Below, piece after piece: positions 1-57,970 of a stretch of DNA of 57,970 bases. Numbering within the stretch: the first letter of the stretch is position 1; each line of letters opens with the position of its first letter. The notes beneath the pieces were generated by a model. That model saw only the letters and a program-made list of their open reading frames with translations, ran no database searches and had not been told where the DNA came from. This DNA is from Candidatus Tayloriibacteriota bacterium. Its GTDB lineage: Bacteria > Patescibacteriota > Minisyncoccia > Phycocordibacterales > PALSA-1337. The stretch lies in NCBI GenBank assembly GCA_016215455.1, contig JACRJP010000003.1, positions 132,657-190,626 of the forward strand. Direction: 5' to 3'. The position numbers and the translations under genes are program-made.

Positions 1-1146
1 CTTTGCATGACGAATCTTATCATCATCAAGATCTGACAATGAAATCATCGCTGAACGTCGTACACCTCCTGACACTACACAATCTCCCACCATACAGAGA
101 ATGTCATGAACATCAATGTTTTCAAGACGCTTTCCTTGGCGTGACAACATCTTTTCTCGAGTAAAACCGAGAAGTCGTCGAAGCGGTTCAGGACCTGATG
201 ATTTTCCTCCCATAGTCTTCAAACGAGCACCTGCTGGTCGAAGTAATGAATAGTCAAATGAAACATCCTTTCCACTTGCCCATGTTTCCATACCAAGTAC
301 GAAAGCATCACACCATCCTTCCTTACTATCAGCGATAACATGGACTGGAAGAACCTTTCCTGTCTGTGTAGCAATCTGAGGAAGTTTCTGAACATTCTGA
401 CTTTCAACTGACCATCCAGCACCTGTACCACACATAGAGATATACATTACTTCAGCAATATCACGGAATGATTCAGGAGCAATATATGAACAATTGTATG
501 CACATACATTTGTTGTTCGAGCAGCGGGACCTGCGAATTGGAGAAGTCGCATTGATGGCATCGCTTCGTGCTTGAGAATCGCCTCTCGAACTTCTTCGTA
601 TTCAGATTCTTTGAGTTTGTTTCCGAGGTTTTCTTTCATGAAACCGATGTAACGATCAACAGTTTCAATCCATGTCTCTCGGCGACTCTCTGCATCAATC
701 CATTTTGAGTATGTTCGATAGTATACGAACTCTCCCAAAGGGTTACGGAAATACTTTTTACTCTCTTCTGCAAGCTTTTTCACGTGAGCAGGCACTTCAA
801 CACCCTTTGCGCGAAGCTTTGCACGTTCCTCACGATACAAAATATAGTGTTTTGAAGTCTTCACATAGTCAGAAAGGATAAGTTCCTTTTCAACAATATC
901 TTGAATACCTTCAACCGTCGGCACGAAGTTGGCAAACTTCTTTTTGATACGAACAAGTTCTGCGTACACTTTGTTCGCAACAAGCTCAGCTTCTTTGAGA
1001 GAGCCCTCACCAACTGAGCTCATACCCTTAAAGATCGCCTGAACTATTTTATCGAGTTCGAATGGAACTACACGTCCATCTCGCTTCTGAATTGTTTTTA
1101 CAAACTCCTCTTTTTTCGTTTCTGTTTTTTTAATAGTTTTTGCCAT
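1..1146 (-). CDS. nrdJ: Class II (adenosylcobalamin-dependent) ribonucleotide reductase, N-terminal 382 codons including an ATP-cone; C-terminal part lies beyond the left edge
   Basis: Absent from the ORF track because no stop lies in the window. Own minus-strand translation from ATG (rc of 1144-1146): MAKTIKKTETKKEEFVKTIQKRDGRVVPFELDKIVQAIFKG (ATP-cone-like), later YRTYSKWIDAESRRETWIETVDRYI, and GGVRRSAMISLSDLDDDKIRHAK reaching position 1. Open throughout. Confidence 0.8.
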   Translation of the reverse strand, partial: MAKTIKKTETKKEEFVKTIQKRDGRVVPFELDKIVQAIFKGMSSVGEGSLKEAELVANKVYAELVRIKKKFANFVPTVEGIQDIVEKELILSDYVKTSKHYILYREERAKLRAKGVEVPAHVKKLAEESKKYFRNPLGEFVYYRTYSKWIDAESRRETWIETVDRYIGFMKENLGNKLKESEYEEVREAILKHEAMPSMRLLQFAGPAARTTNVCAYNCSYIAPESFRDIAEVMYISMCGTGAGWSVESQNVQKLPQIATQTGKVLPVHVIADSKEGWCDAFVLGMETWASGKDVSFDYSLLRPAGARLKTMGGKSSGPEPLRRLLGFTREKMLSRQGKRLENIDVHDILCMVGDCVVSGGVRRSAMISLSDLDDDKIRHAK

Positions 1147-1362
1147 ACGTGCCTACGAATACTATATTAATAATTTCACCGACGTCACACTATTGTACAT
1201 CAATTTTTTCTCAAAAAAGTATGAGATCAAGCCTAATTTCATTAAGCGACACAAAAAACTTTTCATGTAAATTCCCACCGTAAAAAATCAAGAAAATACG
1301 GCACAAATTAAGCTAAAAAAATAAAAAATCTTCACTACCCTGTAATTTTTTCTAAAAAAACA

Positions 1363-1869
1363 TCAATTTACCTCCTTTTTAGTTGAGTTGTACACAGTTT
1401 TTTGATCAAAAATAACCGTTTGGCCAACTTTTATTCCTCTTTCAGTGATAAAACCTGCGTTTGTTTCAAGAACATAACGACTTGGAGTAACTGATGAATA
1501 TGTTGCCGGGTAGGATTCAGGTGAAATATTCTCATGCAAACCAATGACCCTAAAATTTTGATCCAAAAATATAATATCGATTGAAAATTTCATGTCCTTC
1601 ATCCATATTTTCCAAAAATTATTTGAGTCAAATACAAACAACATACCCTCTTCAGGTTGTAGTGAAGAAAATTTCGATAAACCTATCTCACGATCGGTAT
1701 CCGAAGTCACGACATACAAACGTGTGAGGTATTTTTCAACTTCAATCTTCGAATCAGCAGATGGTGTACTCAAATTATCGGTCGGAGCATATGAAAAACG
1801 ATACACACCTAGTACTAAAACGACCAATATGATACCACCGAGAGAAAAATATCCTATTTTCGAACGCAT
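1363..1869 (-). CDS. DUF192 family protein with N-terminal membrane anchor
   Basis: 168-aa ORF with an N-terminal hydrophobic helix. GMLFVF..WMKDMKFSIDIIFLD..YVLETNAG pattern is typical of DUF192/COG1430. Confidence 0.7.
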   Translation of the reverse strand: MRSKIGYFSLGGIILVVLVLGVYRFSYAPTDNLSTPSADSKIEVEKYLTRLYVVTSDTDREIGLSKFSSLQPEEGMLFVFDSNNFWKIWMKDMKFSIDIIFLDQNFRVIGLHENISPESYPATYSSVTPSRYVLETNAGFITERGIKVGQTVIFDQKTVYNSTKKEVN

Positions 1870-1875
1870 AAAGGG

Positions 1876-2031
1876 TTAGTAACGACGACGAACGATCATA
1901 ACAACACCAACAATGATGAGAAGTACCGGCCAATAGATAAACCAGTTAACACTTGTGAGATTTGGGAGGACTCCAAGATTCTTGAGAAGAAACCCGACCC
2001 CAAGTACGATAAGAATGGTTGCGGCTAGCAT
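1876..2031 (-). CDS. Small two-helix membrane protein (51 aa), function unknown
   Basis: Below the ORF-track size cutoff. Own translation: MLAATILIVLGVGFLLKNLGVLPNLTSVNWFIYWPVLLIIVGVVMIVRRRY. ATG start and TAA stop; sits 6 nt upstream of the DUF192 gene on the same strand. Confidence 0.45.
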   Translation of the reverse strand: MLAATILIVLGVGFLLKNLGVLPNLTSVNWFIYWPVLLIIVGVVMIVRRRY

Positions 2032-2106
2032 TTTACGTGTATTTGATATAGATTAAGGATAACGGTACCAGTATACCGCATATTACTTACTAACTTATAC
2101 ACATAT

Positions 2107-2526
2107 ATGTTGTGCAACGTGAACATTTGGGCATTCCTTGTCGCTTCGATTGTGAGTTTCGGCCTTGGAGCAATCTGGTATTCCCCAGTAATCGGTTTTG
2201 GAAAGCAGTGGATGGCACTTTCTGGTATTGACCCTATCAAAATGCAGGTAGCGTCAACAAAGGACATGGTTCTTCGTTACCTCGCTCAGTTTGCGACAGT
2301 TCTCGTAACAACATTTATCCTTGCTCGTGTAATCTTCATGGTAGGATCAAACACATGGACACAGGGCGCAGTTCTTGCCTTCTGGGTTTGGGTTGGATTT
2401 GTTGCTGCTATATCAGCTGGTTGCCTTATCTGGCAAAAGTCTTCAAAGAAACTCTTCTTCATTAACACAGGATACACTCTCGTAGCACTTGTTCTTTCGG
2501 GAATCATTCTTGCAGCTTGGAGATAA
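2107..2526 (+). CDS. DUF1761 family membrane protein
   Basis: 139-aa ORF with 4 predicted TM helices. GLGAIWYSPVIGFGKQWM motif is typical of DUF1761. Confidence 0.7.
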   Translation: MLCNVNIWAFLVASIVSFGLGAIWYSPVIGFGKQWMALSGIDPIKMQVASTKDMVLRYLAQFATVLVTTFILARVIFMVGSNTWTQGAVLAFWVWVGFVAAISAGCLIWQKSSKKLFFINTGYTLVALVLSGIILAAWR

Positions 2527-2554
2527 CTTCTCATTCTATTCTTAAAAATAGAAG

Positions 2555-2582
2555 AAAAAACACCCACATCTGGGTGTTTTTT
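2555..2582. terminator. Bidirectional rho-independent terminator between convergent genes
   Basis: AAAAA-ACACCCA-CATC-TGGGTGT-TTTTT: perfect 7-bp stem, 4-nt loop, A-run and T-run on either side. Confidence 0.75.
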
Positions 2583-2594
2583 CTTCTTCACACT

Positions 2595-3065
2595 TTAACG
2601 AGATCTCTTTTTCTTTTGCAAAAGATGAATTGGCGAGAGATGTGCAGCGATACCAAATGCCAGAGCAATAATGACAAGATTTTTGATTATATACTGTCCT
2701 TCCATTGTTGGTGTCATGAAGCCCTGCCATGTCACTGGTGCCAAAAAGATAAGTGGCAAAAATGTCATCATCATATGTGGTAACAAAAGTGCAATAGCCA
2801 AACGTTCACATCGAGGAAGAACAAAAGCAATACCAATTATCATTTCATAGATAGCAAAACCAATAATGAACTGCTCAAACGTCATAAACGGTAGAGTTGT
2901 CTCCATGAGATCCTTCACAAGTGGATTAGCAGGACTCGTCCCTATAATTTTCAAGATTCCAAACCAGAAAAAAACAATAAAAAGAGCGACACGAGCTAAT
3001 GGAATACTGATACGACGTACAAAGTGAACAAACCAAATATCAAAGTTTTCAAGTTTTCTTTCCAT
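2595..3065 (-). CDS. Polytopic membrane protein (DoxX/DUF417-like), function unknown
   Basis: 156-aa ORF with 4 hydrophobic helices. No catalytic motif recognised. Confidence 0.6.
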   Translation of the reverse strand: MERKLENFDIWFVHFVRRISIPLARVALFIVFFWFGILKIIGTSPANPLVKDLMETTLPFMTFEQFIIGFAIYEMIIGIAFVLPRCERLAIALLLPHMMMTFLPLIFLAPVTWQGFMTPTMEGQYIIKNLVIIALAFGIAAHLSPIHLLQKKKRSR

Positions 3066-3127
3066 GACAAAATTATAGCATGCACCTATTCTTCACTAAG
3101 ACCATATCCGTGGATTACTTCATGTTC

Positions 3128-3166
3128 AAAATAAAAAGCGCCAGCCGACCCGAAGTCGACCAGCGC
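3128..3166 (-). terminator. Rho-independent terminator of the pilin-like orphan gene
   Basis: Minus-strand RNA forms GCGCUGGUCGAC-UUCGG-GUCGGCUGGCGC (12-bp stem including 3 G-U pairs) followed by UUUUUAUUUU. It lies 11 nt after the stop at 3177. Confidence 0.75.
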
Positions 3167-3176
3167 CGTGAAATTC

Positions 3177-3740
3177 TCAACGCAACCACGGTCGAATGAG
3201 AAGATGAATGTCTCCGATCTGGTTGGTGCCAAAATCGTAGATCACCGATCCTTTCAGATCAGCATTTCGATCTACTGCCATTCCATCGATCATGGCATTG
3301 AGATCTTCCGCGAGACGGAGATCTCCTCCAACGACCATCTCTACAAAAGTCGATCCGGGACGAATCCCAGCCGACTGATAAAACGCGTGAGTGTTCATGT
3401 TGACGTAGGATGCGTTCGTAATCACTGTAGTGACTCGAACTTGGTGGAAAATTCCTGCGTCGAGCAATCGCTCTGAGACAAGGATGCTATCCCAACCAAG
3501 ACAGAAACCGTCACGAAACGTCAACGGATGCTCCCGCGTTGCAAAGGTTGTGTTCTTTGCAAAGTGCAAGAATGTTGCTGACTTTACGGCGTCATACTGA
3601 TTCTTGATCGCCGTCCCGCTCGTTCGCTGATAAGTCTTCAGCAAAGGAGGAATTGTTAGCGTAGCAATGACCGCAAGGAACGCCAAAGCGGTCATGAGCT
3701 CGATCAAGCTGAAACCGCGGCGAGAAGAATTTGAATTCAT
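3177..3740 (-). CDS. Type IV pilin-like protein (prepilin N-terminal cleavage/methylation motif); G+C-rich orphan A
   Basis: MNSNSSRRGFSLIELMTALAFLAVIATL carries the G/FSLIEL class III signal plus hydrophobic helix. I chose the ATG at 3740 over the track's TTG at 3770. G+C visibly higher than the flanks. Confidence 0.7.
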   Translation of the reverse strand: MNSNSSRRGFSLIELMTALAFLAVIATLTIPPLLKTYQRTSGTAIKNQYDAVKSATFLHFAKNTTFATREHPLTFRDGFCLGWDSILVSERLLDAGIFHQVRVTTVITNASYVNMNTHAFYQSAGIRPGSTFVEMVVGGDLRLAEDLNAMIDGMAVDRNADLKGSVIYDFGTNQIGDIHLLIRPWLR

Positions 3741-3823
3741 CGAATAACAGGAGTCTGAAGTTGATGTCAAAACGGCACAATAGAGTTACCGCACACGCGA
3801 TTACTCTATAATTTCCACTGTAT

Positions 3824-3852
3824 ATTATACAACTTATATAATACTTAGTCAA
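3824..3852 (-). promoter_or_regulatory. Sigma70-type promoter upstream of the pilin-like gene
   Basis: Minus strand reads TTGACT (rc 3847-3852) - 17 nt - TATAAT (rc 3824-3829). Confidence 0.5.
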
Positions 3853-3878
3853 ACATCTCTAGGTTACTCAGTAGAGCC

Positions 3879-5582
3879 CTAATCTCGGATGATTCCTCCC
3901 CATTCCACGACAGTAAAGCCTTTTCTCTCTTTTGGAGTAATTGATAAAGGTGTAACAGTAATTGCTTTTTCAAGTGGTTTATAATCCATAAGTATTCGTA
4001 TCACAGAATCCGGTGCTGGAGACACTGACATTGGGGCTGTACGATCTATTTCAGACTCAGAAATAAAGGTAATGAAATAGTATGGAGTACGTGAAAGTCT
4101 TGGCACCCAGAATTCTAGAAAATCTGCACGTTCCTGATCATTCAATCCAAAGAGTGCCAACTTTTCATTGAGAGTTCCTTCAACATCTTCTTTTTTTACT
4201 ACGAATCCTTCTTTTGGAGTTGCTACAATTCCCTCTTCACCTCCTTCCCAGAAAAGATACGGATATTGTTTACCATCAGCAATATTTGTAAGTACACCAT
4301 TTGGTTCTGCTTGTACAAGCCAACCATTTCCATATTCAGGATCGGTAACTGTAAATCCACCAATAGGAGCTACCTTAACATTCACTTTTTCTGATTTTGT
4401 TGGATATAAATAAATTACAGGTTTTGCTTTTTCAGCAGCAGGAACAACATCACTTCGTACAAAAGCAATCCATTCACCTATCTGATGCTTCCAGAAAAAC
4501 ATTGGGTGAGTGGTAATGAATTCAGCGTATGTAATTGTTTCCTTATATTCCCCTGTCTCTGTTTCAGGATTATAAACATATCGTTTAGTTTTTTCATGAA
4601 GACACGCATATACTTTCGGGTATCGTGCAGCATCAACCTCATACACAGTATCTTTAGTAGCAGTTATACCAGTCGGAATAAGAGACGCTTCAAATAGATT
4701 TTTCGGGAGAGTTTCATAACAATCCTGCCAACCATATGCATACTGGCCATATCGATAACTCGCCACTGTTGTAGTTCCCAATGTCCACGTAAGTTGCGGG
4801 ACATCATTAGGATCAATGAAGTTTGGTTCAGGAGAAAAATAATACAACACCCCAAAAGGAAGTCGTACTCTGTATGAAGATACTGGGAATGGAGTAGAGG
4901 TATCTTGATATTGAGTTGGAGCACCTTTAATTACATCAAACCCCGAATCAGTAACACCTACTTTTACATCAGTCAGGGATTCAGAAGATTCAAAACTTAA
5001 ACTGATACTCGGAATAAATTTTCCTTTATCTCTAAATTCAAAATCTTTCTTAATTGAAGCTTCAATGGGTAAAAGATCAGCAAGTGATTGTTCTAGCGAA
5101 TCAATAAGTCCTGTCTTACTGATATGGAAAGGTGATTCTTCATCGAAATATAGACCTGAAATGTGATAGAAATTCTTATCCCATGCTACCAGCTTTCCTT
5201 GTGCATCAACGACAGAATAATAATAATCGTGGACACGTTCGTTATTATATAAAGAATTATACCCATATTTAGTAGTAGTAATAGCTATAGAATTCCCCTC
5301 AAACCTTCCTTTCGTGATACTTCCGACTACAAAAGTAACTAGAGTAGCATTCGGTCGAGAATAGTCTATATTTGAAATATGTGATGGAAGGATTTTAAAA
5401 TCTTTTGGTTGTTTCCATTCTACGGCAGTGTGACTAATATTTTTTTCTAATATCACCGGTGCAACATTCTTGCTTCCCAACAACCACGCAGCTCCAAATA
5501 CTAAAAATGCTAATACAATAACAGCAAGAACAAAAACCCCTTTATGCGTACCTACTGACTGTTGATTTGATTGTGGTTCCAT
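3879..5582 (-). CDS. Membrane-anchored extracytoplasmic protein, function unknown
   Basis: 567-aa ORF with a single N-terminal TM helix (GVFVLAVIVLAFLVFGAAWLL). No motif recognised. Its start overlaps the end of the upstream gene by 31 nt. Confidence 0.75.
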   Translation of the reverse strand: MEPQSNQQSVGTHKGVFVLAVIVLAFLVFGAAWLLGSKNVAPVILEKNISHTAVEWKQPKDFKILPSHISNIDYSRPNATLVTFVVGSITKGRFEGNSIAITTTKYGYNSLYNNERVHDYYYSVVDAQGKLVAWDKNFYHISGLYFDEESPFHISKTGLIDSLEQSLADLLPIEASIKKDFEFRDKGKFIPSISLSFESSESLTDVKVGVTDSGFDVIKGAPTQYQDTSTPFPVSSYRVRLPFGVLYYFSPEPNFIDPNDVPQLTWTLGTTTVASYRYGQYAYGWQDCYETLPKNLFEASLIPTGITATKDTVYEVDAARYPKVYACLHEKTKRYVYNPETETGEYKETITYAEFITTHPMFFWKHQIGEWIAFVRSDVVPAAEKAKPVIYLYPTKSEKVNVKVAPIGGFTVTDPEYGNGWLVQAEPNGVLTNIADGKQYPYLFWEGGEEGIVATPKEGFVVKKEDVEGTLNEKLALFGLNDQERADFLEFWVPRLSRTPYYFITFISESEIDRTAPMSVSPAPDSVIRILMDYKPLEKAITVTPLSITPKERKGFTVVEWGGIIRD

Positions 5583-7387
5583 AAGATAAATGATTGAGAC
5601 TTTAGTATAGCAGACCTAATTTTGTTTGGTAAATTTGTACCTGCAACAATTGAAAGTGTATTCGTACGATCAGCAGGCTCCGCAACAGCGACCTCTGCCC
5701 GACTAATTGAAATCGGGATGAGGTTATATCGTGTTTCTTCATTTCCTAATTCGATATGGACCGCCAGACCCTGTCGTGTTGCATATGAAAAATCTTGATC
5801 AAACATAAAATTACCAAGTGAATAAAATATTGCTTTATTCTTGTATATTTCAACAGGTTGAACGACATGTGGGTGTGCACCGATAACAAGATCTGCACCT
5901 GCGTCGATAAATTTGTGTGCAAGAGTTTTTTGGCGTTCCGTTGGTTCATGAGTATATTCAACACCCCAATGTGGCATCACTACTATATATGAACACTGCG
6001 CACGTGTGGCTGTAATTTCTGCAAGCACAGAAGTTGGGTCAAACGTATAAAGATCGTGGTACCCAATCAAACACACTTCTTTTCCATTGAGTAACAAAGT
6101 GGACGACAAACTTGTGTCATTTCGTGATGAACCAAATGAAATAATTCCACGTTCATTAAGATTATTCTTTGTCTGTCGGAATCCATCTCCCCCAAAATCA
6201 CCCGAATGATTGTTCGCAAGACTTACTGCAGTGATCTTAAGTTTTTTCAAGAGATCAGTGAATAGAGGATTAAATGTAAATCGTAAAATAGAATTATTCT
6301 TACGTGCAATTGATTCATTGTCAGTAATCGTACCTTCAAGATTACCAACAACAGCATGTGTTCCAAGAAAAAGACGTTCAATCTTTCCAAAAAGTGAATC
6401 AACACCGTACTTCTCAGCATGTAGGGCCACACCACGATCAAGCATGATGTCCCCGACAAATAGCACATGAGTATACGGCTCTTTTTCTACAAACTTTTCA
6501 TCAGTAAAATACCCACTGAAATAACTTGTGGTAATCATAAGTTCAGGATCTCCCACAATGTCAGCAGAATTAATTCCCCCTATCTGCACAAAAGTCTTTT
6601 TCTTCTTCGCTTCAGCTACCTTAAGAATTGTTCGAAGAGTTGGTACGGTATCAATATCAAGTCGAGGTAATACCTCATAATCAAAGGATGCTATTGCCTG
6701 TATGGTTAATCGATCATGTATATCAGCAACATACTGAGGTAGATAATGTGAACCATCAATTGAACCGATCACAACAGTATCAGTCATATCAAGTTGTGAA
6801 ATCTGATCAGCAAGTACATCAACACTAGTATTAGAAATATCATCCCTCACAACAAGAGGAATAATTTTTGCATGAGGAAATGCATGTGCAATATATGACA
6901 CGATTCCTGTAATACCGTGTTCAGTAGTGAAAATATCCTCATCCACAACAGCTATGTCTTTTTGTGCAAGAACATCAATAAATTTAGTATCAGCTTCTAT
7001 GTCACCAAGGTGTGTTTTCCATCCATAGCGAGAGGTAATGATGGGAGATCGACCTACTGTCCAATTATTCTGAGTAATTAATATAACTCTAGTAACTTTT
7101 GGATCAGCTACTAGAGCAAACTGTTGTGCAATAACATGTGCAGCAAGGATGTGTTGATTTACAATAAAAATACGAGGTGGTACTGCAAGAGGTTTTGTTT
7201 TCTCAAATGCTTGTACTGACTGAGGAAAAAAATCCACATTATCGTAATAATACATCGAAGAGTGATGACCCTGAGCATCACTTGCTACAAAATGCCGTGT
7301 CGAAGAAGATACTGTGCTATAGATCGCATAACCACCTATGATCACGAGAAGTACACCAACTATAATTGTCAGAACTTTATTCACCAC
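5552..7387 (-). CDS. Fusion of a Memo-like (AmmeMemoRadiSam system protein B-type) domain and a CapA/PGA_cap metallophosphatase-like domain, N-terminally anchored
   Basis: N-terminal TM helix. The Memo-like half has EHGITGIVSYIAHAFP and SIDGSHYLP. The CapA half has LANNHSGDFG, MPHWGVEY and IGAHPHVVQP..LGNFMFDQ. Confidence 0.8.
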   Translation of the reverse strand: MVNKVLTIIVGVLLVIIGGYAIYSTVSSSTRHFVASDAQGHHSSMYYYDNVDFFPQSVQAFEKTKPLAVPPRIFIVNQHILAAHVIAQQFALVADPKVTRVILITQNNWTVGRSPIITSRYGWKTHLGDIEADTKFIDVLAQKDIAVVDEDIFTTEHGITGIVSYIAHAFPHAKIIPLVVRDDISNTSVDVLADQISQLDMTDTVVIGSIDGSHYLPQYVADIHDRLTIQAIASFDYEVLPRLDIDTVPTLRTILKVAEAKKKKTFVQIGGINSADIVGDPELMITTSYFSGYFTDEKFVEKEPYTHVLFVGDIMLDRGVALHAEKYGVDSLFGKIERLFLGTHAVVGNLEGTITDNESIARKNNSILRFTFNPLFTDLLKKLKITAVSLANNHSGDFGGDGFRQTKNNLNERGIISFGSSRNDTSLSSTLLLNGKEVCLIGYHDLYTFDPTSVLAEITATRAQCSYIVVMPHWGVEYTHEPTERQKTLAHKFIDAGADLVIGAHPHVVQPVEIYKNKAIFYSLGNFMFDQDFSYATRQGLAVHIELGNEETRYNLIPISISRAEVAVAEPADRTNTLSIVAGTNLPNKIRSAILKSQSFILWNHNQINSQ

Positions 7388-7437
7388 ATTACTTTAGCAA
7401 ACTTTTGCAGTTCGCAACATTAACAACTCGATGAATA

Positions 7438-8331
7438 CTACCAACTTCCGCTTGATCCACCACCACCAGAACTTCCACCACTAAATCCACCAAATCCTCC
7501 TCCACCTCCAAAACCACCTCCATGTCCTCCACCGATCCACCAAGGTACCCCTCTTCCTGACTTTAGAGAATTTGAAAAAGCTCGCGAGACAATGAAATCA
7601 AAAAGTAATCCGACTGGTACGAGTACAACAAAAATAATTACACTCGTTGCAAACGACACCCAAAAGATTCCTGACACAATAGCGATGACACCCCCAACAA
7701 CACCACCAGCCCACCATGATTTTGAACGAGACAAGATACTCGCAAGCCAGATAATTGGAAATAAAATAATCCCAATTAATGTTTCAATAGAAAAACCTAT
7801 ACCTCCTTGTGACGATGTGGTAGGAGCTATGTATTCTCCCTTAGTTGCTTCTATAATATGATCAACAGCAGCTGAAACTCCTGTATCATAATCCCCTGCC
7901 TTAAAAGCAGGAATAATATCGTTCTGAATAATTGCATTTGATTGTGCGTCAGTCAGAGCACCTTCAAGTCCATATCCGACCTCAATGCGAACCTTACGAT
8001 CATCACGAGCAATGAGAAGTAATATACCGTTATTGTTTTCTTTTGTACCAATTCCCCAATCTCGAAATAGAGCATTGGCGTAATCCTCAACAGCATCACC
8101 TTCAAGAGATGGAATTGTAACAACTGCTATTTCACTACTTGTTTCAGTACGAAACTGAGAAAGTCTTTGAGCAATATCAGCACGAGTTTCTACCGAAAGA
8201 ATATTAGCAAAATCAGAAACATACCCTGTTTGATTTCCTGGACTCTTATATGCATGAACAAAACTTGCCGTAGAGAGAGTAACGACAAAAAAGAGTGCGA
8301 CGACATAAATAGGTCGTACAAAAAACCTCAT
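7438..8331 (-). CDS. TPM-domain protein (YgcG-like) with TM region and Gly-rich tail
   Basis: GYVSDFANILS..EIAVVTIPSLEG..NNGILLLIARDDRKVRIEVGYGLEG, two TM helices and a GGGFGGGGGFGGFSGGSSGGGG tail. Confidence 0.85.
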   Translation of the reverse strand: MRFFVRPIYVVALFFVVTLSTASFVHAYKSPGNQTGYVSDFANILSVETRADIAQRLSQFRTETSSEIAVVTIPSLEGDAVEDYANALFRDWGIGTKENNNGILLLIARDDRKVRIEVGYGLEGALTDAQSNAIIQNDIIPAFKAGDYDTGVSAAVDHIIEATKGEYIAPTTSSQGGIGFSIETLIGIILFPIIWLASILSRSKSWWAGGVVGGVIAIVSGIFWVSFATSVIIFVVLVPVGLLFDFIVSRAFSNSLKSGRGVPWWIGGGHGGGFGGGGGFGGFSGGSSGGGGSSGSW

Positions 8332-8337
8332 GAGATA

Positions 8338-8895
8338 TTACTTAAGATCAACCTTTGGTGCTGCTGCAGCTGCTTGATCAGCTTCAAAATAGACTTTTTC
8401 ATCAAAGCCAAACATTGCTGCTATGACTGAACTTGGGAATCGTTTTGTTGAAAGATTGTAGGTACGAATTGTATCGTTATAATCTTTTCGAGCAACTGAA
8501 ATCCGATTTTCTGTTCCTTCAAGCTGAGCCATGAGTGTCTGTACTGTTTCAGAAGACTTGAGTGTAGGATAATTCTCAACAACTACCAAGAGTCGACCAA
8601 GTGCTGATTCAACATTTTTTACAGCAGTCGCTTTATCTGCCTGATTTTGTGCTCCAGAATATTGAGTACGAGCTGCTGCCAATGCTCCAAATACTTCTTT
8701 TTCTTGAGCCATAATTCCCTTTACTGATTCAACGAGATTAGGAATGAGATCAAAACGTCGTTGATACTGTGTCTCTACCTGTGCCCACTGCGTTGTCGCT
8801 GTTTCATTGAGAGTCACAAGTTTGTTGTATGACATCCAAGCATACAGTGCGAACACAACTACGATAGCAAGAATGATATATCCGATTTTTTTCAT
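8338..8895 (-). CDS. LemA family protein
   Basis: YNKLV..QWAQVETQYQRRFDLIPNLVE pattern. I chose the ATG at 8895 (MKKIGYIILAI) because an extended -10 (TGGTATAAT, rc of 8928-8936) lies just upstream of the track's TTG at 8922. Confidence 0.85.
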   Translation of the reverse strand: MKKIGYIILAIVVVFALYAWMSYNKLVTLNETATTQWAQVETQYQRRFDLIPNLVESVKGIMAQEKEVFGALAAARTQYSGAQNQADKATAVKNVESALGRLLVVVENYPTLKSSETVQTLMAQLEGTENRISVARKDYNDTIRTYNLSTKRFPSSVIAAMFGFDEKVYFEADQAAAAAPKVDLK

Positions 8896-8975
8896 ATTTT
8901 TGAGTTGATTAAACAATAACAATACACATTATACCAGAATTAAACTGAAATTACATAAAAATGCTCAGATACTGA

Positions 8976-9476
8976 CTAGGTTGACAAGCGATGGGTATCT
9001 ACGTCAAACCACGCGAGATTGTCATCGAGTTTGAGTCGGATAACATTACCCTGTCCGCTCTCAGACACGATGTGTCCCTGAATCATGAAGGCTTGTAGCA
9101 GTTTCTCCAATTCTTGCCTACTACCTAAAGCGTGAGCACGCTTGATAAAAGGCAACTGTGTGAGGCTGCTATAGGTTCCCGGTTCAGTTGGATCAATCTC
9201 AATCCGATGCACTGGCAAACCTTGTGTGTTTATCGATGGTCCATACGGAGACAACAATCCGCCATTACATAAAACCCAAGATACTGGTTGGGCTTCGCCA
9301 TCAACCATCAGCTCGAACCACGCAAACATTCGTGCAAGAACCGCGCTTGAGAAAGAAATCTCGAAAGGAATTTTGGGCTGACCTTCGTTTACATCGAGAT
9401 TCCGTCGAAGTATGTTGTCGACCGGAACGCAAAACCGAAAGATGGCCAGTGGTTTACAGGGAGTGGGAGGATTCAT
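8976..9476 (-). CDS. Hypothetical protein, G+C-rich orphan B
   Basis: 166-aa ORF with no recognisable motif. Composition is distinct from the flanks. TTGACA (rc 9539-9544) - 17 nt - TAGGGT lies upstream, abutting the groEL stop. Confidence 0.5.
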   Translation of the reverse strand: MNPPTPCKPLAIFRFCVPVDNILRRNLDVNEGQPKIPFEISFSSAVLARMFAWFELMVDGEAQPVSWVLCNGGLLSPYGPSINTQGLPVHRIEIDPTEPGTYSSLTQLPFIKRAHALGSRQELEKLLQAFMIQGHIVSESGQGNVIRLKLDDNLAWFDVDTHRLST

Positions 9477-9544
9477 AAGGGAATTGAAAAGGACAGTGAA
9501 CTTTAAGCTCCTTAAACCCTATACCCTTGCAAAATTAGTGTCAA

Positions 9545-11218
<1,674 letters not shown>

Positions 11219-11229
11219 TTAATGAATAA

Positions 11230-11556
11230 TTAATTGATAACTGCAATGATCTCACTTTCTCGTACTATAGAATATTCCTGGCCATCAAATTTAACAGTAT
11301 CGCCCCATGAATAGAGAACTGTATCCCCCACTTTCACACTCAAAGGAATAAGCTTTCCATCTTCGTAGCGACCTGGACCAACAGCTATAATTTCTCCCTT
11401 TTTAGCACCTTTATCATCACTCACATTCACTGGAATAATAAAACCTGAAGCAGTAGTATGTTCACCCGCTTTAATAATAGACTCTTTTATAAGAACTCTA
11501 TCGTGAAGCGGCTGAATACCAGCTTTTTTTTCTTTTATTGTGATTTTGTTCTTCAT
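11230..11556 (-). CDS. groS: Co-chaperonin GroES
   Basis: 108 aa from the ATG at 11556 (MKNKITIKEKKAGIQPLHDRVLIKE..GEIIAVGPG..GDTVLY). The track's longer form adds an atypical 34-aa extension. Confidence 0.95.
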   Translation of the reverse strand: MKNKITIKEKKAGIQPLHDRVLIKESIIKAGEHTTASGFIIPVNVSDDKGAKKGEIIAVGPGRYEDGKLIPLSVKVGDTVLYSWGDTVKFDGQEYSIVRESEIIAVIN

Positions 11557-11565
11557 AATACGCGT

Positions 11566-11593
11566 AGTATAAAATACTGTACGGCAGATGCAA
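11566..11593 (-). promoter_or_regulatory. Candidate groES promoter with -10 box 9 nt from the ATG
   Basis: Minus strand reads TTGCAT (rc 11588-11593) - 16 nt - TATACT (rc 11566-11571) - ACGCGTATT - ATG. Confidence 0.4.
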
Positions 11594-11657
11594 GGATATT
11601 CTAAAGCTCTAATAAAGTATTTGCAGCCGAAGCCAAGATATGCTAACCTAATAGCCA

Positions 11658-11891
11658 ATGAACGCTATCGTATCAGCACTACCATACCTACAAGTCATAT
11701 TAGCGGTCCTTTTGGCCGTTTCTATACTTCTTCAGCGAACAGGCGCACAAATGGGTGGCGCATTCGGAGGTAGCGACAATTTCAGCTCTGCATTTCATAC
11801 CCGACGAGGTTTTGAAAAGACACTTTTCATCACAAGTATTGTTATTGCAGTGCTATTTGTTGTTGCGGCCCTTGCATCTTTGGTATACTAA
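11658..11891 (+). CDS. secG: Preprotein translocase subunit SecG
   Basis: 77 aa with two TM helices. LLQRTGAQMGGAFGGS..HTRRGFEKTL is the SecG signature. Confidence 0.85.
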   Translation: MNAIVSALPYLQVILAVLLAVSILLQRTGAQMGGAFGGSDNFSSAFHTRRGFEKTLFITSIVIAVLFVVAALASLVY

Positions 11892-11939
11892 GCAAACTAC
11901 GTTAGGTTTCATACTATAACTCCGTTAATCGGATATATC

Positions 11940-13706
11940 GTGAACGACATAATTCCTCCAGGTCAAAAAGAAATTCGTATTCCGGGCAGTAATAAGCTCA
12001 CGCGGATTATTAAAAGTTTCGGCGCTACCGAAAAGTTTTTATTCGGTGTTTTATCATTACTTGCTGGAATCACAGCTCTCTATATGCTATGGAATATCAA
12101 CCAATCATTCATGGTTCCTGTTCCAGCTCGTGGAGGTGAACACATTGAGGGTGTTGTTGGTTTCCCTCGTTTTATTAATCCGATCCTTGCCCTTACAGAT
12201 ACTGATCGAGACCTTACCAACCTCATCTATTCAGGTCTCATGAAATACGAAAATGGAAAAATCGTACCTGACCTCGCCCGAAGTTACACTATTTCTGAAG
12301 ACGGATTAGTATACACATTTACCCTCAAGGATACGGTAAAATTTCATGACGGAACTTCAGTAACTTCAGATGATATCGAATTTACTATTCTAAAAGCTCA
12401 AGACTCTACACTTAAGAGTCCTCGACGAGCTGCTTGGGAAGGTGTTGTTGTTGAAAAAGTTGATGCACGTCAAATCAAGTTTATTTTAAAGAAACCATAT
12501 ACACCATTTCTTGATAACACCACAATTGGTATTCTCCCAAAACATATTTGGAAGAATGTTGAAGGAAGTGATCAATTCACTTTCAGTCAATTTAATATTG
12601 AACCAATAGGATCAGGACCTTATAAAATTGAGGATATTACTCGAGACAATGGAGGACTTCCTCAATACTATACATTGGTACCGTATTCTAAATATGCAAC
12701 AAACGCTCCATATATAAGTACAATCACGGTACATTTTTATCCAAATGAAAAAACCCTCATCGAGGCACTTACTCGAGGTGATATTCAGGCGATTCATGGA
12801 ATTTCTCCAAAAGAAGCAGCAACTATCAGTGAAGAACAGACAAATAGTGTTGTAGAACGAAGTCCTCTTCCTCGTATATTCGGAGTATTTTTTAATCAAA
12901 ACCAAGCACCTGTTCTGGCTAACAAAGAAGTGCGTCAGGCTCTCAATATCGCAGTTGACCGTGAAGCGATTGTGCAAGAAGTACTTAATGGCTATGGAAT
13001 CGCAATTGACAGTCCTCTTCCATCTTCGCTTGCAACCCCACGTCAAGATTCTGTGACGAGTTCATCAACCGAACGTATAGCAGAAGCTCGAGCAATCCTA
13101 GAGAAAGCTGGTTGGACTCTTGATAGTAACGGTATCTACGTAAAAAAGAGTAAGACGGCTACACAGGTACTATCATTTTCAATATCAACAACCAATGCAC
13201 CCGAACTCAAACGTGCTGCAGAGCTTGTACAAGAAACATGGAAAAAGGTTGGGGCAGATGTAACTGTACGAGTTTTTGAATCAGGTGATCTATCACAAAA
13301 TATTATCCGACCACGAAAGTTTGATGCTCTTCTTTTTGGAGAAGTAATTGGTCGTGATCTTGATCTCTACGGTTTCTGGCATTCATCACAACGTAACGGT
13401 ACAGGTCTCAATATCGCAATGTATATCAACGCAAAAGCAGATAAACTTCTCGAAGATGCACGAATTGAAAATGATGAGAAAGCTCGTATTGCGAAATACC
13501 ACGAATTTGAAAGTATTATCCGCGATGACATTCCTGCGGTATTCCTTTATTCCCCTGAATTTATTTACATCACACCCAAGACTCTCAAGGGAGTGGCGAT
13601 ACAGGACATTACAATGGCAGCAGACCGATGGAATAACGTTCGCAACTGGTATATCAGAACAGATAATGTATGGAAGATATTCGTAGCAGATACCACAACA
13701 CAGTAA
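11940..13706 (+). CDS. ABC transporter substrate-binding protein, family 5 (peptide/nickel type), N-terminally anchored
   Basis: 588 aa with a GTG start and an N-terminal TM helix. SBP_bac_5-like layout (LIYSGLMKY..VKFHDGT..T.DD). No permease genes adjacent. Confidence 0.8.
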   Translation: MNDIIPPGQKEIRIPGSNKLTRIIKSFGATEKFLFGVLSLLAGITALYMLWNINQSFMVPVPARGGEHIEGVVGFPRFINPILALTDTDRDLTNLIYSGLMKYENGKIVPDLARSYTISEDGLVYTFTLKDTVKFHDGTSVTSDDIEFTILKAQDSTLKSPRRAAWEGVVVEKVDARQIKFILKKPYTPFLDNTTIGILPKHIWKNVEGSDQFTFSQFNIEPIGSGPYKIEDITRDNGGLPQYYTLVPYSKYATNAPYISTITVHFYPNEKTLIEALTRGDIQAIHGISPKEAATISEEQTNSVVERSPLPRIFGVFFNQNQAPVLANKEVRQALNIAVDREAIVQEVLNGYGIAIDSPLPSSLATPRQDSVTSSSTERIAEARAILEKAGWTLDSNGIYVKKSKTATQVLSFSISTTNAPELKRAAELVQETWKKVGADVTVRVFESGDLSQNIIRPRKFDALLFGEVIGRDLDLYGFWHSSQRNGTGLNIAMYINAKADKLLEDARIENDEKARIAKYHEFESIIRDDIPAVFLYSPEFIYITPKTLKGVAIQDITMAADRWNNVRNWYIRTDNVWKIFVADTTTQ

Positions 13707-13735
13707 ATTAAACAGAATTACACAATAAAAATATT

Positions 13736-15679
13736 ATGAACCCACACGACACAAAATTAGATGAAAAAATAGGACAACTGACCGCCGGAGCACAAGCCCC
13801 GAGTGTTCCATCGAACACAGCAACAGCAGATCGTCCTGATCGAACACACCGACCAGGTGGCCGAGGACGTCCACAAGGAGGTCAACATGGTGGTGGTCGC
13901 CGACAAATGCGACGACGCCCAGGTGGACCAATACAACACCGCACATCATCACCTGATGATAATCAGCACAATAGAAAACAAGAAGATACTATTCCAGCTC
14001 TCGCACCGGATGCTATTCGTATTATTCCTCTCGGTGGTGTAGAAGAAATCGGAAAGAACATGACTGCAATCGAGTACAAGAACGACATTGTCGTAATTGA
14101 TATCGGTTTCCAATTCAAAGATGAAAATACTCCTGGTATCGACTACATTCTTCCAAATACAAAATATCTCGAGGAACGAAAAGAGAAAGTTCGTGCAGTT
14201 ATCATCACTCACGGTCACCTTGATCACATTGGAGGTATTCCATATGTAATGCCTCGTATTGGTAACCCACCTCTCTATACCCGTAACCTCACCTCAGTTA
14301 TGGTGAAGAAGCGCCAGGAAGAATTCCCTCATGAACCAGCTCTCGACATCAAGATTGTTGAGAAAGACGAAACAATTCGTATTGGAGACCTTCGTATTAA
14401 ATTCTTCGCGGTAACACATACCATTCCTGATGCTATGGGAGTTATTGTTGAAACACCTGTTGGATCAATCGTTCACACTGGTGACCTTAAACTTGATCAC
14501 GATAATGGTATCCCTACTGATGAGGAAGAGAAAGAATACGAAAAATTCAAGAAAGAAAAGGTACTCCTTCTCATGGCCGACTCAACCAACGTTGAAAACC
14601 CAGGCTTTTCTATTCCAGAAAAAACTGTTCACAAGAATATCGAAGAAATCATTCGAACTGTTAAAGGCCGTCTCATTATCGCAACATTCGCATCACTTCT
14701 CGAACGAATGCTCAAGATTGTTGAGTACGCAGAGAAATACAACAAGAAAGTTGTTGTAGAAGGACGCTCAATGAAAACAAACATTGAGATCTGTATGAAA
14801 CTTGGTCTCTTGAAGCCGAAGAAAGATACTCTCATTACTGTAGAAGAAATCGACAACTTCCCTCCTGAACGAGTTATTATTCTCGCAACAGGTGCTCAAG
14901 GAGATGAATTTGCAGCTATGATGCGAATGTCGAACAAGTCACATAAGTACATTAAGATCACAAAGCGTGATACCGTTCTTCTTTCTTCATCTATTGTTCC
15001 TGGTAACGAACGATCGGTTCAGAAGCTCAAAGACAACCTTTCTCGACAAGGTGCATACATCATCCACTACAAGATTGCTGATGTTCACTCATCAGGACAT
15101 GCTAACCGTGATGAGACAGCATGGATTCATAAGAAAATTAATCCAAAATTCTTCATGCCAGTTCACGGTTACCACTACATGCTCCGTGTGCACGGTGAAA
15201 TTGCAAAAGAAACTAATGGACTCACTGAAGATCAGGTTATTATTCCTGATAACGGTTCTGTCATTGAAATTCAAGAAGGTGGTACAAAGATTGTTAAACT
15301 CAAAGAAAAAGCTCCATCAGGAATGGTCATGGTTGATGGTTTCTCAGTTGGAGACGTTCAAGAAGTTGTTATCCGTGATCGACAAATGCTCGCTCAGGAT
15401 GGAATCTTCATTGTTTTTGCAATCGTAAATGCCCAGACAGGTAAACTTAAGAAGTCACCTGATATTATCTCTCGAGGCTTCGTATACCTTCGTGAATCAC
15501 AGGAACTCCTTCATGGTGCACGTATTGTCATTAAGAACACTATTGAGAATTCAACAAAGGGTATGAATCCAATCAACATGGATTATGTTAAGGCAAACAT
15601 CACTGACGAAGTAAGTAAGTATCTCTTCCAAAAGACAGCAAAACGTCCGATTGTTATCCCCGTGCTTTTGACGATATAA
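13736..15679 (+). CDS. rnj: Ribonuclease J (metallo-beta-lactamase/beta-CASP) with Arg/Gly-rich N-terminal extension
   Basis: IRIIPLGGVEEIGKNM..ITHGHLDHIGG..HSSGHA. Residues 1 to about 93 are low-complexity (GGRGRPQGGQHGGGRRQMRRRPGG). Confidence 0.9.
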   Translation: MNPHDTKLDEKIGQLTAGAQAPSVPSNTATADRPDRTHRPGGRGRPQGGQHGGGRRQMRRRPGGPIQHRTSSPDDNQHNRKQEDTIPALAPDAIRIIPLGGVEEIGKNMTAIEYKNDIVVIDIGFQFKDENTPGIDYILPNTKYLEERKEKVRAVIITHGHLDHIGGIPYVMPRIGNPPLYTRNLTSVMVKKRQEEFPHEPALDIKIVEKDETIRIGDLRIKFFAVTHTIPDAMGVIVETPVGSIVHTGDLKLDHDNGIPTDEEEKEYEKFKKEKVLLLMADSTNVENPGFSIPEKTVHKNIEEIIRTVKGRLIIATFASLLERMLKIVEYAEKYNKKVVVEGRSMKTNIEICMKLGLLKPKKDTLITVEEIDNFPPERVIILATGAQGDEFAAMMRMSNKSHKYIKITKRDTVLLSSSIVPGNERSVQKLKDNLSRQGAYIIHYKIADVHSSGHANRDETAWIHKKINPKFFMPVHGYHYMLRVHGEIAKETNGLTEDQVIIPDNGSVIEIQEGGTKIVKLKEKAPSGMVMVDGFSVGDVQEVVIRDRQMLAQDGIFIVFAIVNAQTGKLKKSPDIISRGFVYLRESQELLHGARIVIKNTIENSTKGMNPINMDYVKANITDEVSKYLFQKTAKRPIVIPVLLTI

Positions 15680-15731
15680 ACACGTCGAGAGAGTCTCAAA
15701 AAATGATGTGCTATAATTTCATACACCCCGT

Positions 15732-16907
15732 ATGAAACATCATGTTGCGCATCTAGGCCATCATCACAAACTGTACACACTCTGCTTTATTGGTTTTCTC
15801 ATTACCATAAGCCAGACGTTGCCGACATACATCAATTCGAGTTTCCTCAATACATTCACGAACGAACAAACAGTTGGTCTCATCTACAGCATCGTATCCC
15901 TCTCTACGATTGTGAGTTTTCTGCTCGTACACTACGTACTAAAGAGATTTGGTCTCTATCGAGCAACAGTTGTATTCTCACTGCTCCAATTCATATGTAT
16001 CTTCGGCATCATCAATAGCGGAAGTCTTGCTATTGTAGGTCCGCTTTTTGTGTGTCTACTCGTACTCATGAATCTCACATCGTTCAACCTCGATATCTTC
16101 CTTGAGGCAGACTCTGATACGAAGCATACTGGTAGTATTCGAGGTCTCTACATGACTGTCGTGAATATTGGATGGCTCCTCACTCCAATGTTTGCTGGAG
16201 CATTGATTGAAGATGGTGGCTACGCAAAAATTTTCACTGTGTCAGCAATGTTTCTACTTCCGTTTATATACTTGGTGAATAAAGGGTTCGCTCATTTCAA
16301 AGACCCTGTATATTCAAAACTATCAATTCGTCAGTCACTCAACGCTACGTTTGCTAATAAAGACCTTCGTAATCTTTTTCTTGCAAACATTACCCTTCAA
16401 ACATTCTATGCGTGGATGATTGTGTACAGTCCTATCTATCTCAACAAATATCTCCACTATGGTTGGGATGATATTGGTATCATTTTTACCATCATGCTCT
16501 TGCCATTCGTGCTCGTAGAATATCCTCTTGGTAAACTATCTGATCGAAAATGGGGTGAAAAAGAACTTATGTGTGCAGGTTTCATACTTCTCAGTATCTC
16601 AACAATGTGTCTTACATTCCTTGATCACACTTCAATCATTTGGTGGGCTATTATGCTATTCATCACTCGTATCGGAGCGGCAATGGCTGAGATTATGATC
16701 GAAACGTATTTCTTCAAAAAAGTACAGGAAAAAGATTCAAACCTCCTTGGTATATTCCGCATCACTCGTCCTATGTCGTACTTCATAGCACCAGCAATTA
16801 CAGGTATCGGACTCATGTTTGTTGAGTATCAACACCTTTTTATCATCCTTGGAGTATTTACACTGCTCGGCGCATTCTTTAGTACCCGAATTACCGACAC
16901 CAACTAA
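15732..16907 (+). CDS. MFS-type transporter
   Basis: 391 aa with about 12 TM helices in a 6+6 layout. Substrate unknown. Confidence 0.7.
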   Translation: MKHHVAHLGHHHKLYTLCFIGFLITISQTLPTYINSSFLNTFTNEQTVGLIYSIVSLSTIVSFLLVHYVLKRFGLYRATVVFSLLQFICIFGIINSGSLAIVGPLFVCLLVLMNLTSFNLDIFLEADSDTKHTGSIRGLYMTVVNIGWLLTPMFAGALIEDGGYAKIFTVSAMFLLPFIYLVNKGFAHFKDPVYSKLSIRQSLNATFANKDLRNLFLANITLQTFYAWMIVYSPIYLNKYLHYGWDDIGIIFTIMLLPFVLVEYPLGKLSDRKWGEKELMCAGFILLSISTMCLTFLDHTSIIWWAIMLFITRIGAAMAEIMIETYFFKKVQEKDSNLLGIFRITRPMSYFIAPAITGIGLMFVEYQHLFIILGVFTLLGAFFSTRITDTN

Positions 16908-17146
16908 AGCACACCTTTTTGTTTGAGAAATTCTGTAACTTGTTCACGATCTGAATCAGCAATAATCTGACCATCGATATCAAGAGTTGGAGTTTTTGTT
17001 TGACCTGATTTCTGAACAAGTTCATCAAAATAATTTTTATTACCAAGAACTTCGCGTTCTTCAAATTCAATCTTGTGTTCAGCAAATAATTCAAGGACTC
17101 CTTTGCACCATGGACACCCAGTTTTTGTGTAGAGAATTATGTTCAT
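16904..17146 (-). CDS. Glutaredoxin-like protein (CPWC active site)
   Basis: 80 aa from the ATG at 17146: MNIILYTKTGCPWCKGVLELF..TPTLDIDGQII. The track's longer form starts in AT-rich upstream sequence. Confidence 0.8.
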   Translation of the reverse strand: MNIILYTKTGCPWCKGVLELFAEHKIEFEEREVLGNKNYFDELVQKSGQTKTPTLDIDGQIIADSDREQVTEFLKQKGVL

Positions 17147-17185
17147 GTAATAATTGTAGCATACAGAAACTATGTTACTGCTACA

Positions 17186-17214
17186 TTGACATAAGTGAAT
17201 ATGCATGATAAAAA
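17186..17214 (+). promoter_or_regulatory. Sigma70-type promoter of orphan C
   Basis: TTGACA (17186-17191) - 17 nt - TAAAAT (17209-17214), 42 nt before the ATG at 17257. Confidence 0.45.
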
Positions 17215-17256
17215 TAAAAACAGACACATACTTAAAAATCAGAACTTTTACGTCTC

Positions 17257-17937
17257 ATGGGTGAACTCAACATGCTCGAAGGTGTCCGTTGTGCACTTTT
17301 CCAAGTAGCAGGATACTCGGTCTACCCTATTCGCGAGATCAAAACCCCAAGAAGGAGTGAAACTCCATTCGAGGTCTGGTGTGGCAAAGGGTTAGTGGCT
17401 CGTTCACAATCTCACGCTAACCAAGACAATTGTGCAGATGCACTCGAGGATCTCTTCCTCACCACATCAACACCCGAACGTCCCCCACCTCACGATTCAC
17501 TCGTCATTGGACGGATGAAGGAGAGCGAGGTCCGGCCAGGAAATACCAGCAACTTCCATTTAGCTGACTGGTTTGGCATTGACCGCCAAGGTCAACGATT
17601 CTTGGAAATGCTTTGCGGAAGAACACGCTACATGGAACAAATGTGGCAAGTTCTCACCATCGATGATGTTGATGAGCCGTGGCTGAGGTTCTTCTACGTG
17701 TTACGGGCAGAACTCCTGATTCGTGAAAACATTGATTTCTTTCTAGATCTTGAACAAGACCCTGCACGTGCAGCAGATTACGGCTGCGATAACGTGAGGC
17801 AGTTCGTTGAGGAGCTCACCGGGAACATTGGCGCTCAAGGGCTTCTACATCGCTATCTCCTGGCATCACTCGGAAGAAAGATTGTTTCATTTCCAGCACA
17901 AAACGGTGATTCGCACCAACAAGAAATGGCAGGCTAG
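17257..17937 (+). CDS. Hypothetical protein, G+C-rich orphan C
   Basis: 226-aa ORF with no recognisable motif. Codon choice (CTC, CGC, GGC, GAG) differs from neighbours. It has its own promoter and terminator. Confidence 0.55.
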   Translation: MGELNMLEGVRCALFQVAGYSVYPIREIKTPRRSETPFEVWCGKGLVARSQSHANQDNCADALEDLFLTTSTPERPPPHDSLVIGRMKESEVRPGNTSNFHLADWFGIDRQGQRFLEMLCGRTRYMEQMWQVLTIDDVDEPWLRFFYVLRAELLIRENIDFFLDLEQDPARAADYGCDNVRQFVEELTGNIGAQGLLHRYLLASLGRKIVSFPAQNGDSHQQEMAG

Positions 17938-17938
17938 T

Positions 17939-17958
17939 CGAGAATTTTCTCGCTTTTT
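17939..17958 (+). terminator. Rho-independent terminator of orphan C
   Basis: CGAGA-ATTT-TCTCG followed by CTTTTT, starting 2 nt after the TAG stop. Short 5-bp stem. Confidence 0.5.
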
Positions 17959-18760
17959 ATTTAATCTTCGTTGCTTCAAGAAGTAAGAACATTGGAATTT
18001 CTTTTCGTGTACGATTTTCTTCTTCAGCACGAGGACCTGGTTTGCTCATCTTATGAGAAATCCATTCTTCAATATGCGTAATACCGAAACCAGCCTTACC
18101 AAGAAGTTTTGCATATACCTGAAGAGGTCGATGAAATGAAACGGTGTGTTCTTTATTCGACAATTCTTTTGTTCCTGGATTCATGTCGATCGTTGATCGA
18201 GACTCAGTCATATACGCATCAATACGACGATACTGAGCCTTCCCAACTTTATCCCATTCCCACGAAGATTGTTTTGGAATACGGAAGGCTGGATGATTAA
18301 GTACGATATAGAAGATTCCTCCAGGTTTGAGTACACGAGAGACTTCGGCACAAACAGCTGAAAGGTTTTCAATATTCTGAAGAGCGAGAATAATAGTGAC
18401 GGCATCCAACGTGCCTGATTGTACAAAAGATACATCATGTGCGGGTGCAATATGGTACGCACTCGGAACAGGACTCTGTTTTTGAGCAAGAGTGATGAGT
18501 GGGGCCGCGATATCAGACGCCACCACCGTCGCGCCTGCTTTCACCCACTCCCGTGTAAAAAAACCTTGACCGCACGCAAGATCAAGAACTGCCATTCCCT
18601 TCTTTGGAGCCAAACGTCGTGTGAGATTCGGTAAAATTACCTGAGCTTGGTACGAATCACCATCAGTTGAGAGAAGGTCATCATACCACTCGGCAACTTT
18701 CCCCCATGAGGTATCTTTATTACCTCCACCTGCTGTTATATCTGAGTTTTTATTCTGCAT
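17957..18760 (-). CDS. Class I SAM-dependent methyltransferase
   Basis: VLDLACGQGFFT (motif I) and LKPGGIFYIV. I preferred the ATG at 18760 over the track's TTG at 18787. Confidence 0.8.
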   Translation of the reverse strand: MQNKNSDITAGGGNKDTSWGKVAEWYDDLLSTDGDSYQAQVILPNLTRRLAPKKGMAVLDLACGQGFFTREWVKAGATVVASDIAAPLITLAQKQSPVPSAYHIAPAHDVSFVQSGTLDAVTIILALQNIENLSAVCAEVSRVLKPGGIFYIVLNHPAFRIPKQSSWEWDKVGKAQYRRIDAYMTESRSTIDMNPGTKELSNKEHTVSFHRPLQVYAKLLGKAGFGITHIEEWISHKMSKPGPRAEEENRTRKEIPMFLLLEATKIK

Positions 18761-18851
18761 AGCATCACAATATCGTACTTCATACAATTTGTCATTTTTC
18801 TACGGTTCGTTATAATTATCCCGCTTATTTCAGTATTTATACATAATTTAG

Positions 18852-20153
<1,302 letters not shown>

Positions 20154-20170
20154 TAAATCTCAAACAAACA

Positions 20171-20195
20171 AAAAGCCCCAGTAATGGGGCTTTTT
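20171..20195. terminator. Bidirectional rho-independent terminator after eno
   Basis: AAAA-GCCCCA-GTAA-TGGGGC-TTTTT. A-rich on the left, so it is also usable from the minus strand. Confidence 0.8.
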
Positions 20196-20450
20196 GTTCT
20201 TCAGCTACTTAGTTGCTGGTGCAACTGGTGCTGCTGGCTTAGCTGCTGGTTTTACATCTGACATAGTGTATGTGTGACTTGGCGTTAGAATAAATACCTC
20301 ATCACGTGTGGATAGTATACCCTCGCCTGCAAGTCCTTTTTGCTTCTGTCATAACCCTTCTCAAGTCGTCAAAACCGTGATCCAAAATGAGGCTCTATTC
20401 TGGCCCACTGCAATCATCAAAAAACTGTGGTCTGATATGGCGACATATCA

Positions 20451-20478
20451 TAGACAGGTGTCAATCTTCTGATAAAAT
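20451..20478 (+). promoter_or_regulatory. Extended -10 promoter of gpmI, placed for a leaderless transcript
   Basis: TAGACA (20451-20456) - 16 nt (ending TGa) - TAAAAT (20473-20478), then 7 nt and the ATG at 20486. Confidence 0.45.
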
Positions 20479-20485
20479 ACTGCTC

Positions 20486-22012
20486 ATGACCCACACAAAT
20501 TCTGGTGCAAAAGTATCACAAGCCGTTCTCATTGTCCTCGATGGTTGGGGCCATCGTGAAGACACTACACACAATGCCATCAAAGCAGCAAAAACTCCGG
20601 TATTTAATAAGCTTTGGGCAACATATCCTCATACTCTCCTTGATGCATCAGGACTCGCTGTTGGACTTCCTGAAGGACAAATGGGTAATAGTGAAATTGG
20701 TCATCAAACAATTGGTGCAGGTAAAGTAATTGATACTGATCTTGTACGAATTGATAAAGCTATCGAAACAGGAGAATTCGCAAATAATCCTGCCCTTCTC
20801 GCACTCTTTGAGCATGTCAAAAAGAACAACTCTACCCTTCACGTCCAAGGACTTTTGAGTGACGGTGGTGTCCATAGTCACCAGAAACATCTCTATGCTT
20901 TCCTCAAAGCAGCAAAAGCTCATAATGTTACCAATATTGCTATTCACATTTTTACTGATGGTCGTGACACAGCTCCACAAAGTGCATCAAAATATATTAA
21001 AGAACTCGAAGATGTTCTCGTGGAAATTGGTGTTGGTAAAATTGCTTCAGTATCAGGTCGCTACTATGCCATGGACCGCGATAATAACTGGGATCGTCTT
21101 GCAAAGACAGAACAAGCTCTTTTTGAATGCAAAGGTAATGTCTGTACAATCAAACCTTCACAATATGTGGATGAACTCTACAAGGAAGGAAAACTCGATG
21201 AACATCTCGAACCAACTGTCTGTCTCGACTATGAAGGCAAAGGGTGTGCAATCACAAACAATGATGCCGTATTCTTCTACAACTTCCGTGCTGACCGAGC
21301 TCGTATGCTGTCAAAGAAACTCATGGAACGACAACAAGCTGATAATATTTGTTTTGGAACACTTACCGAATATGGTTCTGAATTCAAATGTCTCATTGCT
21401 TTCCCTCCTTCAAAGATAGAGACAACTCTCGCAGCAGAAGTCTCACGGGGACACCTCACTCAAGCTCACATTGCAGAAACAGAAAAGTTCCCTCATGCAA
21501 CATATTTCTTGAATGGCGGTAAAGAAACACCTCATGAAGGAGAAAAACATATCCTTCTTGATAGTCGCAAAGACGTTGCTACTCATGATCTTGCACCTAA
21601 AATGCGTGCAGAAGGTATAGCTGACAAAGCGATTGAAGAGATTAATGAGGGTACCAACTTTATCTTCATCAACTTTGCTAACCCTGATATGGTCGGACAC
21701 ACAGCAAATGTACCCGCGATCATAGAGGCGGTTGAAGAGGTTGATCTCCAGCTTGGTCGTGTCCTTACAGCACTTGAACAACGTGGTGGTGTAGCTTTCA
21801 TAACAGCAGATCACGGTAACGCTGAAACAAACATTGATCCTGAAACAGGAAAAAAGCATACTTCACATACACTCAACAAAGTACCCGCAATCCTCACATC
21901 AACAGGATATACACTTCGTGATGGTGGTGGACTTTCAGATATCGCACCAACAATCCTCGCCCTCTTCAATCTTCCTCAGCCACAAGCAATGACAGGAAAG
22001 AGTTTAATTTAA
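20486..22012 (+). CDS. gpmI: 2,3-bisphosphoglycerate-independent phosphoglycerate mutase
   Basis: MTHTNSGAKVSQAVLIVLDGWGHRED..MGNSEIGHQTIGAG..SDGGVHSH..TADHGNAE. The track's ATG at 20387 adds an atypical 33 aa and would contain the promoter. Confidence 0.95.
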   Translation: MTHTNSGAKVSQAVLIVLDGWGHREDTTHNAIKAAKTPVFNKLWATYPHTLLDASGLAVGLPEGQMGNSEIGHQTIGAGKVIDTDLVRIDKAIETGEFANNPALLALFEHVKKNNSTLHVQGLLSDGGVHSHQKHLYAFLKAAKAHNVTNIAIHIFTDGRDTAPQSASKYIKELEDVLVEIGVGKIASVSGRYYAMDRDNNWDRLAKTEQALFECKGNVCTIKPSQYVDELYKEGKLDEHLEPTVCLDYEGKGCAITNNDAVFFYNFRADRARMLSKKLMERQQADNICFGTLTEYGSEFKCLIAFPPSKIETTLAAEVSRGHLTQAHIAETEKFPHATYFLNGGKETPHEGEKHILLDSRKDVATHDLAPKMRAEGIADKAIEEINEGTNFIFINFANPDMVGHTANVPAIIEAVEEVDLQLGRVLTALEQRGGVAFITADHGNAETNIDPETGKKHTSHTLNKVPAILTSTGYTLRDGGGLSDIAPTILALFNLPQPQAMTGKSLI

Positions 22013-22018
22013 TATTGT

Positions 22019-22047
22019 TTGACAACACGAAGTATATACGATACTGT
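22019..22047 (+). promoter_or_regulatory. Promoter-like site before membrane paralogue 1
   Basis: TTGACA (22019-22024) - 17 nt - TACTGT (22042-22047). Confidence 0.35.
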
Positions 22048-22083
22048 TTTTCACAGAAATTCGCACCACACCTCTTCTTCGAT

Positions 22084-22650
22084 ATGCATCTACGCATCTT
22101 CGATATCTGGTTGCTTGAAAACGTATTTCAACGCTTCTCTAACTGTTTCCAAAGGTTTACAGGAAAAGACAACTTCTTCCTCGCCTTTTGGATTCTCGTA
22201 GTCCATGTCATTGGTGAACTCATCGTGAGTATCAGCCATGCTCCCAACTGGAGAATGGTAACCTTTTTACTATTCATGAATCTTGGTAAATTAGTTGGTA
22301 TGACCTGGGTGATTAACGGTGGTCGAAGAGACACCACCCCAGACTCGAGAGGTTTCATATACCTCAATGTCCTGGGAAGGAACGCGACTATGCGAGTAGT
22401 CAGAATTGGAATATCAGGTTTCGCGATAGCTGGCTTAGCTTTCCTTGCCGGTATGATCTCACGTGGAGAAGTCACTGAAATAATACTCCTCGATAAGCTT
22501 AATCGTGTATTGTTCCCTATTGTGATGTATTTTGCCTCATGCACTCCTCTTCCACCGGGAACAAGCACACTTAGTAAATGGATGTCGAGAGCCAAAGAAT
22601 GGGTTGCGGGTCTGTTGCAACCTGGCACTGCAGCACCTGCTCCGACGTGA
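22084..22650 (+). CDS. Membrane protein, tandem paralogue 1 of 3 (unknown family)
   Basis: I chose the start at ATG 22084 (MHLRIFDIWLLENVFQRFSNCFQRFTGKDNFFLAF) by alignment with paralogue 2. C-terminal CTPLPPGTSTLSKW...LQPGTAAPAPT. Confidence 0.7.
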   Translation: MHLRIFDIWLLENVFQRFSNCFQRFTGKDNFFLAFWILVVHVIGELIVSISHAPNWRMVTFLLFMNLGKLVGMTWVINGGRRDTTPDSRGFIYLNVLGRNATMRVVRIGISGFAIAGLAFLAGMISRGEVTEIILLDKLNRVLFPIVMYFASCTPLPPGTSTLSKWMSRAKEWVAGLLQPGTAAPAPT

Positions 22651-22684
22651 TCTTTGTGCTGGTCTTCATGACCATTTTTATTCA
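22616..22684 (+). repeat. 69-nt conserved element, copy 1 (spans stop codon of paralogue 1)
   Basis: 68/69 identical to 23289-23357, while the rest of the two genes is strongly diverged. Contains a GTGA start/stop overlap at 22647-22650 and the hairpin TGGTC-TTCAT-GACCA plus TTTTTATT. Confidence 0.85.
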
Positions 22685-22691
22685 ACAAATA

Positions 22692-22720
22692 TTGACAATA
22701 TATAATAGTATAGGTATTAT
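22692..22720 (+). promoter_or_regulatory. Promoter-like site before membrane paralogue 2
   Basis: TTGACA (22692-22697) - 17 nt - TATTAT (22715-22720). Confidence 0.4.
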
Positions 22721-22774
22721 TTTGTCAGAAAAAATAGGTTCCGACCTACAACAAACCTTGAGCCCTTCTAGATA

Positions 22775-23323
22775 ATGATCGCACGCTTCATTGATAATTG
22801 GCTTTTTGATAGTGTCTTCCAACCATTTTCACATTGGTTCCAAAGACTCACTGGGAAGACAAATTTTTCTCTGGCGTTTTACTCGCTGGTTCTCTCAAAA
22901 ATACTTGGCATAATCTACGCCATGGGTTCAGAGAGAAAATTTTTGCTTATCACCTTAGCAATGCTCATACTAGGGTGGTGGATACAAATAATACACCGAC
23001 AAGAACAGTCGTATCGTCGTATGAGTTCGACCCTTTCGATGAATCCTCTTCGAGTCGAACCCACGGTAGTGTTTATACGGTGTATCATGATCTATATCTA
23101 CCTACCATCGGTCCTATTACTCTTAATAAACATAGCCTCAATACGTGATCTAAGAATAATGTGCGGATCACTCGAGGATATCTTGTTTTTGGCGACCTGT
23201 TACCTTACCTGTTGCACTCCTCTTCCACCGGGAACGAGTAAGTTCAGCAAATGGTTGTCTGAAGTCAAAGAATCACTGACCAGCATACTGCAACCTGGCA
23301 CTGCAGCACCTGCGCCGACGTGA
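22775..23323 (+). CDS. Membrane protein, tandem paralogue 2 of 3
   Basis: MIARFIDNWLFDSVFQPFSHWFQRLTGKTNFSLAF..CTPLPPGTSKFSKW..LQPGTAAPAPT. 182 aa. Confidence 0.75.
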   Translation: MIARFIDNWLFDSVFQPFSHWFQRLTGKTNFSLAFYSLVLSKILGIIYAMGSERKFLLITLAMLILGWWIQIIHRQEQSYRRMSSTLSMNPLRVEPTVVFIRCIMIYIYLPSVLLLLINIASIRDLRIMCGSLEDILFLATCYLTCCTPLPPGTSKFSKWLSEVKESLTSILQPGTAAPAPT

Positions 23324-23357
23324 TCTTTGTGCTGGTCTTCATGACCATTTTTATTCA
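23289..23357 (+). repeat. 69-nt conserved element, copy 2 (spans stop codon of paralogue 2)
   Basis: See copy 1. The single difference (GCT/GCG) is synonymous in the main frame. GTGA overlap at 23320-23323. Confidence 0.85.
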
Positions 23358-23369
23358 CCCCTCTCCCCG

Positions 23370-23398
23370 TTGACATACAAAGTTTTCATCGATATAGT
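23370..23398 (+). promoter_or_regulatory. Promoter-like site before membrane paralogue 3
   Basis: TTGACA (23370-23375) - 17 nt - TATAGT (23393-23398). Confidence 0.4.
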
Positions 23399-23425
23399 CG
23401 TACAAGAAAAATACCCCTTTGCACA

Positions 23426-23869
23426 ATGAGAATCCTGAAGGTCGACGCTTACATCCTCACCTTTTGCTTTCAACGGGTCGCTGGTATGCTCCAGAAATGC
23501 CCTGGTGGAGGAAACTTCTTCTACGCATTCTATCTCTGTCTCACAGCGGGATTAGTGAGAATTACGAGCATACTGCTCTCTCCTGAGATATCACTCCTAG
23601 CTATTATTTCCATATGGCTCAACCTCATCATGGGACTTGGGATAATTAACGTGGCAGAATACCACTACAACAAAACTGGGTTTAACGCCTTCCAGATAAC
23701 ACTGGCCGCAACAATTCGGACTATCATGATGTTCGTCATCGTCGTGAAAATAGCAGCACTCCCACTTACCATCCAGATACTCACTGAGCATGCAGGTAGA
23801 ATTCTTCTGCTTGCTTCGTTCTTTTTAGCAGGCGCCACACCCCTTCCAAAACTAAAAGGTGAAGAATAG
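23426..23869 (+). CDS. Membrane protein, tandem paralogue 3 of 3 (more diverged)
   Basis: 147 aa with the same helix layout. FQRVAGMLQKCPGGGNFFYAF and C-terminal GATPLPKLKGEE echo the motifs of paralogues 1 and 2. Confidence 0.65.
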   Translation: MRILKVDAYILTFCFQRVAGMLQKCPGGGNFFYAFYLCLTAGLVRITSILLSPEISLLAIISIWLNLIMGLGIINVAEYHYNKTGFNAFQITLAATIRTIMMFVIVVKIAALPLTIQILTEHAGRILLLASFFLAGATPLPKLKGEE

Positions 23870-23900
23870 CGCTTCTACTACCTTCTGTTTCCTTTTTTAT

Positions 23901-25148
23901 TTATCGCATCACTCTGTCTATAAAACGTGTAAAGAGAACCATGAGACCTGTCCAGAGAAGTCCGAGAGTAATACCAGCTGTAACGTCACTTAACCAATGG
24001 ACATTAAGGAAGACTCGCGCAGCTCCTGTAAGGAGGATGAGGAAACAACATACTGTGACAAATAATTCACGAGCAATGAGGTGTTTGAATTTTTTGGTAA
24101 AGAAATAAATACAGAGGAAAAAGAACATTGCTCCAGCAATCGCATGACCACTTGGGAAACTATAATCAGTAAGTGTAATAAGAGCATTCTCAGGACGAAC
24201 ACGACCAACAAGTAACTTAAGAAGTGTGTTAATCAAAAACCCTCCACCAAATGATGCAAGAACAAGAAACGCCCTTGACCACTTCTTAGTTATCAAAAGA
24301 TAGAAAGCAAACACAATAGCACATAACGAGAAAAGAAATGGGCTTAATATCACACTAACGGTTCGTAAGATACTAGAGAACTCAATAGCTTTTGTTGCTG
24401 CAAAACTATTCACCCACACATCAAGATTAGCCATGAATGAATGAGAATTCAAAACATCCTGAAGTGTCAAAAAGAATCCAAATACAGCAAGAAGTACTAC
24501 AATGAGTGTTCCCAATTCGTATCGACGGAAAATATGTGCTCGAGTATTAATGAAACGATAACCCCATACCAAAAGAAGAACAATAATGAGTCCAACGAGT
24601 ACAAAACTTCCGAAGAATTTCGCCACAACAAGATACCCTGCTCCTGAAATATATCCAAGAGCAACTGTTCCCACAATCCAAGTACAACATCCAATGAGAT
24701 CATAGAACCAAAAAAGCTTCATACGCACTCCACTACTTCCAACAACAAATGGCATAAGTGATCGTGTTACTGGATTAAAGCGTCCAATGAGAATCGACTT
24801 CCCTGTATGCTTTGCAACAAGACCCTTCGCCTTATCAATATGCTCTTTTTTAATGAGAAAGTACTTACCCAAAGCAACAAGTGTATCGTACCCGTATTTC
24901 TTACCAAGAATATACCCAAAAATATCTCCGACAACCGCACCCATGATAGCAAGAATGGTAACGTACCAAACATTAAGTACCCCAAGGTGAGCAAAGAACC
25001 CCCCGACTCCAATTAGAGTATTCCCTGGAATGAGTGAACCTAAGAGAGGTATTCCTTCGACGAGCGAAACACAGAAGATGAGCCAATACCCACCTTGTTC
25101 AATAGTAGCCCGCAACATATGAAAAAGCTCAATAGAGATCTGATGCAT
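23901..25148 (-). CDS. Fusion membrane protein: DedA (SNARE-associated) domain + PAP2 lipid phosphatase domain
   Basis: The DedA half has VEGIPLLGSLIPGNTLIGVGGFFA..GDIFGYILGKKYG. The PAP2 half has KLLVGRVRP..SFPSGHA..ARVFLNVHWLSDV. Confidence 0.8.
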   Translation of the reverse strand: MHQISIELFHMLRATIEQGGYWLIFCVSLVEGIPLLGSLIPGNTLIGVGGFFAHLGVLNVWYVTILAIMGAVVGDIFGYILGKKYGYDTLVALGKYFLIKKEHIDKAKGLVAKHTGKSILIGRFNPVTRSLMPFVVGSSGVRMKLFWFYDLIGCCTWIVGTVALGYISGAGYLVVAKFFGSFVLVGLIIVLLLVWGYRFINTRAHIFRRYELGTLIVVLLAVFGFFLTLQDVLNSHSFMANLDVWVNSFAATKAIEFSSILRTVSVILSPFLFSLCAIVFAFYLLITKKWSRAFLVLASFGGGFLINTLLKLLVGRVRPENALITLTDYSFPSGHAIAGAMFFFLCIYFFTKKFKHLIARELFVTVCCFLILLTGAARVFLNVHWLSDVTAGITLGLLWTGLMVLFTRFIDRVMR

Positions 25149-25272
25149 GGGAGCGTATATAGAGGGATTATACCATATACAAAACAGCTCAAAAGTGAGA
25201 GATAAAATATTTATGAAGAAATTATAAGCAAATGATTACCTATTTTAAATAAGACTCTTATATAATATTGTA

Positions 25273-25944
25273 ATGAGATTACTAATTATAGATGACGACA
25301 AAGATTTGTGTGATTTTCTTAAGATGATCTTTATTGAAGAAAATTATTCAGTAGACATATTTAATGACGGAGAAAGTGGTTCGTATGCTGCTCGTACCAA
25401 CGATTACGATATTGTAATCCTTGATTATTCCTTACCGAAAAAGAATGGACTACAAGTTTGTGGAGAAATCCGGCATTCAAAAAAGCATGTTCCAATATTA
25501 CTATTATCAATAATAAATACAATTGATAATAAAGTTAACCTATTTAACGAAGGAATTGATGACTACATAGATAAGCCCTTTTCCGTTGATGAGCTACGCG
25601 TACGCATACAAGCATTACTCCGAAGACCTAGACAAATATCTAATAAAATTCTTGAGGTAGAGGATCTTTTTTTGGATAGCAATAAACACATTGTTAGACG
25701 CGGAAATAAAGGTATATATCTTACAAAAAAAGAATTCGGGTTATTGGAATATCTTATGCTCAATAAAGGAAATGTTTGCTCTAGAGGAATGATTATGGAA
25801 CATGTATGGAATATTAATGCTGACCCTTTTTCAAATACAATAGAAGCGCATATTTTAAATCTCAGAAAAAAGATAGGGTCTCGTGGTAAAAAAGAATTGA
25901 TTCACAATATACCAGGCAGAGGCTATAAAATAATCAGCAACTGA
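25273..25944 (+). CDS. OmpR-family response regulator
   Basis: MRLLIIDDD..ILDYSLPKKNG..DDYIDKPF receiver domain plus a winged-helix C terminus (..IPGRGYKI). Very AT-rich. Confidence 0.9.
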   Translation: MRLLIIDDDKDLCDFLKMIFIEENYSVDIFNDGESGSYAARTNDYDIVILDYSLPKKNGLQVCGEIRHSKKHVPILLLSIINTIDNKVNLFNEGIDDYIDKPFSVDELRVRIQALLRRPRQISNKILEVEDLFLDSNKHIVRRGNKGIYLTKKEFGLLEYLMLNKGNVCSRGMIMEHVWNINADPFSNTIEAHILNLRKKIGSRGKKELIHNIPGRGYKIISN

Positions 25945-25946
25945 TC

Positions 25947-27377
25947 ATGAATAATTTTATAGAAAAGATACAAGATTCAAAAAAGATTAGTAATGATGAA
26001 ATAACCAGAAAAAGAAAAATTCTCTCACTAATTCTTTTAGGTTCAATTTTCATAATAGGATACTTAAATTACACGGTGATCAGAGATAGTTTCATATATA
26101 AAAGTGACTATGATGGAGTGCCACTCTTTATAACAAACTTAGTTTTTTTATTTATTATTTTTCTTTACATTATTTGTAAGAAAAATTATGTAACATTATC
26201 TTCATACTTAATACTCAGTATTTATTTAGGAGCAGCAATAGGATCCTCTTTATTTTGGGGTGTTAGCCTTCCTGCATGTCTACTTACCTATTCTTTTATC
26301 ATTATAACTTCAGGAATATTAATAAATAGAAAGTTTTCTTTACTAATAACTATAACGATTATATTAATACTTATAATTATTGGGGGTATGGAGATTATCT
26401 CCGGAAATATAGCTTTATGGAAGACATACCCAATTCGCGTCGAAGACGTATTCGAATACATAGCTATACTGTTACTAATAATGATTATTACTTGGATCTC
26501 TAGTAGAGAAATCGAACAATCTCTATTAAAAGCACAGGAGTCTGAAAGGCTACTAATTAAAGAAAAGGACTTCCTTGAAATAAAAATTGAAAAACGAACT
26601 CAAGAGATTCGTGACGCACAAATAAACCACCTTCGTGATCTTCATGAACATTCTGAATTAGGAAAAATTGCACAAGGAATCTTCCATGATATTATCGGAC
26701 CAATATCAACCATCAGTTTATATTTAAAAGAAATTACAAATTTTACACCCAACTCATACAATATTAGAAAAACTGAAGCCCATGTAAAGCGACTTCTAGA
26801 AATAACCGCGAAGATGAAAAGTTTTCTTAATTCTGTTGAAAGAAATATTAGAAGTACACCTAGCATAGAAAGCTTTGATCCTAAAGATGAAATTCACTAC
26901 GCATTAGACATGACAGAATTTAGAGCTTATAAACTTGAGGTTAAAATAGATTTTAATACAAACTTAAGTCTCAAGCTAATTGGTCCTTCGGTAAGATTCT
27001 ACCAAGTGGTATTTAATCTACTTTCAAACACATTAGATATTTTTCAAAAAACATCACAAAAGAAAGGTATGATTATCATAAAAACATATATGGAAAAAGA
27101 TTTTTATTGTATTAATTTCCAAGACAATGGACCAGGGATTCCGCCTATTTTCAAAGAAGCTCTTTTTGAAAAACCTTTTAGTACCAAACAGAATTCTGGA
27201 TTAGGTTTATTTATTATAAAAAAAATTATTACTGAAGAATTCAATGGCTTCATTGAAACAAAATCAGATATGAATGGAACAACCTTTTTTATTAAAATAC
27301 CAATAAACCAATCTATCCAAACCGCTCAGTCCGTATATCCCCCAAAGAATAACCGACCGAAACGAGTGAGGAAGTAA
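25947..27377 (+). CDS. Sensor histidine kinase with polytopic membrane sensor region
   Basis: About 6 TM helices, H-box region GIFHDIIGPIS, and N/G boxes (LLSNTLD, DNGPGI, GLGLFIIKKII). The last ~22 codons run into the 3' end of the convergent gene. Confidence 0.85.
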   Translation: MNNFIEKIQDSKKISNDEITRKRKILSLILLGSIFIIGYLNYTVIRDSFIYKSDYDGVPLFITNLVFLFIIFLYIICKKNYVTLSSYLILSIYLGAAIGSSLFWGVSLPACLLTYSFIIITSGILINRKFSLLITITIILILIIIGGMEIISGNIALWKTYPIRVEDVFEYIAILLLIMIITWISSREIEQSLLKAQESERLLIKEKDFLEIKIEKRTQEIRDAQINHLRDLHEHSELGKIAQGIFHDIIGPISTISLYLKEITNFTPNSYNIRKTEAHVKRLLEITAKMKSFLNSVERNIRSTPSIESFDPKDEIHYALDMTEFRAYKLEVKIDFNTNLSLKLIGPSVRFYQVVFNLLSNTLDIFQKTSQKKGMIIIKTYMEKDFYCINFQDNGPGIPPIFKEALFEKPFSTKQNSGLGLFIIKKIITEEFNGFIETKSDMNGTTFFIKIPINQSIQTAQSVYPPKNNRPKRVRK

Positions 27378-28104
27378 TGGTGTCAATAAATCTGTTACGT
27401 CCACAGATATATATTCGTGCGTTAGCAGGTGATGTATCACCAAGCACTTCTCTCAACACCTCCTCATCGATTCTTTTTGTATACCTCTTCCATTCTTCCA
27501 ACACATCCCCTGTCACCGTAATAGTAAGATTCACCTCAGGAAATTTACTTGCAATTCTTTCTAATTCTTCATGATACGGAATAGTAGCGATACTCTTAGC
27601 ACTCACCACAACATACACCCTCTGACATAATCCTGGTGTTTGAGGTTCAATTTTCTTCATCTCTACATACTGCCGTAGCATACTCATGAGAGGTACCATG
27701 CCACTTCCTCCGCCAATAAGAATGAGGTGCTTACAGGCAAATTTTGGTTCGAGAGGATTCCACACAAAATTTCCACTTGGACCTCGCATATCAATCACAT
27801 CTCCAACGGTAAGATTCCAAAGAAACGGAGAAACTTCACCATCTTCAATAAGTTGTATACCGAATTCTATAATTCCCTTTTCATTGGGCACATTAGCAAT
27901 AGAGTAACTTCTTTCTGACACCACACCGCCTGGCAGCACAATACGCAGGTCATAGTACTGACCTGGTATGTGACGAACATATGAAGCTCCTACAATCTCA
28001 AACCGAAGTAGTACTATATCTGCCGCAACAAGTTCGCGTGCAATAAGTGTGGCATTACACCATTTTGGAATACTATTTTGTGAATGACTGAGCATCATCT
28101 GCAT
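27313..28104 (-). CDS. Ferredoxin-NADP reductase-family FAD/NAD(P)-binding oxidoreductase
   Basis: RSYSIAN (FAD), LIGGGSGMVPLMSML (NAD(P)), YICG, and an ..ERFG end. I preferred the ATG at 28104 over the TTG at 28143. Confidence 0.75.
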   Translation of the reverse strand: MQMMLSHSQNSIPKWCNATLIARELVAADIVLLRFEIVGASYVRHIPGQYYDLRIVLPGGVVSERSYSIANVPNEKGIIEFGIQLIEDGEVSPFLWNLTVGDVIDMRGPSGNFVWNPLEPKFACKHLILIGGGSGMVPLMSMLRQYVEMKKIEPQTPGLCQRVYVVVSAKSIATIPYHEELERIASKFPEVNLTITVTGDVLEEWKRYTKRIDEEVLREVLGDTSPANARIYICGRNRFIDTITSSLVSVGYSLGDIRTERFG

Positions 28105-28510
28105 CAAGATAATCAAAGAGTGTTGCTGATTCTGGTAATCCAACTCTCTTCAATTCTCCAAGAAGCCATGCTCGCTTATCTACATTATCAGCAAATGCTT
28201 CCTTTGATGCTACCTCTACCCATGCAGCAATTTCTGCATCAGTCTTTGGAGTTCCATGAGTCTTTACCCATTCAACAATCGCTACATCATCTGCTCCTGT
28301 TTCAACAAAAGCTTTGAAATCAGCTCCCTTGATCCCCTTAAAACTAAACAATGTATTATCAAGAGGACAATCAAAGTGATACTCTCCAGGTGTTCCTGCA
28401 ATCGTTGCACGACACTTATCAATTGTTCGAGCAATAATGACAAATCCATCAAGTTGCAACTTCGGACTTCGCGGCGCTTCCTTGCTAAGGTCTTTTGTAT
28501 TGTTAATCAT
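28073..28510 (-). CDS. DUF5069 family protein
   Basis: PRSPKLQLDGFVIIARTIDKCRA..GEYHFDCPLDNTLFSFKGI matches my memory of DUF5069. Its end overlaps the downstream oxidoreductase start. Confidence 0.65.
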   Translation of the reverse strand: MINNTKDLSKEAPRSPKLQLDGFVIIARTIDKCRATIAGTPGEYHFDCPLDNTLFSFKGIKGADFKAFVETGADDVAIVEWVKTHGTPKTDAEIAAWVEVASKEAFADNVDKRAWLLGELKRVGLPESATLFDYLDADDAQSFTK

Positions 28511-28631
28511 GGTATAAGATGTTAGTTAATAGTATGGATGTTTATTATACCGGACTCACCAGTAAATAGACAGTAAAAATATGTCTCTCATTTTACTAAA
28601 AGAGCCTCCTAATATGGGATCATTCTCTTAC

Positions 28632-28660
28632 TTGACTTTTAGTTATTAATATGGTAATAT
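28632..28660 (+). promoter_or_regulatory. Sigma70-type promoter of orphan D
   Basis: TTGACT (28632-28637) - 17 nt - TAATAT (28655-28660). Confidence 0.5.
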
Positions 28661-28663
28661 ACT

Positions 28664-28678
28664 CAAAAGTAACACCGT
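28664..28678 (+). repeat. Direct repeat, left copy, flanking orphan D
   Basis: CAAAAGTAACACCGT versus CAAAAGCAACACCGT at 29134-29148 (14/15). Coincides with the left edge of the G+C-rich block. Confidence 0.6.
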
Positions 28679-28707
28679 AAGCCTCGCTGCATAAAGCAGC
28701 TCACAGA

Positions 28708-29124
28708 ATGGATTGCCCTATGAAGAAAAACCTGCTCAGAAACCACTGGCCTATCGCCGTCTTCGTCTTCGCAGTGCTCTGCGCCCTTGTGGTCGCACTG
28801 CCTTTCAAAAAGATGTGGACCACCTTAAACGCTGAACCGACCGGTGCTTGGAGAAACGACCGGCGGGAGTATGTTCAATATCAGAGCGCGAAGACCGCCA
28901 CGATCAAGGAATTCCTCCAAGTCCCCGACGCACCGACAAATACCACCGTGAAGGTGGCAATCATCTCGGTAGAACGAGGCAATGGCCTCAAACCAGTCGA
29001 GCGCCTGGCATTCTTCACCAAAGACGCCGACCATAAAGTCGGAGACGTGGTTGAACTTCAATTCTTCCACCACGGAGGGGTGACTGGCGGACACGACGTT
29101 CCGTTCATCATGAAAAAGGAGTAA
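28708..29124 (+). CDS. Membrane-anchored hypothetical protein, G+C-rich orphan D
   Basis: 138 aa (or 134 from the ATG at 28720, MKKNLL..) with one TM helix (WPIAVFVFAVLCALVVALPF). One 60-nt line (28741-28800) counts 37 G+C, versus 26 in the neighbouring PPIase gene (29221-29280). Confidence 0.6.
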   Translation: MDCPMKKNLLRNHWPIAVFVFAVLCALVVALPFKKMWTTLNAEPTGAWRNDRREYVQYQSAKTATIKEFLQVPDAPTNTTVKVAIISVERGNGLKPVERLAFFTKDADHKVGDVVELQFFHHGGVTGGHDVPFIMKKE

Positions 29125-29133
29125 TTTCCCTCC

Positions 29134-29148
29134 CAAAAGCAACACCGT
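29134..29148 (+). repeat. Direct repeat, right copy, flanking orphan D
   Basis: See the left copy. This copy runs into the 5' arm of the terminator hairpin. Confidence 0.6.
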
Positions 29149-29189
29149 GCAAGAAAAGCTAACGCTAATCTTGCACGGTGCTTTTATTT
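29143..29189. terminator. Rho-independent terminator between orphan D and the convergent PPIase gene
   Basis: CACCGTGCAAGA - 14-nt loop - TCTTGCACGGTG (perfect 12-bp stem) followed by CTTTTATTT. Confidence 0.75.
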
Positions 29190-29206
29190 AAAATTTTCTA
29201 AAGAGA

Positions 29207-29887
29207 CTACTTCGCACTCACTGTCACCTTCTTCATGACAACATCTTCGAGAGGTCGATCTTCCGCATTTACCTTTGAAGCAGCAATAGCGTCAACAACT
29301 TCCATTCCCTTAGTTACTTGTCCGAAAATAGTGTAGTTATGAGGAAGTGGATAATCCTTGTGCATGATAAAGAACTGGCTACCGTTAGTATTTGGACCTG
29401 CATTTGCCATAGCTACTGCTCCACGAACATACCCCTTCTGATATGAAGGTGTCGTTGCATCCAGTTCATCAGCAAATGTATAACCTGGACCTCCTCGGCC
29501 TGTTCCTGTTGGATCACCTCCTTGAATCATAAATCCACTGATAACACGGTGGAATATTACTCCATCATAGAAACCCTTAGCTGCAAGTGTTACCATATTC
29601 TCTGCTGCCTTTGGTGCATCTTTTGGATAAAGTTCAATAACGATAGTTCCCTTATTTGTTTCGATAGTGACAATATTGTTCATTTTATTTGTTGTTGTTG
29701 ATTGTGATCCTGATGGCACTCCTGGGGTTGGCTCTCCTACAGCAATACCCTGCTGCACAGGTGTTGATGTTGCTTCTGGCGTCATCATGAGAAACGTATC
29801 ATTTCCTGATTTTTTTTCTCCACTATACATAACCGCCCCAACAATTCCGATAATAATTACAATAATAACGATTGATGCTGATTTCAT
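29207..29887 (-). CDS. Cyclophilin-type peptidyl-prolyl cis-trans isomerase, N-terminally anchored/secreted
   Basis: FHRVISGFMIQGGDP..GGPGYTFADE..AMANAGPNTNGSQFFI, with an N-terminal TM helix and linker. Confidence 0.9.
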   Translation of the reverse strand: MKSASIVIIVIIIGIVGAVMYSGEKKSGNDTFLMMTPEATSTPVQQGIAVGEPTPGVPSGSQSTTTNKMNNIVTIETNKGTIVIELYPKDAPKAAENMVTLAAKGFYDGVIFHRVISGFMIQGGDPTGTGRGGPGYTFADELDATTPSYQKGYVRGAVAMANAGPNTNGSQFFIMHKDYPLPHNYTIFGQVTKGMEVVDAIAASKVNAEDRPLEDVVMKKVTVSAK

Positions 29888-29899
29888 AGTATGTATATT

Positions 29900-30907
29900 T
29901 TACAGTCCCTTTTCAGTTCTGTACATATTAAATGTATCGACAAATATTTGTACAGCTTCGGCAAGTGGTTTTTCAATATACACTCCCGCAGCTCCTTTGT
30001 GACCTCCTCCCCCCAACTTCCCTGCAAGCACAGAAAGATCAAAATTTTCTGAATCACGAGTACGCAAACTCATCTTTACCTTCCCTGGAGACATCTCAAT
30101 AGCCGACACTCCGACATTCCATCCCACAGCGGACTTAAGTGTCTGAGCAATATCTCCAGCACTTGTATCATTTTCAGTAATACCATGCTTCATGAGATCA
30201 TCATACGAAACAGCAGATACAACAAGACCTCCTTCATACTCCTTCAGCGAACTTAATGCCAATCCCTGAAACAAGATTGATGGCTTTGTGTGCGAATTAA
30301 AAAGTTGTGCGAGACTTTTTGTGTACTGCGGGTATATCGCTGCAAGATTCCCTGCAACAGTTAATGAGTACGGGCGTGTTGAATCATGTCGAAATCCTCC
30401 GGTATCAGTATACATACCGATAATGAGACAGTGTGCGATCTCTGGAGTAATAGAAACCTTCCATTCGTTAAATAGGTCATAGAGAATTTCACAAGTTGAT
30501 GGATACGCAGTATCAATAAGATCAATAACTCCTCCACCAGGATTACTAACGTGATGATCAATGACGACCGCCTTCATTTCAAGGGGTAATGTAACATCAA
30601 CAATTCTACTCACACGAGCAATCGTTGCATCTTGCACAATAAGGAGATCATAATCTACCGGCGTAATCTCATGCCAATTTTTCATAAGAACTTGATCAAT
30701 ACCAGGAAAAAAAGAAAACTCGGAAGGAATGTCTGAATCTCCTTTGATTACAGTTACTTTTTTACCCATTCCCTTAAGTACGTGCATCATAGCTAACCCA
30801 CTTCCTACACTATCCGGATCAGGACTTGGATGAAAATGGAGGAGTATCGATTGAGCCCTTTCAACTTCTGCGAGAATCTTCGGTGCGAGTTCTTGTACGA
30901 GTGTCAT
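29900..30907 (-). CDS. DHH/DHHA1 phosphoesterase (NrnA-like oligoribonuclease/pAp phosphatase)
   Basis: HPSPDPDSVGS, VIDHHVSN and GGGGHKGAAG motifs. Confidence 0.85.
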   Translation of the reverse strand: MTLVQELAPKILAEVERAQSILLHFHPSPDPDSVGSGLAMMHVLKGMGKKVTVIKGDSDIPSEFSFFPGIDQVLMKNWHEITPVDYDLLIVQDATIARVSRIVDVTLPLEMKAVVIDHHVSNPGGGVIDLIDTAYPSTCEILYDLFNEWKVSITPEIAHCLIIGMYTDTGGFRHDSTRPYSLTVAGNLAAIYPQYTKSLAQLFNSHTKPSILFQGLALSSLKEYEGGLVVSAVSYDDLMKHGITENDTSAGDIAQTLKSAVGWNVGVSAIEMSPGKVKMSLRTRDSENFDLSVLAGKLGGGGHKGAAGVYIEKPLAEAVQIFVDTFNMYRTEKGL

Positions 30908-31013
30908 GGAGACAGTTTAGCATATCTCGTCATGTTTTGTAGACCCTTTTTATTTTGCTCAGTACATCTTAAATATAGTATAATGTGAAAATTATTCAGG
31001 TAATTAATATTAT

Positions 31014-31451
31014 ATGCATTTTGTATCAAAGCTTGTAGGACATCGACCAAATGCGGCAGTACTTGTACTTCGCCTTGTTGTTGGTCTTGTGTTTCTTGTT
31101 CACGGAATTCAAAAACTCGGAGGAATGGATCAAACAATCGGCTTCTTTCAGGCAATTGGAATCCCTGCCGCAGCATTCTTTGCATGGGTAGTGGCTCTTG
31201 TTGAAACACTTGGAGGTATCGCTCTCATTATTGGTATTGGTACTCACATTGCTTCAGTATTACTTGCAGTAGTCATGCTCGTTGCAATCTTCACTGTAAA
31301 GTTGAGTAAAGGATTCAGTGGTGGTTACGAATTTGACCTTGTTCTTCTTGCAAGTCTTATAGGTTTCATTTTGAATGGTGCAGGAAAGATTTCACTCGAC
31401 GCAAAGTGTAAGTGTGATAACTGCCAAGTTACTCCACCAGCACAGATGTAG
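31014..31451 (+). CDS. DoxX family membrane protein
   Basis: 145 aa with 4 TM helices. VLRLVVGLVFLVHGIQKL is the DoxX signature. Confidence 0.75.
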   Translation: MHFVSKLVGHRPNAAVLVLRLVVGLVFLVHGIQKLGGMDQTIGFFQAIGIPAAAFFAWVVALVETLGGIALIIGIGTHIASVLLAVVMLVAIFTVKLSKGFSGGYEFDLVLLASLIGFILNGAGKISLDAKCKCDNCQVTPPAQM

Positions 31452-31477
31452 TTGATCGGGTTTGATATATCGACAAG

Positions 31478-31506
31478 AAAAAATCACTCATATGAGTGAT
31501 TTTTTC
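31478..31506. terminator. Bidirectional rho-independent terminator
   Basis: AAAAAA-TCACTCATATGAGTGA-TTTTTT: perfect palindrome flanked by A- and T-runs. Confidence 0.7.
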
Positions 31507-31512
31507 TTTAAA

Positions 31513-31599
31513 CTATCGAGACTTTCTTTTTGTTGTCTTTTTTGCTTTCTTAGAAGACTTCTTTGCCTTCTTTACTACTCGCTTTTTAGCTTTTGCCAT
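31513..31599 (-). CDS. Possible 28-aa lysine-rich micro-protein
   Basis: Own translation: MAKAKKRVVKKAKKSSKKAKKTTKRKSR. It ends 7 nt before the bidirectional terminator. No clear promoter or SD found. Confidence 0.25.
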   Translation of the reverse strand: MAKAKKRVVKKAKKSSKKAKKTTKRKSR

Positions 31600-31726
31600 G
31601 GAGGATTAAATATTTTTAACTTAATTAAAGTATTCGACCGGCTACTTGTGTAATGATATCACTTTATGTAGAAAATAAAATAAAAAAAGTGTATAACTTT
31701 TATTTTTGTAAAAAATAAAAATAATT

Positions 31727-32296
31727 TTAATATTTTCTAATGACTCCTTTTACAACAGCAGCAATTTTTAAATCGTATTCAGGATAAATTGGTTTGTAAT
31801 TTTTATTTGCTGGTTCAAGAAAAAGTCGCTTGCCTGGTTTTTTACGTAAATATTTCATTGTCCAACCACCATCCACTTCTGCTACAACAATATCACCATC
31901 CTTTGGTTCGTTTTTTCTTTCAACAATAACAAGATCACCTTCTTGAATTCCAGCTTCAATCATTGAGTCTCCTTTAACTTCGAGAATATATGTTTTACTT
32001 GGATCGCTAATGAGATAGCTATCAAGACTCATTGTATCGAGCACTGATTCTTCTGCTGTTGTAGGAATTCCCGCTTCAACAAGACCCAAAAGTGGAATCT
32101 CGCCGATCAAATTATTAGGAGTTAATCTTCCTTGAGAATCTTTTGAAACAACACCCTCCGCAACCAGCTTGTTCACAAGCTTGTATACAGCATTTTTCGA
32201 TTTAAAACCAAGGAGGCTCATAATCTCCTGGTAACTCGGCATGCGTTTGCGAGTTTTATAGAAAGAAATAATTTTACTTTTATATGAATCGATCAT
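31727..32296 (-). CDS. lexA: LexA repressor (S24 peptidase)
   Basis: N-terminal wHTH (SYQEIMSLLGFKSKNAVYKLVNKL), VEAG cleavage site, GDSM catalytic Ser and TMKYL Lys. Confidence 0.9.
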   Translation of the reverse strand: MIDSYKSKIISFYKTRKRMPSYQEIMSLLGFKSKNAVYKLVNKLVAEGVVSKDSQGRLTPNNLIGEIPLLGLVEAGIPTTAEESVLDTMSLDSYLISDPSKTYILEVKGDSMIEAGIQEGDLVIVERKNEPKDGDIVVAEVDGGWTMKYLRKKPGKRLFLEPANKNYKPIYPEYDLKIAAVVKGVIRKY

Positions 32297-32328
32297 GCTA
32301 TATGGATATTGATGAAATCAAACTTATC

Positions 32329-32544
32329 CTAAAACAAAAACATTGAAGCAAACTGACCAATCTTCCCCATCCATGACTGTGATGGTACTGGCTGTCGTCG
32401 AAGAGATGCGAGCTGAGACACAAGAAACTTATGACGACGTGCTTCTGCTTTATATGGAAGTCCTTTGATAATTCTCATATCAATCACCCCATTCAAATGC
32501 TTTACCTCATTCTGCAACTCACGGATTAATGTGTGCTTACTCAT
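32329..32544 (-). CDS. 71-aa hypothetical protein, first gene of the lexA operon
   Basis: MSKHTLIRELQNEVKHLNGVIDMRIIKGLPYKAEARRHKFLVSQLASLRRQPVPSQSWMGKIGQFASMFLF. The track's 105-aa form would include the promoter and LexA box, so I used the ATG at 32544. Confidence 0.6.
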   Translation of the reverse strand: MSKHTLIRELQNEVKHLNGVIDMRIIKGLPYKAEARRHKFLVSQLASLRRQPVPSQSWMGKIGQFASMFLF

Positions 32545-32592
32545 ATATTGTATATTATGTACTCTAATAATTCGCCCTTTATTGATATACAA

Positions 32593-32621
32593 AGTATAGG
32601 TGAACGACTGTTCACCGTCAA
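32593..32621 (-). promoter_or_regulatory. SOS-type promoter of the small-ORF/lexA operon
   Basis: Minus strand reads TTGACG (rc 32616-32621) - 17 nt - TATACT (rc 32593-32598). Confidence 0.65.
32601..32614. promoter_or_regulatory. LexA operator (GAAC-N4-GTTC, Cheo-box type) inside the promoter spacer
   Basis: TGAACGACTGTTCA is a perfect inverted repeat of TGAAC, centred between the -35 and -10 boxes. Confidence 0.7.
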
Positions 32622-32681
32622 TTGTGGATAAGTAACTACGACACATTTTTTAGTTCTATAAAATAAAAACCTCCAAAAAAG

Positions 32682-34430
32682 CTACTCTTTCTTGGCTTTC
32701 ATAAACAGTCTCACTAACTGAATTTCAAAATAGGTAACAGCTGGTCGAAGCATCTTTGCCATCGGACCCTTTGACAGAATATTCTTAACTGGAGCAAGAC
32801 GCCAATCACCATACTTCTCATGAGCTTCTCGAATCGCCTCTTTGATATATCCAAAACGTCGAGCTGGAACAGTGTCTCGTAAATACTCAATCTCCATGAG
32901 AGCGAGAGGATCGGCTTCAACTAATTTTTCAAGATGTGTCAGAATAGTCTCTTCAGTCATACCTCTTCGTTCGGCAATATCGGCAAGAGAAAGTTCTTTC
33001 GCCAAAAGTGAACGAGTTGTTTCATATGTCGAAAGTTCCCCTCGTTTACCAGAAGTACCCTTCCCCTTTTTAGACTTTGCCACTTTCTTACCCTTTGCAT
33101 CAAAGACTCCTTCTCCTGCAATTTTTGCAATAAATTTCTCTTGCCGAGCATTCATATCTTCCATTCCTCGAATCTCCGCAGCTGCTTCTTTTGATAGCTC
33201 TCGTAATTCTTCATCATACTCAAGTATGTCTCCATCTACTTCAAGAGCTTTTGGATGAAGTCCGAGAATAACAAGCCCAGCGAGTGTACGAACTCGTGAC
33301 AATGCCACATACCCCATTCCTTTTTCAAATGATTTTGAAAGGTCCACTTCAATCGCATCAAGACTCATACCCTGACTCTTGTGGACTGTAATCGCCCACG
33401 CCAATCGTAATGGGTACTGACTAATTTCTGCTTTCACTTTCCCTTCCTCTTCAATCTTCCAACTTTCTGGAATAACTTGAATACTTTTGCCACCTGCAGT
33501 TTTCACAACAGGTCCTGAAGATGTCAGTGACGTTACGACTCCCAAAGTTCCATTAGCATATCCCGCTTCAAAATTATTCTTTACAAACATCACCTTTGCT
33601 CCAACACGTAATCGTAATCGCTCTGGAGCCAAACAACTTTTCTGTAAAATAGATACAAGGGTATCATGTCCACGGGTATGCATATCGTAGACAGTCTCTT
33701 TTGAAGAAAGTTTCGTAAGTTCACGTTCATTCACTGAATCAACATCAATGTTGTGAGTATAGAGACGTGTTGGTTCAATACCAGTAGATGAATTCTTTTT
33801 ATTCTGTGCATAACATTTTCTCAAATGTTCCATGGTCGTCTCACCAACTCGATTTGCTCGAATATCATTCAGGACCCGAGTCAGCGCATCATCAGTTTGA
33901 CGATGTTGCTCTTCGAGATAACATACTTTAAAACCAGCATCTTTCCATGCGTCAGAATGATATACAAAATGAGCTTCTTGCTCTCCCAGACGAGATACCG
34001 GAGGTAATTGGAAAAAATCACCACACAAAATTACTTGAATACCACCAAATGGCTTATTACTCCTCTTGAACATTTTTGTAATGCGATCAACAAGATCAAG
34101 TCGGAAATGATGCAGCATTGAAACCTCATCGATAATAAGTACTTTTACTTTTTCAAAACGTTTCCATAAATACTGTTTTTCTTGCATCGCTTCCAGATCA
34201 TACTCACTTAAAGAATCACGTACTCCAAGTCCAGACCATGCATGAATCGTTACTCCTCCCATATGTGTAGCGGCAATTCCTGTTGATGCAGTAACGCCAA
34301 TATCAACCTCGTGATCTTTGAGATAGTCGATGTATTTATTAAGAACATATGTCTTACCTGACCCTGCTGGACCAGTGATATAGACATTTGCCCCAAGTTT
34401 TAGAATATCGAGTGCTTCTTGTTGGGTCAT
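32682..34430 (-). CDS. PIF1/RecD-family SF1 helicase with C-terminal helix-turn-helix extension
   Basis: GPAGSGKTY (Walker A), LIIDEVSM (Walker B), LCGDFFQLPPV, AITVHKSQGMSLD, and a ~170-aa basic/HTH-like tail. Confidence 0.85.
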   Translation of the reverse strand: MTQQEALDILKLGANVYITGPAGSGKTYVLNKYIDYLKDHEVDIGVTASTGIAATHMGGVTIHAWSGLGVRDSLSEYDLEAMQEKQYLWKRFEKVKVLIIDEVSMLHHFRLDLVDRITKMFKRSNKPFGGIQVILCGDFFQLPPVSRLGEQEAHFVYHSDAWKDAGFKVCYLEEQHRQTDDALTRVLNDIRANRVGETTMEHLRKCYAQNKKNSSTGIEPTRLYTHNIDVDSVNERELTKLSSKETVYDMHTRGHDTLVSILQKSCLAPERLRLRVGAKVMFVKNNFEAGYANGTLGVVTSLTSSGPVVKTAGGKSIQVIPESWKIEEEGKVKAEISQYPLRLAWAITVHKSQGMSLDAIEVDLSKSFEKGMGYVALSRVRTLAGLVILGLHPKALEVDGDILEYDEELRELSKEAAAEIRGMEDMNARQEKFIAKIAGEGVFDAKGKKVAKSKKGKGTSGKRGELSTYETTRSLLAKELSLADIAERRGMTEETILTHLEKLVEADPLALMEIEYLRDTVPARRFGYIKEAIREAHEKYGDWRLAPVKNILSKGPMAKMLRPAVTYFEIQLVRLFMKAKKE

Positions 34431-34513
34431 ATGAATAGGAGCATTCTACCATTCTCTTGGGCTCTGTGGCAGGGATCTCGCTTGTTCTCTAAGGAATTGG
34501 TATTATATTCACC

Positions 34514-35797
34514 ATGAACATCACCGAAAGTACAAATAACCCCATGAAAGAAAAAATTAAAGTTGTCGTAGTAGGAGGAGGTTTCGGTGGTGCATACACT
34601 GCAAAAAATCTAGCCGCACTAGTTGATCCCAATAAGGTTGAGATAACACTGGTAAGTAAAAATAATCACTTCCTCTTTACTCCCCTTCTTCACGAAGTTG
34701 CTTCAGGAGGACTCACTCCAACATCAGTTGTTGAACCATTACGCGAAATTCTCCGTGGTTCAAATGTCCATTTTCTACAAGCAGAAGTAAAAGCGATCTC
34801 AGAAGAAAAGAAATTTATCACCATTTCAGGAGAAGAAATTCCCTACGACTATCTCGTACTATCATCAGGTGCAGAGACTAATTATTACGGTGTACTTGGA
34901 GCCGAAAAACATACTCACACTCTCAAGGATCTTTCTGATGCAATAACAATTCGTAATCGTATTATCGAAGCTTGTGAGAAAGCAGCGCTTACTACTGATG
35001 AAAACGAACGTCGTCATCTCCTATCGTGTATTATCGTCGGTGGTGGTGCGACTGGCGTCGAACTCGCTGCAGAAATTGTAGAATACCTTGAAGAAACAAT
35101 TTGTGCATACGGTAAGACACAAGGACTCTCTCAAAAAGATATTAATGTATCACTCATCGCTGCGAGTGCCGAACTCATCCCTCAATTTCCTCAAGCCCTC
35201 CGCCGTGCAGCACATGAAGAACTCACCAAAAAGGATGTTAATGTCTTTACCAACGCTCAAGCAGTTTCAGTAAGTACACATGGTGTCACCTTAGCTGATG
35301 GAACAGTGCATTCTGCTCATACTGTCATTTGGGTAGCTGGGGTTAAACCCCTACGTATTGAAATTCCTGGAGCTACCAGTGACAAAGGAGGACGTGTCAT
35401 AACAAATCAATTCCTCCAAGTACAAGGTAATAACCATATTTGGTGTCTCGGAGACGTCGCAAACTTTACACCAGCAGGAACTGCAACAACTCCTCTTCCA
35501 ATGCTTGCTCAGGTTGCCGTTCAACAAGCAAAAACTGTTGCAAAAAATATCCACGCAGTGATTGTAGGCCAACCACAATCCCCTTTTGTCTATAAATCAA
35601 AAGGTTTACTTATTTCTCTCGGCCAATGGTATGCAGCAGGAACAATATTTAATTTCAACTTCCGAGGACCGGTGATGTGGTGGGTATGGCGTACTGTATA
35701 TCTCTTTAATTTTCATTCATGGAGAAAGCGTCTCAAGATTGCTGTTGAATGGACTATCAACCTCTTCTACCCTCGAGACATTACGTATTTGCGATAA
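34514..35797 (+). CDS. ndh: Type II NADH dehydrogenase (NDH-2)-family FAD-dependent oxidoreductase
   Basis: VVVVGGGFGGAYTA and IVGGGATGVELA dinucleotide folds, and GDVA. The extended -10 TGGTATTAT ends 7 nt before the ATG. Confidence 0.85.
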   Translation: MNITESTNNPMKEKIKVVVVGGGFGGAYTAKNLAALVDPNKVEITLVSKNNHFLFTPLLHEVASGGLTPTSVVEPLREILRGSNVHFLQAEVKAISEEKKFITISGEEIPYDYLVLSSGAETNYYGVLGAEKHTHTLKDLSDAITIRNRIIEACEKAALTTDENERRHLLSCIIVGGGATGVELAAEIVEYLEETICAYGKTQGLSQKDINVSLIAASAELIPQFPQALRRAAHEELTKKDVNVFTNAQAVSVSTHGVTLADGTVHSAHTVIWVAGVKPLRIEIPGATSDKGGRVITNQFLQVQGNNHIWCLGDVANFTPAGTATTPLPMLAQVAVQQAKTVAKNIHAVIVGQPQSPFVYKSKGLLISLGQWYAAGTIFNFNFRGPVMWWVWRTVYLFNFHSWRKRLKIAVEWTINLFYPRDITYLR

Positions 35798-35814
35798 ATA
35801 AAAAGTGGGGAGTG

Positions 35815-36351
35815 TTAATTCCCGATAAACAACAACCTCTGATACCAGAGTGTCGGGAATGTTGGCTTTGCCCACACCGCCTGAACACCAGGGATAGAGT
35901 CCCCAACTTCAAGCAGAACAGGATCTTGTTGATGATCGTGCAAAGGAAGCGATATGAGCAACAATCGTTCACCCTCGAACTTTCCTTGCAGACTGAGGAA
36001 GAGAGCGAAGGCAACATCATGCGAGCATAACGACAAATGTTTTTTCCGTCGCACCTCAGGATCAAGGACGTGTGAAAAACGAACACGTCCAGGGCCTTGC
36101 GTAAGTCCGAGTTCCTCCGGAGTTAGTGCCACAACCGTCGATGATTGCAGTGCGGAATGCGCTTGAAACGATTTTGACGCAAGTGCCGCCTTCAACCAAG
36201 GACTCAATGGCACATTAATTCGCCGCTCCATCCGGGTAACCAAGTCTGGCATTGATTGACCACCAAAATGTAAAGTGTAAGGGAAATGAAGTTTTGTAGA
36301 AAAAACTCTCTTCATCGCTACATCAGTAAGGTTGTTAACTGCATCTACCAA
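35815..36351 (-). CDS. Hypothetical protein, G+C-rich orphan E
   Basis: 178-aa ORF (TTG start; alternative ATG at 36315) with no motif recognised. It fills the 575-nt gap between ndh and the GIY-YIG gene almost exactly. Coding status is uncertain. Confidence 0.45.
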   Translation of the reverse strand: MVDAVNNLTDVAMKRVFSTKLHFPYTLHFGGQSMPDLVTRMERRINVPLSPWLKAALASKSFQAHSALQSSTVVALTPEELGLTQGPGRVRFSHVLDPEVRRKKHLSLCSHDVAFALFLSLQGKFEGERLLLISLPLHDHQQDPVLLEVGDSIPGVQAVWAKPTFPTLWYQRLLFIGN

Positions 36352-36373
36352 TCACCTTACATTTTTGATGAGG

Positions 36374-36634
36374 TCAAGTCAAGGATCTCAATAATGCCAC
36401 CTTTTCTGATCGTGTCATACGCTTAATCACATATTCTCTCTTTTGAGCACTACTGCGATTTTCGCATTCTTCAGAATATCTCAAAATCACAGGGCGACGT
36501 AATGAAGTATAGTGGGCGCCTTGTGTAGATGTATTATGTTGACGTATTCGTCGCTCAAGGTCATTTGTACAACCCGTGTACAAAGTAGTATCTTTGCATT
36601 CAACAATATATACCCACCATCTTGTATGTGACAT
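36374..36634 (-). CDS. GIY-YIG nuclease-family protein (UPF0213/YhbQ-like)
   Basis: MSHTRWWVYIVECKDTTLYTGCTNDLERRIRQHN..GAHYT. The ATG at 36634 avoids overlap with the upstream gene. Confidence 0.8.
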   Translation of the reverse strand: MSHTRWWVYIVECKDTTLYTGCTNDLERRIRQHNTSTQGAHYTSLRRPVILRYSEECENRSSAQKREYVIKRMTRSEKVALLRSLT

Positions 36635-36636
36635 TA

Positions 36637-37047
36637 CTACGATATATTCTGCTTTTTCTTCATCCAATAATCAAAAGTACCCGTATCGAGACCGTGGAAA
36701 AACACCGAAAAGGCTGCGAGAGTGAGACCGAAATCACGCACACCAACAGCAGTATATCCAACGGTAAGAGTAATGTGGAGCATGTGAAGCGCAAGGAAAA
36801 ATGCAGTCACTCGTGTACACAACCCTACGAGCAATGCGAGTCCGAATACAATCTCAAAAGAACCATTAAAATGAACGATAGTCGTTGCACTCAAGCCCGA
36901 AAGAGATATCACCCAGTCTGGGATCATTTGTACCCACATTGCAGTATTTGATAGTTGAGAGAGTCCGAACCACAAAAATACAAGAGATACTCCAATACGC
37001 ACTACAATTGGAGCATATTTTGTTAATCGATCAGTGTATGGATTCAT
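36637..37047 (-). CDS. DoxX-like membrane protein
   Basis: 136 aa with 4 TM helices. IVVRIGVSLVFLWFGLSQL. Confidence 0.7.
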   Translation of the reverse strand: MNPYTDRLTKYAPIVVRIGVSLVFLWFGLSQLSNTAMWVQMIPDWVISLSGLSATTIVHFNGSFEIVFGLALLVGLCTRVTAFFLALHMLHITLTVGYTAVGVRDFGLTLAAFSVFFHGLDTGTFDYWMKKKQNIS

Positions 37048-37052
37048 AGAAG

Positions 37053-37466
37053 TTATTTAACAAGTATACCTATTTTAAATTTTGCCAACTCCTTTTCAGG
37101 ACGAGATTCTCCACCATGTTGTCCTTCAAAAGCAGCAGTCGCATCTTTACCGCACATTCCAAGGATAGCTTCCTGTCCTCCTGGATGTTTTCCGATCCAT
37201 GTTGTTACATCGTACACATTCCCTCGCACTGTCGTCCAACAATCCGCAGCACTACCGTGAGTCCCTACTTGTAGTAAGGTATACGTTCCTTGCGGAGTTG
37301 AAGATGCGATATCCTGTACATTTGATGCTGATTGTATTCCATAACTATCAGACTGATATGAATTAACAATCAATGTACTACCAAGAACTAAAATCCCTGC
37401 TCCAACCAAAAATATCACTACTTTTTTAATATTATATTGCATAATCATGTATATGGTATACGTCAA
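37053..37466 (-). CDS. Membrane-anchored cytochrome b5-like heme-binding domain protein
   Basis: N-terminal TM helix. CWTTVRGNVYDVTTWIGKHPGGQEAILGMCGKDATAAFEGQHG. Confidence 0.8.
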   Translation of the reverse strand: MTYTIYMIMQYNIKKVVIFLVGAGILVLGSTLIVNSYQSDSYGIQSASNVQDIASSTPQGTYTLLQVGTHGSAADCWTTVRGNVYDVTTWIGKHPGGQEAILGMCGKDATAAFEGQHGGESRPEKELAKFKIGILVK

Positions 37467-37506
37467 AGCTCCTCAAAAATGTGCACATTGCAATCTCAAC
37501 CAAGGA

Positions 37507-37878
37507 CTAGACCTTCTTCTTATGAATGAGAACTTTATTTTTATCAGGATCTTCAATAACCGCCATACTGCAGGTTGGATATACTGACGGTTCTACCTTA
37601 AACACAACATTGTTTTTCTTGAGATGTGCGATAACAAGGTCAAAATCATTTGCTTCAAGCGCAGCTACAGCACCGTCTGGAGATGGCTTCCAATCAGGAG
37701 AACATCCGATCGATATTGTTCCTTCGCCAATGTTGTATTCAACCCATGGTGAATTATTACTACCATCAAATTCTGAGTTTGGCTTGAGACCAAGAACTCC
37801 TTCATAGAAGGCACGAGAACGTTTGATATTAGTCACTGCGTACACGGTAAAAGCAATATTTTTAAACATACTCGTCAT
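37507..37878 (-). CDS. VOC (glyoxalase/bleomycin-resistance) family protein
   Basis: 123 aa. IAFTVYAVTNIKRSRAFYEGVLGL..AVIEDPDKNKVLI. Confidence 0.75.
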   Translation of the reverse strand: MTSMFKNIAFTVYAVTNIKRSRAFYEGVLGLKPNSEFDGSNNSPWVEYNIGEGTISIGCSPDWKPSPDGAVAALEANDFDLVIAHLKKNNVVFKVEPSVYPTCSMAVIEDPDKNKVLIHKKKV

Positions 37879-37908
37879 TTTATCATGACCAAGGGTGTCA
37901 CCACCACC

Positions 37909-38499
37909 TTAAGAATGAATCGGGATTGTAGTTGAAAATGGCAACAATTCAGAACATCTTCGATACTCTTTTAATAAATCATCCTCATACTTCAACACGT
38001 ATACATCTGGACAAGAAATCTGAAAATAAAAATTCATATCTACGTTAAATCGACGGATTAAAAAATCAGCAAAAATAGATCCATGTGTTGATACAATAAT
38101 CGTATGTGCACCCGTCAGCACAACCTTCTCAATTGCATCTGAAAATCTTCGTGACGATTGTTCGAGACTCTCACCACCTGGAAATTTAAAATTTCTATTT
38201 TGAATAGACTCTTCATGGAATTTTTTTGTATTACCGGCATAATTATGTTCAGCAAATCCGGAATCTTGATGTATTGTCATATTTTTACTTTCTGCAAAAG
38301 GTCGAATTGTCTCAATTGCTCTCGGTAAATCAGACGAATATATGGCCTCAACCGGTGTAGGTATACTTAATAGTTTAGATGCTAGATCCAGAGCTTGTTG
38401 CCCTCCTAATGTAGACAGAGAAATAACCCGATCTTTTGACGAATTACCGGTGTACTCAACCAATGCATGACGAACTATATATATAAATTGTTGATTCAT
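37909..38499 (-). CDS. Histidine phosphatase superfamily protein (branch 1)
   Basis: IYIVRHA (RH motif), SSDLPRAIET, FPGGES, STHG. Confidence 0.8.
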   Translation of the reverse strand: MNQQFIYIVRHALVEYTGNSSKDRVISLSTLGGQQALDLASKLLSIPTPVEAIYSSDLPRAIETIRPFAESKNMTIHQDSGFAEHNYAGNTKKFHEESIQNRNFKFPGGESLEQSSRRFSDAIEKVVLTGAHTIIVSTHGSIFADFLIRRFNVDMNFYFQISCPDVYVLKYEDDLLKEYRRCSELLPFSTTIPIHS

Positions 38500-38501
38500 A
38501 C

Positions 38502-39635
38502 TTACGTAAAAATAATTTTATGAAGTGTCTCTTGTAGACTTGCAATGTGACGCCCCCACGTAAAATCCTTCATTATTTTTATGCGTGCTGCCTTGCGAGC
38601 ATCGACTGCCCATTCTTGATTTTTTAAAACAAAAAGAATGGCCCGCATAAGGGCTTGCTCATCTTTCTGAGGAATAATCAGCCCGTCACTATGATTGGTA
38701 ATAATTTCCTCATTAGCATTATTCTCAGTAGTAATTACCACTCCACCACAGTACATTGCCTCCATAACCACATTCATCAAACCTTCCCCATCATACGATG
38801 GAAAGATACACATATCAGCATTCATAAAATAATCTTCAGGATATTCCACATGCCCCAAAAAATGCACAACATCTTCAAGACCAGACTCACACATCAACTT
38901 CTCAAGCGACGCCCTGAATGGACCATCGCCTAAAATATAAAGATGCAAGATATAATTCTTGTCTTTCAAGAGTCGTAATGATTTAAAAAGAGTTTGCAAA
39001 CCTTTTCTTTCAATTAGACGTCCTACAAAAACTATATTTGGACCTTTATTTAAAAATAATCCATCAATCAACTTTGGCTCTTTATTAATATTAGCGGCTG
39101 GGTAAACCACAAAATTCCGACGCAACGGTCGATGTAAGATTTTATTCCATTGAAATTCAACATTTTTACTAATCGAGACCGTAGCATCAAATGAATCAAA
39201 CAATGAATCCTCTACCACCATGTCGCGAGGATATCCGCCCAAATTAAGAATATTAGGACGGTCAGTTGGTCGATCAAGTACATCATACAAGTAGTGACTC
39301 CAAATAGCGTCACTTTTATTTTTGATAAGGTCAGCGAGGATAAGTTGATTAAAATACCGCGACTCTGTATTCCAACGACTACGATCACTTCCTGGTTGAA
39401 TATCGTATAAATACCGATACTCTAATGGTACATCATATTCGAAAATTGTAACCTTACCATGAGTATTATTCTTAAAATTGATATAATTTTCAGTTGCTGT
39501 ATATACAGGTTTCGTAGTATATAATTCAACCTCAATATTTGTACGTTTAACCATTTCTTGTATTAACCTTAGTGGGCGACGTTCACCGCCTCCATTGTAA
39601 TACGAAACTCTCGGTTGGATAATGGAAATCTTCAT
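38502..39635 (-). CDS. GT4-family (GT-B) glycosyltransferase
   Basis: MKISIIQPR.., FVGRLIERKG, and the E(x7)E region PSYDGEGLMNVVMEAMYCG. The ATG at 39635 lies 1 nt after the upstream stop. Confidence 0.8.
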   Translation of the reverse strand: MKISIIQPRVSYYNGGGERRPLRLIQEMVKRTNIEVELYTTKPVYTATENYINFKNNTHGKVTIFEYDVPLEYRYLYDIQPGSDRSRWNTESRYFNQLILADLIKNKSDAIWSHYLYDVLDRPTDRPNILNLGGYPRDMVVEDSLFDSFDATVSISKNVEFQWNKILHRPLRRNFVVYPAANINKEPKLIDGLFLNKGPNIVFVGRLIERKGLQTLFKSLRLLKDKNYILHLYILGDGPFRASLEKLMCESGLEDVVHFLGHVEYPEDYFMNADMCIFPSYDGEGLMNVVMEAMYCGGVVITTENNANEEIITNHSDGLIIPQKDEQALMRAILFVLKNQEWAVDARKAARIKIMKDFTWGRHIASLQETLHKIIFT

Positions 39636-39636
39636 G

Positions 39637-40605
39637 CTATCTCTTGGTTTGGCACAACTGATCAAAAATTATTTTTCCAATATCTGTAGTGAGCCAAGAC
39701 ACATACCGCGATACATCGCTTAAAGGCACAAACAATCGCTCTTCTATCTCAAAACCATTCTTATGCGGTATAAAATTTTGTATATTTTTAAGCTTCGCAA
39801 AGTACCTTACCTGCTGAAAGTGCTCGATACATTCTTCACCAAGAAAACCTTTTACTTCAACAGAACCCAAAAGAGAAATAAACTCGCAATCACATTGCGC
39901 TTCCTCCTGTACTTCTCTACGCAGAGCATCTTCAGGTGTTTCCCCTATTTCACATCCGCCACCAGGCAAACTAAAATGTTTCTCTCCAGCATCCCGCACT
40001 ATACAAATATCTCCATTATCTCTACTAACGAAACCGTATATTTGACTAATAGGTATCTGCAGTAAAATCGTGTTAGTGTGATATAAAAATTCATAACTCA
40101 GAGACCGTGCCTTACGGACCGAGAGGATGTAGTTAAATATCTCAAGTATTTGATTATTATCTGTACGAAGTGCTAGTAAAGCACTCGCATCATCTTTTGA
40201 TAACAAGCGTCGTTCTTTTGTTTCTAATGGTTTCCACTCACTATCAATACTGACTATACTTGAATACGTAATCGGTAAAATACTATCCATTGGATATGGC
40301 GAAGAAGGGTCTGCATGGCTAATTTTTATATACCCCACAACCACAACATGTGCAATCTTTACTCCACCTTCTTCCTGTACTTCCCGATGTAATGTTTCCT
40401 GCCAGGTCTCATTATTTTCACGATGCCCGCCTAAAGGATTCCACCAATTATTTTTATCTAGTATCAACATAACTCGATTACTCAAGAAAGGAAAATTAAA
40501 AGGTGTAGTAATATAAGCTCCTTCAGGCAATGTATGCGACTCAACGAATTGAGATGTATAGGTAACTCCCTTTGTCGTAAAGGTAAAAAGTGTGTAATTA
40601 TTCAT
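39637..40605 (-). CDS. Protein with two tandem Nudix hydrolase domains
   Basis: Two complete Nudix boxes: GHRENNETWQETLHREVQEEGGV and GGCEIGETPEDALRREVQEEAQC. Confidence 0.85.
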   Translation of the reverse strand: MNNYTLFTFTTKGVTYTSQFVESHTLPEGAYITTPFNFPFLSNRVMLILDKNNWWNPLGGHRENNETWQETLHREVQEEGGVKIAHVVVVGYIKISHADPSSPYPMDSILPITYSSIVSIDSEWKPLETKERRLLSKDDASALLALRTDNNQILEIFNYILSVRKARSLSYEFLYHTNTILLQIPISQIYGFVSRDNGDICIVRDAGEKHFSLPGGGCEIGETPEDALRREVQEEAQCDCEFISLLGSVEVKGFLGEECIEHFQQVRYFAKLKNIQNFIPHKNGFEIEERLFVPLSDVSRYVSWLTTDIGKIIFDQLCQTKR

Positions 40606-42169
40606 CGAGTTTAGTGTTAATGAGCTTGTTATAGCGCTCTATATTTTTCTCAAACTCTTTTTTCTTATTTTCAGAAGAACCTGAACGCGGTTCGTGGTTA
40701 ATATGATACACACTTGCCGCAATAACTGGTACCACATAATTACCGCCAGCAATCGCTTTTACTCCAAAAAAAGTATCCTCGAGTCCCCAGCCCACAAAAC
40801 TTGTATCAAACCCTCCTACTGATCGAGCTGTCTTTTTTCTCATACTCATATTATGACCAATCACCATAGCCGGAAGATCAAAACATCCGATATGTCGTCC
40901 AAAACCAAAATCCTTGAAATAATTCGTGTCATTCAAAATTTCAATATATGTCGTATGGTCAGAATGATGTATCCCAATCTGATCCTTAACAAGATGTTTC
41001 TTTAATCGCATATCATCGATATCCCACGATACAGGCAAACCCACATCAAGAGATGCACCCTTAGTAAATGTTGTTCCATCTTCAATATTTTTCTTCAAAC
41101 TAACAAAAATAGCATTAGGAATAACTTGATTTCTTGTCGAGTGCTCAAGTAAATAATTATGTGAGAGAAGAATATCTGAATCCAAAAATAAGACCGTATC
41201 GTAGCGTGCTATATCAAGACCAATATTGCGCGCACCAGCTAGTCCAATATTATTTTCTACACGAATAATACGAGGTTGAATTGTGAGAGACCGAATATCA
41301 TCTTTAATACATTCATACAAATTACTCTTTGAACCATCATCGATCAAAATTACATCAAGAGACTTTTTTTGATCCAATGAAAGACTTTGAGACTCAATAG
41401 ACTTAAGTGTTTTAACAATTGTATTCTCCGAGTTAAAACATGGAATGATAATCGACAGAGGTTTAAAATAATTTGTATTCTTTATACTATCTTTTCCAAT
41501 AAGCTCGGTATCAACCAATCTCTTAAACTCAGATTCATAAAAATCATAATTATTACTCATTGAGTTAACCTTCACCTGTAGACTCGGAACATCCATTATT
41601 GTTTCTATCCCGAATCTCTTAGCAAAATTTTGTATTTTAGGATTAAGTGTGCCGAGTTGATCAAACAAAGTTTCTTCTGGTAGATTGAGATTATCTGTAA
41701 TTGTATTCATTTCCGAGCGAGTTACTGGATTTAATTCTTGTTGCCCAACAACCTCCTTTACCAAGTCTTCCTGGTACACAGTCAGAAGATCTCCTACGAA
41801 TGTAGCGTATCCTATACTTGCAATAATCTTTTTGTGAACGTCGAAAAAATCAAGCTTTCTGATCTCGCCAATATGACACTGATTAAAACCAATCGAATAA
41901 GTGAACTTTAGAAAATGTTTAATGTTCTTATTTTGGAGATATATGAACGGCTGTCGCTCAGAAACTTTGCTATCAGTTTCATCTCGTCGTAAGTATCTAA
42001 ACCCACAAATATTGTTAGTGAAATTAATATGTAATAAATCAGAATTCGAAGGACTTTCAAGATATATGGAAAGATCAGATGCAACTGTAGGTAAACCAAG
42101 TTGATCTATAAGCATCTGCAAGACACTAGCTGACTTCTCCTTTGACTCAAGAAAGTAATAGGCTGACAT
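40598..42169 (-). CDS. GT2-family glycosyltransferase with unassigned ~240-aa N-terminal domain
   Basis: The GT-A core has SIIIPCFNSENTI..VILIDDGS..LDSD. I chose the ATG at 42169 (MSAYYFLESK), 4 nt after the upstream stop. Confidence 0.8.
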   Translation of the reverse strand: MSAYYFLESKEKSASVLQMLIDQLGLPTVASDLSIYLESPSNSDLLHINFTNNICGFRYLRRDETDSKVSERQPFIYLQNKNIKHFLKFTYSIGFNQCHIGEIRKLDFFDVHKKIIASIGYATFVGDLLTVYQEDLVKEVVGQQELNPVTRSEMNTITDNLNLPEETLFDQLGTLNPKIQNFAKRFGIETIMDVPSLQVKVNSMSNNYDFYESEFKRLVDTELIGKDSIKNTNYFKPLSIIIPCFNSENTIVKTLKSIESQSLSLDQKKSLDVILIDDGSKSNLYECIKDDIRSLTIQPRIIRVENNIGLAGARNIGLDIARYDTVLFLDSDILLSHNYLLEHSTRNQVIPNAIFVSLKKNIEDGTTFTKGASLDVGLPVSWDIDDMRLKKHLVKDQIGIHHSDHTTYIEILNDTNYFKDFGFGRHIGCFDLPAMVIGHNMSMRKKTARSVGGFDTSFVGWGLEDTFFGVKAIAGGNYVVPVIAASVYHINHEPRSGSSENKKKEFEKNIERYNKLINTKLDE

Positions 42170-42173
42170 AAAT

Positions 42174-43064
42174 TTATCGGGCTTGCATAAGCTTTGCTTG
42201 CAACACATCCCTTTCTATTGCTATGATCTCAGCTATTTCAGGTTGAAATACTTTACGCACATCAAACATACCCAAATAACCAAATTCAGGCTGTGTTGGC
42301 AAAATATCTTTTATTTTTGGAAAATTCTCCCATGTCATCTGAGGTAATTCACCCAAAGGAACGTGTTGAGGAATCTTATGCACCAACTCATCAGTAATTT
42401 TTATAATTTCGGCTATAAGACTAAGGGTGGCCGAGTGTGTAACTATTACAGGTAAACAATCTCGATACTCCTCTGTTTTTTGACTCAATGAGTAAAGGAA
42501 GTCATACTGCCGAAAGGCAAACTCAGCATAATTTTCACCAAAACTTTCAAAATGTCCTTCGAGAGCAGGGTAGCGTAACTTCCCATCTTTATCACAATGA
42601 TCTCCAAATCTATACAATAGATTCTTATACGTAAAAGTCTGCTCCCAGTATGCATCCCAAGCATACTTCAGTGGTTCAAAATAATCCCCATCCTTAAAGC
42701 CCTCTGGGAACCTAATAACACCCTGATCAAGCTCTCTGAGACGCGTATCTGGCTCGACCTCGAACTTAATATCCTCAGGAATACTACCGATAATCAGATC
42801 TACTGTTTCAAGTGCCCTCTTCTTAGTGGAACTCATTATATGAGTCTTCTTTACACCTTTTTCATGACACATAGTAATAATCCCCTCACATATCTCACGT
42901 GCCTTTACTTCTTGATCTGGCTTAAGAGAACTATCTCGATTACACGATACAAGTCTATCGTAATCCTCAAGATGACGGACTCCAATTATTTCGTCTGAGA
43001 CCTGAGTATGAGTAGGAATATGGTCAAATTCATTCATAATGACAATAGAAGGTACACTTGTCAT
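42174..43064 (-). CDS. Histidine phosphatase superfamily-like protein
   Basis: GVRHLE, SSTKKRALET, LRELDQG, FGENYAEF, VTHSATL. 296 aa, larger than typical members. Confidence 0.65.
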   Translation of the reverse strand: MTSVPSIVIMNEFDHIPTHTQVSDEIIGVRHLEDYDRLVSCNRDSSLKPDQEVKAREICEGIITMCHEKGVKKTHIMSSTKKRALETVDLIIGSIPEDIKFEVEPDTRLRELDQGVIRFPEGFKDGDYFEPLKYAWDAYWEQTFTYKNLLYRFGDHCDKDGKLRYPALEGHFESFGENYAEFAFRQYDFLYSLSQKTEEYRDCLPVIVTHSATLSLIAEIIKITDELVHKIPQHVPLGELPQMTWENFPKIKDILPTQPEFGYLGMFDVRKVFQPEIAEIIAIERDVLQAKLMQAR

Positions 43065-43120
43065 ACCTCGTATATTATTGTAAGTATTCTAGCAATATAC
43101 AGACAAAAAGCAATGACCTT

Positions 43121-43729
43121 CTACCTCAAAATACTCGCCAACGAAAATACCCCGAACAATGCAATGAGAACAGCACACACCTTATTAACCAAAACAAGAC
43201 TGTTTCCATTAAAACGATGTCTCAGAAGATCAACAACGACACAGAGTGAGAGCCAACATAGTGCTGCACCAAGAAATACACCGATCACAACGAGTGAAGC
43301 TGCGAAATAATCAGTTGCCACTATTCCTGATCCTGCAAAAAAAGCAATAAAAGCAAATACCGTGAGAGGATTAGTGATGGTGAGAATAAAGGTTGAAAGA
43401 TAAATTCGGAAAGATGATCCTTCCATGAGCTTATCCGTAATCTTATCAGACGGTTTTGCATAGAACATTTTTGCTGCCACATATATAAAGAATATCCCCC
43501 CGACAAGTCGTATCGGCATCTGATAATCAAACAGAAATGAAGAAATACTTGTGAGACCGAAAGCAGCCACCACACCATAGAATGCATCAGCAGTGGCCGC
43601 TCCAAGCCCTGATAGGAAGCCCGCCATCCTTCCCTCCGCAAGAGTTCGACGAGCACATAAAATACCTATAGGTCCCACAGGTGCGGTTATCAAAAAACCA
43701 AGAATAATTCCTTTAAATAAGAAGATCAT
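43121..43729 (-). CDS. LysE/RhtB-family amino-acid exporter
   Basis: 202 aa with 6 TM helices. GFLITAPVGPIGILC.. and ..TITNPLTVFAF patterns. Confidence 0.75.
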   Translation of the reverse strand: MIFLFKGIILGFLITAPVGPIGILCARRTLAEGRMAGFLSGLGAATADAFYGVVAAFGLTSISSFLFDYQMPIRLVGGIFFIYVAAKMFYAKPSDKITDKLMEGSSFRIYLSTFILTITNPLTVFAFIAFFAGSGIVATDYFAASLVVIGVFLGAALCWLSLCVVVDLLRHRFNGNSLVLVNKVCAVLIALFGVFSLASILR

Positions 43730-43732
43730 ACA

Positions 43733-44566
43733 CTAAACGACAAGTAATATCAGACCGGAGATAATACCTACGAATGCTAGTAATTTTATAACGATATGCT
43801 TCTCATGAAAATAGGTATTCCCTGTAATGATAGCCGCCATGATTGCTGTTCCTCGTCGTGCACTACTAATCACCGAAGCTGGTGCATATAGGTATCCAAA
43901 ACTAATCAACATACCACCGATTCCTTTAGAAAATGACTGAACAATAAATTCTTTTTTGAAAAGAAACTTGAAAGGATTTTCTTGTGACTTCCACCGAGCC
44001 ATAATAAACAAAAAGATTAAGAAAAACGGAATTGAAACAATTTGCTGAGCCTCAACTGAATTGTAATTTGTAATTAAATACTTGTAGAGCGAGAGGGTGA
44101 GTACTGCGTTGAAGGTACTGAAGAGAATATACCCCATGCCTCTACTATTCAAACCATGATTTATAAAGAGAAATAGCAAACTGATGATAATAATACTAAT
44201 ACCTATCAAACTATCGAGAGTAAGCTGATATCCGAGTAAGGTATCGACAAGAAGAAGCGAAGGAATTGTTAATACTTGTAAAAATCCCCATGTACTACGC
44301 TCTGCAATAACAATGGCATGGAGCGTCGAAAAGATTTGAGCAATCTCAGCAATAATAAAAAGAATCGTGAGAGGTACTGACGCCACATCGAACACAAAGC
44401 TTTGTCGTACTATCGCCAAGATAATAAAAAACAATAACGCCCAAAAGAGATTAAGAAAACCAAAAGTATATAAACTTTCTTTACGATGATTAATATTCCA
44501 TTTCCCTGCTGTAGAAGAAATTTCATCGAAAAACGTCCCGATAGTTGTAAGCAATATCCCGATCAT
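43733..44566 (-). CDS. Polytopic membrane protein, DMT/EamA-like
   Basis: 277 aa with about 9-10 TM helices in two similar halves. Family call is tentative. Confidence 0.55.
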   Translation of the reverse strand: MIGILLTTIGTFFDEISSTAGKWNINHRKESLYTFGFLNLFWALLFFIILAIVRQSFVFDVASVPLTILFIIAEIAQIFSTLHAIVIAERSTWGFLQVLTIPSLLLVDTLLGYQLTLDSLIGISIIIISLLFLFINHGLNSRGMGYILFSTFNAVLTLSLYKYLITNYNSVEAQQIVSIPFFLIFLFIMARWKSQENPFKFLFKKEFIVQSFSKGIGGMLISFGYLYAPASVISSARRGTAIMAAIITGNTYFHEKHIVIKLLAFVGIISGLILLVV

Positions 44567-44666
44567 TATGAAATGTACACAGATTATACCACCACTCCTG
44601 ATAGGAAATCATCTCATTGCTACAAAATAAAAAGAGAACCAATTAACATGCATGTTGTCGCCCAAG

Positions 44667-45119
44667 CTATTCGATCGCCTGTGTGACTCCTGCAAAAAAT
44701 TTCGTCATGTATTCAAGCCACATTCTCGCATCTTCGGGAGAAGTAAACTCCAAGGGATTACGTGTGGGAATACCTATCTTTCGATACGTGCGCGTGCTCG
44801 TCGTGGTATACGAAACCGTAGCTAATGCTTTTTGAAAGAGTCCCAACTGATATAGACGGAAATAGAAGCAATATGCTTCCCCTCCCTCAGCTGTGTAGCT
44901 CGTAGCTGAAATTCCCACCTGTTCACCATCGTAAGCAAGACGAGCAAGAACCAGACCTTCATCAACGAAAGCAAACCTCTCATAAGGATCCGAGAAGGTT
45001 ACACTGAAACCATCACAACTCTCCAGAACAAACTTGGCTGGCTTTGCCCCAAAGATATTCGTAAAGAACTGCACGCGGCTCGATATATCGGCAGCGTCGA
45101 GATGAGGTATTGATTGCAT
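44667..45119 (-). CDS. Hypothetical protein, G+C-rich orphan F (weak VOC-like N terminus)
   Basis: 150 aa. IPHLDAADISSRVQFFTNIFGAKP loosely recalls the first beta-alpha-beta of VOC proteins. Composition is distinct from the flanks. Confidence 0.5.
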   Translation of the reverse strand: MQSIPHLDAADISSRVQFFTNIFGAKPAKFVLESCDGFSVTFSDPYERFAFVDEGLVLARLAYDGEQVGISATSYTAEGGEAYCFYFRLYQLGLFQKALATVSYTTTSTRTYRKIGIPTRNPLEFTSPEDARMWLEYMTKFFAGVTQAIE

Positions 45120-45235
45120 AAACTTTATGAAGGATCTCTACCAAACACAGTACCACGCTATATCACTGAGTCAACCCGTTGAAAGAACCCCTGCTTCCTA
45201 TATACTAGAAACATAAAGGAATTAATAACTTATCA

Positions 45236-46732
45236 ATGAAAATATACAAAATCGCTATTTTGAGCCTAATAATGACTGCGTTCTTTAGTTTTGGAGTATC
45301 ACAAGCTTCAGCATTCGAACTTTCTAACTCAGGTGTTCTACCAAAGGTAGGAGGTAGTATGTGTAAGACTACTGGAGAATACGAGACAGAGTGGCATTTC
45401 AATATTAATCAAATCACAACTGGAACACAGCCTGCGTCTATCACTGTAACCTTTGCTAATGCTGGAACATTTGAGATTCCTTTCTGGAAACTCACCGGTG
45501 GAAATGCTCACTATCTCTTGGCAACTTCAACAATGCCAGATCTCTACCCTGGTATTCTCACTGATACACTACTTTCTGCTTCAGCAGTAGTACCCGAAGG
45601 TTACAGTGGAAACTTTGTACTTTCACACTGGCCTTGTATCAAACCTCTCATAGTAACAAAGACAGCGACAACAGCGTTTGATCGAAATTGGAACTGGATA
45701 ATCAACAAGACAGCCGACACAAATACTCTCACCCTTGCAGATGGTCAACAGATGCCGGTCAACTACACTGTCGCAGTTGATGCAACATCAGCTGACAGTA
45801 ATTGGAATGTTTCAGGAGTAGTTACTGTAACAAACCCTCTTGATAACCCAAGTGCAACTATCGAAAGTATCAGTGATGTCATGAGTACAGCTGGTTCTGT
45901 AGCACTTGATTGTGGAATAACCTTCCCTTATGTTCTCCCGTCAGGCTCTTCACTTTCATGTACCTACAACCAGACTCTCACAGGTCCCGTTGATCAAACA
46001 AACACAGCGACAGTTGCGGTAAGTGGTCTTGCTATCGGAAGTTCGACATCAACTCCAGTTACCTTCAGTACTCTTCCAACAAATGAATATGACGAATGTG
46101 TCACCCTTTCAGATACAAATACTAAAGGACCACAGCAGCGGGTATGTGCTACTGACACTCAGAAAAACTTCACCTACACTGTCACATTTGGTAAAGATGC
46201 AGGTGCTGATGTAAATCTTGTTTGCGGTATCACAAACTATGGCAACACAGCAACATTCACAACAAACGACACCGCAGCAACAAGTTCAAAAACATGGACA
46301 GTTGATGCAACAGTAGCATGTTCACTTGGTTGTACCCTCACTCAAGGATACTGGAAGACTCACAATGTCTCTTTCAAAGGTGGAGCACGACCTGATGATG
46401 CATGGAACCTTATTGGTGCAGGAGCAGAAAATACTCTCTTTGGTGTAAGTGGCAAATCATGGTTCACTAACTTCTGGACTGCTCCAGCAGGAAATGTGTA
46501 CTATAACCTCGCTCACCAGTTCATGGCAGCAACACTCAACAAGTTGAATGGTGCAAGTACTCCAGCTTCAGTAACAGCAGCCCTTACATCTGCAGGTAAT
46601 CTCTTGAACTCAACAACACCAGCAGCTGCAGCAAATCTTAAGGGTGCTCAAAAAACAACTTGGACAACTCTCGCAGGTATTCTCGGAAGTTACAATGAAG
46701 GAACAACAGGTCCTGGACATTGTTCTGAGTAA
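45236..46732 (+). CDS. Secreted Thr/Ser-rich protein with Ig-like repeats and Cys-containing C-terminal domain, function unknown
   Basis: Signal peptide MKIYKIAILSLIMTAFFSFGVSQASA, beta-rich repeats, and C-terminal CSLGCTLTQGYWKTHN..GPGHCSE. Confidence 0.75.
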   Translation: MKIYKIAILSLIMTAFFSFGVSQASAFELSNSGVLPKVGGSMCKTTGEYETEWHFNINQITTGTQPASITVTFANAGTFEIPFWKLTGGNAHYLLATSTMPDLYPGILTDTLLSASAVVPEGYSGNFVLSHWPCIKPLIVTKTATTAFDRNWNWIINKTADTNTLTLADGQQMPVNYTVAVDATSADSNWNVSGVVTVTNPLDNPSATIESISDVMSTAGSVALDCGITFPYVLPSGSSLSCTYNQTLTGPVDQTNTATVAVSGLAIGSSTSTPVTFSTLPTNEYDECVTLSDTNTKGPQQRVCATDTQKNFTYTVTFGKDAGADVNLVCGITNYGNTATFTTNDTAATSSKTWTVDATVACSLGCTLTQGYWKTHNVSFKGGARPDDAWNLIGAGAENTLFGVSGKSWFTNFWTAPAGNVYYNLAHQFMAATLNKLNGASTPASVTAALTSAGNLLNSTTPAAAANLKGAQKTTWTTLAGILGSYNEGTTGPGHCSE

Positions 46733-46760
46733 GTACATTAGTTGATTCACTCAACAACAA

Positions 46761-46788
46761 AAAACCACCAGTTATCTGGTGGTTTTTT
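46761..46788. terminator. Bidirectional rho-independent terminator
   Basis: AAAA-CCACCAG-TTAT-CTGGTGG-TTTTTT. Confidence 0.8.
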
Positions 46789-46796
46789 GTTGAATA

Positions 46797-47201
46797 CTAT
46801 CTATTCAAATACGTTATAGTTAACTGTAGGACTGTCGCAAACGAGACCCATAAGAGATATGGGATGTTCACATACACAACCCAGCGTACATCTGCTGTCG
46901 TATGCCAGATTGCCCACAATGACCATATGAGAGTTCCGAGAACTAAGAGTATATCAATCGCTGACAGAAGATTATTCTTAAGACCAAATTGAAGTGGTGT
47001 AAAGAGAAAATTGAACACAAGATTGAGCACAAAAGGTAGTGCTACTATCCATGGAATCTGTCGAGTAAATACTTTATAAAAAACTGTACCAAAACTTATA
47101 GCAATGATCGCATAAAGGACTGTCCATACTGGACCAAAAATCCAACTCGGTGGAGACCAACTCGGCTTTATTAATTGTGAGTACCAATTGTATGTGTTCA
47201 T
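46797..47201 (-). CDS. TspO/MBR family (tryptophan-rich sensory) protein
   Basis: 134 aa with 5 TM helices. KPSWSPPSWIFGPVWTVLYAIIA. Confidence 0.8.
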   Translation of the reverse strand: MNTYNWYSQLIKPSWSPPSWIFGPVWTVLYAIIAISFGTVFYKVFTRQIPWIVALPFVLNLVFNFLFTPLQFGLKNNLLSAIDILLVLGTLIWSLWAIWHTTADVRWVVYVNIPYLLWVSFATVLQLTITYLNR

Positions 47202-47284
47202 GTCTTTAGTGTAGCACAGTGTAGGATGTGGGGAGAGTATTGACGTAGCTGCTATTGATACAGCACAACGAAGGTAAACTCTAT

Positions 47285-47563
47285 TTACTTATTAAACCTA
47301 CCGAAAATCAATCTTAAAGAATCTATAATAAAAGCCAGAGCAAATACGAGCGCAGAAGCACTTAAAAGAAAACCGAGAATCTCAAACACTACATCTCCAT
47401 GTATAATTCGAAACCACGCTGGAGGATCCCAAGCTACCCCAACCGCAAAAAAGAAAAGCACACCTCCCAAGATGGCGTTTATGACTAACAGGATGAACCA
47501 TTTTTTAGGAGCTGGCGCCTTACCGTTAGTTGTAACTTTAAAGCTTTGATTATTCTCTTGCAT
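47285..47563 (-). CDS. Small membrane protein, function unknown
   Basis: 92 aa with two hydrophobic helices. Confidence 0.55.
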   Translation of the reverse strand: MQENNQSFKVTTNGKAPAPKKWFILLVINAILGGVLFFFAVGVAWDPPAWFRIIHGDVVFEILGFLLSASALVFALAFIIDSLRLIFGRFNK

Positions 47564-47609
47564 AATAAATACATCTTAACACAGTATAGGGCTTTATTAT
47601 TTCTAAAAA

Positions 47610-48122
47610 TTATACTGACTTGAGGTAACCCACAAGTCCATCAGTATCTTCAAAGAAAATAGTATTATTTTTGAACCACTGTTCATTCCTTTTAGAAAGA
47701 GTGAGATCTTTTCGCGATGAGCTCGCAATAATACCTTTCGATGTAATCACCTTATACCCTCTATGAAGAGCTCCAATAGATGTATCCTGAATACAGCCGT
47801 TAGCATTCAATCCCATAAGTAGAACTGTTCCGATGTGTACATCCCTAAGTATTTCATCGAGATTAGTATGAGTAAAACCACTATTATTTGCTTTAATAAT
47901 CACCTTTGAATTCTTGAGCAATTTCCTTAATTTTAAGGTGGTTTCACCTCTAATAATACCTCCAGCCTTGTATTCAAGAAGTATAAAAGGTAATTTCTTT
48001 ATTACACAAATATTGATAATTTCTTTCTGATTATCTAAAAGTTTATTAGAAATAGAGACGGGAAAATTTCTAAGAAAGAAATCTTGCATATCTATAATGA
48101 TTACAGCTATATTTTTCTTCAT
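47610..48122 (-). CDS. Isochorismatase-family cysteine hydrolase
   Basis: 170 aa from the ATG at 48122: MKKNIAVIIIDMQDFF..LMGLNANGCIQDT. The track's 228-aa form reads through the tRNA gene. Confidence 0.8.
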   Translation of the reverse strand: MKKNIAVIIIDMQDFFLRNFPVSISNKLLDNQKEIINICVIKKLPFILLEYKAGGIIRGETTLKLRKLLKNSKVIIKANNSGFTHTNLDEILRDVHIGTVLLMGLNANGCIQDTSIGALHRGYKVITSKGIIASSSRKDLTLSKRNEQWFKNNTIFFEDTDGLVGYLKSV

Positions 48123-48209
48123 AGGAAATCGCGATATTGATAAGTTCAAGCCCGTAACTGGTTTTCGATACTTATCTTTTTCAGAGACCTCAATCAACCT
48201 TACACAACT

Positions 48210-48283
48210 TGGCTGCGGGACTTGGATTCGAACCAAGGTGACAGCTTTCAGAGAGCTGCATCCTACCACTAGATGATCCCGCA
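48210..48283 (-). tRNA. tRNA-Gln (anticodon CUG), CCA encoded
   Basis: rc = TGCGGGA TC ATCT AGTGGTA GGAT G CAGCT CTCTGAA AGCTG TCAC CTTGG TTCGAAT CCAAG TCCCGCA G CCA. Full cloverleaf, U1-A72 and G73 as in bacterial tRNA-Gln, canonical T-loop. Confidence 0.9.
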
Positions 48284-48328
48284 ATGGTTTACTCACCCCT
48301 TTTACATATTGTGTCGGAAATGGTACCT

Positions 48329-48364
48329 TAAAAACCCTTTTTATTCAACATTTAAGGGTTTTTA
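48329..48364 (-). terminator. Possible terminator at the end of the surface operon
   Basis: 11-bp inverted repeat TAAAAACCCTT / AAGGGTTTTTA with a 14-nt loop. The stem is AU-rich and overlaps the last codons, so this is weak. Confidence 0.35.
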
Positions 48365-49683
48365 GGAGGTATCACCATAACATCACTATGAGGTGGTGTT
48401 GGAAGTACAACAGGAGGTGGTACTTCACCTTGTGCTGTATCCGCCTTGTCCATTGCTCGTATACGACGCATATAGCGGATAACATGATGACCTACAAGGT
48501 AATGGATAATGAGACTGACAAGGCCTGCAAGGATGACTCCTGACAATATATAGACAATATAATCCTTTATGAATTTAGTTATAACAAAAGGAGGTTGAAT
48601 ATCAACTGATGCATCACGAACATTCCCTGCCTTATCAATTGCTCGTACAATCACCTGCATATCTGAACCAGCTACAATTGGTACTTGGAAAGGACTATCT
48701 GATTCAACGAATACTGGAGAGACTGTTACCGGTTGGTTCTTATCAATCACACCAACTTCATAGTGATCAATACCTGAAAGATTATCAGTCGTAAAGAATG
48801 AAACGAGAGTTCGTTCAACAAGCATTGCTGCAGCAAGAAGATAGCTTGCTTCAGGGGTAAATTCAGCTGGTGGTGCCGTATCAATTCGTATAAGATAATG
48901 TCCGGTTGTACCCCACGCAACACCCTTCTTTGCTTTAATGTGGAAGTACCACAAACCATCAGTGAGATTATCATATGACTTCGAAGTGTCATTTGATTCA
49001 ACAGTATTATCAGGAATTGTTGAAGGTTTATTATCAAGTTCATAACTAAAACCATCAACACCTGGATCACGTTCCCATGAAAAACTCGGGTTGTTATTGT
49101 TAGACCAATCTGACTGTACTGGATGTGTCTCAGAGAAGATTTTTACACCTTCAGGTGACTTTGGTAGTATCGTATACTCCGCTCGTCCAACTTCAAGACC
49201 CGCCTCAGTTCCCAATCCATCATTCAATAATACTCTTGAGTTTGAGTTGATTGAAATAACAGCATGACCTGTACCGATTGCTTTGAATGTCACCATACCA
49301 ATAAGACCTGAACCGGTGACAATACCGCTTGGAACAACACCAACATAGCTTGCTGTTCCTTTTGTGTTGTCATACTTCGGTGGTTCAGCCCACACTCCAA
49401 CAATCGAAGTACCACTTGAAGGTGACATAATCGAAAGTTTATTCTTATCATAGTTCAATCGAATCTCAATCCCATTGATACTTGCTCCACGAGTGTTCAC
49501 AAGGATCGGAACCTGAAATGTTGATCCTTCCACGAAACTTCCCGTACGAGGAGAGAGTTGAACCTCAACACGAGAGACAAGCTTCGAAGCGTCAACAGAA
49601 ACAGTTTGGGCATGTAAAGGCACACTACTCGTACTCAGCAGTAGACCTACTATTACATATATACTTAATCTGATTCGCATCAT
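48352..49683 (-). CDS. Membrane-anchored surface protein with N-terminal cohesin-like module (paralogue 3)
   Basis: Signal peptide. VEVQLSPRTGSFVEGSTFQVPILVNTRGASINGIEIRLNYDKNKLSI..GMVTFKAIGTGHAVISINSNSRVLLNDGLGTEA. Ig-like middle and C-terminal TM helix (IVYILSGVILAGLVSLIIHYLVG). ATGA overlap with the upstream gene. Confidence 0.7.
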   Translation of the reverse strand: MMRIRLSIYVIVGLLLSTSSVPLHAQTVSVDASKLVSRVEVQLSPRTGSFVEGSTFQVPILVNTRGASINGIEIRLNYDKNKLSIMSPSSGTSIVGVWAEPPKYDNTKGTASYVGVVPSGIVTGSGLIGMVTFKAIGTGHAVISINSNSRVLLNDGLGTEAGLEVGRAEYTILPKSPEGVKIFSETHPVQSDWSNNNNPSFSWERDPGVDGFSYELDNKPSTIPDNTVESNDTSKSYDNLTDGLWYFHIKAKKGVAWGTTGHYLIRIDTAPPAEFTPEASYLLAAAMLVERTLVSFFTTDNLSGIDHYEVGVIDKNQPVTVSPVFVESDSPFQVPIVAGSDMQVIVRAIDKAGNVRDASVDIQPPFVITKFIKDYIVYILSGVILAGLVSLIIHYLVGHHVIRYMRRIRAMDKADTAQGEVPPPVVLPTPPHSDVMVIPPKNP

Positions 49684-50819
49684 TTTCCAATATCTTTAAT
49701 TTCTTTGTGGATCGTATTTTCAGCCGTATTGATATCTTTAGTAATTTCATTAACCTCTTTACGTGTAGCAGCTAATGTCTTCTCATGAACACGCTCTGTC
49801 ATATCTTTACGCAACACATCAAAAGATTCATGGAGAGTATTTTCTGCTTCAGATACATCACGTTGTATCTTTGATCGAATATTTCTAAAATGAAAATTAA
49901 TTCGAAGTAACAAATACAGAATGATAAGAATGAGAAGTATAAATGCTATCTGAGCTTCCCAACTCATATCTGAAATGATACTGCCCACTTCAATCAAAAG
50001 AGCATTTGATGTGTCACTTTGTTTATCTTCACCCTTAACAATAACTGCTGATACACTATATATTCCTCGCTTAAGAGATGTTGGAACTGGTATCTCAAAA
50101 CGACCATCATTATCAGTCGTTGTTACAATAAATACCTTCGATGTATCCTGTGCTACGAATGTTACAACCACTTGTGTCTTTGGCACTACAGAACGTCCGA
50201 CTATCGACATCCGGCCCTTTTGAACACCTCGAGCGATCTCAGGAGGGGTCAGAATCACTTCTAACACTTTAGTGATCTCTGGCTGAACTTCTACTGGTGT
50301 AACTTTTGGAATCTCTTTTTTAGGAGGTGCTACTTTCTGTACCGGTTTTACTATACTAAACGCAGCTCCACGCATACCATTCATAACCTCAGTACCCTGA
50401 CCATCATTAGCTAAAATATGTCCCGATGAAAACGATACTGATCCCTGTCCAGGAGCAATAGCCCGTACAGTAACAGTTACAACCGTACCCTGATCTCCTT
50501 GAAAACCTCCGAGTGATACTCCTTCAAAACTTACTGTACCTTTTGAGGCAGAGAAAGCTGGTTCTGTTACCCAAAAATTAAGAACTGATCCGACCTTAGA
50601 GACAGACTCTATCGAAAAAATAGAAGATGGTAGTGATAGTGTACCTGAAACAGCATTAAGAGAAGTACTCTCTCCCGAAACAAGGACCTTTAGTGTAATA
50701 CGTTCACCAACTTCATACGTACCACTCGATGGACTGACAGAAAGAGTCGCCGCATGCGCAGAGAACGGTAACAAACCAAAGATACAAATACATAAAATTA
50801 TCGAATAGATTTTTGCCAT
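49680..50819 (-). CDS. Membrane-anchored surface protein with N-terminal cohesin-like module (paralogue 2)
   Basis: Signal peptide. LSVSPSSGTYEVGERITLKVLVSG..LNAVSGTLSLP..VTVRAIAPGQGSVSFSSGHILANDGQGTEV. TM helix AQIAFILLILIILYLLL and a charged helical cytoplasmic tail. Confidence 0.7.
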   Translation of the reverse strand: MAKIYSIILCICIFGLLPFSAHAATLSVSPSSGTYEVGERITLKVLVSGESTSLNAVSGTLSLPSSIFSIESVSKVGSVLNFWVTEPAFSASKGTVSFEGVSLGGFQGDQGTVVTVTVRAIAPGQGSVSFSSGHILANDGQGTEVMNGMRGAAFSIVKPVQKVAPPKKEIPKVTPVEVQPEITKVLEVILTPPEIARGVQKGRMSIVGRSVVPKTQVVVTFVAQDTSKVFIVTTTDNDGRFEIPVPTSLKRGIYSVSAVIVKGEDKQSDTSNALLIEVGSIISDMSWEAQIAFILLILIILYLLLRINFHFRNIRSKIQRDVSEAENTLHESFDVLRKDMTERVHEKTLAATRKEVNEITKDINTAENTIHKEIKDIGK

Positions 50820-51718
50820 TTCTTTTTGAAAACAAATACTCCACCAATCACAACTACTACAAGTATACTAAGAATTCCGTACTGTTGGTACCATGGAGTT
50901 GGGTGTAACGGTGGAATAGCAACAACAACACTATTACCATTTTTATCAAAAGCCTTGATATAGACCCTTTTATTGAGTTTTTGATCAGTAAGTACATACG
51001 GGCTTTCTGCTTCAACAAAATCACCGAACCTACCTTCACGTACTTCATAGTGATCAATCCCAACCCCTTTATCCTGACTTGTAAAAACAACAAAATACTG
51101 ACCATCAAAAAGATTTGGATCATTGACAACAAGAGGAGCAAAATCATCTGGAGCTTGAGTGTCGATAATAGGTGCTACAACTTGTGTATCCCCTTTCAAC
51201 GATTCAGTGACTCGAAAGTCTACTGGGGTCATTGATATTTTTACATGAGCACCTGTCCCATCATTTCGCAAAGCACGCAATGATTCTCCACGCATAACAC
51301 CCTGACCACTCGAGTGTGCAGTAAGAACTACCGAAAAAATAGGTTGTTGCGTACCGAGTACACCCCCTGGAGTAATTCCAGAAAATACAATTTTTTCATA
51401 CTGAGGATCACTGTCGACAACACGAGGTTTCTCAATCCAAAAATTTATCGCTGAATTTCCTTCGCGAATCTCTTTTATCTTAAAAAGCTTTTTCGGAAAA
51501 AGAAATGTACCTTCTACTGCATTGATGAGTTCTCCTTGTGTGTCGAGGAGAATTGGTAGGATAAATTCTTGACCTTGAGTCAAAGACTGGTTACTCGAAA
51601 TAACCTCAGGTGTCACAAACAGCTTTGCAGCGAAGGTTGGTAAAGGAAAAACAACTATACTCATTACACAGAGGATAAAGATACTTCGTACAAATATATG
51701 AGAATACAATGTTTTCAT
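50798..51718 (-). CDS. Membrane-anchored surface protein with N-terminal cohesin-like module (paralogue 1)
   Basis: Signal peptide. LFVTPEVISSNQSLTQGQEFILPILLDTQGELINAVEGTFLFP..VVLTAHSSGQGVMRGESLRALRNDGTGAHV. C-terminal TM helix ILSILVVVVIGGVFVF. Confidence 0.7.
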   Translation of the reverse strand: MKTLYSHIFVRSIFILCVMSIVVFPLPTFAAKLFVTPEVISSNQSLTQGQEFILPILLDTQGELINAVEGTFLFPKKLFKIKEIREGNSAINFWIEKPRVVDSDPQYEKIVFSGITPGGVLGTQQPIFSVVLTAHSSGQGVMRGESLRALRNDGTGAHVKISMTPVDFRVTESLKGDTQVVAPIIDTQAPDDFAPLVVNDPNLFDGQYFVVFTSQDKGVGIDHYEVREGRFGDFVEAESPYVLTDQKLNKRVYIKAFDKNGNSVVVAIPPLHPTPWYQQYGILSILVVVVIGGVFVFKKKWQKSIR

Positions 51719-51727
51719 ATCATTACA

Positions 51728-53050
51728 TTATCCAGTCCAGTAAAAAGCCATGATACTAAAATCGACTAAATCAATCTTATCATCAGCATTCAACTTTTCG
51801 CCTTCAATAACCTTAAACTGAGTACTCAACTGTTTCTTATACCAAAATGCCGCAATCGAAAAGTCGACAAGGTTAACTCGATCATCTCTGTTTAAGTCCC
51901 CCTTAATTCCTTTTTTTACAACAGTAATAGGAACATTCTTATCTCCTACAAGAAATCCAACAATGGTTCCAAATGAACTTACCTCTCCTTCGATTGCGGC
52001 TTTAGATTTAGTTTCATGCTTTCCTTTTTCAAGTACTGCACTATTGAAATTAAGTAGATACACACCATTAGCATCACTCTTTTTCTTAATAAATAACTCC
52101 TCTTCAGAATGCACACTAATAGTAATATCGGATGATGGAACACTTTGTCCGAAAATGACAATGTTATCACCCTTCTTAACCTCACTCTTATCAACAGCTA
52201 TAGTTGGAGCAATAAATATTCCACCGATTTGAGTTGTTACACCAGAAGTTATGAAAATAGGAAACGTAAAGGGGTGTGAGCGTACTTGATTTGAATCTTC
52301 TCCATATACTGAAAATGTATAATTTCCCTCTGAAATTCCACTCAAAGTAACAGAAAAATTACTATCAGGACCTGCAATAGTAGTTATAGCAACTTGCCCA
52401 TCTTTAAGAACGGTTACTCGACTGAGAGGAAATGCTCGGCCAGAAAGTACTACACCTGTGCCAACCGAAGGTGCTACAGAGCCTCCACCACCCCCTCCTC
52501 CGCCTCCACCACCAGACCCTGAACTCGCTACTGGAGTTGAAGAAATTTGTGTTGATGTAGCAATTGCATTACCAAAAGCATCCTGTACGACCACAACAAA
52601 ATAGTATGTTGTTCCATTTGAGAGTCCTGTTACGGTACTCGAAAGTACATTACCAACATCAGTATATGTATATGGACCTCCCGATGAAGTCGATTTTCCA
52701 ACTCGATATTCTTCAGCTGTCCATCCAGCAAGACCTTGTGCTGAAGTCCATGTGAGACTCACTTGTCCACTACCAGGTGTGGCTGATACCGTTGGTGTTG
52801 AAACATATGGGTATCGAAGAAAACCACCACCGAGAGTATATAGAGCTGAGAGACTCCTTCCTTGAGCGATTTCAGCTACTGTTCCCCACATTTGAAAACT
52901 TCCTGACGAAGAAAAACCACTGCCTCCAGGAGCAATAATAGGATCAAGAACTTTGAAGGAGCTTGAGTTAAACTCCTGAGCCAAAGATAGCGCAGGGATA
53001 ACTGCACATATCAATAATATTAGAATCGATACTCCTTTTCGCATGATCAT
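51728..53050 (-). CDS. Secreted Fn3/Ig-like protein ending in a dockerin-like double Ca-binding repeat
   Basis: Signal peptide, Fn3-like segment (GQVSLTWTS..EEYRVGKS..GTTYYFVVVVQDAFGN), a G11 linker, and C-terminal GDLNRDDRVNLVDFSIAAF ... KLNADDKIDLVDFSIMAF. Confidence 0.7.
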   Translation of the reverse strand: MIMRKGVSILILLICAVIPALSLAQEFNSSSFKVLDPIIAPGGSGFSSSGSFQMWGTVAEIAQGRSLSALYTLGGGFLRYPYVSTPTVSATPGSGQVSLTWTSAQGLAGWTAEEYRVGKSTSSGGPYTYTDVGNVLSSTVTGLSNGTTYYFVVVVQDAFGNAIATSTQISSTPVASSGSGGGGGGGGGGGSVAPSVGTGVVLSGRAFPLSRVTVLKDGQVAITTIAGPDSNFSVTLSGISEGNYTFSVYGEDSNQVRSHPFTFPIFITSGVTTQIGGIFIAPTIAVDKSEVKKGDNIVIFGQSVPSSDITISVHSEEELFIKKKSDANGVYLLNFNSAVLEKGKHETKSKAAIEGEVSSFGTIVGFLVGDKNVPITVVKKGIKGDLNRDDRVNLVDFSIAAFWYKKQLSTQFKVIEGEKLNADDKIDLVDFSIMAFYWTG

Positions 53051-53056
53051 ACTATT

Positions 53057-56000
53057 TTACCTGAACAATATTCTTCCTCCTAAGAATTTAAGAGATGGTC
53101 CGATAAATTTAATTCCTGAACGAGATGATGAAGCGGGCGCCGCGGTTGGTGTTGCACTGTCTTCGTTACTGTATGCACTATCACCTATAGCATTTGTTGC
53201 TTTAACACGATAATAATACAACGTACCATTAGTGATCGCTCCATCCCAGTAACTTGTTACAACACCAAGGGTTGCAATGAGAGTTGTTGGAGATGTTGTA
53301 GTATCTCGATATAGTTTATACCCAGTAATTGATGAACCTCCATTACTTGCGGGAGTTACCCATGTTAAATTTACTCTTCCATACCCAGCAACCGCATCAA
53401 GAGACGTTGGAGCGTCTGGTACAGAAGCTGAAGGACTTACCTGCACAAGGATTCGCGAACCATAGAGATTACTACCGTTTGATGTCGCTACAACATCAAG
53501 TGTTGCAGCACTGCCTGGCATTGTCATAGCTGATGATTGTTCGCGTTCAATGACGTCAGTGATTGTTGATCCTGAAATATCAGTCGGTCCAGAAGTGTTT
53601 TGAATTTTGATATCTGAAGTACCTCCTGAAACTGAGTTACCTTCATGAATAAATACATACGCATTCCCCGTAGTCCATTCTGCTGGGTCCCATGATGTCA
53701 GAAAGTTTTGCAGAGATGTTCCAGAAGAAAATAGAGTGTTAGCAAGGAGATACTGGGGTTCGAGATATGTAATACCAGTTGAAGCAACGACATTAATATC
53801 ATACGTACGGAGCTCATCAACAGTTCCATTATCAATAAAAGCAATTTCATTTGAAGCAAGTGTTGCGATTGAAGCTTCGTGAATTCCTCCACCAGCACCA
53901 ACTGAAAGGCTTGTTCCTGATTGTGTCCATGTTGAACCATCAAAATCATACGAACGAATTTCTTCTATATCATCAGCATAAAAAGCAATACGCGATGAAG
54001 ATAGGGCGGTCATTGCTGGATGTCCCACATTCGAGATAGCAAGAGAACTACCTACTTGTGCCCAGTTCGAACCATCAAAATCATAGGCGCGGAGCGAGTC
54101 ATTGTTAAAATCTATAAAAGCAACTCGCGATGAAGACAACTTACCCAGAGCAGCAGTGCCCGCCCCAGTAATAGTAAGACCACTTCCGACCAATGACCAA
54201 GTAGAACCATTAAAATCATAAGCGCGGAGCGAGTCATTACTTTCATCAAAAAGGGCTATTCTCGTCGAAGAAAGAGCGGTAATAACAGGATACCCTAAGC
54301 CAGTAATAGTTAAATCGCTACCGACTTGTGCCCATGTGTCAGTGCCTTCGGTGTAATCATACGCGCGTAAGGCTTTGTTTGTATAATCTATATATGCGAT
54401 ACGAGTTGAAGAAAGTGCCGAAATTGAAATGCGAGTATATGGTCCTCCGAGACCGAAATTCCCTACATTTGTCCAATTAGTTCCATTGAAATCTTTGACC
54501 TGAAGATTATTAACAGCGTCATCGATAAATACTATTCGATTTGAAGATAAAGCTGTCATCGTTGAGTTGGCACCAGGAAATATAGTATTATCTCCATTCC
54601 CAACCTGAAAAATCGAAGACTCCTGACTAGCAACAATCTTCGCATTATAAATATCATATGATGCGGTTGACGCTGTAGTAGAAGCTACAATGCGATAATT
54701 TCTACCAGTAGTTGGAGTAAAAGATACTCTTACACGAGATGGTGACGATGTAGCAACACCGTTTGTAACAATCATTTTCTTAAAAGTCCAACTACCGAAA
54801 CTACCATTATCTTCTTCAAGAGCAATCCCGACCTGACCGTGTATATCAGTTATACGTGCCTGGCCACGCCCTCCAACCTGTCCTCCGGTTATTTCTCCGC
54901 CACCTCCTCCTCCACCAGGAGCACCTCCACTACCTCCGAAGTCTCCGTTATCTCCTCCTCCACCTCCCGAACCACAGTTCACGTTTGAATTTCCGTTACC
55001 ACCATCTGGGGCTGTTGCATCGTTCGTATCTGCAGTACCACCCACAGCACCACCGTTTGATGCGTCACAACTTGCACCGGCACCTCCGGCACTTGTACTA
55101 GCTGCAGTACCTGTGTTTCCTGCCGCATACGGACCAGCAGCACTACCTCCTCCTCCACCCGAGTCACCAGTACCGTTTCCTGCACCGCCGTTACCTCCAG
55201 CAAATTCAACTTGACCAACTGAGTTTGCTGTCGTCCCACCAGTACCTGCAGTAGCTGTTCCTGTTCCGGCACCACCATCAGCTACCACTTCCGTTGTTCC
55301 CCACGTACTATCATTTGATGTTGTAGAGTCAGCAGCGGTTGTTGCTGCTACAACAAGAGTTTTTGAACCAGAGGTTGTTGTGGTAGATCGTGCATACGCT
55401 CCTCCTCCACCTCCTCCTCCACCGGAGTTAGCCACAACACCACCAGCACCACCGGCACCCCACAATTCAACAACTGTATACGATACACCTCGTATAGGTA
55501 CATAGGTAAAAGTACCTGAAGTTGTATATGTTGTAGAAGATGAAACTTGTGTATTTCCATATGTCACCTCTGCAGAAAAGGTCGGTGAATCACTCCATTT
55601 AGTACTATCGTAATACCAATATTTTGGATATGTAAGTGCCGAGGAGCTTGTATTTGTTTTACCTGTCTCTCGATTTCCTATTTCAATCTGTGTCTCGGTT
55701 GCCGCAAGAGCTGTGGCATCTTGAAGAACAACGACACGTGCAGCGATAACACCTTTTTGTACCGCACTATTACCTGTCACCACAACATAATCATGCTGAC
55801 CTGATGTAGGTGTAAACGAAGCCGAACGATAGATGCCGTACGTGTTAGAGTTCGAGAATGTTACTGTCGCAACAGTAGCTGAAGTTGTAGCGTTCTTAAG
55901 ATAAATACTTGAACTCACTGCTGATGTTGTACTCGCAACAACTTCAAAATAATAGGTTGGTGATGTATACGCTGTGGTATCAATTTGTACTCTTTCTGAT

Positions 56001-56188
56001 GATGTTGCATATGCACCCGAAGCAGATCCGACATATCCATTGATAATGTTTATTTCCTGACGAATCTTCTGGTTTACCGCATACGCAATCTTAATCTGAT
56101 GTGGCCAGTTCGAAAGAACAAGTCCAAGAGACAGCGAGAAGATGAGTGTTGATTTTAGAAGTTTCTTTATGATTTTCATATACCGCAT
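53057..56188 (-). CDS. 1043-aa surface protein: beta modules + Gly-rich domain + six-repeat propeller-like region + Fn3
   Basis: N-terminal anchor/signal. YTVVELWGAGGAGGVVANSGGGGGGGGAYA then about 200 aa of G/A/T/N-rich sequence, six ~45-aa repeats, and Fn3 (GRVNLTWVTPASNGGSSITGYKLYRD..YYYRVKATNAIGDS). TAATG overlap with the upstream gene. Confidence 0.8.
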   Translation of the reverse strand: MRYMKIIKKLLKSTLIFSLSLGLVLSNWPHQIKIAYAVNQKIRQEINIINGYVGSASGAYATSSERVQIDTTAYTSPTYYFEVVASTTSAVSSSIYLKNATTSATVATVTFSNSNTYGIYRSASFTPTSGQHDYVVVTGNSAVQKGVIAARVVVLQDATALAATETQIEIGNRETGKTNTSSSALTYPKYWYYDSTKWSDSPTFSAEVTYGNTQVSSSTTYTTSGTFTYVPIRGVSYTVVELWGAGGAGGVVANSGGGGGGGGAYARSTTTTSGSKTLVVAATTAADSTTSNDSTWGTTEVVADGGAGTGTATAGTGGTTANSVGQVEFAGGNGGAGNGTGDSGGGGGSAAGPYAAGNTGTAASTSAGGAGASCDASNGGAVGGTADTNDATAPDGGNGNSNVNCGSGGGGGDNGDFGGSGGAPGGGGGGGEITGGQVGGRGQARITDIHGQVGIALEEDNGSFGSWTFKKMIVTNGVATSSPSRVRVSFTPTTGRNYRIVASTTASTASYDIYNAKIVASQESSIFQVGNGDNTIFPGANSTMTALSSNRIVFIDDAVNNLQVKDFNGTNWTNVGNFGLGGPYTRISISALSSTRIAYIDYTNKALRAYDYTEGTDTWAQVGSDLTITGLGYPVITALSSTRIALFDESNDSLRAYDFNGSTWSLVGSGLTITGAGTAALGKLSSSRVAFIDFNNDSLRAYDFDGSNWAQVGSSLAISNVGHPAMTALSSSRIAFYADDIEEIRSYDFDGSTWTQSGTSLSVGAGGGIHEASIATLASNEIAFIDNGTVDELRTYDINVVASTGITYLEPQYLLANTLFSSGTSLQNFLTSWDPAEWTTGNAYVFIHEGNSVSGGTSDIKIQNTSGPTDISGSTITDVIEREQSSAMTMPGSAATLDVVATSNGSNLYGSRILVQVSPSASVPDAPTSLDAVAGYGRVNLTWVTPASNGGSSITGYKLYRDTTTSPTTLIATLGVVTSYWDGAITNGTLYYYRVKATNAIGDSAYSNEDSATPTAAPASSSRSGIKFIGPSLKFLGGRILFR
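53800..54580 (-). repeat. Six tandem ~45-codon coding repeats (propeller-blade-like)
   Basis: Consensus ALSS(S/T)RIAFID..N.SLRAYDF(D/N)GS.W.QVGS.L.I. The anchor motifs recur every 132-145 nt (near 54557, 54425, 54280, 54145, 54010, 53865). Boundaries are approximate. Confidence 0.7.
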
Positions 56189-57970
56189 TATTCACTAACT
56201 GTCGTATCAGAAGGAGTCGTATCACTCACAGGTACCTCTGGCACAGGTTCTTGTACAACAGGTTCCGGACTTGGTGTTGAGACAGGCTCTTCACTTGATA
56301 CTGGTTCTGATGGTGTACTTGGTGTTGATGTTGCCTCAGGTGCCGGAGACGGAGCTGGCTCTTCAGCTACTGGTGGTGTCGACGTAGCTACTGGATCAGT
56401 TGTTGTTCCTGTAGGAGTCGGAGTAGGTGTTGGTGTTGGTGTTGGTGTCGACGAGACCGTAGATGTAGCTATACCATTTCCACACTTACCTTGCTCGGAC
56501 TGTAGTATACCATTTGCCACAAACATACAGACTGGTTGTCCTGTTACACGATCAGAGATTGTGATACCTGACGCAGCAAGCTGTGAAGGATCTGGCTCAA
56601 CAGTCAAAGATTTTGTTGTCATAGCGTTAGAAACTACTGATGCAGCATGCATTACTCCTTGTTTGATGTCGACACCAAGAGATACCATCCAATCAGAGAC
56701 AGTTGTGATAATAGAAGTTGAATCTCCTGAATTTGATGGAGATCCTCCACCACTATATGTTGATGATGCCGCGAGAAGTGCCTCGATATTTGCAATACGA
56801 CTCTCTAGTACATCAACCTTCTTTACTTGTTCTTGCAAACCAGCAAGAGTGAATGTTGCGAGCTTATACACATCAACTCCCTTTCCATTTGCTGAAAGAA
56901 CTTCAGAAGGTGCTTCTTCTGCTATCAATCCAATACGGAGAGGACTTGTTTCTGATTCAGTATTGTAATGATATCGAGCAAATTTCATATCCTTGATTGT
57001 CTTAAGGAATGACACTGTCTCTGATTCAGAAAGATATGTAATATCTTTCTTAGCTGATCGTGTTGATACATTCACAAACGAAGTTCCTGCAACATCACCG
57101 TCTACATACAATTTGTAGTATGGTGAAGTAGTTCCGATACCGACGTTGCCTGATGCATCTATACTAAGACTTGGTGATGTTGTTGGCGCTCTATTCAAAT
57201 CAAGTACCTGAACAATATCCTTAACTGCGCTTAATGTGATAATCGGGAGTGCTGAGAAGTTTACTTGCTTGAAACCATATATATCTACAGATACTAATTC
57301 AGGGAATGACTCTTCGATGTTCTGAGCGATCACACCAATTTGAGTTGATGAACCAAAAGCAAATTGAGGATATTGTTCATATTTCCAGTTATATGTTGAT
57401 GGTCGGAGTGAAGCAATCTTATCAAGAGCTCGAGGTAATTCTTGGATATTTGTTTTTAGGTTGATGTCAGAAGAACATGTACCTGTGAGAGTTGTACCGT
57501 CAGCGTCCTTCACACAACCTGTTGTACCAGTACCGATACGAATATCTCCGTTAACATCGAGTGTATCACTTGCGCTTGATTTACCGACGGCAACTTTAAT
57601 ATCAGTACTCTTAATGAGGGCGAGACCGATATTAGCAGCCAAACTTGTTGATGAAGCGATACGGAACGACTTATCAGATGAAAGGTATCCCATAGACCAT
57701 GCATTCACATCATCTGTAAACTGGAATACTGAATCCCCTGTTCCACTACCGATTGAAACTCCTCCAGCAAATGTTGATGTTGCTGTAGTACTTGTTGCGT
57801 AGATGTAATCAGCAACGATTGCTCCTGCCACTGAAAGTTTTGCGTATGGTGATGTGGTACCAATACCTAATCTATTATTCGTATTATCCCAGAAGAGACT
57901 TGAAGATGTAGCAATAGCTGATGCGCCGTTACCAAATGGAATGAAACCTGAACTCAAACTTGCCCAACCA
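56188..57970 (-). CDS. Tail-fibre-like surface protein with two internal S74-type intramolecular-chaperone modules; N terminus probably beyond the right edge
   Basis: The reading frame stays open past the ATG at 57957 to the window end. GIGTTSPYAKLSVAG and GIGTTSPYYKLYVDG motifs, SSDINLKTNIQELPRALDKIASLRPSTYNWK..IGVIAQNIEESFPELV, and a second copy TRSAKKDITYL..RIGLIAEEAPSEVL. (TP)6 and P/S/E/T-rich tail. Confidence 0.8.
   Translation of the reverse strand, partial: GWASLSSGFIPFGNGASAIATSSSLFWDNTNNRLGIGTTSPYAKLSVAGAIVADYIYATSTTATSTFAGGVSIGSGTGDSVFQFTDDVNAWSMGYLSSDKSFRIASSTSLAANIGLALIKSTDIKVAVGKSSASDTLDVNGDIRIGTGTTGCVKDADGTTLTGTCSSDINLKTNIQELPRALDKIASLRPSTYNWKYEQYPQFAFGSSTQIGVIAQNIEESFPELVSVDIYGFKQVNFSALPIITLSAVKDIVQVLDLNRAPTTSPSLSIDASGNVGIGTTSPYYKLYVDGDVAGTSFVNVSTRSAKKDITYLSESETVSFLKTIKDMKFARYHYNTESETSPLRIGLIAEEAPSEVLSANGKGVDVYKLATFTLAGLQEQVKKVDVLESRIANIEALLAASSTYSGGGSPSNSGDSTSIITTVSDWMVSLGVDIKQGVMHAASVVSNAMTTKSLTVEPDPSQLAASGITISDRVTGQPVCMFVANGILQSEQGKCGNGIATSTVSSTPTPTPTPTPTPTGTTTDPVATSTPPVAEEPAPSPAPEATSTPSTPSEPVSSEEPVSTPSPEPVVQEPVPEVPVSDTTPSDTTVSE

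Follow-up and report, generated by a model that had tools for sequence, protein, structure and literature searches.

An ORF check of the window, the whole 57,970-nt (58-kb) stretch of DNA analysed here, identified six co-directional minus-strand genes: P1 (48352–49683), P2 (49680–50819), P3 (50798–51718), P4 (51728–53050), P5 (53057–56188), and P6 (56188–57957 and beyond, the window ending at 57970). These coordinates agree with the initial annotation, with a correction for P6: its frame meets no stop codon from 57958 to 57970 and is open to the window end, so that the protein, N-terminally cut by the window edge, is longer than 589 aa. All five junctions were reproduced as described there: P6 and P5 overlap in TAATG, 6 nt separate P5 from P4 and 9 nt separate P4 from P3, P3 and P2 overlap by 22 nt, and P2 and P1 overlap in ATGA. 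Judging from these overlapping or abutting reading frames, P1–P6 would be co-transcribed; promoter and terminator scans gave nothing above chance.

P1 (443 aa), P2 (379 aa), and P3 (306 aa) are membrane-anchored proteins with a single cohesin each. For P1, the cohesin module, assigned by Pfam, spans residues ~40–176 (49156–49566, minus strand) and the TM helix residues 375–393 (48505–48561, minus strand); the remaining parts are two more beta domains and a Pro-rich cytoplasmic tail. For P2, the cohesin module, defined by AF2 and Foldseek, spans residues 24–158 (50346–50750, minus strand), and a second beta-sandwich spans residues 194–261; the TM helix (residues 291–309; 49893–49949, minus strand) is followed by a cytoplasmic helix of ~70 aa. 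For P3, the cohesin module, assigned by paralogy to P1 and P2, spans residues ~31–172 (51203–51628, minus strand), a second beta domain residues 185–266, and the TM helix residues 279–297 (50828–50884, minus strand). The initial annotation had assigned a signal peptide, a shared module, and a C-terminal TM helix to each of the three. Hydropathy analysis bears out the single C-terminal TM helix in every case and detects a signal-like N-terminal hydrophobic segment in P2, P3, and also P4, whereas the N-terminus of P1 falls under the scan threshold and is read as a signal peptide by eye. The ectodomains of P1–P3 are conserved, whereas drift is seen in the TM helices and in the cytoplasmic tails; P1 orthologues are ~55% identical, with an ectodomain conservation of 0.70–0.72.

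The N-terminal modules of the three proteins are paralogous, as had been noticed initially, with pairwise BLASTP E values of 8e-15, 5e-12 (P3 against P1), and 5e-18 (P3 against P2) at 26–30% identity. A search with the Cohesin profile, proposed in the initial annotation, placed P1 above the Pfam threshold (32 bits against 24.1), and P2 and P3 gave no match to that profile at E<1. The family profile matched only cohesins among PDB sequences (best E = 3.6e-5), covering by sequence only their N-terminal half. The AF2 model of the P2 module (pLDDT 94–98) does not resemble unrelated Ig folds, the outcome that the initial annotation had set against its own reading: cohesins account for 41 of the 44 top Foldseek matches (TM 0.65–0.76, rmsd 2.3–3.3 Å), the top PDB matches including 6kgf_C (5.7e-10), 2xdh, and 1aoh. 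These results indicate that the P2 module, as modelled, is a cohesin fold. P2 is the sole modelled member, and paralogy suggests the same fold for P1 and P3.

P4 is a secreted, dockerin-tailed stalk protein of 440 aa on the minus strand, in which a signal peptide is followed by an N-module, an Fn3 domain, a poly-Gly linker, two Ig-like sandwiches, and the dockerin, with no C-terminal TM segment by hydropathy. The AF2 model places Fn3 at residues 88–171, the Ig domains at 199–267 and 272–369, and helices at 394–436; Foldseek matched the model to tandem Fn3/Ig arrays, and Pfam Big_6 was matched at 32 bits. The N-module (residues 24–87; 52790–52981, minus strand) is a conserved head of ~62 aa straight after the signal peptide, with a column conservation of 0.61 but a pLDDT of <50 in the monomer model. 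It is present in 646 representative clusters, in all of which it adjoins the N-terminus, and is generally accompanied by a dockerin tail and neighbouring cohesin genes. Three further N-module/dockerin architectures (607, 261, and 259 aa), which retain only both end modules of the dockerin protein, exhibit the same cohesin linkage.

The dockerin module of P4 occupies residues 383–440 (51731–51904, minus strand) and comprises the two repeats DLNRDDRVNLVDFSIAAFWY and KLNADDKIDLVDFSIMAFYW; the two segments from which a duplicated dockerin repeat had been proposed initially lie at residues 384–402 and 419–436. That proposal is well supported. The tail of the window P4 itself scores 12.6 bits against Dockerin_1, below the Pfam threshold of 22.9, and 32 of 38 P4 orthologues match the model at E<=0.01 (best 8e-7). 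When a profile of the tail was compared with the PDB, the matches were mostly dockerins (best 2y3n_B, E = 3.1e-7), and all nine below 1e-3 were dockerin-bearing chains. The tail is modelled by AF2 as three helices (pLDDT 84–94) and shows the highest column conservation within P4 (0.77). In loop 1, Asp or Asn occupies positions 1, 3, 5, 9, and 12 (D385, N387, D389, N393, and D396), and these positions are invariant or near-invariant across the family.

As in type I dockerins (PDB 2y3n_B, 1daq, 4fl4_A), a segment of ~22 residues is duplicated, each copy with an EF-hand-like 12-residue loop and a helix, and the repeats of P4 are nearly symmetric, with L-V at loop positions 10–11 and DFSI(A/M)A in both. 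The repeat symmetry of type I dockerins underlies their dual binding mode. P4 differs from them in its aromatic-rich helices (FSIAAFWY and FSIMAFYW, the usual type being S/T...LLKRYLL), in a second Ca loop with no acidic residue at position 1, where a Lys replaces Asp/Asn and the family is variable, and in a Cys pair that brackets loop 1 in many orthologues. Furthermore, the module is carried by a structural stalk, not by an enzyme as in cellulosomal type I dockerins.

The linkage between dockerin and cohesin genes is strict. In 83 of 84 related loci, a cohesin ORF lies on the same strand within 600 nt downstream of P4 (median gap 4 nt), P3 being directly downstream in nearly all, and the order P4, P3, P2, and optionally P1 is kept, in agreement with the synteny check that the initial annotation had proposed. 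The window holds exactly one dockerin and three cohesin modules. Likewise, every one of the 84 loci has exactly one dockerin ORF, accompanied by two cohesin ORFs in 46 and three in 33, each cohesin protein having a single cohesin. P1 is present in ~40–50% of the loci, a figure that depends on the assignment of ORFs of ~580 aa; the P4-P3-P2-P1 or P4-P1-P3-P2 order was seen in 33/84. The P4 family has more than 1,596 matches, the top 120 being 52–63% identical over the full length, and P4 relatives occur in at least 471 species-representative genomes, which belong to ultra-small bacteria of CPR (Patescibacteria) lineages wherever record titles are informative. Since neither the window nor any related locus encodes a dockerin protein besides P4, P4 would be the cargo of the cohesins. 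At 52–63% identity across many lineages it is far too conserved for a host-specific adhesin and more like a conserved stalk or adaptor.

In contrast to this core, P5 and P6 are lineage-variable large surface proteins and not conserved parts of the cassette. P5 (1043 aa, minus strand) is secreted and consists of a Gly-rich region (~240–450), six repeats of ~46 aa (~540–815), a C-terminal Fn3 (21.9 bits against Pfam fn3, under threshold), and an amphipathic tail; a relative is detectable in one of the 84 loci (L068). P6 (minus strand) is tail-fibre-like, with two Peptidase_S74 (intramolecular chaperone) domains (84 bits across two stretches in Pfam), an acidic Pro/Thr-rich C-terminal tail, and matches to many PHROG tail-fibre families. 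Nine of the 84 loci have a P6 relative upstream of P4, and a Pro-rich acidic tail like that of P6 was seen on 18 of 59 upstream ORFs. Hydropathy found no hydrophobic segment whatsoever in P5 or P6, and neither carries a dockerin. The conserved unit is thus one of four genes (P4, P3, P2, and the optional P1) and not the six that had been proposed, and the proposed coupling to tail-fibre adhesins reduces to a semi-conserved adjacency. The three-socket scaffold of the initial annotation stands as regards the membrane anchors, which are, however, separate and monovalent, with no multi-cohesin scaffoldin.

We consider it probable that the cassette is a non-cellulosomal, membrane-anchored cohesin–dockerin tether of a Parcubacteria/Paceibacteria-type CPR bacterium, its binding and role being predicted. 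Most likely, a cellulosome-style connector has been reused to tether a surface structure rather than enzymes. P4 would be exported via the Sec pathway, and its C-terminal dockerin would plug through its Ca2+ loops, in a Ca2+-dependent manner, into the cohesins of P3 and P2, and of P1 in loci that have it. P1–P3 would be type-I membrane proteins with a signal peptide, an outside cohesin with one or two Ig-like spacers, a single C-terminal TM helix, and a short tail in the cytoplasm. Thus tethered to the cell surface, P4 would form a stalk running from the two Ig domains through the poly-Gly hinge to Fn3, with the conserved N-terminal module at its distal tip. This tip module, which P4 has in common with the N-terminus of PamT (the tip predicted for the Pam pilus), probably engages a further partner, candidates being a structure on the host surface and the variable fibre-like proteins encoded upstream, P5 and P6 in this window. 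The cassette would have a role in attachment or in the envelope.

No description of the cassette as a system was found in the literature searched. Its closest counterparts are the clostridial monovalent anchors, C. thermocellum OlpA and OlpC (PDB 4dh2) and R. flavefaciens ScaE, in which one cohesin per envelope-fixed anchor captures a dockerin-tailed secreted protein, as predicted here; in the ScaE-CttA pair of R. flavefaciens, the cargo CttA is likewise a dockerin-bearing, non-enzymatic adhesin. The P2 module superposes on OlpC, CipA, and ScaE-type cohesins. Unlike these systems, the cassette is anchored by C-terminal TM helices and not by SLH repeats or a sortase signal, lacks scaffoldin and enzymes, provides two or three distinct anchors for one conserved dockerin protein, and occurs in a reduced-genome CPR bacterium. 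In 2009, Peer et al. reportedly surveyed cohesin and dockerin modules of the non-cellulosomal kind. Archaeoglobus fulgidus has such modules without a cellulosome, and its cohesin (PDB 2xdh) is sixth in the Foldseek list of P2. In contrast to these, the cassette is a tightly linked, widely conserved operon, whose fixed architecture with membrane anchors defines a testable cohesin–dockerin pairing.

It is possible, although unlikely, that the cohesin-like and dockerin-like folds are real and yet not mutual partners, the linkage reflecting a shared pathway and not a complex. The dockerin would then be a Ca2+-stabilised EF-hand-like cap or bind something else, with glycans or host proteins as the ligands of the cohesin-like sandwiches. 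The pairing is itself a prediction, the cohesin modules are just 9–18% identical to solved cohesins, the second Ca loop has a degenerate position 1, and the Foldseek matches include non-cellulosomal cohesin-like modules with other roles, such as 2jh2 and 2vo8 of C. perfringens. Conversely, one dockerin is tightly linked to two or three cohesins across the 84 loci and in the three other architectures, and no part of P4 is as conserved as the dockerin, which is expected if a conserved protein partner holds the module.

Rather less probable is a donor-strand-exchange pilus like the Pam pilus, a CPR system (Troman et al. 2026, bioRxiv 10.64898/2026.03.03.709456), in which P4 would be a PamT-type tip and P1–P3 membrane-anchored chaperones or terminators analogous to PamC, PamD, and PamR, serving to assemble a filament or to anchor it, with incidental likeness to cohesins and dockerins. 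Both systems are CPR-specific with every component Sec-exported; PamC, PamD, and PamR likewise have C-terminal TM helices as membrane anchors, and pam operons have a tail-fibre-like gene close by, as the cassette here has in P6 (bioRxiv 10.64898/2026.03.03.709456). NCBIfam PamT matches the N-module region in 8 of 38 P4 orthologues (best 43.8 bits, E = 2e-11), and the low pLDDT of this conserved module would be in keeping with a fold that depends on a strand from a partner. However, the strongest matches span only model positions ~5–80 and weaker ones reach at most 145 of the 241 positions, and the 23 bits of the window P4 lie far below the family cutoff of 240. P1–P3 match no NCBIfam Pam family at E<1, neither PapD-like nor FimC chaperones occur among the Foldseek matches of the P2 model, a scan of 16 window proteins found no PamA/B/E-like pilin, and the highly conserved dockerin is left without explanation. 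The N-module, a widespread CPR "head", could still take part in strand exchange, in which case this alternative would be partly compatible with the tether.

A minimal cellulosome for polysaccharide degradation is very improbable and is largely refuted at this locus. Cohesin and dockerin domains are hallmarks of the cellulosome, and Bell et al. (2022; PMC9123182) read the cohesin/dockerin genes of Cand. Shapirobacterales, another CPR lineage, where they are expressed in situ, as such a system. Here, by contrast, no glycoside hydrolase was found in P1–P6 by Pfam, as the initial annotation had stated, nor any CBM or other catalytic domain; the sole dockerin-bearing protein is an Fn3/Ig stalk, one cohesin per protein makes no scaffoldin, and neither the window nor the 84 loci hold a second dockerin ORF.

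Finally, a prophage or phage-tail remnant, in which P6 and its neighbours would be viral structural genes, is hardly credible: the Peptidase_S74 domains and PHROG matches of P6, together with a weak match of the P4 Fn3 region to PHROG central tail fibre J, are outweighed by a P4-P3-P2(-P1) core that is chromosomal and retained with varied flanks in the many genomes above, by the membrane-protein nature of P1–P3, and by the absence of capsid, terminase, and integrase from the ten downstream neighbours scanned with Pfam. These neighbours are cellular genes, namely isochorismatase, TspO, LysE, and glycosyltransferases, and the base composition is uniform over the whole window.

Six co-directional ORFs on the minus strand near the end of the window, transcribed in the order P6 to P1, have exactly the coordinates claimed in the initial annotation: P6 (56188-57957), P5 (53057-56188, 1043 aa), P4 (51728-53050, 440 aa), P3 (50798-51718, 306 aa), P2 (49680-50819, 379 aa), and P1 (48352-49683, 443 aa). 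The five junctions are likewise borne out by these coordinates: in this order, the first pair overlaps by 1 nt (TAATG), the next two pairs are separated by 6 and 9 nt, and the last two overlap by 22 nt and by 4 nt (ATGA). P6 is incomplete, however: its frame is open to base 57970, and its N-terminus is cut by the window edge. Since consensus scans for promoters and terminators gave no signal above chance, it is solely the packing of the genes that suggests their co-transcription.

The N-terminal modules (~140 aa) of P1, P2, and P3 are paralogous (BLASTP E = 8e-15, 5e-12, and 5e-18; 26-30% identity). P1 exceeds the gathering score of the Pfam Cohesin family (PF00963; 32.0 versus 24.1 bits, residues 52-150), and P2 and P3, which alone gave no match to this family at E<1, are tied to P1 through the paralogy (E = 8e-15 and 5e-12). 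Single-sequence phmmer searches of the PDB sequences gave only marginal matches, to a cohesin for P1 (E = 0.026) and to a dockerin for P4 (E = 0.54); family profiles were needed. With a 23-sequence family profile, nearly all of the PDB matches were cohesins (best 5aoz_A, E = 3.6e-5), the sequence alignment to them being limited to the N-terminal half.

The structural evidence for the cohesin fold was obtained from P2, among the three paralogues. In the AlphaFold2 model of P2, the pLDDT of the cohesin module is 94-98, and a Foldseek search of the PDB with this model returned cohesins as 41 of the 44 top matches (target-normalised TM 0.65-0.76; rmsd 2.3-3.3 Å). These matches span the type I, II, and III cohesins, as well as the non-cellulosomal Archaeoglobus cohesin, and no PapD- or FimC-type chaperone was found among them. 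The initial annotation had read the three paralogues as cohesin-like and had considered unrelated Ig folds as the outcome that would speak against this; the Pfam match of P1, the paralogy, and the P2 module, which models as a cohesin, support the cohesin-like reading.

Hydropathy revealed the expected single C-terminal TM helix in each protein (P1, 375-393; P2, 291-309; P3, 279-297) and an N-terminal signal-like segment in P2 and P3. The N-terminus of P1 fell below the threshold of the scan, and its signal peptide was recognized by eye. These features suggest a topology with the cohesin outside the cell on one or two Ig-like spacer domains and a short tail inside. Among the orthologues, the ectodomains are conserved, and the TM helices and cytoplasmic tails drift. 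P1, P2, and P3 fall into separate orthologous groups, whose members are ~55%, 42%, and 32% identical to the respective proteins of the window, and thus look like older paralogues, not recent duplicates.

For P4, the tail of which had been claimed to be a dockerin, the claim holds for the family, whereas the window copy itself remains below the gathering score of Pfam Dockerin_1 (PF00404; 12.6 versus 22.9 bits). Matches to Dockerin_1 at E<=0.01 were obtained for 32 of the 38 aligned orthologues (best 8.1e-7). In addition, a profile of the last ~65 residues matched mostly dockerins among the PDB sequences (best 2y3n_B, E = 3.1e-7), and all nine matches below 1e-3 were dockerin-bearing chains. 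The P4 family yielded more than 1,596 matches, the top 120 of which extend over the full length at 52-63% identity, and several members are named "dockerin type I repeat-containing protein" by NCBI. In the AlphaFold2 model, P4 is composed of a signal peptide, a low-confidence segment (21-80), an Fn3 domain (88-171), a disordered poly-Gly linker, two Ig-like sandwiches (199-267 and 272-369), and a confident three-helix tail (394-402, 410-419, and 428-436; pLDDT 84-94). The Foldseek result for full-length P4 was swamped by tandem Fn3/Ig arrays.

Column conservation within P4 is highest in the dockerin (0.77), which consists of a duplicated segment, each copy of which is a 12-residue Ca2+ loop followed by a helix. 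Loop 1 carries the canonical D/N residues at positions 1, 3, 5, 9, and 12 (D385, N387, D389, N393, and D396), which are invariant or nearly invariant in the family. The corresponding residues in loop 2 are K419, N421, D423, D427, and D430; since position 1 is non-acidic and variable across the family, the second Ca2+ site may be degenerate. At the recognition positions of type I dockerins, which have a dual binding mode, the two repeats are near-symmetric. This symmetry would be compatible with two binding orientations, and also with two cohesins bound at once. In many orthologues, a Cys pair brackets the first Ca loop (P4 orthologue alignment A3, columns around residues 378-392 of the window P4; KCPxKGDLNxDC), with both residues present or both absent; both are missing in the window P4, and a few orthologues have an alternative pair (KC-DLNEDGRC). 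The loop-1 pair is probably a disulfide staple.

The 58-kb window contains exactly one dockerin and three cohesin modules. A search of one genome per GTDB species with an alignment as the query identified P4 relatives in at least 471 loci (a single-protein query gave only two). The informative titles of these loci refer to Parcubacteria/Paceibacterota, with further lineages being Nomura-, Magasanik-, Uhr-, Taylor-, Staskawicz-, Zambryski-, Niyogi-, and Vogelbacteria. Several TPA MAGs carrying the CPR-type cassette are labelled 'uncultured Gammaproteobacteria bacterium' or 'Candidatus Saccharibacteria' (L046, L052, L061, L066, L071, L074, L076, L078, and L080); these labels look like placeholders or misassignments, unfit for describing the taxonomic distribution.

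All of the 84 fetched loci contain exactly one dockerin ORF, and single-module cohesin ORFs number two in 46 loci and three in 33. In 83/84 loci, the 600 nt that follow it on the same strand include the start of a cohesin ORF (median gap, 4 nt). The most frequent gene order is P4-P3-P2 (40 loci), followed by P4-P3-P2-P1 (27 loci), P4-P3-P1 (8 loci), P4-P1-P3-P2 (6 loci), and P4-P3 (3 loci). Gene order, the conservation of which the initial annotation had named as a check, is conserved for P4 and the cohesin genes. The large upstream surface proteins are not conserved, relatives of P5 and P6 being present in one and nine of the 84 loci, respectively.

The cassette is probably a cohesin-dockerin tether. 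P4 would be secreted and then kept on the cell surface by its dockerin, which would bind, presumably in a Ca2+-dependent manner, to the cohesins of P3, P2, and P1. P4 would thereby form a stalk that presents its conserved N-terminal module (N-module) distally, and the N-module would probably engage a further partner, for example the host surface or the variable fibre proteins. Being highly conserved, P4 looks more like an adaptor or structural element than like the host-specific adhesin. Among the known systems, the cassette is most similar to the monovalent anchoring cohesins of cellulosomal bacteria, such as OlpA and OlpC, or ScaE with the dockerin-bearing adhesin CttA. In contrast to these, which rely on SLH repeats or a sortase signal, the cassette has a transmembrane anchor; scaffoldin and enzymes are missing; and several distinct anchors per cargo and a distinctive head module are present.

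Much of bacterial diversity belongs to the CPR/Patescibacteria, which probably live attached to hosts. Since these bacteria lack an outer membrane and their genomes are very small, the way in which they build and anchor surface structures is poorly understood. The cassette offers a testable molecular pair, with one dockerin and two to three cohesins conserved in hundreds of species, and, if confirmed, the tether would mean that CPR bacteria reuse the cellulosome connector as a general device for membrane tethering.

The N-module corresponds to residues 24-87 of P4 (52790-52981 in the window) and is conserved (0.61), with low confidence in the monomer model. In 8/38 P4 orthologues, this region is matched by the NCBIfam model "CPR-type pilus protein PamT" (NF058579). 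The best match is that of P0122, a P4 relative (residues 9-80 against model positions 8-80 of 241; 43.8 bits, E = 2e-11), and the window P4 scores 23.4 bits; all of the matches are far below the 240-bit cutoff. The likeness to PamT is one of a shared N-terminal module, not of the whole protein. In Ca. Mycosynbacter amalyticus, PamT is predicted to form the tip of the Pam pilus, and it has been described as a truncated Ig-like domain into which a donor strand is accepted (bioRxiv 10.64898/2026.03.03.709456).

An exhaustive profile search identified the N-module in 646 representative clusters (representatives P0146-P0294), in proteins of 72-640 aa and always immediately behind the signal peptide. 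Among the architectures sampled, it is joined to Ig, Fn3, or lectin domains, and a dockerin is very often present. Downstream of three N-module/dockerin architectures other than P4 (607, 261, and 259 aa), there are likewise one to three genes with cohesin modules. The sole sampled N-module protein without a dockerin has no cohesin neighbour, which is weak evidence, as its contig is only 3.5 kb long. The 261-aa protein comprises little beyond the N-module, an Fn3 domain, and the dockerin, suggesting that the two ends are functional and that the middle is a spacer of variable length. Upstream of the 607-aa protein, a 567-aa gene (L085, 2015-3718) shows a weak match to Pfam Gly_rich_2, which echoes the Gly-rich region of P5 and suggests Gly-rich secreted proteins as recurrent neighbours.

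A more far-reaching reading, which we regard as tentative and rather unlikely, is that many CPR bacteria possess an attachment organelle of modular plug-and-socket design, of which the cassette constitutes the membrane socket. The P4 dockerin, seated in the membrane cohesins, would take the place of anchoring by sortase, SLH, or the outer membrane. The N-module, a homologue of the head of the Pam-pilus tip protein on this reading, would act as an incomplete Ig-like strand acceptor and would capture interchangeable, lineage-specific giant fibre proteins, for example P6 and P5, so that one conserved adaptor could display fast-evolving host-recognition fibres. The N-module-plus-dockerin superfamily, with stalks of ~260-610 aa, would then represent adaptors of differing reach. 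The dockerin gene adjoins cohesin genes at nearly all of the fetched loci, and we consider it unlikely that the cohesins and the dockerin, as real folds, do not pair with each other.

It is also quite unlikely that the cassette encodes a Pam-like strand-exchange pilus, a reading partly compatible with the tether. For the Pam pilus, accessory proteins anchored in the membrane and the co-localisation of a tail-fibre-like gene have been reported (bioRxiv 10.64898/2026.03.03.709456). P1-P3 likewise have C-terminal TM helices, but the extracellular module of P2 resembles solved cohesins, not PapD or FimC, and P1-P3 were therefore rejected as Pam chaperones. Furthermore, the PamT match is partial, and no Pam-family match indicative of PamA-, PamB-, or PamE-type pilins was found in 16 window proteins with NCBIfam, which may hold no such models. 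A 498-aa secreted, Cys-rich protein encoded divergently ~1.6 kb downstream of the cassette (45236-46732, plus strand), which has no Pfam or NCBIfam match, is close to PamA in size and was discarded as a pilin candidate, since no similarity was detected. The N-module that the cassette and the Pam pilus have in common hints at a joint toolkit for CPR surface appendages.

A minimal cellulosome is highly improbable. No GH, CE, PL, or CBM domain is present in the six proteins, in agreement with the earlier claim that glycoside hydrolases are missing. In the window and the 84 loci, P4 is the sole dockerin protein, and neither a second dockerin ORF nor any ORF carrying multiple cohesin modules was detected there; the cassette thus has neither a dockerin-tagged enzyme nor a multi-cohesin scaffoldin. 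Expressed cohesin and dockerin genes of Cand. Shapirobacterales have been interpreted as a cellulosome (PMC9123182), an interpretation that the present results argue against for loci of this type. Confirmation of the tether would argue against taking cohesin and dockerin genes in CPR metagenomes as evidence for cellulose degradation. Individual members are already labelled as cohesin or dockerin proteins in databases, and full-text literature searches yielded no description of the cassette as such. SEML1_0315, an essential dockerin protein of Southlakia (PMC10633639), was ruled out as the same cassette, as it is a stand-alone 927-aa Ig-repeat protein.

P6 exceeds the gathering score of Pfam Peptidase_S74 (PF13884) in two stretches (84 versus 22 bits) and matches PHROG tail-fibre families, in line with its description as tail-fibre-like; a phage remnant is an extremely improbable source of the locus. 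The recurrent upstream neighbour is a large protein, often >1,000 aa, with an acidic Pro-rich tail similar to that of P6 (18/59 upstream ORFs). The cassette is often preceded by giant ORFs of 2,000 to >3,100 aa, in many cases truncated at contig ends, with acidic Pro/Thr/Glu-rich tails as in P6 (L001, L012, L033, L044, L061, L072, L080, L081, and others). P5 contains six ~46-aa repeats (residues ~540-815; motif ALSSxRIAxxD...LRAYDFxGSxW) and has an amphipathic C-terminal tail, SGIKFIGPSLKFLGGRILFR. In L068 (1592-2947) and L079 (2-9316), the proteins encoded upstream of P4 terminate in similar tails, RIKFIEGRIKLIGQ and LKVKGSLKVK. Such tails could be strand-donating or sorting tails. A donor-strand-like C-terminal tail common to the upstream proteins was dropped as a candidate, since P5-like tails recur only in these two loci and the common feature is instead the acidic Pro-rich tail.

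In other genomes, the cassette is often accompanied, 0.4-0.7 kb on its upstream side, by a ~330-aa serine-hydrolase-like gene (L010, L011, L013, L015-L017, L025, L029, L036, L038, L046, L048, L052, L086, and L087), with a Pfam Beta-lactamase2 match on the L086/L087 copy; being hydrolase-like and absent from the window, it was judged to be unrelated. Downstream of the cassette, a 228-aa ORF with a GTG start (47610-48296, minus strand) overlaps a tRNA-Gln gene (48210-48283, minus strand). Its Isochorismatase match starts only at residue 64, suggesting that the true start is downstream of the tRNA gene, probably at ~M58 ('MKKNIAVII'). Farther downstream (~6-10 kb; 38502-42208, minus strand), GT4 and GT2 glycosyltransferase genes are clustered with NUDIX and histidine-phosphatase genes, and this cluster may be linked to envelope or glycan synthesis.
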